47,221 bases of DNA from an uncultured Verrucomicrobiota bacterium (lineage in GTDB: Bacteria; Verrucomicrobiota; Kiritimatiellia; CAIVKH01): the NCBI GenBank assembly GCA_937894535.1, contig CALBHI010000156.1, positions 1 to 47,221 on the forward strand, in the 5' to 3' direction. The position numbers and the translations under genes are program-made. The notes beneath the pieces are model-generated. The model was given only the letters and a program-made list of their open reading frames with translations. It did not search any database and was not told where the DNA came from. Shown one piece after another: positions 1-47,221 of this stretch; the stretch's first letter is position 1, and the number at the start of each line of letters is the position of its first letter.

Positions 1-159
1 CTAGTCCCGCACCGCGGGACGGGTGGTAAAACCTCTTCCGCCTCCGCGGTAAACCCCCGATCCCGCCATGCCTGCGCCCTGACGGGCGCACTACCAACGA
101 CGCACCCCACAACCCTCATCCGTGGTTTAATGGCGACACCTTGTCTGTCCCTATAGTCC
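1..159. repeat. Direct repeat element A, copy 1 (159 bp)
   Basis: Matches 345-503 position for position (offset 344) with only 4 substitutions, at A positions 56, 67, 102 and 130. Carries two perfect hairpins: gtcccgc-acc-gcgggac (4-20) and gcgccc-tgac-gggcgc (74-89). Starts ctagtcc and ends ctatagtcc. The window begins exactly at the element, so further copies may lie upstream. Confidence 0.9.
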
Positions 160-165
160 CCCCCC

Positions 166-292
166 CTTTCGCGCCGTTCGCGTCTTTCGTAGTTTCCCCC
201 CATACCCATCACGTTTCCCATTCTTCTCTGCGTTCTCTGCGCCATCTGCGGTCCCATCCCCAAACCCTTTCCGCGTATTCCGTAGTTCCTCC
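166..292. repeat. Pyrimidine-rich repeat element B, copy 1
   Basis: Aligns with 580-715. It includes a 54-nt core (205-258, cccatcacgtttcccattcttctctgcgttctctgcgccatctgcggtcccatc) identical to 619-672. It lies directly 3' of element A copy 1. Confidence 0.85.
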
Positions 293-344
293 ACAATTCA
301 GTCCCTATTGGCCGCGTTTCCTACCTCCTCTTCCTCCGTGTCCT

Positions 345-503
345 CTAGTCCCGCACCGCGGGACGGGTGGTAAAACCTCTTCCGCCTCCGCGGTAAACCT
401 CCGATCCCGCGATGCCTGCGCCCTGACGGGCGCACTACCAACGACACACCCCACAACCCTCATCCGTGGTTTACTGGCGACACCTTGTCTGTCCCTATAG
501 TCC
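345..503. repeat. Direct repeat element A, copy 2 (159 bp)
   Basis: Near-identical to 1-159 (4 mismatches). Both hairpins are preserved. Confidence 0.9.
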
Positions 504-579
504 GGGTGTACGAGTTGGTGTACGAGTACGTGAAAAACAAGGTCGATCTCAGCGCCATCCGCGGTCTCGTCACCCCGTC

Positions 580-715
580 CTTTCGCGTCGTTCGCGTATT
601 TCGTAGTTCCCCCCTCTGCCCATCACGTTTCCCATTCTTCTCTGCGTTCTCTGCGCCATCTGCGGTCCCATCTCCCCCTCCTTCCGCGTACTCCGCGTGT
701 TCCGTAGTTGCCTCC
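580..715. repeat. Pyrimidine-rich repeat element B, copy 2
   Basis: Same as 166-292 but separated from element A copy 2 by a roughly 70-nt insertion (504-579). The insertion itself contains a 12-mer tandem (ggtgtacgagtt/ggtgtacgagta). B copy 2 also has a 9-nt internal duplication near its 3' end. Confidence 0.85.
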
Positions 716-904
716 CTCTTTCGCGTATTTCGTAGTTTCCCCCTCTTCGCTGTCTCCGCTTTTCCTTCCGTGTTTTCCGTTCATTCCGTTTGTTCCGTAG
801 TTCTCTGTTCTTCCCCCTCCGCCCCGTCCGTTTTAGCGCTTTTCCTTTCACCTTGTTCCTCCTACGGTGTACGGTTTGCGGACATCTATCGGGAATCGTA
901 TCTT

Positions 905-3850
905 ATGTTCTGGATCACCATCGTTTTTTTCCTCTCCGGCCTTTCCGCCCTGGTTTACCAGCTGTTGTGGATGCGCCACCTCGGGTTCATTTTCGGCAAC
1001 ACGGTGTATGCCAGCGCGACCGTGCTGACGGCGTTTATGGGTGGTCTGGCCATCGGGTCGCACCTGTTCGGGCGGATCAGCGAAAAAATGCGCAATCCCA
1101 TCCGCGGTTTTGCCTTCCTCGAGATCGCGGTGGCCGCCTATGCCCTGGCCATGCCGTGGATGTTTGAGCTGATCAAGGTGGCGTACATGCTGGCGTTCCG
1201 CCATGTCTCGGAAAACATGGTGTTCCTGACCGCGCTGCGGTTTGTCCTCGCGTCGTTGATCCTGCTCGTCCCGACCATCTGCATGGGCGGCACCTTGCCG
1301 GTGTTGATCCGCGGCATGGCCCGTGACGATGCCGGCTTCGGCCGGAAACTCGGGTGGCTCTACGGTGTGAACACCCTGGGCGCGGTGGCCGGGGTGTTCC
1401 TCAGCGGCTTCTACCTGATCCCTACCGTGGGCCTGACCAACACCAACATCCTCGCCGTCGCCTCCGATTTCATCGCCGGCATGGGGGCCCTGTTGCTGGC
1501 CAAACGGCACTTGGTTCCCGAGGTCGGCCAGGAAAACCTCCGGCCGAAGTTCCGTTGGAGCAGCTTTTCGCCCGACGCCCGGATCGCGCTGGTCTTCGCC
1601 ACCCTTTGCGGCTTCGTTTCACTCGCCCTCGAGGTCATCTGGTTCCGCGCCCTGATCCTCGTCTTCGGTTCCACCACCTATTCGTTCACCGTCATGCTCG
1701 GTGTTTTCCTGCTCGGCATCGGCCTCGGTTCGCTGCTCGTCGCGCCGTTGCTCGACCGCGCCCGCCAACTCGCCGCCTGGCTCGCCGCCGCGGTGGGGCT
1801 GATCGGGTTGTACACGCTGGTTTCCATTTACCGGTTTGATGCCGGGCCGGACTATCTGGTTGATCATCTCAGCCGTCACGGATTCAGTTGGGAGGCGATG
1901 AACTGGGCCCGATTCGTCATCGCCGTCTCCCATCTGGCCATTCCGGCCCTGCTGTTCGGCGCCGCCTTCACCATCGCCACACGCTTGGTCCGCCACGAAA
2001 CCAGCAGTTCTTCCGGCACAACCGGGCTCGTCTATGCGTTGAACACCTGCGGCGCCGTGGCCGGTTCGTTTATTGCCGGCTTTATCTTGTTGCCGGGAAT
2101 TGGCATGGAGCGCTCGTTGCTGCTGCTGGCCACAATCCTGATGGCCAGCGGCGGTGTCGCGTTGATTTGGCGCGCCGAGGCGGTCATCGCCAGGTTGTTG
2201 ACCGCGGCGGTGATGATCGCCGTGCTCGCTACCGCCATCATGTACCCCCCGACCTGGAGCAAATCCCTGCTGGCGGCGGGTGCTTATTTCAGCCCGTTTA
2301 ATTTTGTCCGCGACGGGAAAAACGTCTTGCGGGAAATGATCGCGGGCGACCGGTTGCTGCATTACCACGAAGCGCTCGCCGCCACCGTGTCGGTGCACCT
2401 GAGTGACAACGAAGAGAAGTACTTTTGCGTGGATGGCAAAACCGAGGCCGACCAGAGCGCCCGCAGCATGGTCTTGCAACGCATGATCGGTCACCTTCCC
2501 GCACTGTTCCATCCCAACGCCAAGTCAGGCGTGAACATCGGCCTTGGCGCAGGCGTTAGCTTCGGCGCCCTGGCTTGTCATCCGCTCGACCACGTTGAAG
2601 TCGTCGAGATCAATCCCGCCGTCCAGTACGCCACGCGGACGTGGGGCGTGCTGAACCACAACGTGCTCGATAATCCACGGGTCACGGTGACGTTCAACGA
2701 CGGCCGCAACCACCTGTTCTCCACGCCTCGTATGTACGACATCGTAACGGCCGATCCGTTTGAGCCGGTCATGGCTGGTGCCGCCCACCTCTATACGGTG
2801 GAATATTTCCAGCTGGGCTATAACCGCCTGAACGAGAATGGCATTATGGGGCAGTACCTGCCGCTGTATGAGATGTCGCTCGATGATTACCTCACCATTG
2901 TGCGCTCCTTCGTCAAGGTGTTCCCCAATACGGCGGTGTTCTTCACCGGGTTCGATACGATTCTGATCGGCTTCAAGGGCGAAATGAAACTCGACCCCGA
3001 GGTGTTACGCCGGAACTTTGCCGTACCCGAGGTCCAGGCCTCGCTCGCGGATATCGGCTTCACGGACCCGGAAAAAATCCTTGGCATGTTCGTGGCCGAC
3101 TTGAGCGAAGATCACACCTTCGCGGGTTCTGGTCCGCTGAACACCGACGAATATCCGATCATCGAATATTCGACGCCGAAAAGTTCGCTGCGGTATACCA
3201 CGGACGAGAACCAGGAGGCGCTGTTGCGTCACTTTACACCGATTCCTGATTCGTGGTTGTCGGCCATGGATCCGGAGGTGGCGGATCGTCTCAAGCGCGA
3301 ACACGAAGCCGTCCGCCTGATGCTGGAGGCTTCGGTCCTGCGGGCGAAGAATGAAATCGAACCCGCGTTCAAATTGCTCGCGGATGCGCTTGAGATTGCG
3401 CCGGACAATCCTGTCGTACGCAACGAAATGGTCGCCATGCTGGTCGTCTCCGCTCAGGCATTGCGCAAGAACGGATTGCTACAGGAAGCGGCACAGCAGT
3501 TCCAAACCGCGTTGCAGCTTGATGGCGATGACTTCTGGTCGCTTTATTATCTCATCGAGATCAGCATGCGCTCCGGACATGTTGAATTCGGCGGGAACCT
3601 GCTTCAGCATGCATTATCCCTGTACCCTCAATCGCCGTTGATCCTGAGCCATCAGGCCAAGTATCAATTCACCTTGGGCGACACGGCGCAGGCATTCGAG
3701 ACCATGCGCCAGGCCGTCAAGCTCCAACCCAATAGCCGGAATCTTTGGAGCGAAGTGATGACGATGGCGCTTGCAGCCAACGATCTTGTTCTTGCCGAGC
3801 ATGCCCGTGGCAAACTCGATGCGCTTACCGCCTTCATCGAGCGCCGTTGA
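905..3850 (+). CDS. Fused MFS-like membrane domain / spermidine-synthase-like (aminopropyltransferase fold) protein with C-terminal TPR repeats, 981 aa
   Basis: In-frame ATG at 905 (MFWITIVFFLSGLSALVYQLLW) is the first plausible start. The track ORF from 485 reads through the non-coding repeat block.
- N-terminal half is a run of hydrophobic helices.
- The central region has a GxGxG SAM-binding-type motif (VNIGLGAGVSFGAL) and DIVTADPFEP, typical of spermidine-synthase-like methyltransferase folds.
- The C-terminal roughly 180 aa are TPR-like. Confidence 0.75.
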   Translation: MFWITIVFFLSGLSALVYQLLWMRHLGFIFGNTVYASATVLTAFMGGLAIGSHLFGRISEKMRNPIRGFAFLEIAVAAYALAMPWMFELIKVAYMLAFRHVSENMVFLTALRFVLASLILLVPTICMGGTLPVLIRGMARDDAGFGRKLGWLYGVNTLGAVAGVFLSGFYLIPTVGLTNTNILAVASDFIAGMGALLLAKRHLVPEVGQENLRPKFRWSSFSPDARIALVFATLCGFVSLALEVIWFRALILVFGSTTYSFTVMLGVFLLGIGLGSLLVAPLLDRARQLAAWLAAAVGLIGLYTLVSIYRFDAGPDYLVDHLSRHGFSWEAMNWARFVIAVSHLAIPALLFGAAFTIATRLVRHETSSSSGTTGLVYALNTCGAVAGSFIAGFILLPGIGMERSLLLLATILMASGGVALIWRAEAVIARLLTAAVMIAVLATAIMYPPTWSKSLLAAGAYFSPFNFVRDGKNVLREMIAGDRLLHYHEALAATVSVHLSDNEEKYFCVDGKTEADQSARSMVLQRMIGHLPALFHPNAKSGVNIGLGAGVSFGALACHPLDHVEVVEINPAVQYATRTWGVLNHNVLDNPRVTVTFNDGRNHLFSTPRMYDIVTADPFEPVMAGAAHLYTVEYFQLGYNRLNENGIMGQYLPLYEMSLDDYLTIVRSFVKVFPNTAVFFTGFDTILIGFKGEMKLDPEVLRRNFAVPEVQASLADIGFTDPEKILGMFVADLSEDHTFAGSGPLNTDEYPIIEYSTPKSSLRYTTDENQEALLRHFTPIPDSWLSAMDPEVADRLKREHEAVRLMLEASVLRAKNEIEPAFKLLADALEIAPDNPVVRNEMVAMLVVSAQALRKNGLLQEAAQQFQTALQLDGDDFWSLYYLIEISMRSGHVEFGGNLLQHALSLYPQSPLILSHQAKYQFTLGDTAQAFETMRQAVKLQPNSRNLWSEVMTMALAANDLVLAEHARGKLDALTAFIERR

Positions 3851-3938
3851 CCGCCTTGTCCGGGAAAAATAAGTGTCGGCGGGTCACGCCGCCGCGGTAT
3901 ATAGTAACGGCCATCATGGCCAGTTTTCAGGAAGTTGT

Positions 3939-6900
3939 ATGAAGCACATGTCGTATTCAAAGGCCGCGTGGGGCGCGGGTCTGGTCGCGTTGGCGGTCCT
4001 GTTGTTGCTGGTGACCGGCATCCCCCACGTCGGGTTCTCCTCGTTTGTCCTGACCCAGCATCTCGGGCTGGATCCGGTCCCGTTGTTTGCCAATCCGGTG
4101 TATGGCTGGATCGTGCGGGTGCTGGCCGCCCTGACCGGGAGCGGCGCGGTGTTCGCCATCAACCTGTTCAGCGCCTTGTGCGGTGCGGTCCTGGTGGTGT
4201 TGCTGTACCGGATTTGTTACCGTGCCGCGCTCGGATTTAATGCGGACCGGGCGATGCCGGTCGCGGCCATGCACCGGGTGGCCCTCGGCGCGGCGACCCT
4301 GGCGATCCTGTACCTGCTCGCGTCCGCACCGTTTACGCTGGCGGCCAGCCGGGCCAACCCGATCCTCTTCGACCAGATCCTCGTCGCCGGTGCGTTTTAC
4401 CTTGTCATCACCTTTGCGGTTGGCACCCCGTTTTCCCGCCTCGCCCTCGCCTCGTTGCTGTACGGCGTCGCCGTGGTGGAGTTCACCACGGCGATCGTGC
4501 TCGCCCCGATCTTCGTCGTGCTGGTGCTGGCCCGGATGTGGCAGGGTGGGGTGTTCACCCTGCGCCATGTCGCGACCGTGACCGGGAGCCTGCTGGCCGG
4601 GTTGTCGCTGTACCTCGTCCAGGCCGGCTTTTTCATGGCTTCGCCGGCCTACCACTTCCGCGAGTTCGACGGCTACTTCCAGGTCGTCTGGTACATCCTC
4701 GTCGAACAATACCAGAGCATGACCGGCGGCCTGCCGCGGGTCGGGTGGCTGACCCTGCTGCTGGTCAGCTTCTTCCCGTGGGTGATCACCCTGGCCCTGC
4801 GCCAGACCAGCAGCGCCGGGCGCAAGCCGGGTGCGATGATCGGCACCCTCGCCCTGTACCTGGTCATGGCCGTACTGGCCGTCTTGCTATTGCTGCCCGA
4901 TTTCCCGCTCGCCCCGGCAAACCTGACCGGCATCGGCCGCCTGTTCGTAACCCCCTATGTCTTCATCGCGTTGTGGGTCGGCCATGCCGCCGCCTTCTGG
5001 ATGGTAATCGCCTTCCGCGAGAAGCGGTTTGACAAGCCGGCGATGAAGAAGGCTCGCCGGCTGGTCGGCCGGATCGGCCTGGTGGCCGCCCCGGCCTTCA
5101 CCGTGTACACGCTGGTGGCGCATACGTTGCCGCTCGCCCGCGATCCGGTCGAACGCCTGGTGTACGACTTCTCCCGCGAGGTCGTGACCGCCGCGGGCGA
5201 CCGCGCCTGGCTGGTCACCAATACCATGCTCGACGACCAGATCGCCATCGAGGCGAAGCTGCGCGGGGTCCCCGCCACGCTGATCCGCATGTCCTACGCC
5301 CGCTCGGTGCCGCACATGAAGTACGTCGCCTCGCTGTTCAACGACGACGCCCGCCTGCAGAGCCTGGCCCGCGTCGGCATGACCCCGCTGATGGATGAAT
5401 GGTTTTTCCACCTGAAGGACGTCGAGCAGAACACCGCCGTCGTCCATGTTCCCGACCTCTGGATGATGGCCGGGTACCAGGCGATCCCGGACCGCACCGT
5501 GTTTGGCGGGGCGCGGGAAGAGGCGATGCCTTCGCTGGATGACCTGCTCGCGCGTAACCAGGCCTTCTGGTCAGCCTACGGCCGGCGGCTCGAGGCGGTG
5601 GTCGCCGACAAGACCCGCCCGCAGGGCGTCGCCCTCGAGTGGATCCGCACCCACGTCAGCAAAGTCGCCAACAACCTCGGCGTGCTGCTCGAGGATGCGG
5701 GCCGCCCGGACGAGGCCTATGCCTGCTACCAGCAGGCCCGGTTGCTGGCCCCCGACAACCTTAGCGCGTTGATGAACCTGCACGTGTTGGCCCAGCGCGA
5801 AAAACGCCCGGAGTTCGAGGAGCTCGAAGCCGAACTGATCCAGCGTACCGAGGCGGTGATGGGCCGGGTGCAGACCTGGTCGCTCTCCTACGTGTATGGC
5901 ATCGTGCGGGTGCCGGAGCTGTTCGCCAACCGCGGCCTCGCCTTCGCCATGTCCGGCAAAGCCACCATGGCCATCAGCGACATGAAGCGCGCACTCGCGT
6001 TGAACCAGCAGAACCCGCAGATCCAACTCGCCCTGGCCGGCCTCTATTTCGGGCAGTCGCGTGACATCGAAAGCCGTGAGCAATACGAGGCCGTGCTGGC
6101 CGGGGATCCGGCCAACGTGGCCGCCCTGCTCGGCATGATGCGGCTGGCCGTGCGCAACGGTCAGTATGCCGAGGCGCGCGAACACCTCGCGGCCCTGCGC
6201 AAGACCAACATCAAGCCAAACGTGTTGCGGATGGACGAGGCCGTGCTCGAGTCGCTCGCCGGCTCCCCGGCCATGGCCCTGAAGCTATTCCGCGATGTCA
6301 TCAAGGAGGAGCCGGAGAACATGCAGGCCTGGGCTGCGCTGGCCATCACCGCCGCCCAGATGAAGGACAAGGCCACCGGCGAGGAGGCGTTGCGCAAACT
6401 GCGCGAGGCCAAGATGCTCGCCCCCGGCATCCAGCTCGTGCTCGCCCAGTCGGCGGCCGACCAGGGCGACCGCGACACCGCGCGCCGCCACCTCTCCGAT
6501 ATCCTGCGCCGCCAGCCCGCCAACGTGCCCGCGCTGGAGATGACCCTGCGCCTCGACATGTACGAAGGGAGCCGCGACCAGGTGCAGCGCACGGTGGAGA
6601 AATTGCTCGCCGTCGATCAGCGCAACGCGCTGGGCAACTACATGCTCGGCGTGCATCACTACTACAACAAGGAATACGCGCTGGCCGAATCCGCTTACCG
6701 CGCCAGCCTTGCCACCACCCGGTCGCCGCAAGCGCTGAACGACCTCGCCTATGTGCTGTACCTCCAGGGCAACCTCGACGAGAGCGAAAACCTGGTGCGC
6801 GAGTCGCTCGCCATCAGCGAGCGCAACCACTCGGCCTGGGATACGCTGGGCGTCATCCTGATGCAGAAGAACAAGCTGCTGGAGGCGGAAGAGGCCCTGC

Positions 6901-7106
6901 AGAAGTCGCTCGGTCTGCGCCCCAACACCGCCAGCGTGATGCTCAGCCTGTCGGTCCTCTATGAAAAGATGGGCCGCACCACCGAAGCCAGCCGTATCGC
7001 CACCGACATCAACGCCCGCCTCAACGAACTGTCGCCCCAGGACCAGGACCGCCTGCGCGCCCTAATCGAACGCCTGGCCACCGCCGCGATGACGGCGGCG
7101 CCGTAG
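3939..7106 (+). CDS. Polytopic membrane protein with large C-terminal TPR-repeat domain (possible GT-C/DUF2723-like glycosyltransferase; function unproven), 1055 aa
   Basis: ATG at 3939 (MKHMSYSKAAWGAGLVALAVLLLL) lies in frame within track ORF 3873-7106.
- About 400 aa of hydrophobic helices, then many TPR-like units (e.g. NNLGVLLEDAGRPDEAYACYQQARLLAPDN, ALNDLAYVLYLQGNLDESENLVRESLAI).
- Clear paralogue of the minus-strand gene 11296-14088. Confidence 0.7.
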   Translation: MKHMSYSKAAWGAGLVALAVLLLLVTGIPHVGFSSFVLTQHLGLDPVPLFANPVYGWIVRVLAALTGSGAVFAINLFSALCGAVLVVLLYRICYRAALGFNADRAMPVAAMHRVALGAATLAILYLLASAPFTLAASRANPILFDQILVAGAFYLVITFAVGTPFSRLALASLLYGVAVVEFTTAIVLAPIFVVLVLARMWQGGVFTLRHVATVTGSLLAGLSLYLVQAGFFMASPAYHFREFDGYFQVVWYILVEQYQSMTGGLPRVGWLTLLLVSFFPWVITLALRQTSSAGRKPGAMIGTLALYLVMAVLAVLLLLPDFPLAPANLTGIGRLFVTPYVFIALWVGHAAAFWMVIAFREKRFDKPAMKKARRLVGRIGLVAAPAFTVYTLVAHTLPLARDPVERLVYDFSREVVTAAGDRAWLVTNTMLDDQIAIEAKLRGVPATLIRMSYARSVPHMKYVASLFNDDARLQSLARVGMTPLMDEWFFHLKDVEQNTAVVHVPDLWMMAGYQAIPDRTVFGGAREEAMPSLDDLLARNQAFWSAYGRRLEAVVADKTRPQGVALEWIRTHVSKVANNLGVLLEDAGRPDEAYACYQQARLLAPDNLSALMNLHVLAQREKRPEFEELEAELIQRTEAVMGRVQTWSLSYVYGIVRVPELFANRGLAFAMSGKATMAISDMKRALALNQQNPQIQLALAGLYFGQSRDIESREQYEAVLAGDPANVAALLGMMRLAVRNGQYAEAREHLAALRKTNIKPNVLRMDEAVLESLAGSPAMALKLFRDVIKEEPENMQAWAALAITAAQMKDKATGEEALRKLREAKMLAPGIQLVLAQSAADQGDRDTARRHLSDILRRQPANVPALEMTLRLDMYEGSRDQVQRTVEKLLAVDQRNALGNYMLGVHHYYNKEYALAESAYRASLATTRSPQALNDLAYVLYLQGNLDESENLVRESLAISERNHSAWDTLGVILMQKNKLLEAEEALQKSLGLRPNTASVMLSLSVLYEKMGRTTEASRIATDINARLNELSPQDQDRLRALIERLATAAMTAAP

Positions 7107-7127
7107 TCGAGTTGGTTTTTCCGGTAG

Positions 7128-7149
7128 GGACCGGCATCCCTGCCGGTCC
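7128..7149 (+). terminator. Candidate terminator hairpin after the TPR gene
   Basis: ggaccggca-tccc-tgccggtcc: a perfect 9-bp GC-rich stem with a 4-nt loop, 22 nt after the stop at 7106. There is no U-tract, so intrinsic-terminator function is uncertain. Confidence 0.35.
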
Positions 7150-7360
7150 GTCGGATCGGAAACCGGATCGTCCCGGTGTCGATGCATTCGGTTCACCAAG
7201 GATGGTGAACTCTACCTTGGATGGGGCCGCGGTTGGATAACGAGAAGGGATCAAACACCGGACGCGGCGAGCCTGCCCGACCAGGGGGCGCCGCATCCCC
7301 ATCAGCCATGAACCATCAACCATCTCTTCCATCCTCCCGCCGTTTGTCATTCCCTCCCGG

Positions 7361-8536
7361 ATGCCGTATGTTGGACCACGAAAGGAAACACGTATGACCG
7401 CCACATTTCCTCCCTTTGATCTCGCCCGTTTGTTGACGACCGTCTTTCGGCCCGACCGCAAGGAAACGATCGGGGTGTTGATCGATCTCCCGGATCCGCG
7501 CGACATGGCCGGCCTGGCGTTTCTGAAGAAACCGGAGCTGACCATCCAGCACATCGCCTGGCATACGTTCTATCAGGGACTGAAGGGTGGGGTGGCCCAG
7601 CAGCTCGGCCTCGAGCTCGGTGGCTTTTATGCCTACGCCGTCACCGGTGGCAGCAACCTCGACCTGCCGGATGCTGCCTACGATGCGACCGGTCGCCTGG
7701 TCTCGCTGGAGCGCGATGTCTATCCGCACCACGGTATCCTGTTGTGCATCTCCACCTTTTCGGCCACCGCCCCGCTGACCGCGTTTGCCAAGCAGTACGG
7801 ATTCCGCGGCGCGACGCTGCACGGCGTGAACGACATCATTCTCGCCTCCGGCCTCAGCGTGAACTACGAGGAGGTCAGCCGCGAAGCCGAGAAGCTGCGC
7901 CGGGCCATGACCTGTGCCGATGCCTTCGAGATCGATTTCGAGATCGGCGGCCAACGCCACACCCTGCGCCTGGAGATCGGCCGGCAGGAGGCGCACAAGA
8001 GCCACGGTCTGTGCCCGCCCGGCGCGCCGGATGTCGCGAACCTCCCGGCCGGCGAAGTGTATTATGTGCCGACCTCGGCCTCCGGTGCATTCCCGATGTA
8101 CTACGAGGACGGCACCATCGGCCTGATGCACGTGGCCGATGGCCATGTCCGGCAGGCCACGCTGATTGAGGGCGATCCCGCGACCGTCGCCGCCCACAAC
8201 GCCAAACTCGCCGCCGATCCGGCGACCGGCGTGATCGGCGAACTCGGTTTCGGCACCCAACGCTTGCCGGTGTCGGGTCGCGACATCCAGGACGAGAAGA
8301 TCCTCGGTACGTTGCATGTCGCCACCGGGCGCAGCGACCACCTCGGCGGGGATTGCGTGCCGGACAGTTTTACCGACAAGAGCCATGCCACCCACGACGA
8401 CATTCTGTTTGCGCCGTTCAAGACCCCGAAGATCCACGTGCCCCAGGCACGCATGTACCGCGACGGCAAGGTCACCCCGGTGATGGAGCACTTCCAGCCA
8501 GCGCGTCATGTGCTCGACGCGTTGGCGGGCGCATGA
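7361..8536 (+). CDS. M29-family (AmpS/PepS/aminopeptidase T-like) aminopeptidase homologue, 391 aa
   Basis: - Length fits the family.
- Motifs NLPAGEVYYVP, GELGFGTQ, DEKILGTLHVATG and C-terminal HATHDD resemble the conserved M29 blocks.
- An alternative start at 7394 (MTATF) is preceded by aaaggaaa.
- The antisense ORF 7316-8509 is a shadow. Confidence 0.6.
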   Translation: MPYVGPRKETRMTATFPPFDLARLLTTVFRPDRKETIGVLIDLPDPRDMAGLAFLKKPELTIQHIAWHTFYQGLKGGVAQQLGLELGGFYAYAVTGGSNLDLPDAAYDATGRLVSLERDVYPHHGILLCISTFSATAPLTAFAKQYGFRGATLHGVNDIILASGLSVNYEEVSREAEKLRRAMTCADAFEIDFEIGGQRHTLRLEIGRQEAHKSHGLCPPGAPDVANLPAGEVYYVPTSASGAFPMYYEDGTIGLMHVADGHVRQATLIEGDPATVAAHNAKLAADPATGVIGELGFGTQRLPVSGRDIQDEKILGTLHVATGRSDHLGGDCVPDSFTDKSHATHDDILFAPFKTPKIHVPQARMYRDGKVTPVMEHFQPARHVLDALAGA

Positions 8537-9303
8537 AGCGGGTTGCGGGCGGCGGCGCTCCGTACTACGAGTCCGACGAGGCGCTGGAGCAGTACCTGTT
8601 TTTCCATTACGGGTCGGTGGCTGACTACCTGCCGTTTCCCGGTTCGCCGCGCCGTGCGTTCGGGTATCCGGCGCGCGCGGTGAAAGAGCTCGTGGATCGT
8701 CGCAAGCTGCCGCGGTTGCCGCGGGCGCTCGACCTCGGGTGTGCGGTCGGCCGCACCAGCTTCGAGTTGTCGCGGTGGTGCGGCCACGTCACCGGCGTCG
8801 ATTTGTCGCGTGCCTTTATCCAGGCGGCCCGCCGGATCCAGCGGGGCGGGGCGGTGCCGGTGCGCTATGCCATCGAGGGCGACCGGCGCGGGCAGGCCAT
8901 GGTGCGGTTGCCCTCCGGGGTGCACCCGGAGCGGGTTCGATTTACCCAGGGCGATGCCATGGCCCTGCCGCCGCGCCTCGGGCGGTTTGATCTCGCCGTG
9001 CTGCTCAACCTCATCGACCGGGTTCCCGACCCCGCCGCCTGCCTTGCCGCGTTGGCCGACCGCCTCCACCCCGGCGCCCAGCTGATCATCGCCTCCCCCT
9101 ACACCTGGCTGACCGACTACACCCCGCGGGAGCGGTGGCTCGGCGGTCGGGAGGCCCAGACCACGTTTGCCGCCCTCTCCGAATTGCTCGCCCCGCGGTT
9201 CCGGTTGCTTCGCCGTCGGCAGATCCCCTTCATCCTGCGCGAACACGCCCGGAAGTACCAATGGAGCGTGGCCGAAGGGACGGCCTGGCAACTGGTTAAA
9301 TAG
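8533..9303 (+). CDS. Class I SAM-dependent methyltransferase resembling the stand-alone OvoA C-terminal (putative 4-mercaptohistidine N1-methyltransferase) family, 256 aa
   Basis: - ATG at 8533 overlaps the upstream stop (ATGA), indicating translational coupling.
- The N-terminus YYESDEALEQYLFFHYG matches the signature I associate with that family.
- SAM motif I is LDLGCAVGRTSFELS.
- The track ORF start at 8353 is an out-of-gene extension. Confidence 0.6.
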   Translation: MKRVAGGGAPYYESDEALEQYLFFHYGSVADYLPFPGSPRRAFGYPARAVKELVDRRKLPRLPRALDLGCAVGRTSFELSRWCGHVTGVDLSRAFIQAARRIQRGGAVPVRYAIEGDRRGQAMVRLPSGVHPERVRFTQGDAMALPPRLGRFDLAVLLNLIDRVPDPAACLAALADRLHPGAQLIIASPYTWLTDYTPRERWLGGREAQTTFAALSELLAPRFRLLRRRQIPFILREHARKYQWSVAEGTAWQLVK

Positions 9304-9365
9304 CTTGAAATAGTTTGTAAATTGTTCAGTCTTTCGCCATCGTTAACTATCCAACTCGGGAAACC

Positions 9366-9881
9366 ATGACGCGAAAGAACGCTTACAGCTACGATGAATT
9401 GTTGGCCGCGGGGCGCGGTGACTTGTTCGGACCGGAGTCGGCCCGGCTCCCGTTGCCGAACATGCTGATGTTCGACCGGATCACCGAGATCACCGAAGGC
9501 GTCGGTGCCTACCAGGCCGGCATCGTCCGGGCCGAGTTGGACATCAAACCGGAGTTGTGGTTTTTCGGCTGTCATTTCCAGGGTGATCCGGTCATGCCGG
9601 GTTGCCTCGGGCTCGATTCGTTGTGGCAGTTGACCGGGTTTTTCCTCGCCTGGTCCGGGCACAAGGGCAAGGGCCGTGCGCTGGGCGTGGGCGAGGTCAA
9701 GTTCACCGGGCAGATTTTACCCACCAGCAAGGTGGTCAGTTACACCATCGACATCAAGCGGGTCATCAACCGCAAGTTGGTGCTCGCCATTGCCGACGGC
9801 AAGGTGGCGGTGGATGGCAAGGAAGTGTACACGGCCGACAGCCTCAAAGTCGGCTTGTTTGAATCCACGGACGGATTCTAG
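9366..9881 (+). CDS. fabA: 3-hydroxydecanoyl-ACP dehydratase / trans-2-decenoyl-ACP isomerase
   Basis: 171 aa, collinear with E. coli FabA. Shared blocks include [37 protein letters not shown] (catalytic His and Asp context), [19 protein letters not shown] and LKVGLF. Confidence 0.93.
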
Positions 9882-9892
9882 GAGTACTCTGC

Positions 9893-11110
9893 ATGAAGCG
9901 CGTAGTCATTACCGGAATGGGTATCGTGTCGTGCATCGGCAATTCGGCCGACGAGGTGACCGCCTCGTTGCGCGAAGGCAAATCCGGCATCAAGGCCCAG
10001 CCGGTCTATAAAGAGATGGGGTTCCGCAGCCATGTTGCCGGCGTGCCGGTGATTGATCTGGATGCGTTGATTGACCGCAAGGACCGCCGGTTCATGGCCG
10101 ACGCGGCCGCGTTTACCTACGCGGCCATGGCGAAGGCCATCGCCGATGCCGGCCTGACCCCCGAGATGGTGTCGAACGAACGCACCGGTCTGATCGTCGG
10201 GTGTGGCGGCGCATCGTCGAAGAACGTGGTCGAGGGCGCGGACACCGCCCGGACCAAGGGCGTGAAGCGCGCCGGTCCGTACCTGGTTACCCGCTGCATG
10301 ACCAGCACCGTGTCGGCCTGCCTGGCCACACCGTTCCGGATCAAGGGCTACAATTACTCCATCGTGTCGGCCTGCGCGACCAGCCTGCACTGCATCGGCA
10401 ATGCGTTCGAGCTGATCCAGTGGGGCAAGCAGGACATCGTGTTTGCCGGCGGTGGCGAGGAAGAGGATTGGACCTCGGCCATGATGTTCGATGCGATGGG
10501 CGCGCTGACCGCCCGGTACAACGAAACGCCGTCGGTGGCCTCGCGTCCGTACGACGCCAACCGGGACGGCTTTGCCATCGCCGGTGGTGGTGGTGTGGTC
10601 GTCGTCGAGGAACTCGAACACGCCAAGGCCCGCGGGGCGAACATCCTCGCCGAAATCGTCGGCTACGGCGCGACATCCGACGGCGAGAACATGGTGGCAC
10701 CGTCCGGCGAAGGCGCCGCCCGCTGCATGAAGATGGCCATGGCCACGGCCAATGCACCGATCCAGTACATCAATACCCACGGAACCTCGACCCCGGCCGG
10801 CGACATCACCGAGCTGAAGGCGGTCAAGGCGGCCTTCGAGGGCCAGGCCATCCCGAAGATCAGTTCGACCAAGGGACTCACCGGCCACTCGCTCGGCGCG
10901 GCCGGCGTGCATGAGCTTATCTACTGCCTGCTGATGATGAAGAACCGTTTCATCGCCGCCTCCGCCAACATCGAGACCCTCGATCCGGAAGCCGAAGGGT
11001 TCCCGATCGTCCGCCAGCGCGAAGACAACGTGGACCTCCACACCGTCATGACCAACAGCTTCGGCTTCGGCGGCACCAACGCCACGATCGTCCTCCAGCA
11101 ATACACCTGA
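9893..11110 (+). CDS. fabB: Beta-ketoacyl-ACP synthase I
   Basis: 405 aa.
- KAS I/II blocks: [17 protein letters not shown], active-site [40 protein letters not shown].
- Sits 11 nt after fabA with an AGGAG site 9 nt upstream, the classic fabA-fabB arrangement. Confidence 0.9.
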
Positions 11111-11295
11111 CCGCATCTGGTTGACCGGCCGTCACGGCACATCGAGGAGGGGCGCACACCCAACGTGTTCCTCCTTCCCGGGCTTCCGTCCGTCGTGTCG
11201 TTATCCCGCCCTCGCCAACCCTCGTGAAGGCCCGTTCAGGAAATCGAGTCGGTGGGTTCATCGCCGCGGTCGCGGTTCCTTCACGGGTTGGAGCA

Positions 11296-14088
11296 TCAGG
11301 GTTCTTCAGGCCATAAGCGCTGCAAGCGCGGGTCGGCAGGAATGTCGGTCGTCGTGAACCGTTCAAGCCGTTGTTCGCCCGCGGGTAGGGTGCGGCCGCT
11401 GCGGTGGCGGAAGGCGGCGTAGTGGACGGCCGAGGCGGCGCTGTCCGGGTCGAGCTGCAAGGCTGTTTCCAATGCGATGGCGGCGGCGTCCCAGGCTTCC
11501 AGTTCGATCAAGACCGAGGCCAGGGTATCCCATTGCGCAGGGCCATAGGGTTCGAGGGCGATGGCGCGACGGACATGGTGAAGAGCCTCGCGGGTGCGAT
11601 CCTGGGAGAGTTGCAGCCAGGCAAGGTTGTTGTAGGCGAGGGGGAGGGGCTGGCGGCTGATCGCCGCGAGCAGGGCGGCCTCGGCCGGCTCGTGCTGATG
11701 GGCGCGGGCGTGGCGCAGGCCGAGGGCGAAGTTCGCCCACGGATTCCACGGGTCGATGGACAGCAGCCACCGGAGATGGCGGTCGAGCGCGGCCTCGTCG
11801 TTGCGGTGCAGGTGCAGTTGGATGAGGCGTTCGAGGGTGAGCCGGTTGAGCGGCCAGCGGCGGTGGGCATCCTCGAGAAAGCGGACGGCCTGGCTGACAT
11901 CGCCGCGTTTCAGGGCTCGTTCGCCGAGCACGACCAGCAGCGGTGCCCAGTCCGCGCCGCGTTCCTCCATGCGCGTGAAGGCCGCATCGACCGCCGCATC
12001 ATCACCGAGTTCCGATCCGATCACTCCCAGCAGCATCCATGCCGCATCCGGTGCGTCGCTGGCGCGGGTTAGCGCTTGTACAGCGGTCAAGGCTTCGTTG
12101 GTGCGGCCGGTCAGTCGCAGGTGGAGCACGTTGGCGAGTCGCGGATCGTGCGGTGATGCGGCGGATTGCCATGCGCACCACTCCGCGATCCATTGCCGGA
12201 CGTGCGGATCGAAAATCAACCCTTCTTCGCGGGCAAGCGCTGACAGCAGGTCGGGTGCGCAACGGGCCGTGATGGCGCGCGAGAGCGACGTCGGAAGGTC
12301 GTCGCGATGCGCACCGGCCGCGGTGTTCAGGCGGGCGCTGAGGTTGTCCGGGCGGAGGCGAAGGGCTTCCGCGTAGGCTTCGCGGGCGAGGTCGGGCCGA
12401 CCGTGGTGTTCCAGGTAGACACCGAGGTCGTTGGCCGAACGGCTGAGTGCGCGCACGACCGCGGCGGCGGTCCGTCCAGCGTCGTCGTTGCGCACCGCGG
12501 TGCGGAGCAGCCGTTCGTTGTGCGCACGCCAGAATGCACGGTGGGTGTTGAGGCGCACCTCCAGGTCGAGGGGCTCGCCCGGGGCATGCGGTTCGTACCG
12601 TAGCAGCAGGGGCAAGGGTTCGAAACCGGCCAGAACCAGCGGTTGGTACCCGCCGCAGGCAACCAGGCCCCGACCGTCCGGCGGTCGCTGCTGGAGGCGT
12701 TCGGCCATCAATGGGCCGACGCCGACGCCGGCGAGGCTTTGGTAACGCGGATCGGTCATGCGTGCGGCAAGGTGGTGGCGGTAGGTGGCCCGATGATCAA
12801 ACGCGGGGTGAATGAATACCGGGTTGCGCCCCTGCTGAATGGCGGCCAGCCACAGCGGGGCGTCGAATGCGCCATCGGTGACGACCCAATCGTTGTTGTC
12901 CAGGTCCTCCCAGAAGGCCTCCCACACCGGTTGCACTGCATCGGAGGCGCGCGCGTTGAGGCCGGGCAGGCGAAGCAGGCCCGCGACCAGCGCTACCGCG
13001 AGGACCATCACGCGCAGGCCGGTTGCGTCATCCGGTCGACGCACCAGCCAGGGCCGGAGCAGCATCACACCCAGGCCAGCGAAGGTGATGGCGGCAATCA
13101 CCCACACCACGACGGCGTTCGGGGTATCCGATGCCGCGCTGGCGCCGGACAACGGGTCGGCGACGTGCACCAAAAGCAGGACCGCCATCAGGACGTGCGG
13201 GATCCACCGGGTGAACCGGTGAGGCCGGCGCACCGGTCGGATGGCGCCACGCCATGCGATGAACAGCATCGCTCCGGCTACCGCGGAAAGGGCCAGCCAG
13301 CCAGGCGGAAACAGGCGCATCATCCGTTCCGCGTGCCACGCCGCGGCGAGATCGGGGAACCATGACCAGCCGTGCTGCAGGCGTGCCCACAACGCGATCA
13401 GCAGGATTGCTCCGCTCGCCACCCCGGCTGCGCCGGTGAGCATGGTCCGTGCGATGAACCTCGATGGTACCGCGAGCGACACCATGCCGGCGAGCAGCCA
13501 CAACATCAGCACCGGCGCGGCGAGGGTCATGAAGGGCGATTCGACGAAACCCAATCCGGCCATGAACGCCGCGGCGGGCAGGTAGCCGGAGTTCGAACCG
13601 GACAACCCCTTCTGGATACCGTACACCGTGAACACCAGCATCAACAGGCCGCACATATCCGGACCGGCCCGCGTCGCGGCCCACCAAAAGCCCGGTGCCA
13701 GGGCCAGGTAGGCCAAGGCCAGCCGCGCCCCAAGGCCGGCGATGGCGGAGCGGGCGGTATCGGTGTGGGCGAACAGGGGGATCCGCTCGACCACGCGTGC
13801 GAGCAGGGCCAGCACCAGCAGGGCGGCGACCAGGTTCAGCAGCGCGGCGCCCACGGCCAGTCCCGCCGGCGACAGGTTGGCGAGCGTGCGCACCAACCAG
13901 CCGGTCAGTGGGTAGACCCCGGGTTCGATCGAAGGGGTTGCCAGATGCGCGAAAAGCCAGGTTGTCGGATAACCCGCGCTTGGGTAAAGGCTTAAGGATG
14001 CGAGGTAAAAGATGGCCCACACCGGCAGGTGTCTGCGGGCGTCCAGCCAGCGGAGCAACAGGCTCATTCGGTGGGCGAAAACCGTCAT
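11296..14088 (-). CDS. Polytopic membrane protein with C-terminal TPR domain, paralogue of 3939-7106, about 930 aa
   Basis: - Same architecture as 3939-7106, with alignable blocks. NDWVVTDGAFDAPLWLAAIQQGRNP matches DRAWLVTNTMLDDQIAIEAKLRGVP. DLGVYLEHHGRPDLAREAYAEALRLRPDNLSA matches NLGVLLEDAGRPDEAYACYQQARLLAPDNLSA.
- The track ORF starts with TTG at 14145. I prefer the ATG at 14088 (MTVFAHRMSLLLRW); the ATG at 14067 is also possible. Confidence 0.7.
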   Translation of the reverse strand: MTVFAHRMSLLLRWLDARRHLPVWAIFYLASLSLYPSAGYPTTWLFAHLATPSIEPGVYPLTGWLVRTLANLSPAGLAVGAALLNLVAALLVLALLARVVERIPLFAHTDTARSAIAGLGARLALAYLALAPGFWWAATRAGPDMCGLLMLVFTVYGIQKGLSGSNSGYLPAAAFMAGLGFVESPFMTLAAPVLMLWLLAGMVSLAVPSRFIARTMLTGAAGVASGAILLIALWARLQHGWSWFPDLAAAWHAERMMRLFPPGWLALSAVAGAMLFIAWRGAIRPVRRPHRFTRWIPHVLMAVLLLVHVADPLSGASAASDTPNAVVVWVIAAITFAGLGVMLLRPWLVRRPDDATGLRVMVLAVALVAGLLRLPGLNARASDAVQPVWEAFWEDLDNNDWVVTDGAFDAPLWLAAIQQGRNPVFIHPAFDHRATYRHHLAARMTDPRYQSLAGVGVGPLMAERLQQRPPDGRGLVACGGYQPLVLAGFEPLPLLLRYEPHAPGEPLDLEVRLNTHRAFWRAHNERLLRTAVRNDDAGRTAAAVVRALSRSANDLGVYLEHHGRPDLAREAYAEALRLRPDNLSARLNTAAGAHRDDLPTSLSRAITARCAPDLLSALAREEGLIFDPHVRQWIAEWCAWQSAASPHDPRLANVLHLRLTGRTNEALTAVQALTRASDAPDAAWMLLGVIGSELGDDAAVDAAFTRMEERGADWAPLLVVLGERALKRGDVSQAVRFLEDAHRRWPLNRLTLERLIQLHLHRNDEAALDRHLRWLLSIDPWNPWANFALGLRHARAHQHEPAEAALLAAISRQPLPLAYNNLAWLQLSQDRTREALHHVRRAIALEPYGPAQWDTLASVLIELEAWDAAAIALETALQLDPDSAASAVHYAAFRHRSGRTLPAGEQRLERFTTTDIPADPRLQRLWPEEP

Positions 14089-14182
14089 GAATCGATCGAT
14101 ATATGCTTGATGCAGGTGCGATCGGGCAATATTTTTCCCTTGCAAGCGAGGGTACCATCAAACAGGTAGGGGGCGCGTAATC

Positions 14183-14905
14183 GTGCGGTTGTTCCTTGGG
14201 AGTGTCTGGTTTTCCTTGGCCTCGATGCTGGCATCCTACGCAGCGTTGGTGGACGATCCTATGCATCATGCCGCGCTTGCGCGCCGAGCGGAGCGTGAAC
14301 GCCCCGTCCTTCCCGGCCAGCTCTCCCTGGCGGGCAATGCCTTGGTCAACGCCGACTTCGCATCGTCCCTCTCGGGGTGGAGCTCGTCCGGTGATGTACA
14401 GGTGGTTTCCGCGGAAGCGGTGCTGGCCGACACCACCGCGAATCCGGCGTTGCTGTACCAGCAGGTTGGATTGACCGGAGGGCTTTATACCATCACCTTC
14501 GACTACCAATCCGGCCTGTCCTCGAACACCGCGCCGGGCAATTTTCCCGACACGTTTTTCGCGTCGCTTTACTTCATCAACGGCACCGGGACGATCGATG
14601 TCGTCAACGGGATCTTTGATGATGCGGCGGGGTTGATGGACCTCGATGCCTCCGGCGTGTTCAACCTGGCGGGACTGATCGGCCCGAGCGCCAAGGGACC
14701 GGACTGGCATCAGTTCAGTTACCAATTCAACCTTGCCTACGATCAGGTTGCCGTCGCCTTCGAGTTGGCCGGCATCAATGGAACCCCGGGTGACAGCGCG
14801 GTGCGGATCGACAACGTATCCATCGTGCTGGTTCCTGAACCGGCATCGCTGCTCTTGATGATAGGCGGAGCGGGACTGCTCGCGTACCGGAGGCGTCGGG
14901 CATGA
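14183..14905 (+). CDS. PEP-CTERM sorting-signal protein with a jelly-roll/CBM-like body, 240 aa
   Basis: - GTG start with a hydrophobic signal peptide (MRLFLGSVWFSLASMLASYAAL).
- The C-terminus VPEPASLLLMIGGAGLLAYRRRRA is a textbook PEP-CTERM motif: PEP, a TM helix, then an Arg cluster.
- The stop overlaps the next start (ATGA at 14902). Confidence 0.85.
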   Translation: MRLFLGSVWFSLASMLASYAALVDDPMHHAALARRAERERPVLPGQLSLAGNALVNADFASSLSGWSSSGDVQVVSAEAVLADTTANPALLYQQVGLTGGLYTITFDYQSGLSSNTAPGNFPDTFFASLYFINGTGTIDVVNGIFDDAAGLMDLDASGVFNLAGLIGPSAKGPDWHQFSYQFNLAYDQVAVAFELAGINGTPGDSAVRIDNVSIVLVPEPASLLLMIGGAGLLAYRRRRA

Positions 14906-17900
14906 AGCGCTGGTTCGCCATGGTTGCCGTTGCGTGCATCGCCACGGCGCTCCACGCCCAGCCGCCACCGGCATTGAACCAGGTGCGCGAACAGCTTCAC
15001 ATTGTCACGGCCAACGAACGTACCAGCCTCGACCGGATGACCGGAGAGATGGTCTCCACCGTGGACGTGTGGTTGTACAATCTCGGCGGGCGGGTGCTCG
15101 AGGGCCCGGTCCACCTCATCGCCCGCACCACCGGCGACCAGGTCCGGGTCGAAGGCGCGCTCGGGGATACCAACGACCCGCTCTACCAAGCCGCCTACCT
15201 CGACCTGTCGCCCCAACTCACCGGCAACCGCCTCGCCGCCAACCAGGCCCTTTCCGCCACCCTCACGTTCCGCTACCCCCGCGGCACCGTCATGTCCTAC
15301 GGCCTCGAGCCAAGGGCCCGCTTGCTGGAGGAGCCGCCCCCCATCCTGACGGTCCTGCCGTTCACCTCGCCCATCAGCGAAAACGAGCGCATGACCATTG
15401 GCGTCGAGGCCAGTGACCCGTCCGGGGTGGGGGTGGTTCTTTTGGCCGAACCGTCGATCAGCAATGCCACCTTTTCCGCCACATCCGGGGTAGCCGCAGC
15501 CGGGACCTTCGTGTTTGCGCCAACCAACGGACAAGCCGGGTTGTACACCCTTCGCTTCACCGCCCGCGATACCCTCGGCCTGACCACGTCGGTTGTGGTC
15601 GAGGTCGAAGTGCTGCGCGCCAACCAACGCCCGGTGGTGAACCGCCTGGAGCCGCGCGTGGTGACGGTCGGCGAGTCGCTCCTCGTCCCCGTCTCGGTCG
15701 TCGATGCCGATGGCGATCCGTTGGCCGTGACGGCCGATCCGCTCCCCGACAACGCGGTGTTCTCCTCGGCTTCCCAAACCCTGCTGTTCACCCCCGCCGT
15801 CACGCAAACCGGTGTCTACGATGTGGGTTTCTATGCCAGCGACGGCGTGCTGATGAGCTCCACCCAGGTGTTGGAAATCACCGTCCTGCCCGCCCCAACT
15901 GCCGCCCCCGACGACACCAACCAGCTCGTGTTGGTGGTGAACCCCGTGCAAAGCCCCTCCCTGGTCAACCGCCAGCGCATCACCGGCTTCGTCAACGCCG
16001 GGACCGCGCAGCCGCCGGTGCAAGCGCGTTCAGCCCTGATCACCGGCCTGAATCCGGTCAACCTGACCGCCGGACAACGCACCAACCTGACCATCACCGG
16101 TCAGGCAACTGGACTCTTCGAGACACACTTTGACTTTTCCAGCCAGGTGATTATCGGCAACGGGATCGCCGTGGAGAGTCTGATCGCCGCCGCGCCGCAC
16201 AGCCTGGTCGCGACGGTGCGGGTCGACACCAACGCCGCGCCCGGCCCGCGCGGAGTGACCGTGCTGACTTCCAACGAAACCGCAATTTCCATCGTGGCCC
16301 TGCAGGTCGGCGCGGCCAGTGCGAACCTGTCCGGCGTGGTGCGCGATCCTGAAACCGGGCAGCCCATCGCCGGCGCGCGGGTCACCCTTCAAGGTACGGG
16401 CTTTTCCGTGGTCACCGGTCTGGACGGCTCGTTCGTGTTCAATGGTATTCCGCCCGGCGCGGGAAACCTGATCGTGAACAGTCCGAACCACGAATTGTTG
16501 CGCATTCCCTTTGAGGCCATCCTCGGCGAGACCCAGGATATCGGCGCGTTGACCCCGGCCCCGACCGTCTTCAATCCAACCGCCCCGGCCAGCGTGTCGC
16601 TGCTCAGTGTGCTGGGCCGCGGGATCGGCTCGATGTCCGGCGGCGGCGGACTCGACGAGCAAAAACGCACCGTCATCGACACCCTCCTGCTCGTCGGCGG
16701 CACCGAGGCCGGCGTGTTGGATGAATTCGGCAACCAGCTCAATCCCGACATCACCGGAAACGGACTGATCAGCATGACCGGCGAAGGCGTCCGCCAGCTC
16801 GCCCAGAAAATGCAACGCGGCGCCGAATCGATCAGCCTCGTGGATCTGCTCTTCGCGATTTCCTACGGATTGCGCTGGGAAAACGACACTCCGCCCACCC
16901 TCGCCGAGTGGCTGGCCGACTTGCAACAGGTGGTCAATGCGGCCTGGGCGAATCCCAACGATCCCGACAACCTGATGCCGATTCTGATGTTCAACCGCGG
17001 CAACCGCCTGCTGCCGGCGCCGCCGGAACTTTCACCCGAAACCCGCCTGACCCCCATGCAGGCCTTCCTGTTCATGGCCAGTTGGTGGACGACGATCTTC
17101 ACCGAGCCAAGCCCCAACGCCCGCGTCATCGGGCTGCCCGAAGAAACCATGCTGGCCCGCTTCGGCCGGGGACTGTGGGCGTTGATCGGCCCCTCCGCCG
17201 CCTATGCCGAACCCCCGCCACCCGCCTCCAATAAACGCTTTACGAAATTCTGGCGCGGCCTCTACCAGCAGCGGAACGACTACCTGATCGGCAGCGGCAG
17301 TGGCGGCATCATCGGCGGCGCCTTTCAGAGCTACCTCATGGGCGTTTCACAACTGGCCATGCCCTCGGCGAACCTGCTCGGCCTGCAGTTGAATTTCGCC
17401 AGCGCGAATACCCTGCTCGGTCCGGTCATGGACAATCTTGGCGCCGCGCTCGGTGTGGCTGGACTGGCCGCCCAAGTGCCGGAACCGCCGCCCGACCGCA
17501 GCGTCCAGGCTCGGGTCGTGGTCGATGAGGGCGCGGTTTCCGTCGTGGTGCAGTTCGACAAGAGCCGGTCGCATACCCGGACACTGGACTCGCAGGCCGC
17601 CTCGACCGATACCTATATCTACAGCTTGTGGCGGTTCCGCGATGCCAACGGCCCCCGCGACCTCGTCGATTTCAGCGTGTGGAACAAGGACACCGTCATC
17701 AGCCTCCCGCTGCCCGGCGGCGCGGTGGAACAGGTGCGCGTCGGCAATCTTGGTCAGCGCGATCTGGGGTTGGAATTCTTCGACTCGATGAAGCTGGCGC
17801 TCCGCGATGCCGACCCGCTGCCCGCCACCGTCATCGGCGGTCAGTCCGCCCGGCCCGGCGCGGCGACCTGGTTCTATTCCGTCACCACCACGCGGGTGCG

Positions 17901-20900
17901 CGGTCCGGCCGAGCTGGATCCCGACATGATGAGCCTGACCGCGCCGTGGTGGAGTTTGCCGCTTCAGGGTTCGGTCGACGGCCTCATGCCGTTCTATCGC
18001 CGTACCAAAAACCAACTGGTCAGCGATTACTCCGTGCCCGTGGTCGTGCGCGTGACTGCGCAAGGCGCGCCGGTGGCCATCAGTGAAATAGAAGTCGATC
18101 CCCGCCTCGGCGACGTGTACATCAGCGAAAAGCAATCCACCGGCACCGCCGCCCGCATCGTCAAAGTCACCGGGGAGGGCGAGGGAACCCGTTCGACCTT
18201 CGCCTTCACCGGTTTCGCCGCGCCCGGCCATAACGGACTGGCCATGGACAGCCGTGGCAAGCTCCTCGCCGTGAACGCCGCATCCGAGGCGCGGTTCGGC
18301 GGGCGCGTGTTCCAGTATGACCAGCCGAACGGTGCCCGCTCCCTCGCCGGCGCCCTGAATTACTTCAGCCAGTTGCTGATGAATGCCAACCCCACCGCCT
18401 CCGGTCCGATGGCCATGGGGCCGGGCTGGATTCCCGGAAACTCCGCGGAAGACCTGTACGTCGTGGACGAGTTGCCGAATGTCGTGAAAAAAGTCCCGGT
18501 GCAGGCGACCTACGACGCCAGCCGCCGGATCGGCCAACCGTGGGCGAATATCCCGGTCACCGGGGTCAACAGCGATCTGGAAGTCGATGAACCGGGCAAC
18601 GCGCATCTGTTGGTGCGCGACATCACGCAACCGCTGTTGACGGTGAACCTCTGGTTGAGCGATTCGTTTGTTTCCCCCTCCGCCGTGGTCACTGCCCGCA
18701 TTCAGGTGGCGAATGCCGGACCTTTCACCGTCTCCAACGTGGACGTCCTTCCCCTCCAGATCACCGGCGAGGGATCGGTCTCCGCCGTGAGCGTGATGGA
18801 GCCGGTGGGGGTTTCCCTGCTGCCCGGGCAGCAGGAGGACTTCACCATCGCCTACCGCGCGGATCAGCCGGGCCTGGTTTATTTTCAGGCTGCCGCCCAG
18901 GGGGTGGACGGCAACGGCACCACCGTGGGATCGCAACTCGGGCCCGTGCCGCCGCGTCCGCTGGAAATCGGCAGTCCGCTCCGGATCGTCTCGCTCGAGG
19001 CCCTGCCCCGCCGGGTCGGTCCCGGCGGCGCCATCGAGGCCACCATGCGCGTGTTCAATCGCGGCAATGCGACCTTCACTTCAGTGACCTCGGAGGTCTT
19101 CGCCACCACGGCGCTGTTCCAGGCCGGACCGACCGGTTCGGTGAGCCTGCTGTCCGGTCCTTCGCCCTCCGCCCAAACCATCGGCGCGGGCGCGTTCGCG
19201 GACTACACCTGGTCATTCACCGCCGTGGACATGGGCTTTGTCGGGTTCCGCGGTCGGGCCGGCGGCGTGGATCAGGACACCTCCACCGCGGTCGTGACCC
19301 CGGTCTACATCGGCAACAACGTCACCATCTCGCCACTGGCCATCTCCCTCGCCGCCGATCCGGTCGCGGTGCGGCGCGGAGCGACCAACGCCGTCATCGT
19401 GACCCTCACCGTGAGCAACAGCGGCGACAGCGTTATCAACCAGGTGACCCCGGCGCTGGAACAGGTGTCCGGCCAGGGCGTCTTCGCCCAACGCGCGCCG
19501 GCCAGCCATGCCCCGGTTAATCTGTCCGCGGGCACGGCCCACGATTTCGTGTACAGCTACACCGGACCCACCAATTCCGGTCTGGTGCGCCTGCGCGGCC
19601 AGGTCACCGCCCAGACCGGCGGCGGTCAGTCAATCCCCTCCGATGTCGCCGAGGTCGATGTGTTCATCGGCCCGGTGATCCGCGGCAACATCAGCGATGT
19701 GAAATTGCTGGTCAGCGCCGACACCGCCAGCGATTTCCGGGCCCGCGTGCAGGAAAACGCCGGCGGGGTGGCCGGGGTGAAGGTCCGGGCCGTTCCGCGC
19801 GGACTCACCCTGAGCACCAACAGCGCCGGAGAGGCGATCAGCGATGCGCAGGGTAATTTCGTGATTCCGCTCGAAGACGCCGGCCTCTACGACTTGCTGG
19901 CCGTACACACCAATAGCGGGCTCGGCTTCCGTCGCGAGGGCATCGTTGCCGGCAACGAGGCGATCGTTCGCGACTTCACCCTGCCGGTCTCGCTCTACAC
20001 CACCACGCGTGACCTGATCGGGACGGTGACCAACATCGTTATGCCGATTGATCTCGGCCTCGGATTGCCGCTGTACACACCCACCAATGTCCTGTCCTAT
20101 TCCCGTTTCGGTGCCAAGGCGCTGGCCTATCTGGATAGCCGGATTGCCTTGCTTGAAGACACGCCGCCGTATCTGGGCATGAGCGCCGACCTCGATGAAT
20201 GGCATGCCGTCGCCCGCCTCGGTGTCGCCACCGCGTTCGCCAAACGCCGGTACGACGAATCGGCCAGCTACATCCAGCTGGTGATCTCCACGGTGATCGG
20301 CGACGTCGTGTCCGCATCCAAAATCAAGGACACGGTCAAGAAGCGGACCAAAGCCGATCTGTTGTCGGAGGATGAGCGCAAGGAACTGAAGCTCTACATG
20401 GATGAGGCCGCGAAGGCTGGAGCCCGCCTCGAGTACCTGGCCAAGGAGTTCAACACCGCGATCGACCGGTACTTTGCGCCTTACGAAAGCGAGCTCGGTC
20501 CGGCCGAAGCGTTTCTCAAGGAGGCGATCAAGTCGCTCATTACCTGGACGGTGAAGGTGGTCGTGATGGCGGAAACCCTCGATTACTCCGGGCTGGTGGA
20601 TGCTCCGATTGATGCGCTGGTCAATTACGTCGTGGGCGAAATGACCGCGACCTTCATGCAGGGCCTGTTCATCGATCAGTTCACCGAGCCCGCGCTGGTG
20701 CGCATGGTCGAGCGCTTCGAGCAGAAGCAACAGCAGGGCGCGACCCTCGCCATGTTCCAACGGCTTTCACGGTATGACCTCGACCTGCTGGCCGAATTCA
20801 AGCGGCGCAAGGATTTCCTCGGCCCCGGCCAGGTCGTGTTGACCGCGGAAACGAAGATCAACACGGATACCCTTCTCAAGCTCGAAAACATGGGGCGGCA

Positions 20901-21144
20901 GGACCTTTCGTTCGATAAATTCATGAATGACCTCGCCGCCGAAGGCCATGCCCTGATGGCGAAAAAGTTTTTGGTCTACAAGCTGTTGTCGCTGGTCGGT
21001 CCGCTGACCGAGGCGGGTATTTTCGAGCCGGGCCGGGTCTGCCTGGTCGCCCGTTATGTGGTGGACGATGATCCGATGTTCGAATCCGGGCAGCCGCTGT
21101 CGATCCTGGTCGCCCTGGGTCTGGAAGGAGGAGCCTCGCCATGA
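14902..21144 (+). CDS. Giant secreted multidomain protein (2080 aa): cadherin-like/He_PIG Ig repeats, carboxypeptidase-regulatory-like domains, CARDB-like domains, novel C-terminal helical domain
   Basis: - GGAGG lies 8 nt upstream. Signal peptide MKRWFAMVAVACIATALHAQ.
- Two cadherin-like units (..VVDADGDPLAVTADPLPDNAVFSSASQTLLFTPAVTQTGVYDVGFYASDG..).
- CarboxypepD_reg-like SGVVRDPETGQPIAGARVTLQGTGFSVVTGLDGSFVFNGIPPG.
- Several CARDB-like units (VVTARIQVANAGPFTVSNVDVLP..).
- The last roughly 390 aa are K/E-rich and helical.
- Domain names come from motif recognition only. Confidence 0.75.
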   Translation: MKRWFAMVAVACIATALHAQPPPALNQVREQLHIVTANERTSLDRMTGEMVSTVDVWLYNLGGRVLEGPVHLIARTTGDQVRVEGALGDTNDPLYQAAYLDLSPQLTGNRLAANQALSATLTFRYPRGTVMSYGLEPRARLLEEPPPILTVLPFTSPISENERMTIGVEASDPSGVGVVLLAEPSISNATFSATSGVAAAGTFVFAPTNGQAGLYTLRFTARDTLGLTTSVVVEVEVLRANQRPVVNRLEPRVVTVGESLLVPVSVVDADGDPLAVTADPLPDNAVFSSASQTLLFTPAVTQTGVYDVGFYASDGVLMSSTQVLEITVLPAPTAAPDDTNQLVLVVNPVQSPSLVNRQRITGFVNAGTAQPPVQARSALITGLNPVNLTAGQRTNLTITGQATGLFETHFDFSSQVIIGNGIAVESLIAAAPHSLVATVRVDTNAAPGPRGVTVLTSNETAISIVALQVGAASANLSGVVRDPETGQPIAGARVTLQGTGFSVVTGLDGSFVFNGIPPGAGNLIVNSPNHELLRIPFEAILGETQDIGALTPAPTVFNPTAPASVSLLSVLGRGIGSMSGGGGLDEQKRTVIDTLLLVGGTEAGVLDEFGNQLNPDITGNGLISMTGEGVRQLAQKMQRGAESISLVDLLFAISYGLRWENDTPPTLAEWLADLQQVVNAAWANPNDPDNLMPILMFNRGNRLLPAPPELSPETRLTPMQAFLFMASWWTTIFTEPSPNARVIGLPEETMLARFGRGLWALIGPSAAYAEPPPPASNKRFTKFWRGLYQQRNDYLIGSGSGGIIGGAFQSYLMGVSQLAMPSANLLGLQLNFASANTLLGPVMDNLGAALGVAGLAAQVPEPPPDRSVQARVVVDEGAVSVVVQFDKSRSHTRTLDSQAASTDTYIYSLWRFRDANGPRDLVDFSVWNKDTVISLPLPGGAVEQVRVGNLGQRDLGLEFFDSMKLALRDADPLPATVIGGQSARPGAATWFYSVTTTRVRGPAELDPDMMSLTAPWWSLPLQGSVDGLMPFYRRTKNQLVSDYSVPVVVRVTAQGAPVAISEIEVDPRLGDVYISEKQSTGTAARIVKVTGEGEGTRSTFAFTGFAAPGHNGLAMDSRGKLLAVNAASEARFGGRVFQYDQPNGARSLAGALNYFSQLLMNANPTASGPMAMGPGWIPGNSAEDLYVVDELPNVVKKVPVQATYDASRRIGQPWANIPVTGVNSDLEVDEPGNAHLLVRDITQPLLTVNLWLSDSFVSPSAVVTARIQVANAGPFTVSNVDVLPLQITGEGSVSAVSVMEPVGVSLLPGQQEDFTIAYRADQPGLVYFQAAAQGVDGNGTTVGSQLGPVPPRPLEIGSPLRIVSLEALPRRVGPGGAIEATMRVFNRGNATFTSVTSEVFATTALFQAGPTGSVSLLSGPSPSAQTIGAGAFADYTWSFTAVDMGFVGFRGRAGGVDQDTSTAVVTPVYIGNNVTISPLAISLAADPVAVRRGATNAVIVTLTVSNSGDSVINQVTPALEQVSGQGVFAQRAPASHAPVNLSAGTAHDFVYSYTGPTNSGLVRLRGQVTAQTGGGQSIPSDVAEVDVFIGPVIRGNISDVKLLVSADTASDFRARVQENAGGVAGVKVRAVPRGLTLSTNSAGEAISDAQGNFVIPLEDAGLYDLLAVHTNSGLGFRREGIVAGNEAIVRDFTLPVSLYTTTRDLIGTVTNIVMPIDLGLGLPLYTPTNVLSYSRFGAKALAYLDSRIALLEDTPPYLGMSADLDEWHAVARLGVATAFAKRRYDESASYIQLVISTVIGDVVSASKIKDTVKKRTKADLLSEDERKELKLYMDEAAKAGARLEYLAKEFNTAIDRYFAPYESELGPAEAFLKEAIKSLITWTVKVVVMAETLDYSGLVDAPIDALVNYVVGEMTATFMQGLFIDQFTEPALVRMVERFEQKQQQGATLAMFQRLSRYDLDLLAEFKRRKDFLGPGQVVLTAETKINTDTLLKLENMGRQDLSFDKFMNDLAAEGHALMAKKFLVYKLLSLVGPLTEAGIFEPGRVCLVARYVVDDDPMFESGQPLSILVALGLEGGASP

Positions 21145-21938
21145 TGCACAAACGGTTCATCGTCGCGCTGCTCGCCTGCGCCGCCTGTCTGCCCGCGCGC
21201 GCGACCTCGTTTCCGGAGACCGCAGCCTATCTGTCGGCGGCCACCCAGATGGTGCATCTGGTCGCGACCGATCAGCAGGCCGCCGTCACCGACCTTTATC
21301 CGGAGTTCGCCGGGCACGGACTGGCCTTGCGGGAAGCCCTCCGGCTCACCCGGGAGAAGCTGCTGGTCCTGTATGTGAATCCGCGGGGAGTGGTTCCGGC
21401 CGATGATGATCCGATGTACGAGGCCATGGAGGAGGCACGGATCGCTTCGGCCGGCACCGCGTTGGCCGGATTGATGACCTTCCATTACGGCAACCGCGGC
21501 GGGTCGACCAATCAGGCGACCGCCCTGCTCGCCCTCACCGGATCGGTAGCCTCGGTCACCGCCGCCGATGCCGCGCTGGACGCTTTCCTGCCCATGCTCG
21601 CCGCGACCAACATTCCCGCACATGTCATCTTGAATGTTTCCGCGCCCGCGGAAGCCGCGCCCGGACAGAGCGTCAAGGTCGCGGTCCAGGCCATCAATAT
21701 CGGCGCGTTCGCCGCGAGCAATGTCGTGCTGACCCTGGAATCCACGCCGTTCATCAATAAAATCAGTCAAACCGTCACGCTCGGGGACATCCCGGGCGGG
21801 CAGGACAAACTGCATCAGTTCAACCTGAAGTTGCCGGCCACCACCTCCGGCGTCGGCCTTTCGGTCGGCGCGTCGTACGCCAACGGCGTCTGGCAGAACA
21901 CCGAAACCTTCGTGATCGATATCGAGGTGGCCCCATGA
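21141..21938 (+). CDS. Secreted (possibly lipo-) protein with C-terminal CARDB-like domain, 265 aa
   Basis: - ATGA overlap with the upstream gene, with GGAAGGAGGAG just upstream.
- Signal peptide MMHKRFIVALLACAACLPARA, with a weak lipobox (LLAC).
- CARDB-like segment PGQSVKVAVQAINIGAFAASNVVLTLES. Confidence 0.65.
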   Translation: MMHKRFIVALLACAACLPARATSFPETAAYLSAATQMVHLVATDQQAAVTDLYPEFAGHGLALREALRLTREKLLVLYVNPRGVVPADDDPMYEAMEEARIASAGTALAGLMTFHYGNRGGSTNQATALLALTGSVASVTAADAALDAFLPMLAATNIPAHVILNVSAPAEAAPGQSVKVAVQAINIGAFAASNVVLTLESTPFINKISQTVTLGDIPGGQDKLHQFNLKLPATTSGVGLSVGASYANGVWQNTETFVIDIEVAP

Positions 21939-23992
21939 TGCTGCGTCGGAATATCTTGGGGGGAGTCGCGGGACTTGTCGCCCTGGTCAACGCCGGAGCC
22001 AGCCCGGTCATCCAGTTCGCATTCGACAGCTCCAGCGCGATCGAATCCTCGGCCACCATCGCCATCCCCGTGGTCATGTCGGCCAGTCTGCCCGGCCCGG
22101 TCACGGTGCAGTACCGCGTGGTCGGCGGCAGCGCGAATCCCGGCACCGATTACGTGGCACCCTCCGGCGTGTTGACCATTCCCGCCGGCGCGCGGACCAA
22201 CACCATTGGTCTGACCATGGTGAACAACAGCTCCCCGGAAGCCTTCGCCACCGTGGTGCTGGCCATCACCAATGTCAGCCAGGGCATCATCGGCCTGCGC
22301 GACACCCACACCTTCACCATTCTGGATGACGACAAGGAAAAGAAGGACAGCAAATCCAACGAAGTGGTCGCCGTGCGCTTCCGCACCGAAAACTCCAGCG
22401 GGCCGGAATCGCGCAGTCCCGCCGACATCGAAGTGCACCTCACCCGCGTCTACTCGAACGGCGTCAATGTCTCGGTCGGCCTCGTTCCAGGCGGCGGTGC
22501 GAGCCCGGGCTCCGACTTCGTCTTCATTCCCACCACCCTGATCTTCACCCCGGGCGTCACCAACATGTTCTTCACGCCGGAGATCATCGACGACACCCGT
22601 CCGGAGTCGAACGAGACGTTTACGGTTTATCTGCATAGTCCCGTTGGCCTGACTTTGGTCGCCCCCACGTCCCACACCTACACCATCGAGGATGATGACG
22701 TTCCCGAAGTCTCTTTCACCACCGCGTTCTCCACCGCGCCGGAGAGCAACGCCACCCGGACCTTGACCGTCCAGTTGGATCGCGCATCGGACCTCGAGGC
22801 GCGGGTGTCCGTGCGGTCCAGCGGCACGGCCACCCGCGATGCGGATTACGGATTCGTCGATACGACCCTCGTGTTCGCCCCCGGTCAGACCGCATCCAAC
22901 CTGACCTACCGGATCGTGGATGATGATCGGGTCGAGGAGGATGAGACGATCGATTTCACGCTGTTCAATCCGATCCGTGCGACCCTGGGAAGCAACGCGG
23001 TGCACCGGCATATCATCGTTGACGACGATGTGGATAAACCGTCGCTGACCATTCGCGTGCAGATGGAACGCGACGGCGAGTTGGTGGATGCCGGGGCGCT
23101 GGCCAGCGGGATGGAAAGTGTAACGCCGGTGGACCTGTTCTTCACCCTGTCATCCGCATCGACCGGAAACGTCATGGTCGGCTTCAGCATTTCGGGCACC
23201 GCCGCCCGGGGCGAGGATTACCTGGTGGAGGACGCATCGCTGGTATTTGCTCCGGGGCAAACCAGCCACGTGCTTCGCTTCGAGATTCGCAACGACGCCC
23301 TCGTCGAGCCCCAGGAAAGCATCATCCTCGTCGTCACCAATGTCGCCGGCGCCCGGCTGGCCGGCGAGTCCACCTTCACCTATTGGATCATCGATGACGA
23401 TGCGCCACCGGAGTCCATTGGCCTGTTCAAAACCGCGGTGCCGTCCGCCGAGGCGAATCGTTTTCTGGTCGTCCTTGGCTCCAAGTCGCCGACCATTCAA
23501 CCGCGCGGACTGGCCCTTGATGCCGGAGGCAATTACTACATCTCGGATCAAGGCGCCGGACAGGGCGAAAACGAGGGATCCATTCTGATGTGGCCGGTGG
23601 GGCAGGAGCGGGTCATCCGCATTGCGCGCGGACTGACCCGGCCCGAGGACATCGAACTATCCGCCGATGGCCGGGCCATCGTGGCCGCGGGGCCGTTGGG
23701 TACCCTCACCGTGATTCCGTTCGGGGTGTCGGTGCGCATCACCAACCTCGATGCCGCCGCCGCCGATTCCGTGGTCTACATCAAATCCGACACCGGCACC
23801 TACCACGCGCGGATTTCGCCCGACGGCTGGTTCCACATCCCGCGCATCCTCACCGCTGGTCAGAGCAGCTCGACCGTCGACGTGGTCCTCGAGGTTGACG
23901 GGAAGACCCGAATCTTCGCGAACCTCCCCCTCGGGGCCCCCGGCACCGCCGGGAATCCGCAGGGGCAAACGATTCTGGAGTTGGCGTTTTAA
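21935..23992 (+). CDS. Secreted protein with four Calx-beta domains and a C-terminal beta-rich region, 685 aa
   Basis: - ATGA overlap with the upstream gene.
- Four units of about 110 aa, each ending in a DDD/DDDxxE pattern and containing G(S/T)AxxGxDY. Examples: VVGGSANPGTDYVAPSGVLTIPAG, GGGASPGSDFVFIPTTLIFTPG, SSGTATRDADYGFVDTTLVFAPGQ, ISGTAARGEDYLVEDASLVFAPGQ. These are characteristic of Calx-beta. Confidence 0.75.
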   Translation: MMLRRNILGGVAGLVALVNAGASPVIQFAFDSSSAIESSATIAIPVVMSASLPGPVTVQYRVVGGSANPGTDYVAPSGVLTIPAGARTNTIGLTMVNNSSPEAFATVVLAITNVSQGIIGLRDTHTFTILDDDKEKKDSKSNEVVAVRFRTENSSGPESRSPADIEVHLTRVYSNGVNVSVGLVPGGGASPGSDFVFIPTTLIFTPGVTNMFFTPEIIDDTRPESNETFTVYLHSPVGLTLVAPTSHTYTIEDDDVPEVSFTTAFSTAPESNATRTLTVQLDRASDLEARVSVRSSGTATRDADYGFVDTTLVFAPGQTASNLTYRIVDDDRVEEDETIDFTLFNPIRATLGSNAVHRHIIVDDDVDKPSLTIRVQMERDGELVDAGALASGMESVTPVDLFFTLSSASTGNVMVGFSISGTAARGEDYLVEDASLVFAPGQTSHVLRFEIRNDALVEPQESIILVVTNVAGARLAGESTFTYWIIDDDAPPESIGLFKTAVPSAEANRFLVVLGSKSPTIQPRGLALDAGGNYYISDQGAGQGENEGSILMWPVGQERVIRIARGLTRPEDIELSADGRAIVAAGPLGTLTVIPFGVSVRITNLDAAAADSVVYIKSDTGTYHARISPDGWFHIPRILTAGQSSSTVDVVLEVDGKTRIFANLPLGAPGTAGNPQGQTILELAF

Positions 23993-24062
23993 TGAAAACG
24001 GGGAGCACATTTTTTGGAGTGCGGAGCCTCGGCACCGCTTCCGACTCGCCGGAGGTCGCGGC

Positions 24063-27000
24063 ATGAAGCGGTGGCTCTCCATCCTGGCGGGTATCGCGAT
24101 GTCCTCGATAGCCGCCGCCGCCATCCAGGTACAAGTTACCGGACCGGGCGGATCGGCTACCCGTACCTTGCCCGATGGCGGCGGCAATTTTGACGTGGAC
24201 CTCCCGCTGGTGGCCAACTCGGTGAACCAGATCACCATTTCGGCCACCGATGCCTCGACCAACCGGGTGGAAAAGAACATCAACATCACCCAACTTTCCC
24301 TCGATCAAATCGTGGTCTCCCAGGTGACCACCGAACGCCTGCCTCCGGAGCGCGTCGTGGAGCTCGTGAATCAGGGCGTCATCAATGTCGCTGATCCGGA
24401 AAACTTCAACGTCTCCACCTTCAATATCGTACTGACCATCGGCGGGCAGCGGGTGCCGATTTCCACGCCGATTGTCATGCCGATTCAGGAAATGATGGGC
24501 TTCGAAACCATTCGCCCCCAATCCGACCCGGGGTCGGGCGGGGGAGGTACGCCGAACATCCAGGACACCGAGATTGTCGTCTTTGAGTTGTCGCCACCGT
24601 CGCCGCCGGGAATCCCCGCGCCCCGGATCTACGGGGTGATCGTCATGGAGGGCCGCATCAAGTCGCTCAAGGAATTCTACAGCGTGCGCCTGCTGCTGAT
24701 GAACACCTCCGGCATCTTCACCCTGAAGGATGTCATGGCCCAATTGACCTTCCCCGACGGGGGATTGAGCCACACCTTGCCCTCCGACGGATTCATCAGC
24801 TTCGGCGATATCCTGCCCGGCGACGGCGGAAAGCCCGGCCAGAAAGAACGCGAGTTTATCATCCGCGGCGATGAACTGGGTGTACGCCGGGTGAAGATCG
24901 ACTTCGGCGGCACGGTGGCCGGGCCCGGGCTGCCGGAGGAGAACCCGATCGCCTTCAACGGCACCGCCGAGTCGAGTGTGGAGGTCAAAGGTCCCCCCAG
25001 CTTCCTGGTCACGGTTATCCATCCGCCGCAGGTCTTCACCAACGAGCCGTACAACCTGGTCGTGGAAATCCAGAACACCGGCGAACTGCCCGCCTTGTAT
25101 GCCAGCTTTGAACTCGAGGTGGGGGCCGACGCGCAGATCGAGAACTGCATCGTCAATACGAACACGCTGGAGGTCGAATGCTCCTTCGGTGCCGGACCCG
25201 TCATTCGCACCTTCGGACATATCTTGCCCGGAGAAAAAGTCCGCGAGACCTACCGGCTCAATCCGCTGAAATCGGGACCCATCACGTCGTGTCTGGGCAT
25301 CTCCGGCCAAAACATCCAACTGCAGGTCGCGGTCGGCAACATCGGCTGCCTGGTCGGGCAATACCCGCCGACCCTCGGCGTGCCCGAGGGGCTTCCCGTG
25401 GTCAATGTGGCCCCGATGCCCAACCAGCTCGGGGTCAGCCCGACCGCGCCGGTCAGTGCCTTCTTCAGCGAGTTGATGAACGAAGCCACCCTGACCACCG
25501 GGGAGGGCGGGACCTTCAATGTGCTCGATCCATCCGGCGCGATCGTCAACGGCGGCATCCGTTTCGTGACCATCGGCGGCCGCACCGTGGCCATCTGGCA
25601 GCGCGACGCCGGATTCAACATCCTCGACGACAACACCCGCTATGAAGTGGTGATCACCTCGGGCGCGCGCGATCTCGACGGCAATGCCCTGTTCAATCCG
25701 TGGCGGAGCTGGTTCCGCACCACCAGCCTGCTCGATGATCAGGACCCGCCGGAATTGACCATGACCATCCTTCCGCCGGTCGACCCGAACCTCGTCCTGC
25801 CCGGACAGTTGTTGGTGGTGAATGCGTATGCGTCCGACCAGGGCACCGGCATCCGCCGGGTCGAACTGCGCATCAAGAGCCTCACCGACACCAATTCCCT
25901 GTATGCGTTGATCGACCAGAAAACCGTGTTTGATCCGCTGGTGACCCTCGAGCCGAGCATCTTCACCATCGACACCGCATCGCTGACCCCCGGTGACACC
26001 TATCAATTGCTGGGCACGGCCTTTGATGTCGCCGGCAATGCCCGCGATAGCACGCTGGCGTTTGTGCTCGCCCCCGATGCGAATCCGCCGGTCATCACCC
26101 TGCCGCCCGATCCGACGAATTTTATTTTGCGCGGGGTCAGCGTGCCCCTCACGCCCTCCTCGGTCACCGGGGCGGTCCGCAACGTGCAGTATTTCCTGAA
26201 CGATGCGACCAATCCCGTCGCCACCGTGTTCCTCGCCCCGTGGCAGACCTTCGTGCGCACCCTCGATCTCGCCATCGGGGTGTACACGGTCAAAGCCGTC
26301 GCGGTGGACGCCCTGCTGCAAACCGGCGAGGACACCTTCGTGTTCGAGCTGGTGGAAAACCTGAACGAGCCGCAGGTCGGTTTCGGCGCGGCGGTGAATG
26401 GCGGCTCGTTCGTCACCGGCAGCGTGGTGTCGGTGCTGGGATACGCAGAGGATCCGGTGGGCATCCGGTCCGTGGGCTTCTACTTGAACAGCGTGGCCTC
26501 GCCGCTGCTGGCCACCAACCTGGCCCCGTTCACCTTCTCCACCGCCGGGCTGGCCACCGGAACCTACCGCATCATTCTGCTCGCCAGCAACAACCTCGGC
26601 ATCGCCAACAATGTGTTCGACCCGCAGTCCTATCTGGAATTCAACGTGGTTGAATCCCCGCCCGGTCCGCCGCCGCCCGCGCCGGTGGTGAACAACCTGA
26701 CCGACCCGGACACAGGCACCACCGCCGTGACCGGCACCAGCATCCCTGGTGCGACCGTCACCATCGTCAACACCAACCAGGGCTTCGTTCAAGCCGTGAT
26801 CGTGGCGACCAACGGCGTGTTCACCGGCAACATCAGCGCGAACGGCGGAGACGGGTTGCGGCTGACGGTTTTCCACGCCCCGACTTCGCCGTCCAACAGC
26901 GCCCCGACTCTGGTCACCGTGCCGGTGCCTCCGGTGGTTACGAACCTGCTCGTCACGCCAGGCAGTCGTACGTTTACCGCTGCCGGACAGTTTCAGGATT

Positions 27001-30000
27001 TCGTGGTGACCGCGCAACTGGTCGGTGGCGGCAGTTCCAACGTGACCGCCCGCTCCACGTTCTCGTCGAGCTCCGCGGCCATTGCTTCGGTCAATCAAGC
27101 CGGGCGTATGGTCGCACAGAACAACGGCATCGCCACCCTCACCGCCACCTTTAAAACCAACACGGCGCAGGCGGCGATCACCGTAAACATCGTCGTGCTG
27201 ACCAACTTCACCGCGCATAGTTCCAAGCCGGTGCTGGTGTTCCCCGGCGACACCGCGCAGATCACCGTGACCGGCCAGTACAGCAACGGAACGAGCGCTC
27301 CGCTGTTCGCCGGCGTATCCTATGGCGCGCAACATCCCGCTGTAGCCACCATCAACGGTTCCGGTCTGATCACGGCTCAGGCGGAGGGGTCGGCCAATTT
27401 CTCGGTCGGGGTAGGGGGGCTTCCGCCGAAGACTGTTTCCGTCGGCGTAACCTTCGGACTGAATCCACCGCCGACCGTTTCGTTTGTCAGCCCCGCCCCG
27501 GGAACCTTGGTGGAGCGCGGGCAAACCTTCCCGGTGAACGTGCAAGCGGTCGATCCGACCGGCGGGGTCACGCGGGTGATTCTGACCTCGACGGGCGAAT
27601 TGGTGTCGTCCAATGAGCAGGTGTTCACGGTGACCCCGAACACCACCCGGTCCTTCAGCCGGACGGTTCCGGTCGATGCCACCCTCGGCGGCACGATCAC
27701 CTTCCGCGCCTGGGCGGTGGATGTCGGCGGCCTGGTTTCGACCACGCAATCCCTGAGCGTGACCGTGGCCGACCTCACCGCCCCCGCCGTTTCCATCCTC
27801 GCTCCGACCAATGGCCAGTCGTTCAACGCGGGCAGCACGGTGACCGTGGTGGTGGCGTCGAGCGACGCGGTCGGGGTGGGAGAGGTGCGCTACACCGCCG
27901 ACGGCGCCTTGTCGGCCGGCGGCGCGGTGACCAATGCCTTCACGCCGGCGGCAACCAACAGTTTCAGTTTCATCGTGCCGCCGGGCGCATCAATCCCCGA
28001 CGTGTACCTGTCGGCTCTCGCCCGCGACGCGGCGGGCAACGAACGCACCTCGACGCCGGTGCAGATCGTGTTGACCGGTGCCGACATCACGCCGCCCGCG
28101 ACGATCATCACCGCGGCCTCCGCGCCGGGTTCGTCGGTGAGCAATATCCTCAGCTACACGGTGACCGACGGCTTCGCCGATCTGGCCTATGTGCAGGTCT
28201 ATTTCCGCCGTAACGGCATCGGCACCTTCAACCTCTACACCGAGACCTCCGGCACCAATATCCTCGGCCGCTTCTTCCCGCAAAGCGGCACCAACGGAAC
28301 CGTGGTGTTCGATTCGACACGGATGGGCGGCGACGGGTTCTACGAATTCTACTCGGTGGCGGTGGATCAGGCCGGCAACCGCGAAGCCGCACCGGTCAGC
28401 GCCGATCAAACCGCTACCTTCAACGTCGGCACGGTGTGGGTGGAGATCACCGCCTCCACGAACCTCAGCGCCACGGATTTCTCGTTGGATAACGTCAACC
28501 TGCGCATCTCCAACGCGGTGGTGACCATTGAGGGCGCGCATACCTTCCGCAACGTGGAATTGCTCGGCACCTCCCGCATCACCCACGCCGAGGCGACGGT
28601 GAGCAATGAGCCGTCCTTCAACCTGACCCTGTGGTCGCTGTCAATGACCTCCAATGCATCCATCAACGTGACCGGTCGGGGTTACCTCGGCGGACAGCAG
28701 CCGGGCAATCCGTTTAATGAGGGCCGCACGACCAATCAGGCGTTCGGGTCGTCTTTACGCGCCGGTGGAAGCCATGGCGGCATCGGCGGCATCTTTTCGG
28801 GAAGCATACCCGGTCCGCTGTACGGAAACCTCCAGCAGCCGACGGAACTCGGTTCCGGCGGCGGCAGCCGCGGCGATTCTATTGTGGCCGGTGGCGACGG
28901 CGGCGGACGCATCCGGATCACGGCGATCAACATCGCGGCGGACGGTGCGATACGAGCCGATGGAAATACTGGGAACGGCTGGCAGTCCGGCGGCGGTTCC
29001 GGCGGCTCGATCTTCCTCGTCACCCGCACCTTGTCCGGCCTCGGACTGGTCACCGCCAACGGCGGCGGCAACGAGGTGGGCGGCGGCGGCGGGCGGGTCT
29101 CCGTGCAGCACACGGACATCTCCACCAAGGATACCTCGCTGATCCGGGCCATCGGGTTCGATGGAACCCAGGCCGATGGCGGAAACGGAACGGTGTTCCT
29201 GAAGGGACCTGAAGACAACAACGGGACCTTGATGATCGACGGCTTGGGCGTGGTCGGACCGTTCAATGGATTGCCGATTCCGGTCGGCGTGACCTTCGAC
29301 CACATCATTCTGCGCAACAACGCCCGCGTGGTGGTGGACGATCCCATCGTGGTCCGCGATTCGCTGGAGATTCAAACCGGCGCGGTGCTGACCCACTCGA
29401 CCGCACAAACCAACGGGCTGCACATCACCGCCAACCGTGTGGTCATCGATGCGACCAGCGCCATTGACGTTACCGGACGCGGCTACCGTGGCGGGTATCG
29501 CGATGGCAACAACCAGAATCCGGGCGAGACGCTGGGCGGTCAAACGGGAGCGGAGAACCGGGTGGGCGGCAGCCACGGCGGACTTGGCGGAGATTTCTCC
29601 GGGCTCGGTAACAACCTCGTGTACGGGTCGCCGTACGATCCGGTCCACCTCGGCGCGGGCGGGGGAAGCCGGGGTGATCAGTTTGTGACCGGAGGCAATG
29701 GCGGCGGTCGCATCACCATCGTTGCGTCCAATGGTGTCACCGTACATGGTGCGATCCGGGCGGACGGACAGCCCGGCAATGGGTGGCAATCCGGCGGCGG
29801 CGCCGGCGGGTCGATCAAGATTGAAGCCCCGCTGTTTTTCGGAACCGGGTCCGTGACCGCCAACGGCGGCGGCAATGAGGTCGGCGGGGGCGGGGGACGC
29901 ATCCTGATCGACTATGACCTGCTCGGCCTCGGCTCGAACAACTTTGGTCAGACGCGCAATATCACCGCATCCGGATTCAAGGGCAGCGTGCGCCACGGCA

Positions 30001-32930
30001 GTTCGGGAACGGTGCTGCTGCGCCAGAGCGGACAGATGATCGGCGACCTGATTCTTGACGCCACCACCACAAATGCCACCGCGCAGCTCTGGAGCCCGTT
30101 GACCCCGATCGGTCTTGGCCGGAGCGTTTCGCTCACCGCGGACACCTTGACCCTCGACGGCGCGGTGACGGTTCTGCCCGGTGGTCTGGTCGGCCTGACC
30201 CTGCGACCGAATGTAAATGCCTCCGTCGGCTTCATCATCACCGACAACACGGCTTCGACGATCACCGTCGCCGTGAACGGTCCGACCAACCTGCTGGCCG
30301 TCGCGGTCCCCGGTGATGAATACGCGGCGGAGTACCGGTTCGACAACGTGATTCTGCGACGCGGCGCATGGGTCGTGACCAGCGACCGGTTGATCGTGAA
30401 CCAGGCCATGCAGGTCACCGAGAACAGCGTGGTCACGCATTACACGTCGAAGACCAATTACTTGCCCGGGCTGGATATCGTCGCCGGTCAGGTCTTCGTG
30501 GCCAGCAACAGCGCCCTGAATGCAGATGGGCGTGGCTACCTAGGTGGGCAACAGCCGGGCAATCCTTTCAACGAGGCCCGGACTCTGGACAATGCGTTGG
30601 GCTCCACGCAGCGGGCCGGTGGAAGTCATGGCGGTATCGGAGGACAGTTAAGCGATACGGCGGCTGGATCGATCTATGGCAGTATCACCACGCCCGATGA
30701 CCTTGGCGCGGGTGGGGGAAGCCGGGGTGATCAGTTTGTGGCCGGTGGCAACGGCGGCGGACGGATTCGATTGGTCGCGGAGACCGTGACGGTTCACGGG
30801 GCCATTTCCGCTGGCGGTGCCAACGGCCTGGGCTGGAATTCCGGAAGCGGCGCCGGCGGTTCGATCCTGATTTCCGCGTCGGCGGTGGAAGGCGACGGCA
30901 TCCTTCGCGCCAATGGCGGGGTCGGCGAAGTCGCGGGCGCCGGTGGCCGTGTCGCGTTGTACTACACGGCCTTGGGCATGGCTTCATCGAATATCCAGGC
31001 GCGCGGCGGGGATGGAACCTCCACCGATAGCGGCCACGGCACGGTCTTCCTGAAGACGCCGGCCCAGGCGCTGGGCACGCTGGTCATCGATGGCGCCAAT
31101 ATCACCTCGCCGGAAGACTCCACGCCGCTGCCGCCGGGGTACGTCTTCGACCAGATCGTCTTCCGCAACCGCGCCCGTGTGCTCGCCGATGTGCCGGTCG
31201 TGGCGACCGATACGATCAGCCTGCTCGCCAGCAGCCGGGTGAGCCATACGCGCGGTTTCCTGCCGGGACTCGTGGTCACGTCGGCGAATGTCATCGTCGA
31301 TTCCACGTCGGCCTTCGACGCAAGCGCGAAGGGTTATCGCGGCGGCCAGCGCGCCGGGTTCACCAACAATGCGGGTGAAACCGTCGGTTCGACAACCGGC
31401 TCCACGGTCTTTTCCGGCGGAAGTTATGGCGGGCTGGGCGCCTCGTATCTGGGCGGTTTTGCCGGGCCGACGTATGGCGTGCCCGTCGAACCGGTGTGGT
31501 TCGGGTCCGGCGGATCAAGCCGGGGTGATGTGTTTGTGCCAGGAGGTAATGGTGGTGGACGGGTCACCTTGATGGTGAGCGGCACGCTGACGATTGACGG
31601 CTTGGTGCTGGCGAATGGGCAAGCCGGTTTGGGGTGGAACTCCGGAGGCGGCTCGGGCGGATCGATCCTGGTGCACGCGGGCACGCTGGCGGGCAGCGGG
31701 GGCGTTCTCGCCAACGGCGGCGGGAACGAGGTCGGCGGTGGCGGGGGCCGTATCGCGATCTTCCACACGAACCTCGTCATGGCGGTTACCAACATAGCGG
31801 CCATCGGCGGAGCCGGCTTCGGCGGATTCCGCGGCGGCAATGGCACGGTGCTCCTGATGTCGGGCACGCAGACCAACGGCGATCTGATCGTCGATGGCTA
31901 TGGATTCTCCACCCCGAGCGACTCGACCCCCATGCCGACGAATGTGGTCTTCGACAACGTCATCTTCCGCAACGGGGCGCGTATTCAATTGGTTGAACCG
32001 TTGGTCGTCGCGGGTTCCGTGCAGGTGACCAGCAACTCCGTCCTCACCCATGCGCGCGGCAACGAAGCAGGACTGCGAATTGAGGCGCAGTTGCTGTTCA
32101 TCGGCACCAACAGTTCCATCGATGTGTCCGGGCGCGGCTACCGCGGCGGCCAGCGCGACGGAAACACGGCGAATACCGGCGAAACCACGAACAACACGCC
32201 CGGCTCGACTGTGTTCGCCGGCGGCAGCCATGGCGGCCTCGGTGGGCAGTGGAGCGGGGGTGTGGCGAACCCGACCTACGGGTCCGTGACGAATCCAGTC
32301 CTTCTCGGTTCCGGCGGTTCAAGCCGCGGCGATGCCGCGATTCCGGGCGGCAACGGCGGCGGACGCATCGCGCTGGCGATAACCGGCGGCATCACCAACG
32401 ATGGGCGGATCGTTGCCGACGGTCAGGCGGGTTCCGGCTTTAACTCGGGCGGTGGCTCGGGCGGCTCCATCAAGATTTCGGCGGACTCCCTTTCGGGCGG
32501 GGGAACGATCGAGGCGGATGGCGGCGGTAACGAGGTTGGCGGCGGTGGTGGCCGCATCGCCATTTACGTGAACAGCCTGGCTGTCGCCACCAACCGGATC
32601 ACGGCGGCGGGCGGTATCGGTTTTGGCGGCGGTGGAGCAGGCAGCGCCGGTACGGTATATCTCGGGATTCCGCCCGGCCCGTTAAGCCTACCGAGCTTGA
32701 ACCCGGTACTTGTTCCGGTTCCCGCCGCACGGGCCGCGTGGTCGGCCGGGTCGGAGTTCGTGGTGGTGTGGGATGTCGCGACCGGCGTCACCTACGCCGT
32801 GCAGTACAGCCCGCACCTGATACCGGCTTCGTGGACGACCATTCAGTACCTGGTGCATCCGGTCTGGACCGGTGTGTGGCCCAGCGGAGACGGACAGGGG
32901 TTCCTCCGAATCCAAGGCAATCCCGACTGA
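24063..32930 (+). CDS. Giant secreted protein (2955 aa): Ig-like/CARDB/Big_2/SbsA-type domains followed by five glycine-rich beta-helix-like modules
   Basis: - ATG at 24063 with GGAGG 7 nt upstream. Signal peptide MKRWLSILAGIAMSSIAAAA. The track ORF start at 23751 overlaps the previous gene and is not credible.
- The N-terminal two-thirds is a chain of Ig-like domains, including Big_2-like ASVNQAGRMVAQNNGIATLTATF.
- The C-terminal third is the modular repeat listed separately. Confidence 0.8.
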   Translation: MKRWLSILAGIAMSSIAAAAIQVQVTGPGGSATRTLPDGGGNFDVDLPLVANSVNQITISATDASTNRVEKNINITQLSLDQIVVSQVTTERLPPERVVELVNQGVINVADPENFNVSTFNIVLTIGGQRVPISTPIVMPIQEMMGFETIRPQSDPGSGGGGTPNIQDTEIVVFELSPPSPPGIPAPRIYGVIVMEGRIKSLKEFYSVRLLLMNTSGIFTLKDVMAQLTFPDGGLSHTLPSDGFISFGDILPGDGGKPGQKEREFIIRGDELGVRRVKIDFGGTVAGPGLPEENPIAFNGTAESSVEVKGPPSFLVTVIHPPQVFTNEPYNLVVEIQNTGELPALYASFELEVGADAQIENCIVNTNTLEVECSFGAGPVIRTFGHILPGEKVRETYRLNPLKSGPITSCLGISGQNIQLQVAVGNIGCLVGQYPPTLGVPEGLPVVNVAPMPNQLGVSPTAPVSAFFSELMNEATLTTGEGGTFNVLDPSGAIVNGGIRFVTIGGRTVAIWQRDAGFNILDDNTRYEVVITSGARDLDGNALFNPWRSWFRTTSLLDDQDPPELTMTILPPVDPNLVLPGQLLVVNAYASDQGTGIRRVELRIKSLTDTNSLYALIDQKTVFDPLVTLEPSIFTIDTASLTPGDTYQLLGTAFDVAGNARDSTLAFVLAPDANPPVITLPPDPTNFILRGVSVPLTPSSVTGAVRNVQYFLNDATNPVATVFLAPWQTFVRTLDLAIGVYTVKAVAVDALLQTGEDTFVFELVENLNEPQVGFGAAVNGGSFVTGSVVSVLGYAEDPVGIRSVGFYLNSVASPLLATNLAPFTFSTAGLATGTYRIILLASNNLGIANNVFDPQSYLEFNVVESPPGPPPPAPVVNNLTDPDTGTTAVTGTSIPGATVTIVNTNQGFVQAVIVATNGVFTGNISANGGDGLRLTVFHAPTSPSNSAPTLVTVPVPPVVTNLLVTPGSRTFTAAGQFQDFVVTAQLVGGGSSNVTARSTFSSSSAAIASVNQAGRMVAQNNGIATLTATFKTNTAQAAITVNIVVLTNFTAHSSKPVLVFPGDTAQITVTGQYSNGTSAPLFAGVSYGAQHPAVATINGSGLITAQAEGSANFSVGVGGLPPKTVSVGVTFGLNPPPTVSFVSPAPGTLVERGQTFPVNVQAVDPTGGVTRVILTSTGELVSSNEQVFTVTPNTTRSFSRTVPVDATLGGTITFRAWAVDVGGLVSTTQSLSVTVADLTAPAVSILAPTNGQSFNAGSTVTVVVASSDAVGVGEVRYTADGALSAGGAVTNAFTPAATNSFSFIVPPGASIPDVYLSALARDAAGNERTSTPVQIVLTGADITPPATIITAASAPGSSVSNILSYTVTDGFADLAYVQVYFRRNGIGTFNLYTETSGTNILGRFFPQSGTNGTVVFDSTRMGGDGFYEFYSVAVDQAGNREAAPVSADQTATFNVGTVWVEITASTNLSATDFSLDNVNLRISNAVVTIEGAHTFRNVELLGTSRITHAEATVSNEPSFNLTLWSLSMTSNASINVTGRGYLGGQQPGNPFNEGRTTNQAFGSSLRAGGSHGGIGGIFSGSIPGPLYGNLQQPTELGSGGGSRGDSIVAGGDGGGRIRITAINIAADGAIRADGNTGNGWQSGGGSGGSIFLVTRTLSGLGLVTANGGGNEVGGGGGRVSVQHTDISTKDTSLIRAIGFDGTQADGGNGTVFLKGPEDNNGTLMIDGLGVVGPFNGLPIPVGVTFDHIILRNNARVVVDDPIVVRDSLEIQTGAVLTHSTAQTNGLHITANRVVIDATSAIDVTGRGYRGGYRDGNNQNPGETLGGQTGAENRVGGSHGGLGGDFSGLGNNLVYGSPYDPVHLGAGGGSRGDQFVTGGNGGGRITIVASNGVTVHGAIRADGQPGNGWQSGGGAGGSIKIEAPLFFGTGSVTANGGGNEVGGGGGRILIDYDLLGLGSNNFGQTRNITASGFKGSVRHGSSGTVLLRQSGQMIGDLILDATTTNATAQLWSPLTPIGLGRSVSLTADTLTLDGAVTVLPGGLVGLTLRPNVNASVGFIITDNTASTITVAVNGPTNLLAVAVPGDEYAAEYRFDNVILRRGAWVVTSDRLIVNQAMQVTENSVVTHYTSKTNYLPGLDIVAGQVFVASNSALNADGRGYLGGQQPGNPFNEARTLDNALGSTQRAGGSHGGIGGQLSDTAAGSIYGSITTPDDLGAGGGSRGDQFVAGGNGGGRIRLVAETVTVHGAISAGGANGLGWNSGSGAGGSILISASAVEGDGILRANGGVGEVAGAGGRVALYYTALGMASSNIQARGGDGTSTDSGHGTVFLKTPAQALGTLVIDGANITSPEDSTPLPPGYVFDQIVFRNRARVLADVPVVATDTISLLASSRVSHTRGFLPGLVVTSANVIVDSTSAFDASAKGYRGGQRAGFTNNAGETVGSTTGSTVFSGGSYGGLGASYLGGFAGPTYGVPVEPVWFGSGGSSRGDVFVPGGNGGGRVTLMVSGTLTIDGLVLANGQAGLGWNSGGGSGGSILVHAGTLAGSGGVLANGGGNEVGGGGGRIAIFHTNLVMAVTNIAAIGGAGFGGFRGGNGTVLLMSGTQTNGDLIVDGYGFSTPSDSTPMPTNVVFDNVIFRNGARIQLVEPLVVAGSVQVTSNSVLTHARGNEAGLRIEAQLLFIGTNSSIDVSGRGYRGGQRDGNTANTGETTNNTPGSTVFAGGSHGGLGGQWSGGVANPTYGSVTNPVLLGSGGSSRGDAAIPGGNGGGRIALAITGGITNDGRIVADGQAGSGFNSGGGSGGSIKISADSLSGGGTIEADGGGNEVGGGGGRIAIYVNSLAVATNRITAAGGIGFGGGGAGSAGTVYLGIPPGPLSLPSLNPVLVPVPAARAAWSAGSEFVVVWDVATGVTYAVQYSPHLIPASWTTIQYLVHPVWTGVWPSGDGQGFLRIQGNPD
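28490..32665 (+). repeat. Five in-frame glycine-rich modules inside CDS 24063-32930
   Basis: - The G(R/K)GY anchor motif starts at 28674, 29475, 30528, 31329 and 32130.
- Spacings are 801, 1053, 801 and 801 nt, i.e. 267-aa modules with one 84-aa insertion.
- Each module carries GGSHGG(I/L)GG, G(G/S)SRGD, GGNGGGRI, GW(Q/N)SGGG(S/A)GGSI and ANGGGNEVGGGGGR. Confidence 0.9.
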
Positions 32931-32948
32931 CGCACCATTCCCGCCGCC

Positions 32949-32985
32949 TCGACACATCGCGGTGGCTGTGCGATAGTAACGGCCT
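32949..32985 (+). promoter_or_regulatory. Candidate sigma70-type promoter giving a leaderless or near-leaderless transcript of the reductase gene
   Basis: TCGACA (32949-32954), a 17-nt spacer, then GATAGT (32972-32977). The ATG at 32986 lies 8 nt after the -10 element and there is no SD sequence. Confidence 0.3.
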
Positions 32986-34194
32986 ATGCGCGTCGCTATC
33001 ATCGGAGCCGGTCCGTCCGGCTTCTTCGTCGCGGGGGAAATTCTGAAACGGTGTCCGGGCTGCGAGGTCCATCTGCTGGAGAAGCGGGTGGCACCGTACG
33101 GCCTGGTCCGTTACGGGGTGGCCCCCGACCACCTGCTCACCCGCCGCGCGATCAAACTATTCGACCAGATCGCCGACCACGCGCGCTTCCAGTACTACGG
33201 CAACGTGGAGGTCAACCGCGACGTGACCCTGGAAACCCTGCGCCAGTCCTACCATGCGGTGATACTCTGTGCCGGCGCAGAGGTGCCGAACCGCCCGGAT
33301 GTGCCGGGCGCACGGCTGCGCGGCGCGGTGGACGCCCTCGACCTCGCCCGCTGGGCCAACGGCGAGGCGGAGGCCTTTGATGCGGCGTGGCTCGATGGCG
33401 TACGCGACGTGGTGATCATCGGCAACGGCAACGTCGCCCTCGATGCCGCGCGCCTGTTCCTGCGCGGGGCGGCGACGTGGGTCGCGACCGACATCGCACC
33501 CTACGCGATGGAGGCGCTCGCCCACCACCGCGTTGCCTCCGTGACCATTGCTGGCCGCCGCAGCGCGGCCGAGGCCTCGTTCACCGAAGCCGAATGGAAC
33601 GAGGTGGTGGGATTGCCCGGCTGGTCGGTCGCCGCCGACGAGACCGGCCCGTTTGGACCCTTGCCCGAAAAACCCGGCTCGGACCGCCACCTTGTCTTCC
33701 GCTCCCGTCTGCACACCGCTTGCCTGCTCGGGGGCGAACGGGTGGTCGGGGTGCGGTTTTCCCACGCCGATACCGGCGCCACCGTCGAGCTGCCCGCGCA
33801 TCTGGTCGTCTTCGCCACCGGACACCGCGCTCCGCGCTGGGAGGGCTTGCCCTACGACGCCGCGCGCGGAGTGATCCGCAACCAGCGCGGCGCGGTAACC
33901 GGGGCGCCCGGCGTTTATGTCTGCGGGTGGATCAAACGCGGCGCGAAGGGGCTGATCGGGCTGAACCGCAAGGACGCTATCGAAACCGTGGCCACCATGC
34001 TCGAGGACCGCGAGGTCCTGGCCGCACGGCAGCCGGAACCGGCGGATTGGATCGAGGCCTGCCGCGCCCGCGGGGTGCGCATCGTGACCTGGGCCGACTG
34101 GAAACGCCTCGATGCCACGGAAACCGCCCGGGGCGCATCGGTCGGCCGCCCCCGCCTTACGCTTTCCCGGAACGAAGCGCTCGCCTTGCTGTAA
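32986..34194 (+). CDS. FAD-dependent NADPH:ferredoxin/adrenodoxin reductase-like oxidoreductase (FprA family), 402 aa
   Basis: N-terminal Rossmann motif MRVAIIGAGPSGFFVAGEIL is followed by PYGLVRYGVAPDH, the diagnostic block shared with M. tuberculosis FprA and adrenodoxin reductase. A second nucleotide-binding motif is VVIIGNGNVALDAAR. Confidence 0.8.
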   Translation: MRVAIIGAGPSGFFVAGEILKRCPGCEVHLLEKRVAPYGLVRYGVAPDHLLTRRAIKLFDQIADHARFQYYGNVEVNRDVTLETLRQSYHAVILCAGAEVPNRPDVPGARLRGAVDALDLARWANGEAEAFDAAWLDGVRDVVIIGNGNVALDAARLFLRGAATWVATDIAPYAMEALAHHRVASVTIAGRRSAAEASFTEAEWNEVVGLPGWSVAADETGPFGPLPEKPGSDRHLVFRSRLHTACLLGGERVVGVRFSHADTGATVELPAHLVVFATGHRAPRWEGLPYDAARGVIRNQRGAVTGAPGVYVCGWIKRGAKGLIGLNRKDAIETVATMLEDREVLAARQPEPADWIEACRARGVRIVTWADWKRLDATETARGASVGRPRLTLSRNEALALL

Positions 34195-34224
34195 GCTGCG
34201 CGGGGCCGCTCCCGTGAAAATCCT

Positions 34225-34659
34225 CTACCGGGCGATGCCTTCAAACGCGTCGCGTCCGCGCTCCACCCAGTCGGTCTGGATCCCGCAGTCGAAACTCGCA
34301 AACATCCCGCCATGCCGAACGGCCAAGGCGAGCAGGTAGAGATCGGTCAGTTGCTTGGACGTCGCGTGTTTCAGGGTGATCCGCGGTGTTCCCTCGGCCA
34401 GGGAAAGATCATCGGGAAGAAACACGCTGTTCAGCCGCCGGCGGATGGCGGAAAGAGGTGCCATCGCCAACGCCGGCGAACCCGGACCGCCCGGATAATC
34501 CGGGTGACCGTAGATGCGGAGAAAACCATTCTCGGTGATGGGGCAGGTGGCCAGAGCAGGTTTATTGCGGTCGATGTACCACCTCCGGAATGCATCATGA
34601 AACTGGTGCGCCGGATCAGCCGAGGCAATCAACACGTTGATATCAAGAAGGTAAAACAA
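34225..34659 (-). CDS. vapC: Type II toxin, PIN-domain ribonuclease VapC family, 144 aa
   Basis: MFYLLDINVLIA (first acidic PIN residue), TCPITENGFLRI, and LTDLYLLALAVRHGGMFASFD (C-terminal acidic residues). Its start follows the stop of a small upstream antitoxin ORF with a 1-nt gap. Confidence 0.8.
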   Translation of the reverse strand: MFYLLDINVLIASADPAHQFHDAFRRWYIDRNKPALATCPITENGFLRIYGHPDYPGGPGSPALAMAPLSAIRRRLNSVFLPDDLSLAEGTPRITLKHATSKQLTDLYLLALAVRHGGMFASFDCGIQTDWVERGRDAFEGIAR

Positions 34660-34660
34660 C

Positions 34661-34936
34661 TCAGACCCCCTCCCGGTCGCGCAGCTGCTCGATCACCGCG
34701 TCCATGACCACCGGTGCATGTGCATCGCGTTTCAGCACCACAAAACCCAGGTCATCCGTGGTGTAGACGGCTCGTTCCTCCTTGGCCAGCATCGGTCCCG
34801 TTCCCGGGGAGTGTTCCTCCCCAAGTTCCCGGCGAAGGCCGCGGATCATCAACTCCCGCACGCTGGTTCCCCGTTCAATGGCCTTGATCTTTACGTGCCG
34901 GTACAGGGCGTCGGGGATGTCGATCGTGGTTTTCAT
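34661..34936 (-). CDS. vapB: Type II antitoxin (VapB-like, ribbon-helix-helix type), 91 aa
   Basis: The N-terminus MKTTIDIPDALYRHVKIKAIERGTSVRELMIRGL is typical of small DNA-binding antitoxins. It sits immediately upstream of vapC on the same strand. Confidence 0.7.
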   Translation of the reverse strand: MKTTIDIPDALYRHVKIKAIERGTSVRELMIRGLRRELGEEHSPGTGPMLAKEERAVYTTDDLGFVVLKRDAHAPVVMDAVIEQLRDREGV

Positions 34937-34970
34937 GGGGCCATATTACCATTTAACCATATTCATGCAA
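34937..34970 (-). promoter_or_regulatory. Candidate vapBC promoter/operator
   Basis: - On the minus strand: TTGCAT, a 16-nt spacer, TAATAT, 6 nt, then ATG. This predicts a leaderless vapB mRNA.
- The same stretch is three perfect tandem 8-mers on the + strand: ccatatta / ccatttaa / ccatattc (34941-34964). That is a plausible antitoxin operator. Confidence 0.4.
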
Positions 34971-35163
34971 GGGGGGCCGCGGACGGGTTTTGATGGAGCC
35001 CTCCGGATCGCCCGCATGCACCTCCCGGCCGGGGACTTGCACCTTTCTGCGCTTGCCAACTACCGGGCTAAAGGTAGGATTTTCCCTTATGCGCGGGCGT
35101 TGTCCAAGGTATGGAAAACGGCCGCGCAGGGGTGTCCAACCGTTGGACAACAAGGAGGTCGGC

Positions 35164-35841
35164 ATGAGGATGACGCATCGTTGCGTGGTGGTGTGGGCGA
35201 TGGCAGCGGGTTGGCTGGGAATCTCCGACGGCTTCGCCCAGTTTACCAACCGGAGTTCGGTGTTGGACAGTTCGGGGACACGTAGCTCCGGCGGTTCCTT
35301 CACCAACCTCAGCGCGGCCGGGCAACCGGGCGGGATCGCGATCTCCAGCGGCGGCGGTTTCGTCAACCAGGCCGGTTTCCTCAACACCTTCATGCTGAAA
35401 CCCGGACTCGATACCGACGGCGACGGCTTGGCCGACGAACTCGATCAGGACAACGACGGCGACGGATTGGCGGATCTGGCCGAGATCGAAGGCTCCGGAT
35501 TCTCGCCGACCACCCCGACCCAGGTCAACGTGGCCGACTCCGATGGCGACGGCGTACCCGACGGCGCGGAAGCGGTGGCGGGCACCGATCCCTCCGACGC
35601 CAATGCCCTGCTCGAGGTCTTCCGGATCGCCCAGGCCGGCGGCCAGCAGGTCCAGTGGATTGCCCGCGGTGGCAAGACCTACCGCATACTTGCCCGCACC
35701 AACCTGCTCGCTGGGGGCTTTACCCCCATCGCCACCAACACCGCGGTGGGTGGTGCCGCCCCGTGGTTTGTGGTCACTAACACCGCGGTCGATGTCTCCA
35801 GCCTCGCCGCCGAATTTTATGCCATCGAAGTTCTGCCCTGA
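35164..35841 (+). CDS. Secreted protein with thrombospondin type-3-like calcium-binding repeats, 225 aa
   Basis: - ATG at 35164 is preceded by AAGGAGG (35152-35158).
- Signal peptide MRMTHRCVVVWAMAAGWLGISDGFAQ.
- Asp-rich repeats DTDGDGLADELDQDNDGDGLADLAEIEG and DSDGDGVPDGAEAVAGTDPSD.
- The track ORF start at 34990 is an extension. Confidence 0.7.
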   Translation: MRMTHRCVVVWAMAAGWLGISDGFAQFTNRSSVLDSSGTRSSGGSFTNLSAAGQPGGIAISSGGGFVNQAGFLNTFMLKPGLDTDGDGLADELDQDNDGDGLADLAEIEGSGFSPTTPTQVNVADSDGDGVPDGAEAVAGTDPSDANALLEVFRIAQAGGQQVQWIARGGKTYRILARTNLLAGGFTPIATNTAVGGAAPWFVVTNTAVDVSSLAAEFYAIEVLP

Positions 35842-35882
35842 TGCCACTACGTCACCCTGATGTTCGCTCCGGGAGAAACACC

Positions 35883-37859
35883 ATGGTTTCATCACGCCGC
35901 CTGAACGTGTTCGCTGCCTGCCTTTCCGTCTTGCTCCTTCATCCCACCTCCCTGCTTCTCGCCCAGCCTCCCTCGCTGATCAACTACCAGGGGCGGTTGC
36001 TCGACGGCACCAATCTGTATAACGGCCCGGCCCGGCTTTCGTTCTCCTTGTTTCCCGTCAGTTCCGGCGGTTCTGCCCTCCTGGTTAGCACGAGTCAGGC
36101 CGCCGTGGTGGACGGGTTCTATGCTACGGCGATCGGCCAGCATGTGGTGTTTGGCAACCTGAACGAGGCGTTGCAACTACCGGAAGTCTGGCTTCAGGTG
36201 ACGGTCAACGGCACGGTGCTGGCGCCGCGTGAACGCCTGTTGGCGGTGCCGTATGCCGGCATCACGTATGGATTAACGATGGGAACGAACCACAGCGTGG
36301 TGCTGAATCCTTCCGCCGGCACAAACAGCATTGGCGCTTACGGTAATTTTGCCGTAATCGGGGGCGGGCGAGAAAACCGCATGCTCGCCAATGCCGAATA
36401 CGCGGTGATCGACGGCGGCCGCGGCAACGTCAACTACTTCTCCAGTTACACCGCGATCGGCGGCGGACAGGGGCATGTGGTGACCGACAGTTATTATTCG
36501 GTGATCGGCGGCGGTATGTCCAATTACCTCGACGGTTTTTCCGACTACTCGGTGATCGCGGGCGGGCGGAACCATGTGATCAGTTCCAATACCTGGGGCG
36601 GGGTGATTGGCGGCGGAGAGTGGAACCGGCTTGGACTCGAATCGGATCATACCGTGCTCGCCGGCGGCATGTCCAATATCGTCGAACTGGCCCGCTACAG
36701 CGTGATCGGCGGCGGCTCGCGGAATACGATTCGATCGAACGTGAATAACGCCGTCATCGGCGGCGGCAGCCTAAACACCATTCAAGCCGCTGGATCACAC
36801 GGGGTCATCGGGGGGGGGCTCTGGAATACGATTCATGGCGCAATTAATTCCGTTGTCGGCGGGGGTGCAGAAAATGTCATCCAGACGAATGCGGAAAGCG
36901 CGGCGATTGGGGGCGGCGAGCGGAACCGGATCGAGGCGGCCGCAACCCACTCCGTCATCGGAGGCGGCGAGCATAACCGGATATGGACGTTCTCCCGGCA
37001 TGCCGTCATTGGGGGCGGATTAGGAAACACCGTCGATGTCAATGTGACGTCCGGCACGATCGGAGGCGGGCTGAATAACCGCATCAAAGGCGGCGCGAAT
37101 TACGCGGTGATCGCTGGTGGGCGGGAGCTGGTCATCGAGACGAACGCGAACCATTCCGTCATCAGCGGCGGTTCCCTCAACGTAATCCAGACCAATGCCG
37201 ACTATTCCGTTATCGCCGGCGGCAAGGACAACCTCATTCAGGGCAACGCGGGGGCCTCGTCGATCGGTGGCGGACGCTTCAATATCATCGGATCGGATAA
37301 CGCCTTCTCCACGATCGCCGGGGGTTACAGCAACCGCATCGGGAACAGCGCCTGGTACTCCTTTGCGGGGGGCTACATGGCGTGGGCGCTGCAAACAGGC
37401 ACCTTGGTTTGGGCGGACAGTTCCGGCGGAGTGACGTTCTCAACGAATGCCAATTCCGTGACCATGAAGGCCGCCGGCGGCTACCGATTTTTTTCCGATG
37501 CCGGAGGAACGCTGGGCGCGCGGCTCGCATCCGGCGCTACTTCCTGGTCGACGATCAGCGATCGTCGTGCCAAGGAAAACTTTGAACCGATCGATACCGC
37601 CGCGATTCTGGCGAAACTATCCGATCTGCCGATAACCGCCTGGACGTACAAGGCCGATCCGAACCACCGCCGTTACATCGGCCCGGTCGCGCAGGATTTC
37701 CATGCCGCCTTCGGGTTTGGCGACGACACGACGATCAACACCCTGGACACCGATGGCGTCGCCCTCGCGGCAATTCAGGCGCTGAGTGCAAAACTTGAAC
37801 GGGAGAACCAGGCGTTGCGCGCGGAGTTGGAGGCGATCAAACGCAAGCTGGGGATGTAG
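35883..37859 (+). CDS. Tail-fibre-domain protein, paralogue 1: signal peptide, INYQG N-module, about 19 GGG beta-helix repeats, C-terminal Peptidase_S74 chaperone domain, 658 aa
   Basis: - ATG at 35883. Signal LLLHPTSLLLAQPPSLINYQGRL.
- Periodic (V/I)IGGGxxNxI units, about 19-20 aa each.
- C-terminus TISDRRAKENFEPID...YIGPVAQDFHAAFG...DGVALAAIQAL...LRAELEAIKRKLGM matches the phage endosialidase/tail-fibre intramolecular chaperone domain. Confidence 0.8.
   Translation: MVSSRRLNVFAACLSVLLLHPTSLLLAQPPSLINYQGRLLDGTNLYNGPARLSFSLFPVSSGGSALLVSTSQAAVVDGFYATAIGQHVVFGNLNEALQLPEVWLQVTVNGTVLAPRERLLAVPYAGITYGLTMGTNHSVVLNPSAGTNSIGAYGNFAVIGGGRENRMLANAEYAVIDGGRGNVNYFSSYTAIGGGQGHVVTDSYYSVIGGGMSNYLDGFSDYSVIAGGRNHVISSNTWGGVIGGGEWNRLGLESDHTVLAGGMSNIVELARYSVIGGGSRNTIRSNVNNAVIGGGSLNTIQAAGSHGVIGGGLWNTIHGAINSVVGGGAENVIQTNAESAAIGGGERNRIEAAATHSVIGGGEHNRIWTFSRHAVIGGGLGNTVDVNVTSGTIGGGLNNRIKGGANYAVIAGGRELVIETNANHSVISGGSLNVIQTNADYSVIAGGKDNLIQGNAGASSIGGGRFNIIGSDNAFSTIAGGYSNRIGNSAWYSFAGGYMAWALQTGTLVWADSSGGVTFSTNANSVTMKAAGGYRFFSDAGGTLGARLASGATSWSTISDRRAKENFEPIDTAAILAKLSDLPITAWTYKADPNHRRYIGPVAQDFHAAFGFGDDTTINTLDTDGVALAAIQALSAKLERENQALRAELEAIKRKLGM
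37557..37859 (+). other. Peptidase_S74 intramolecular chaperone auto-processing domain (paralogue 1)
   Basis: The SDRRAK motif has Ser and Lys five residues apart, as in the Ser-Lys dyad of endosialidase C-terminal chaperone domains. It is followed by the conserved IGPxAQDF and DGVALAAIQAL blocks and a terminal coiled coil. Confidence 0.7.
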
Positions 37860-37866
37860 GCCTGTA

Positions 37867-37887
37867 GCCGCGCGCGGTGAGCGCGGC
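37867..37887 (+). terminator. Candidate hairpin after fibre paralogue 1
   Basis: gccgcgc-gcggtga-gcgcggc: a 7-bp GC stem with a 7-nt loop, 8 nt after the stop codon. No U-tract. Confidence 0.25.
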
Positions 37888-37944
37888 CGGGATGGCGGGG
37901 GATGGGGGATTACGATTAGGATTACGATTACGAGGGGAACGTTT

Positions 37945-39864
37945 ATGAACAACACACGCAAGCGGCTGGCCACGATCCTGTTTCTTTCATCCTTCATCCT
38001 TCATCCTTCATCCATTCCTCTTCTCGCCCAACCACCCGCGCTGCTCAACTACCAGGGCCGGCTGATCCAGGGCACCAACCTGGTCAACGGCACCGTCGCG
38101 TTGACCTTCCGCATCCACACCAACGCCACCGGCGGAAACTTCATCTACGAGGCGACCAACCTCGCCGCCGTGGTGGATGGCCTGTACGCGACGCAGTTCG
38201 GCGACAGCACCATCACCACGAACACCACGCTCAGCCTGAACCAGGCCCTGAACCGCGGCGGACTGAACCAGTCGTTGTGGCTTGAAGTCGCCGTCAACGG
38301 CACGAACTTGTCCCCCCGCGAGCGCCTGCTCTCCGTTCCTTATGCCCGGCAGACCTATGGCGTGTACGCCGATTTCAACAACCTCGTTCTGGGCTCGGCC
38401 AACCGGGGCGATGCCATACCCGACTTTTCCCAGCGCTCGGTCATCGGGGGCGGCGGGGACAACCGCATGTTCGGGATCTCGGCGGACAACGCGGTCATCG
38501 CGGGTGGCTGGCAGAACGTGATCGACACGGGCTTCGGTGGCCAGGATGTCACCATTTCCGGCGGACGCGGCAATGCGGTGATCGAATCGGACCGCGCGAC
38601 GATCGGCGGCGGCGTCACCAACCGCATCGTAACGTCCGAAGGCGCACGGATCGGCGGCGGTTTCAATAACGTGATTCAGCAGAACGCAACCTATGCGACC
38701 ATCGGCGGCGGACAAAACAACCAGCTGGTGGGCCCGGGGTCTGGGTCATCCGTGATCGGCGGCGGCAGCTTTAACGTTATCACCTCCTCCTCCCCGTACG
38801 GAGTCATCGGGGGCGGGGCGGGCAACAAGCTCGGACCGTTTGGCTTCGCTTCGACCATCGGGGGCGGGTGGCTCAACATCATCGGCTCGAACGCGCAATA
38901 CACCGTCATCGCGGGTGGCGAAATCAATGTGATCAGCAATGGAGCCTTCTACGCAGTGGTGGGCGGCGGCTACGACAACCGTATCGGGCAAGGTGCGGCG
39001 CGTGCGACCATCGGGGGCGGGTCCGGCCACCGCATCGATAATCTTTCCGCCCATGCGGTGATCGGCGGCGGTCAGAACAACAAGGTGCTCAACGATGCGC
39101 AGTACACGGTGATCGGGGGCGGACGCGGCAACGAGATCGGCGTCGATGCCGAAGACGCGGCGATCCTCGGTGGTCAGAACAACCGGATCGGCGGCGAGGC
39201 CTTTGGCGCGGCGATCCTCGGCGGTCAGTGGAACGTCATCAGCAACCTGGCGTACCAAGGGGTGGTGGCCGGTGGATTCAGCAACATGGTCGGCGGCCAG
39301 AATGCCTTCGCCGCCGGCACCCGCGCCCGGGCCACCCATGCCGGATCCTTCGTCTGGGGCGATTACCAGGTTACCAACATCATTGCCTCCTCGGCGATCA
39401 ACCAGACCACGTTCCGTTCCTCCGGCGGGTTCCGCATTTTCACGTCCGGCGTGTTGACCTCGGGGGTGCAGGTCGCGGCGAATAGCGGCGCCTGGACCCA
39501 GATCAGCGATGTCAACGCGAAGGAGGCCTTTGCCCCCGTGGACACCCGCGCCGTGCTCGACAGGGTCGCTGCCATGCCGATCACCACCTGGCGCTACAAG
39601 GGACAGGATGAGGCGATTCGCCACATCGGTCCGACCGCCCAGGACTTCCACGCCGCCTTCGGCGTCGGTGATGCTCCCGGTTACGGTATCACCACCGTCG
39701 ACGCCGACGGCGTCGCCCTCGCGGCGATCCAGGCGCTGGCGAAGGAGAACGGGACGTTGAAGGAGCAGGTTTCAGGTTTCAGTGTTCAGATGTCGGAGTT
39801 GGAAGAAGAAAACAGGGTCTTGCGCGAGGAGTTGGACGCGATCAAGCGCAAGTTGGGTATGTGA
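37945..39864 (+). CDS. Tail-fibre-domain protein, paralogue 2 (same architecture, S74 C-terminus), 639 aa
   Basis: - ATG at 37945. Signal FILHPSSIPLLAQPPALLNYQGRL.
- GGG-repeat body.
- C-terminus QISDVNAKEAFAPVD...HIGPTAQDFHAAFG...DGVALAAIQALAKEN...LREELDAIKRKLGM.
- The track ORF start at 37786 overlaps paralogue 1. Confidence 0.8.
   Translation: MNNTRKRLATILFLSSFILHPSSIPLLAQPPALLNYQGRLIQGTNLVNGTVALTFRIHTNATGGNFIYEATNLAAVVDGLYATQFGDSTITTNTTLSLNQALNRGGLNQSLWLEVAVNGTNLSPRERLLSVPYARQTYGVYADFNNLVLGSANRGDAIPDFSQRSVIGGGGDNRMFGISADNAVIAGGWQNVIDTGFGGQDVTISGGRGNAVIESDRATIGGGVTNRIVTSEGARIGGGFNNVIQQNATYATIGGGQNNQLVGPGSGSSVIGGGSFNVITSSSPYGVIGGGAGNKLGPFGFASTIGGGWLNIIGSNAQYTVIAGGEINVISNGAFYAVVGGGYDNRIGQGAARATIGGGSGHRIDNLSAHAVIGGGQNNKVLNDAQYTVIGGGRGNEIGVDAEDAAILGGQNNRIGGEAFGAAILGGQWNVISNLAYQGVVAGGFSNMVGGQNAFAAGTRARATHAGSFVWGDYQVTNIIASSAINQTTFRSSGGFRIFTSGVLTSGVQVAANSGAWTQISDVNAKEAFAPVDTRAVLDRVAAMPITTWRYKGQDEAIRHIGPTAQDFHAAFGVGDAPGYGITTVDADGVALAAIQALAKENGTLKEQVSGFSVQMSELEEENRVLREELDAIKRKLGM
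39505..39864 (+). other. Peptidase_S74 intramolecular chaperone domain (paralogue 2)
   Basis: SDVNAK Ser-x4-Lys motif plus the conserved downstream blocks. Confidence 0.7.
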
Positions 39865-39914
39865 AGGGACGCGGCGGGCCTTCGCCGGGGTCATGGGATG
39901 AAAAAGGATATAGA

Positions 39915-41696
39915 ATGAAAACGAACTACGCACAAATGAAATGGCTGGCGGTATGTTCCGCCGTCCTCCTGCACCCCTCCTCCCTCGTCTTCGCCCAACC
40001 GCCCTCGCTGATCCACTACCAGGGACGGTTGCTCAGCGGCACGAACCTGGTGAACGGGAACGTCGGGTTGTCGTTGCGCTTGTTCAATGCGGCTTCGGGT
40101 GGGACGATACTTTACGAGGATTCCAACACCGTCACCGTCGCGGACGGCTTGTATGCGACCTTTATCGGCGACCATCCGACGAACAACGCCTTTCTGAACG
40201 CGTTGACCAATCCGGCGGTGTGGGTCGAGGCGGCGGTGAACGGTACGACCCTCTCCCCGCGCGAGCGGTTGGCCTCGGTTGGCTATTCCCTCTCCACCCG
40301 CGGTGTGTTGGTCATGACCAATGGGAGCATCGTGGTCAACCCCGAGGGGAACAGCATCGCCAACAACAGTCTGAATGCCGCCATTTCCGGCGGCCTGCTC
40401 CATCAGATCGGCAGCAATGCCCAGGACGCGGTCATCGGGGGCGGGTCCAACAACGTGATTGATACCCGCAGCTCCGGGGCGCTGATCGCCGGCGGGGCGC
40501 GGCATGTCATCGGAACCAATTCCCGCTATTCCGTCGTGGTCGGCGGGTTGTCGAATGACATCTGGCCGAACAGCCCTTTTTCCTTCATCGGCGGGGGCGT
40601 GGGCAACCAGATCGAGACGGGCAGCCAGTATGCCGTTATTGGCGGGGGGGCGTTCAATGCGATCAGCAACAACGGTTCGTTCGCCACCATTGCGGGCGGT
40701 AGCTCGAATGACATCGAATTCGACGCGGAATATTCGACCATTGGCGGTGGTTCCAACAACCGGGTGGCGAGCAATAGTCTGTATGCAGCGGTGGCCGGCG
40801 GCCGCCAGAATGCGATCGGTGCCAATACCGACTACGCGCTGGTCGGCGGTGGATTCAGCAACGCCGTGGCCGCGGGTGCTGATTACAGCGCCATCGTGGG
40901 AGGGCTTGAAAACAGCATCGCACCGGGCTCCAGTTATGCCGCCATCGGCGGGGGCGGCCGGAACCGGATCACCGACCAGAGTGCGTATGCCGTCATCGGG
41001 GGCGGATCGGGTAATCACATCGGGACGAACGCCTCGTACGCGGTGATCGGTGGAGGATTTAACAACAGTGTAACCACCAACGCGAGCTTCACCACCATCG
41101 GCGGAGGAGGGGGGAACATCATCCGTACGCGAGCCGCCTATGCGACGATCAGCGGGGGCGGATCCCACGAAGTGGGCAGCAACAGCCTGTACTCCACCAT
41201 TGCGGGTGGGTTGGACAATTCCATCGGTCCGAATGCCACCAATGCGTTCGCCGCCGGCCGCCAGGCGAAGGCCAATCACCGGGGTGCCTTTGTCTGGGGC
41301 GATGATACCGGTGCCGATGTCGCATCCACCGCCAACAATCAGGTGACCTTCCGGGCCGGTGGCGGATTCCGGGTGTTGAGCGGCGAGCTGCAGGCGCAGG
41401 CGGGATTGCGGGTGGGGACGAACGGCACGTCGTTCGACCGGTTCCAGGCCGGCACGGCGGTGCTCGGCACCGGTATCAACGTGGCCGTTTATTCCGTGGC
41501 CTTTCCCGGCGCCTTCAGCACCGCCCCCCGCGTCGTGGTCACCCCGCGCAACGATCCGTCGTTCAACGTGAACGACACCTTCGTCGCCACGGTGCGCTCG
41601 GTCACCACGACCAATTTCGTGGTGAATGTGGTGCGGGTGGATGCCAATGCCCCGTGGGCGCAACAACTCCGCGCCGACTGGTTCGCGTGGGAGTAG
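39915..41696 (+). CDS. Tail-fibre-like protein, paralogue 3: same N-module and GGG repeats but an H-type-lectin-like C-terminal domain instead of S74, 593 aa
   Basis: - ATG at 39915. Signal AVLLHPSSLVFAQPPSLIHYQGRL.
- GGG-repeat body.
- C-terminus YSVAFPGAFSTAPRVVVTPRNDPSFNVNDTFVATVRSVTTTNFVVNVVRVDANAPWAQQLRADWFAWE fits the H_lectin pattern (F..F...P.V, vt..gF, W.A).
- No S-x4-K chaperone motif. Confidence 0.75.
   Translation: MKTNYAQMKWLAVCSAVLLHPSSLVFAQPPSLIHYQGRLLSGTNLVNGNVGLSLRLFNAASGGTILYEDSNTVTVADGLYATFIGDHPTNNAFLNALTNPAVWVEAAVNGTTLSPRERLASVGYSLSTRGVLVMTNGSIVVNPEGNSIANNSLNAAISGGLLHQIGSNAQDAVIGGGSNNVIDTRSSGALIAGGARHVIGTNSRYSVVVGGLSNDIWPNSPFSFIGGGVGNQIETGSQYAVIGGGAFNAISNNGSFATIAGGSSNDIEFDAEYSTIGGGSNNRVASNSLYAAVAGGRQNAIGANTDYALVGGGFSNAVAAGADYSAIVGGLENSIAPGSSYAAIGGGGRNRITDQSAYAVIGGGSGNHIGTNASYAVIGGGFNNSVTTNASFTTIGGGGGNIIRTRAAYATISGGGSHEVGSNSLYSTIAGGLDNSIGPNATNAFAAGRQAKANHRGAFVWGDDTGADVASTANNQVTFRAGGGFRVLSGELQAQAGLRVGTNGTSFDRFQAGTAVLGTGINVAVYSVAFPGAFSTAPRVVVTPRNDPSFNVNDTFVATVRSVTTTNFVVNVVRVDANAPWAQQLRADWFAWE
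41365..41696 (+). other. H-type lectin-like domain (paralogue 3 C-terminus)
   Basis: See the motif alignment in the parent CDS. The boundaries are approximate. Confidence 0.5.
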
Positions 41697-41735
41697 GGGG
41701 GTAGACAGCACAATATCGTGGATTAGAATAGTGGC

Positions 41736-43268
41736 ATGAAAGAAACAACGACGACCTTGCGGCCGGCGCTCCGTTACCTGGTTGTTGCCGGGTTTTTATC
41801 ATCGCTTCTATCCCCTTTTTCACCCGTTCTGCGCGCCCAGCCTCCAGCCCTGGTCAACTACCAGGGGCGGTTGGTCGACGGCACCAACCTGCTGAACGGG
41901 TCCGTGGGCCTTTCGCTCCGGTTGTATGACGCCGCCTCGGGCGGTACCCTGTTGTACGAGGATTCCAACACCGTGTCGGTGGCGGACGGGCTCTACAACA
42001 CCTTTATCGGGGACAACGCCACCACCACCGGAACATTGGTGAACGCCCTTCTGCAAACCAATGTGCATCTCGAAGTGGCTGTGGATGGGATTGCGCTTTC
42101 ACCGCGGGAGCGGATGGCTGCTGTCCCGTATTCGCTGGCCACGCGGGACATCGTGCTGACCCCGCTCTGGAACATGCTGGTTTTCCCGGAGCGCAACACC
42201 CTGCAGAACGACGCCTTCGGGTTCTTCGGATCCACCGTCGCGGGTGGATCGGGAAACGTCCTGCTGCAGTCCGCCGACGCGGTCATTGCCGGCGGGCGCA
42301 ACAATGTCGTGAGCAACTTTGCCAATGTCGCGTTTATCGGGGGAGGCTTCCGAAACTTTATTGATCCGTTGGCCGCCAACGCGGTGATTGTAGGCGGGGA
42401 AAACAACCGCATGCGACAAGGTGCCGAATCCGGTGCCATCGGCGGGGGACGGGGCAATGTCATCGATCCGGGAGCCGTCTATTCCACAATCCCGGGCGGC
42501 ATCTTCAACCGCGTGGGCACAAACGCCTATGCTTCGATGGCCGCCGGGTACAATGCCGAGGCGTTGCACTCCGGATCGTTTGTGTGGTCGGATTTTGCCG
42601 GACCCGGCGTGATGCGCACCACCGCCGACCATCAATTCCTGATCCGGGCTGCCGGCGGCGTGGGGATCGGCATGGCCCCGTCGAATGCCCCGGGTGCGTC
42701 GCTTTCCATCCGTGGTCGCGGCGCGCAAAGTGAATGGATCGTCCTTGCCGGCACGAATGCCGTCAACCGCTGGCACATCAATGGCAAGTCCAACGGGGTC
42801 AACATCGCCGAAACAGGCGTGGCCGATGCCCGCATCTTCATCCGCCCCGGTGGCAACGTGGGCATCGGCACGGACAATCCGGCCGAGCGGTTGCAGGTGG
42901 TGGGCACCGTGCAGGCGAGCGGCTTCATCACGTCCAGCGACCGGGATCAGAAGGAGAACATCCGGCCGGTGGATGCCGCGACGATCCTCGACAAAGTAGC
43001 CGCGCTGCCGATCGCGACCTGGACCTTCAAGCAGGAGCCGAACGGCACGCACGTCGGCCCGATGGCGCAGGACTTCCACGCCGCCTTCGGTTTCGGCAAC
43101 ACCGACACCGGCATTATGACGGTGGACGCCGACGGCGTCGCCCTCGCCGCCATCCAGGCGCTCGCGAAGGAGAAGGAGTTGCTGGCGAAGCAGGTCATGG
43201 ACCTCGAGGAGGATAACAAGGCGTTGCGCGACGAGTTGGAGGCGATCAAGCGCAAGCTCGGTCTGTGA
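41736..43268 (+). CDS. Tail-fibre-domain protein, paralogue 4 (shorter repeat body, S74 C-terminus), 510 aa
   Basis: - Signal LLSPFSPVLRAQPPALVNYQGRL.
- Fewer GGG repeats than the other paralogues.
- C-terminus TSSDRDQKENIRPVD...HVGPMAQDFHAAFG...DGVALAAIQALAKEK...LRDELEAIKRKLGL. Confidence 0.8.
   Translation: MKETTTTLRPALRYLVVAGFLSSLLSPFSPVLRAQPPALVNYQGRLVDGTNLLNGSVGLSLRLYDAASGGTLLYEDSNTVSVADGLYNTFIGDNATTTGTLVNALLQTNVHLEVAVDGIALSPRERMAAVPYSLATRDIVLTPLWNMLVFPERNTLQNDAFGFFGSTVAGGSGNVLLQSADAVIAGGRNNVVSNFANVAFIGGGFRNFIDPLAANAVIVGGENNRMRQGAESGAIGGGRGNVIDPGAVYSTIPGGIFNRVGTNAYASMAAGYNAEALHSGSFVWSDFAGPGVMRTTADHQFLIRAAGGVGIGMAPSNAPGASLSIRGRGAQSEWIVLAGTNAVNRWHINGKSNGVNIAETGVADARIFIRPGGNVGIGTDNPAERLQVVGTVQASGFITSSDRDQKENIRPVDAATILDKVAALPIATWTFKQEPNGTHVGPMAQDFHAAFGFGNTDTGIMTVDADGVALAAIQALAKEKELLAKQVMDLEEDNKALRDELEAIKRKLGL
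42936..43268 (+). other. Peptidase_S74 intramolecular chaperone domain (paralogue 4)
   Basis: SDRDQK Ser-x4-Lys motif plus the conserved blocks. 23-nt stretches (caggacttccacgccgccttcgg, gacgccgacggcgtcgccctcgc) are identical to paralogue 2. Confidence 0.7.
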
Positions 43269-43290
43269 CGGGAAGCGGGGGGCGTCGCAT

Positions 43291-43310
43291 GTATACCCGG
43301 CCGGGTGTAC
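43291..43310 (+). terminator. Candidate terminator hairpin ending the fibre gene array
   Basis: gtatacccgg/ccgggtgtac is a near-perfect 20-nt palindrome (one G-U pair), 23 nt after the stop at 43268. It is followed by a 285-nt non-coding gap. No clear U-tract. Confidence 0.35.
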
Positions 43311-43595
43311 GCCGGCGTTTACCCTTCACCGCAGACCCTCGCCGGTGTCGACCAATAGCGCATCGCCCGTTCGCCCGTTGGCCCTGACCAACGCACCGCC
43401 CGGACGGTTGGGTTTGTCGTTGAGCCGACCTCCTCCGGTCGTCCGGTGACGCCGAATGCACCTGAATCCGCTTGACGGTCCCCGTGCCCCGCCTAGGCTT
43501 TTCCATTATATCCGGCTGATTCATTCGGTCTGGCCGGCCCAACCAGCATCTATTGCGTGCCGCGCGTTAGATCCCTTCCATAGGCAGTATGTATC

Positions 43596-46500
43596 ATGAC
43601 AAATCGAGTGCTGTTGCGTTTGGTGCTGGCCACCTTGCCGGCGTGGTCCACCATGGCCGCCTCGGTCTTTGTCGAGGCCAACTGGCGACCGGCCAGTCAG
43701 GGCGGCGGACAGGCGGTCATTGGCAGCGGATACTATTTCGATTTGGGTTCGGTCGCCTTTGGCGTGATCAGCGTGAACAACCTCGACCTGGGTCGGGGTT
43801 ATGACATCGAATTCAACCCGAACCGCTTCACGGATTATATCAGCGCCCGGGTGGTCAGCACCTTTGGCTCGGGTTTCTGGCTGGCCTATACGCTGGAAAA
43901 AGTGGTGATCTCCAATACGCGCATCCTGATCATTCCCCGGCAAGTAGTGTTCCGGCCCGGCAGTGGGTACACGGATGACGCGGAAGTGGTGTTCGATCCG
44001 CCCCGCCGCAACGAGTTCCAGTTTGCGCTTGATAACACCAATGTGACCGAGATCGTGCTCGGCACCGGATTGTTCTACCAGAATGCCGTGATCACCCGCG
44101 ACATGACCATCCGCGGCGCCGGTATCGGGCGTACCCTCGTTTCCGGCGGGCGCGGGGGCTCGGTGTTCCGCGTCCTGCCCGGGGTGAAGGTGACGCTGGC
44201 CGACATGACCATCTTCGACGGCCTGGCCCAGAGCGGCGGCGGCATCTACAACGAGGGTGAGCTCGAGGTTGTGCGGTGCGAGATCCGCAACAACCGCGCC
44301 TACCATGCCCTGTTCGGCGAGGGCGGCGGCATCTTCAACCGGGGCAAGGCGAAGCTGTGGGTCTCGGACTCGATCATCCGCGACAACATCGCCTCGCGCA
44401 ACGGCGGCGGCATCAGCAGCAGCGGCATCAACTCCAGCACCATGCCGTCGCCCGGCGGTTCCGGCCTCGCCCGCGACGTGGTCTCCGGCTCGCTGACCAA
44501 CCTGGCCGGGCTTACCCCGCCCACCGATCCGACGAACACGAACCAACTCAACAACTTCGCCAACGACGCCGCCGGCCGCTCGGCCAACACCTTGTTGCAG
44601 CTCGGTTCGCCCAAGGATTTCTTCGAGGGCAACTTCAGCAATCCGCTGGAGGATGCCATCACCTGGTTCAACTACAATTCGCCCATCTGCGTGATCAGCA
44701 ACACGGTCATCGAAGGCAACCGGGTCGGCAAGGCCAATGCGAAAGCGGAGCTGCATTCCTCGGTCTTCGGGTTGCGCCTGCCCCGGCTCGTCTGCTTCGG
44801 CGGCGGCCTCTACAACGAGCTGGGCCTGATGACGGTGGAAAACTCGCGGATCGACCGCAACGAAGTGGAAAGCGATATCGTCAACTACGGCGGCGGGGTG
44901 GCCTCCCTGCTGGGCGGCCTGAGCATCCGCAACACCACCATCAACCACAACCGCGCGGCCTCTCTCACCGTGTTGGCCGCCGGCGGCGCCGCGTACAATT
45001 TCGCCTCCTACGCAAAAATCTCCGACGCGCAGATGATCAGCAACACGGTGGATGCGCTGTTCTTGTCGAGCGGCGGTGGTCTAAAAAACACCTCGGCCGG
45101 TTATGCCGAACTGGCGCGCGTGCGCATCGAGGACAATGAATCCGGCGGGGGCGGCGGCATCGCCAACGACTACAAGGCGAAGCTGCTGGTGGAGGACGGC
45201 ACCATCCTCCGCAATGTGATTTCCGGTGTCATTGCCGCCAACGGCGGCGGCCTGCGCAACGAGGACGGCGGCGAGGTGGATATCCACCGGACCACCATCA
45301 GCGGGAACATCGCCTCGGGCAAGGTGAAGGGCGGCGGTGTGTATAACCAATGCACCCAGAACCGGATCGGCGACGTCGTTCCGGTGATCAACGCCAGCCG
45401 CGTCTCGCTGTTCAACAGCACGATCAGCCACAATGTGCTGGATGGACGCGGTCCGGAAAACGTTCCGCTCGAGACGCGCGGCGCGGGCATCTACAACGGC
45501 AGTTTTGACGGCGGCGTCGCACAGCTTGTCGTGTACAGTTGCACGGTCTATTCGAACGCCGCGTCGCGCGGCCTCATCAACGACGGCGGCGGACTCCGGT
45601 CCACCGGGTTCAGCGAGATCAAGACCAGCATCGAAGACAACATTCCCGGAACGTCGCGGGTGTTCATCGCCAACAGCCTGTTCGCCCGGAATATCCCCTC
45701 CGACATCAACAACAGCTTCCCCAGCCTGTTGACATCCTACGGCTACAACATGGACAGCGACGGGTCGGGCGCGTCCGCAGCCTTTCTGAGCGAGCAGTCC
45801 TTGGCGGCGTCTGCGCGGTTCCGCACCGCCAATCCCCTGCTGGGACCGTTGCAGTACAACGGCGGGCCCTCGCCGACCCATGCCCTGTTCACGGGAAGCC
45901 CGGCGATCAATAGCGGTGCACCCACGGGAACCCTGGGCGTGGCGCTGAGCCCGCCGACCGACCAACGCGGCCTGGTGCGTGCCCTGGCCGGTCGCCGCGA
46001 CATCGGCGCCTACGAGGTCATCACGCCCACCGCGAACGGGGAAGGGTACGCCATGTTCGAGGACACCACGCTGGTCGTCGAGCCGGCCCAGGGTGTGATC
46101 CTCAATGACTTCGCCAACACGCCACAAGCCTTGCTGGTGACGTCCACGACCAATGGCAGCCTCACGTTGTTTCCGGATGGCGGTTTCATCCATACGCCGG
46201 TCACCAACTTCAACGGGACCAATGCCTTCACCTACCGGGTGTTTGATGCCGACGGGGTGACCGGAGCGGTGGCCACTGCGACCATCGTGGTCCGTCCGCG
46301 TCTCGACTGGCTGGCCATGACGCCGACGCCGGGCACCAACGCTTTCGCCGACCGCCACACGAACATCGTGCTGACCTTCGACGAAAACATCACCACCGGC
46401 GCCGTGCAGGCGCATGTCAGCCTGCGCGGGTCGCTGTCGGGTCCGCGCGCCTTCACCGCAATCGTGGTTGGCGCGACCGCCCGCCTCGTTCCCCACACGT

Positions 46501-47221
46501 GGTTCGGGTACAACGAGGAAGTCACCGTCACCGTGCTCGAATCGATGGCCAGCGCCATCGGCTCCCCCATCTTCCCGGCCGGAAGCCGTTCTTACCGGAC
46601 CTTCGGCAACCGTCCGCCGGTGACCGGTCCGGCGGAAGCCTTCGGGATCGGCGAGGAGGGAACCCTGGTCGTCGCCACCGGTCAATCCTTGCTCAACAAC
46701 GATGCCGACCCGGACCGCGATGCGATTTCCATTTTGCCCCGCGAGGTCACGTTGTCCGATTATTGGACGGCGCAAATCCTCGCCGGCCGGGACCCGACCA
46801 ACGTGACCGCGTTTTTCTCCGGCAATTGGCCGGAGGGAAGCTGGGCCTACCTCGCCCCGGTGGCGGCGCACAACGGAAGGCTCGCCCTGAACACCGACGG
46901 CACGTTCACCTATGCGCCGAAAACCAACTTCTTCGGAACCGATTATTTTGACTACCGGGTGACCGATGGCCTGTTCACCTCCGCGCCGGTCCGCGTCTTC
47001 ATCACCGTGACGAACGTGAACGATGCCCCCGAGGCCGTCCCCGACGCCTATCCGTCCGGCCCGCTTGTGGTCAATGCCGCCGAGGGTGTGCTGGCGAATG
47101 ACCTCGATGTGGACGGCAACGTGCTCCGCGCCGTCCTCACCTCGTCCACCCTGAACGGCGCGCTGGCCCTTTCCACCAATCGCGCATTTACCTATACCCC
47201 CGGCCGTGGCTATCGCGGTCG
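43596..47221 (+). CDS. Large secreted adhesin-like protein, 3'-truncated by the window edge: parallel beta-helix (Pmp/choice-of-anchor-Q-like) repeats, then SbsA-type Ig and cadherin-like tandem domains (at least 1208 aa)
   Basis: - Not in the ORF track because it has no stop. My own translation from the ATG at 43596 (MTNRVLLRLVLATLPAWSTMAAS) stays open to 47221 wherever I spot-checked it.
- GGGIYNEG.., GGGIFNRG.. and GGGIANDY.. beta-helix rungs.
- DQRGLVRALAGRRDIGAYE is the motif that ends choice-of-anchor-Q-type domains.
- FGTDYFDYRVTDGLFTSAPVRVFITVTNVNDAPEA is cadherin-like.
- Track ORFs 43521-44948(-) and 45081-46871(-) are antisense shadows of it. Confidence 0.75.
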   Translation, partial: MTNRVLLRLVLATLPAWSTMAASVFVEANWRPASQGGGQAVIGSGYYFDLGSVAFGVISVNNLDLGRGYDIEFNPNRFTDYISARVVSTFGSGFWLAYTLEKVVISNTRILIIPRQVVFRPGSGYTDDAEVVFDPPRRNEFQFALDNTNVTEIVLGTGLFYQNAVITRDMTIRGAGIGRTLVSGGRGGSVFRVLPGVKVTLADMTIFDGLAQSGGGIYNEGELEVVRCEIRNNRAYHALFGEGGGIFNRGKAKLWVSDSIIRDNIASRNGGGISSSGINSSTMPSPGGSGLARDVVSGSLTNLAGLTPPTDPTNTNQLNNFANDAAGRSANTLLQLGSPKDFFEGNFSNPLEDAITWFNYNSPICVISNTVIEGNRVGKANAKAELHSSVFGLRLPRLVCFGGGLYNELGLMTVENSRIDRNEVESDIVNYGGGVASLLGGLSIRNTTINHNRAASLTVLAAGGAAYNFASYAKISDAQMISNTVDALFLSSGGGLKNTSAGYAELARVRIEDNESGGGGGIANDYKAKLLVEDGTILRNVISGVIAANGGGLRNEDGGEVDIHRTTISGNIASGKVKGGGVYNQCTQNRIGDVVPVINASRVSLFNSTISHNVLDGRGPENVPLETRGAGIYNGSFDGGVAQLVVYSCTVYSNAASRGLINDGGGLRSTGFSEIKTSIEDNIPGTSRVFIANSLFARNIPSDINNSFPSLLTSYGYNMDSDGSGASAAFLSEQSLAASARFRTANPLLGPLQYNGGPSPTHALFTGSPAINSGAPTGTLGVALSPPTDQRGLVRALAGRRDIGAYEVITPTANGEGYAMFEDTTLVVEPAQGVILNDFANTPQALLVTSTTNGSLTLFPDGGFIHTPVTNFNGTNAFTYRVFDADGVTGAVATATIVVRPRLDWLAMTPTPGTNAFADRHTNIVLTFDENITTGAVQAHVSLRGSLSGPRAFTAIVVGATARLVPHTWFGYNEEVTVTVLESMASAIGSPIFPAGSRSYRTFGNRPPVTGPAEAFGIGEEGTLVVATGQSLLNNDADPDRDAISILPREVTLSDYWTAQILAGRDPTNVTAFFSGNWPEGSWAYLAPVAAHNGRLALNTDGTFTYAPKTNFFGTDYFDYRVTDGLFTSAPVRVFITVTNVNDAPEAVPDAYPSGPLVVNAAEGVLANDLDVDGNVLRAVLTSSTLNGALALSTNRAFTYTPGRGYRG

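Follow-up and report, generated by a model that had tools for sequence, protein, structure and literature searches.

The locus described here likely consists of a secreted Ca-binding partner and four paralogous fibre proteins of the MAT (mosaic adhesive trimer) superfamily (G1 to G4; Table 1), made by the cell and not by a phage. The fibres belong to a family that is already known and is very large; the Ca-binding partner gene is the principal new lead. All positions refer to the window, meaning the whole 47,221-nucleotide stretch of DNA that was analysed, which comes from an uncultured bacterium of the Kiritimatiellia. A first-pass annotation had described the fibre family as functionally uncharacterised; this is not the case, because MATs with the same architecture were first described and characterised in 2024, in the predator Bdellovibrio (PMC10769870). 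A Bdellovibrio MAT begins with a signal peptide and a beta-rich N-domain that is conserved, continues as a trimeric fibre and ends in either an S74 domain (with an SDxxxK motif) or another adhesive tip (PMC10769870), and crystal structures, surface location and S74 self-cleavage have been demonstrated for these fibres (Caulton et al. 2024, PMC10769870). That work had already named PVC, Omnitrophica and FCB bacteria as having members (PMC10769870). Literature searches for later work on MATs, and for Kiritimatiellae together with tail fibres, yielded nothing relevant.

Table 1. Positions of the partner gene, the four fibre genes and their parts in the window
Feature	Position (nt)	Strand	Residues	Remarks
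Upstream partner gene	35164..35841	+	225 aa	Secreted; Pfam TSP3_bac, E 1e-7
Fibre gene G1	35883..37859	+	658 aa	
G1 signal peptide			aa 1-27	
G1 N-domain	35964-36257		aa 28-125	
G1 repeats	36354-37361		aa 158-493	~20 repeats of 17 aa
G1 S74 chaperone	37557 to end		Ser559 to end	Terminal coiled coil included
Fibre gene G2	37945..39864	+	639 aa	Database gene call P0053
G2 signal peptide			aa 1-28	
G2 N-domain			aa 29-134	
G2 repeats			aa 166-456	~17 repeats
G2 S74 chaperone	from 39505		from Ser521	
Fibre gene G3	39915..41696	+	593 aa	Database gene call P0460
G3 signal peptide			aa 1-27	
G3 N-domain			aa 28-125	
G3 repeats			aa 156-444	~17 repeats
G3 C-terminal tip	41418-41693		~90 aa	H-lectin / gp53-like tip; no S74
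Fibre gene G4	41736..43268	+	510 aa	
G4 signal peptide			aa 1-34	
G4 N-domain			aa 35-133	
G4 repeats			aa 167-267	~6 repeats
G4 beta-rich stretch			aa 270-400	
G4 S74 chaperone	from 42936		from Ser401	

Open reading frames were confirmed for the four consecutive forward-strand genes, which share one layout, as had been proposed: in a four-way alignment each protein shows the same order of signal peptide, N-domain of about 100 aa, 17-aa repeats and C-terminal domain. G2 to G4 are 40-45% identical to G1 overall, with A-Q-P-P, Y-Q-G-R-L, G-T-N-L, D-G, P-R-E-R and V-x-Y invariant in all four. The fibre genes are separated by gaps of 39-85 bp, and the partner gene stops 42 bp before G1. Terminator-like sites showed no excess (7, versus 8.0 in shuffled sequence), and GC content across the array (0.61-0.64) was flat compared to the rest of the window (0.58-0.68). 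Recent gene conversion or cassette shuffling among the paralogues was considered and rejected; shared modules are only 60-85% identical at the DNA level, which indicates that the paralogues are old.

Signal peptides were called with our own n/h/c-region heuristics, applied to G1-G4 and 177 homologues, and by these heuristics the earlier prediction for all four proteins was upheld. Each N-terminus contains two or three Lys/Arg residues followed by a 10-residue window with a Kyte-Doolittle value of 2.2-2.8, and Ala occupies position -1 before Q-P-P in all four. Among the 177 homologues, the hydrophobic window reaches 2.0 or more in 90% and the n-region is net positive in 92%, and the YQG motif lies a median of 31 residues from the Met. 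The idea that an invariant QPP N-terminus might act as a sorting signal was not supported: QPP is restricted to close relatives, while other members begin with QGTAFTYQGRL, ADVPxLINYQGRL and similar sequences, and the conserved element is the entire domain of about 100 aa bearing [IF][NT]YQGRL. This domain, which carries an 8-residue insertion in G2 compared to G1 and G3, is modelled as a beta-sandwich in an AlphaFold2 (AF2) monomer model of G3 (pLDDT ~90).

A profile search with the N-domain returned 78,562 cluster representatives spread over many diderm phyla, and in nearly all of the best 150 of these 78,562 the match begins about 20-60 residues into the protein. The genes often stand in tandem arrays; related loci that were fetched contained arrays of 3-6 genes with both S74 and non-S74 ends, a direct fusion of the N-domain to Kelch, and other relatives with other ends. 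The only NCBIfam family matched by the N-domain is NF053851 (Bdello_MAT_N), to which G4 aligns with E 0.004, under the model's 60-bit cut-off, as do 15 of 40 homologues (best E 5.8e-6, all far under that cut-off). These family-model matches link the N-domain weakly, and repeatedly, to that of the Bdellovibrio MATs.

Only the C-termini of these proteins are phage-like. Pfam profiles place Peptidase_S74 (PF13884) well above its gathering cut-off of 22 bits in G1 (48.7 bits), G2 (43.8) and G4 (48.0; E 1e-11 to 1e-13 for the three), and gave no match in G3. The SDxxxK motif forms position 1 of the Pfam match in each case (SDRRAK at residue 559 of G1, SDVNAK at 521 of G2, SDRDQK at 401 of G4). H_lectin (PF09458) stayed below threshold in G3: the whole protein gave E 0.0044, and the tip alone gave E 5.6e-4 and 20.4 bits (cut-off 24), in a match that spans the full length of the profile. 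The G3 tip alone also aligned to Gp53-like_C below cut-off (E 1.5e-3), two homologues have a precomputed PF09458 match, and AF2 modelled the tip at low confidence (pLDDT 36-56). The middle stretch of G4 had no Pfam match.

The repeats have a period of 17 aa rather than the roughly 19 aa first estimated, and the variable copy number that had been noted ranges from about 6 to 20 across the four proteins. A family profile matched the UspA1 head structure 3pr7 with E 2.9e-22 and 11 repeats in register, a score in which composition bias is high (50.8 of 82 bits); further matches were to 3ntn (E 2e-5) and to 7dc3, the chaperone domain of MyRF (E 0.008). The repeats of the G3 model stack regularly as strands and turns, and their pLDDT reaches 98. 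Pfam head-repeat models did not match G1-G4, searching the PDB with G1, G3 or the G1 C-terminus as single sequences gave no meaningful match, and Foldseek with the whole G3 model against the PDB returned only generic beta-sandwiches, with none at E <= 0.001. Weak Foldseek matches include EibD, CbpF and viral YadA-like head proteins, and those against BFVD were confined to weak matches to giant-virus YadA-like head proteins. Judged by its sequence, the shaft is kin to the head repeats of trimeric autotransporters and not to phage fibres. The original label, 'phage-tail-fibre-like', is thus apt for the C-terminal 100-120 aa and fails for the UspA1-like shaft and for the N-domain, which has no match in the 50,697 phage genomes searched.

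The gene upstream of the array had been described as encoding a secreted protein with Ca-binding repeats, and both its signal peptide and its TSP3 repeats were recovered. Between them lies a conserved N-terminal double motif of about 55 aa (SSVLDxSGTxSSGGSFTNxSAAGQPGGIA..GGxFVNQAGFLNTF), and the protein ends in a C-terminal beta-sandwich. In the AF2 model, residues 150-225 form this beta-sandwich at pLDDT 75-86, while residues 23-77 fall below 50; Foldseek with the model against the PDB found only generic beta-sandwiches, with none at E <= 0.001. At least 283 homologues of constant length were found, 53-83% identical among the matches listed. In 16 loci retrieved through their fibre genes, the partner lies within 600 bp of a gene with the N-domain, on the same strand, and clustering of the neighbours in about 80 loci left it as the sole widely conserved family, with no conserved secretion or anchoring machinery beside the fibre genes. 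The partner is thus conserved and a frequent neighbour of fibre genes in PVC genomes. It is not an obligate one: in loci retrieved through the partner itself, a fibre gene was directly adjacent in three of seven and the partner stood alone in another three, and many fibre genes lack a partner next door. A relationship to the Akkermansia 'Amuc_1099 pilus-like' family was likewise discarded, because nearly all of these matches fall on the TSP3 Ca-binding stretch alone and therefore say little.

It is possible, and we offer it tentatively, that the partner is what anchors the fibre N-domain to the envelope, or serves as its adaptor there. Docking of the trimer would fall to the double motif (S-x-x-[FY]-x-N/L-x(3-4)-GQ ... 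[FY]-x-N/L-x-x-G-F), perhaps through pilin-like beta-strand complementation, and the TSP3 repeats and C-terminal beta-sandwich would hold the partner on the cell. If true, this would amount to a two-part fibre-plus-adaptor system across many phyla, and would answer what the N-domain binds, a question left open by the Bdellovibrio MAT paper. As a separate observation, small proteins beside fibre genes in Ignavibacteria, Zixibacteria, Omnitrophota and Anaerolineae carry a weakly similar motif; three of these small proteins carry a dockerin domain and three match the CPR tip-pilin model PamT below threshold.

Taken as a whole, G1-G4 probably encode exported, three-stranded surface fibres. The precursors would leave the cytoplasm through Sec, with signal peptidase I presumably cutting just before Q-P-P. 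The S74 domains of G1, G2 and G4 would trimerise first, template the folding of the three chains and then cut themselves off at the Ser of SDxxxK, freeing 100-119 aa and baring the distal tip; the motif and the domain are observed here, and the chemistry is extrapolated from phage endosialidase, T5 pb1 and Bdellovibrio Bd3182. G3 would instead carry a self-folding, lectin-like tip. The shaft is probably built up from 17-residue rungs like those of UspA1/YadA heads: every chain would form a left-handed beta-roll of its own, and three such rolls would pack round a common axis, as the S74 domain and the homology to UspA1 suggest, so that the number of rungs would set fibre length. The N-domain would lie nearest the cell and hold the fibre on the envelope, with the Ca-binding partner, presumably co-transcribed, as candidate adaptor. 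The four fibres probably give the cell differing adhesive tips for glycans or other cells.

There are several potential alternatives to this reading. The genes could be tail-fibre genes left behind by a prophage or tailocin that has decayed, an explanation to which the S74 domains and the PHROG tail-fibre and virion-protein matches would lend themselves; these matches, however, are confined to the C-terminus, G1 for example matching phages over aa 528-655 only. Neither phage-type Pfam or PHROG families nor tRNAs occur in the 35 kb upstream and 4 kb downstream, and capsid, terminase, portal, tube, sheath, baseplate, integrase and lysis genes are absent from the 47-kb window. When 50,697 phage genomes were searched by tblastn, the N-domain gave no match at E <= 1, and Sec-type N-termini are predicted in G1-G4 and most of the 177 homologues. 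Homologous fibre genes sit amid housekeeping genes, and the age of the paralogues and the flat GC content also speak against a prophage. Phage structural genes were not found in related loci either, with the exception of a divergent N-domain variant on nine IMG/VR contigs, one of which (L096) has a P22-coat-like gene in its vicinity, together with an S49 protease and an integrase. The prophage or tailocin explanation is largely refuted and we regard it as very improbable. The conclusion that the four fibre proteins are cell-encoded and lie outside any phage, in the window as in related genomes, is supported, and sequence evidence agrees with the first-pass view of a Sec-exported set whose N-module is constant while shafts and tips have diversified. 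Similarly improbable is that the fibres serve a contractile injection system or phage-tail-like machine encoded elsewhere, with the N-domain as its baseplate attachment. Such eCIS fibres follow the same logic of a constant N-terminal attachment domain with S74 or H-lectin tips (PMC12923769), but eCIS particles assemble in the cytoplasm, whereas G1-G4 carry predicted Sec signal peptides; sheath, tube and baseplate genes are absent from the annotated loci (the window, L001-L003 and L083-L088), and the clustering of about 80 loci gave no widely conserved family besides the partner.

Classical trimeric autotransporter adhesins (type Vc secretion) would account for the kinship of the repeats to the UspA1 head, for the naming of several homologues as 'trimeric autotransporter adhesin' by JGI, and for EibD, CbpF and viral YadA-like heads among the weak Foldseek matches. 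This explanation is scarcely credible and is refuted because the anchor domain is missing: Pfam detected no YadA-type membrane-anchor beta-barrel at E <= 0.1 in G1-G4, the C-terminus is instead an S74 domain or a lectin-like tip, and the conserved module is N-terminal, opposite to the polarity of autotransporters. Less remote, though still unlikely, is that the proteins are soluble, released trimeric lectins, or exoproteins that bind or degrade glycans, directed at polysaccharides, with the N-domain a mere trimer cap. Kiritimatiellae are polysaccharide degraders, G1-G4 show neither a membrane anchor nor a lipobox or sorting motif, and the lack of linked anchoring machinery and the partner's irregular presence beside fibre genes and solitary occurrence point the same way. 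On the other hand, Pfam found no catalytic domain in G1-G4, a strictly conserved domain placed at the N-terminus in nearly all of the best 150 of 78,562 matches fits attachment better than a cap, and the MAT relatives are surface-located (PMC10769870).

As probable cell-made surface fibres, these proteins indicate that MAT-type fibres are not peculiar to bacterial predators; Kiritimatiellae are not known to be predators. With tens of thousands of cluster representatives, MAT-type fibres would be among the commonest secreted adhesin designs of diderm bacteria. In this PVC bacterium the array would supply a repertoire of tips from four genes. Its parts have three different origins, the N-domain being of the MAT type, the shaft of the autotransporter type and the chaperone of the phage type, and the repeatedly linked partner is a concrete candidate for retaining the fibres on the cell.

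Compared to known systems, the fibres resemble those of eCIS in design, in that eCIS tail fibres combine N-terminal baseplate-attachment domains (eBAP1-5) with interchangeable tips, Peptidase_S74 and H-lectin among them (PMC12923769); the resemblance is one of design principle, and eCIS fibres are cytoplasmic and encoded within eCIS operons. With phage K1F endosialidase, the T5 L-shaped tail fibre pb1 and MyRF they share PF13884, an SDxxxK motif at the start of the domain and a helical coiled-coil tail, whereas the sequence upstream of the chaperone has no kinship with phage fibres and the proteins are predicted Sec exports rather than virion parts. Moraxella UspA1 (3pr7, 3ntn; a YadA-like left-handed parallel beta-roll) has the same (S/T)(V/I)IGGGxxNxA.. 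repeat and the same FAAGxxAxA stretch after the repeats, and the fold predicted here is likewise a regular one-chain strand-turn stack; the repeat is 17 aa instead of 15, and thus two residues longer. Compared to trimeric autotransporters in general, neck, stalk and membrane-anchor barrel are missing and the polarity is reversed.

The closest comparison is with the Bdellovibrio MATs, among which Bd3182 of B. bacteriovorus is of the S74 type and Bd2133, Bd1334, Bd2439, Bd2734 and Bd2740 have non-S74 tips (PMC10769870). The N-domain likeness is only sub-threshold, and the proteins here are shorter (510-658 aa, versus about 1,000 aa in Bdellovibrio). Their shaft is modelled as a regular beta-roll of UspA1-like 17-aa repeats, in contrast to the intertwined beta-helices seen in the solved Bdellovibrio tips; the organism is a PVC bacterium without known predatory life, and the array is preceded by a conserved Ca-binding partner of a kind not described for Bdellovibrio. 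In both systems, a signal peptide is followed directly by a beta-rich N-domain and a long repetitive shaft (as part of a probable trimer here), and the protein ends either in S74 with SDxxxK or in an exchanged adhesive tip, which is lectin-like here as in Bdellovibrio. Both also occur as many paralogues per genome, some of them in tandem and none in prophages.

The four tandem genes G1-G4 are real, ordinary-looking members of a very large, recently characterised kind of secreted adhesin. As the first-pass annotation had proposed, four consecutive plus-strand genes share one layout: open reading frames occur at all four starts, with intergenic gaps of 39-85 bp, and the partner gene, which encodes a TSP3 Ca-binding protein, ends 42 bp before G1. 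In a four-way alignment the products are 40-45% identical to that of G1, and a common framework (A-Q-P-P..Y-Q-G-R-L..G-T-N-L..D-G..P-R-E-R..V-x-Y) is invariant within residues 1 to 125-135. By heuristic n-region, hydrophobic-window and -1 residue criteria, all four proteins and the partner have the elements expected of a Sec signal peptide: 2-3 basic residues, a hydrophobic stretch and Ala at -1. Among 177 homologues, 92% have a positive n-region and 90% a strongly hydrophobic N-terminal window, and the YQG motif lies at a median of 31 residues from the start. The QPP mature N-terminus, earlier suggested as an invariant, possible sorting or anchoring signal, is confined to close relatives, and other members of the family start with QGTAFTYQGRL, ADVPxLINYQGRL and the like.

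Coordinates of genes in the window and in loci fetched for comparison (L numbers)
Feature	Location	Strand	Remarks
Large secreted protein	window 14902-21144		2,080 aa
Large secreted protein	window 21935-23992		685 aa
Large secreted protein	window 23751-32930		3,059 aa
VapC (PIN domain) and putative VapB antitoxin	window 34225-34936	-	between flavoprotein reductase and partner genes
Partner gene	window 35164-35841		225 aa
G1	window 35883-37859	+	
G2	window 37945-39864	+	
G3	window 39915-41696	+	
G4	window 41736-43268	+	
Large secreted protein	window 43596-47221		>1,208 aa
Non-PVC small secreted protein	L051 10245-10589		
Non-PVC small secreted protein	L052 12979-13719		
Non-PVC small secreted protein	L055 2016-2567		
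Non-PVC small secreted protein	L059 17870-18481		
Non-PVC small secreted protein	L060 2823-3461		
Non-PVC small secreted protein	L064 1752-2198		

Three of the signal peptides (35883-35963, 37945-38028 and 39915-39995) share an unusual motif, (F/L)(I/L)LHP(S/T)S(F/L/I)..LAQPP, which recurs in many homologues of related genomes and may merely reflect recent common ancestry. Sigma-70-like promoter sites, all of them consensus matches only, number six in the array region against 1.9 expected from shuffles; one match lies just upstream of G4 (41702-41729, 10/12 positions) and another upstream of the partner gene (35053-35080, 9/12 positions).

The body of each protein is built of IGGGxxNxI repeats in variable number, as the first-pass annotation described, and the period is 17 residues, (Y/F)(S/A)(V/T)IGGGxxNxIxxxAx, instead of about 19, with approximately 20 copies in G1, 17 each in G2 and G3, and 6 in G4. 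The shaft is not phage-like, contrary to the earlier reading of a phage-tail-fibre-like body. In a search of 50,697 phage genomes, the matches of G1 were restricted to residues 528-655, and PHROG matches were mostly C-terminal, the exception being the tail-fibre family phrog_1980, whose best stretch begins at residue 313. A profile built from 83 family members matched the head of UspA1, a trimeric autotransporter of Moraxella (3pr7, E 2.9e-22); the match keeps register across 11 repeats, each of which is two residues longer here. The profile also matched 3ntn (E 2e-5), and its S74 part reached the chaperone domain of MyRF (7dc3, E 0.008). The repeats were modelled as a regular strand-turn stack in an AF2 monomer, with pLDDT up to 98. 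An autotransporter identity was ruled out because a Pfam search of G1-G4 found no YadA-type anchor.

The genomic context is likewise not that of a phage, in agreement with the first-pass annotation: no tRNA and no phage family were found anywhere in the window, GC content is even over the array region, and relatives sit among genes of purine, polyamine, nitrogen and lipid metabolism. Genes upstream of the array specify TPR and spermine-synthase-like proteins, a ketoacyl synthase, a methyltransferase, a flavoprotein reductase and a VapBC pair; a VapB gene was also seen near the related locus L001. The conserved ~100-aa module directly after the signal peptide (the N-domain) had no tblastn match in the 50,697 phage genomes even at E <= 1. 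One caveat is that a divergent N-domain with a ~160-aa insertion occurs on 9 of 2.9 million IMG/VR contigs of predicted viral origin (L089-L097). In one of the nine (L096, 9944-11524) it is flanked by S49 protease and P22-coat-like genes and, at its other end, by an integrase; this variant could be prophage cargo or the product of a mis-set prophage boundary. Many of the genes around the array encode very large secreted proteins of Ig-like, Calx-beta and cadherin-like type, with three giant Ig/Calx-beta proteins in the window and a cadherin/Big_9 protein downstream of the array, and its surroundings look like a surface-protein island. The true start of the 3,059-aa reading frame is probably later than listed, since the listed start overlaps the previous gene by ~240 bp.

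Peptidase_S74 had been claimed for three of the four C-termini, and Pfam places it above threshold in G1, G2 and G4 (E 1e-11 to 1e-13) and finds none in G3. The match starts coincide exactly with SDRRAK at residue 559 (G1), SDVNAK at 521 (G2) and SDRDQK at 401 (G4); given these SDxxxK positions, the predicted self-cleavage would remove 100, 119 and 110 residues, respectively, including the terminal coiled coil. The last 92 residues of G3 match H_lectin (E 5.6e-4, 20.4 bits, cut-off 24) as well as its relative Gp53-like_C (E 1.5e-3); an H-lectin tip is plausible, but the matches are below the Pfam cut-off, and AF2 modelled the tip with low confidence. In G4, residues about 270-400 (window 42540-42940), flanked by the short repeat shaft and S74, form a beta-rich stretch with no Pfam match and two VGIG(T/M)..P motifs.

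The partner gene is the one element of the locus that could lead somewhere new. Its product comprises a signal peptide, a highly conserved ~55-aa segment (SSVLDxSGTxSSGGSFTNxSAAGQPGGIA..GGxFVNQAGFLNTF), TSP3 repeats and a C-terminal beta-sandwich. The family has at least 283 proteins and is better conserved than the fibres, since the members listed are near constant in length (~222 aa) and 53-83% identical. Neighbour clustering of ~80 loci singled it out as the sole family widely conserved next to fibre genes (22 loci, all PVC), and 16 of the fibre-seeded loci have it on the same strand as a fibre gene and no more than 600 bp away. The linkage is strong and not obligate, because among seven partner-seeded loci an N-domain fibre follows immediately downstream in three, and three have none; in the remaining one, another protein ends in the TSP3/sandwich module. 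Such a pattern would fit a single adaptor serving fibres dispersed over the genome. At six non-PVC loci, a small secreted protein with a double S-x-x-[YF]-x-L..GQ / ..G-[FY]-W motif adjoins the fibres, and three of the six carry a dockerin domain; the likeness of this motif to that of the PVC partner (hhalign E 0.0038) is only suggestive. Three of these small proteins also match weakly, and far below its cut-off, the N-terminal part of PamT, a model for CPR tip pilins (E 1e-6 to 9e-5), and the Pam preprint mentions that a tail-fibre-like protein is encoded alongside pam operons. We regard this wider pattern outside PVC as leads, not findings.

The N-domain profile retrieved 78,562 50%-identity cluster representatives at E <= 1e-3 (46,954 at E <= 1e-10), and in nearly all of the best 150 of the 78,562 the match begins after the first ~20-60 residues. 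With one genome scanned per species, the domain turned up in Kiritimatiellae, other Verrucomicrobiota, Lentisphaerae, Ignavibacteria, Zixibacteria, Omnitrophota, Binatia, Planctomycetota, and delta- and gamma-proteobacteria, among others; the best matches are to Kiritimatiellae MAGs, and that class is the probable origin of the window. Arrays of 3-6 N-domain genes ending in S74 or other domains are frequent within the fetched loci. L083, a locus syntenic with the window, has five N-domain genes, the fifth of which (L083 16647-18272) fuses the domain directly to a Kelch beta-propeller without a repeat shaft, which shows that it is a general-purpose module.

We propose that the fibres would be exported by Sec and cleaved before Gln, after which S74 would nucleate the trimer from the C-terminus and then cut itself off, as in endosialidase, T5 pb1 and Bd3182, the S74-type member of the Bdellovibrio mosaic adhesive trimers (MATs). 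Three beta-rolls may pack as in the UspA1 head, with rung number setting length, while the N-domain would occupy the cell-proximal end, possibly held by the partner, and adhesion would occur via the diversified tips.

The first-pass description of the locus was accurate, and its interpretation is corrected on the sorting signal, the body and the supposedly uncharacterised function, as MAT fibres of the same architecture have been characterised (PMC10769870). Among NCBIfam models, the N-domain reaches NF053851 alone ('Bdello_MAT_N, mosaic adhesive trimer family chimeric fiber protein'): G4 matches it at E 0.004, as do 15 of 40 diverse homologous N-domains (best E 5.8e-6), every one of them short of a 60-bit cut-off chosen for the Bdellovibrio subfamily. 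Each of the 21 Bdellovibrio MATs combines a signal peptide with a conserved beta-rich N-domain of ~130 aa and a trimeric fibre; 13 end in S74 with SDxxxK and 8 in other tips, which are TNF-like, C-type-lectin or novel sandwiches. The authors demonstrated that S74 cleaves itself and that the fibres lie on the surface; they note no PDB structure homologous to the N-domain and no known binding partner for it on the cell, and Supplementary Table S3 already includes members from the PVC group, Omnitrophica and the FCB group (PMC10769870). Because G1-G4 have the same architecture as these fibres, we file them under the MAT superfamily and treat the homology of the N-domain itself as putative.
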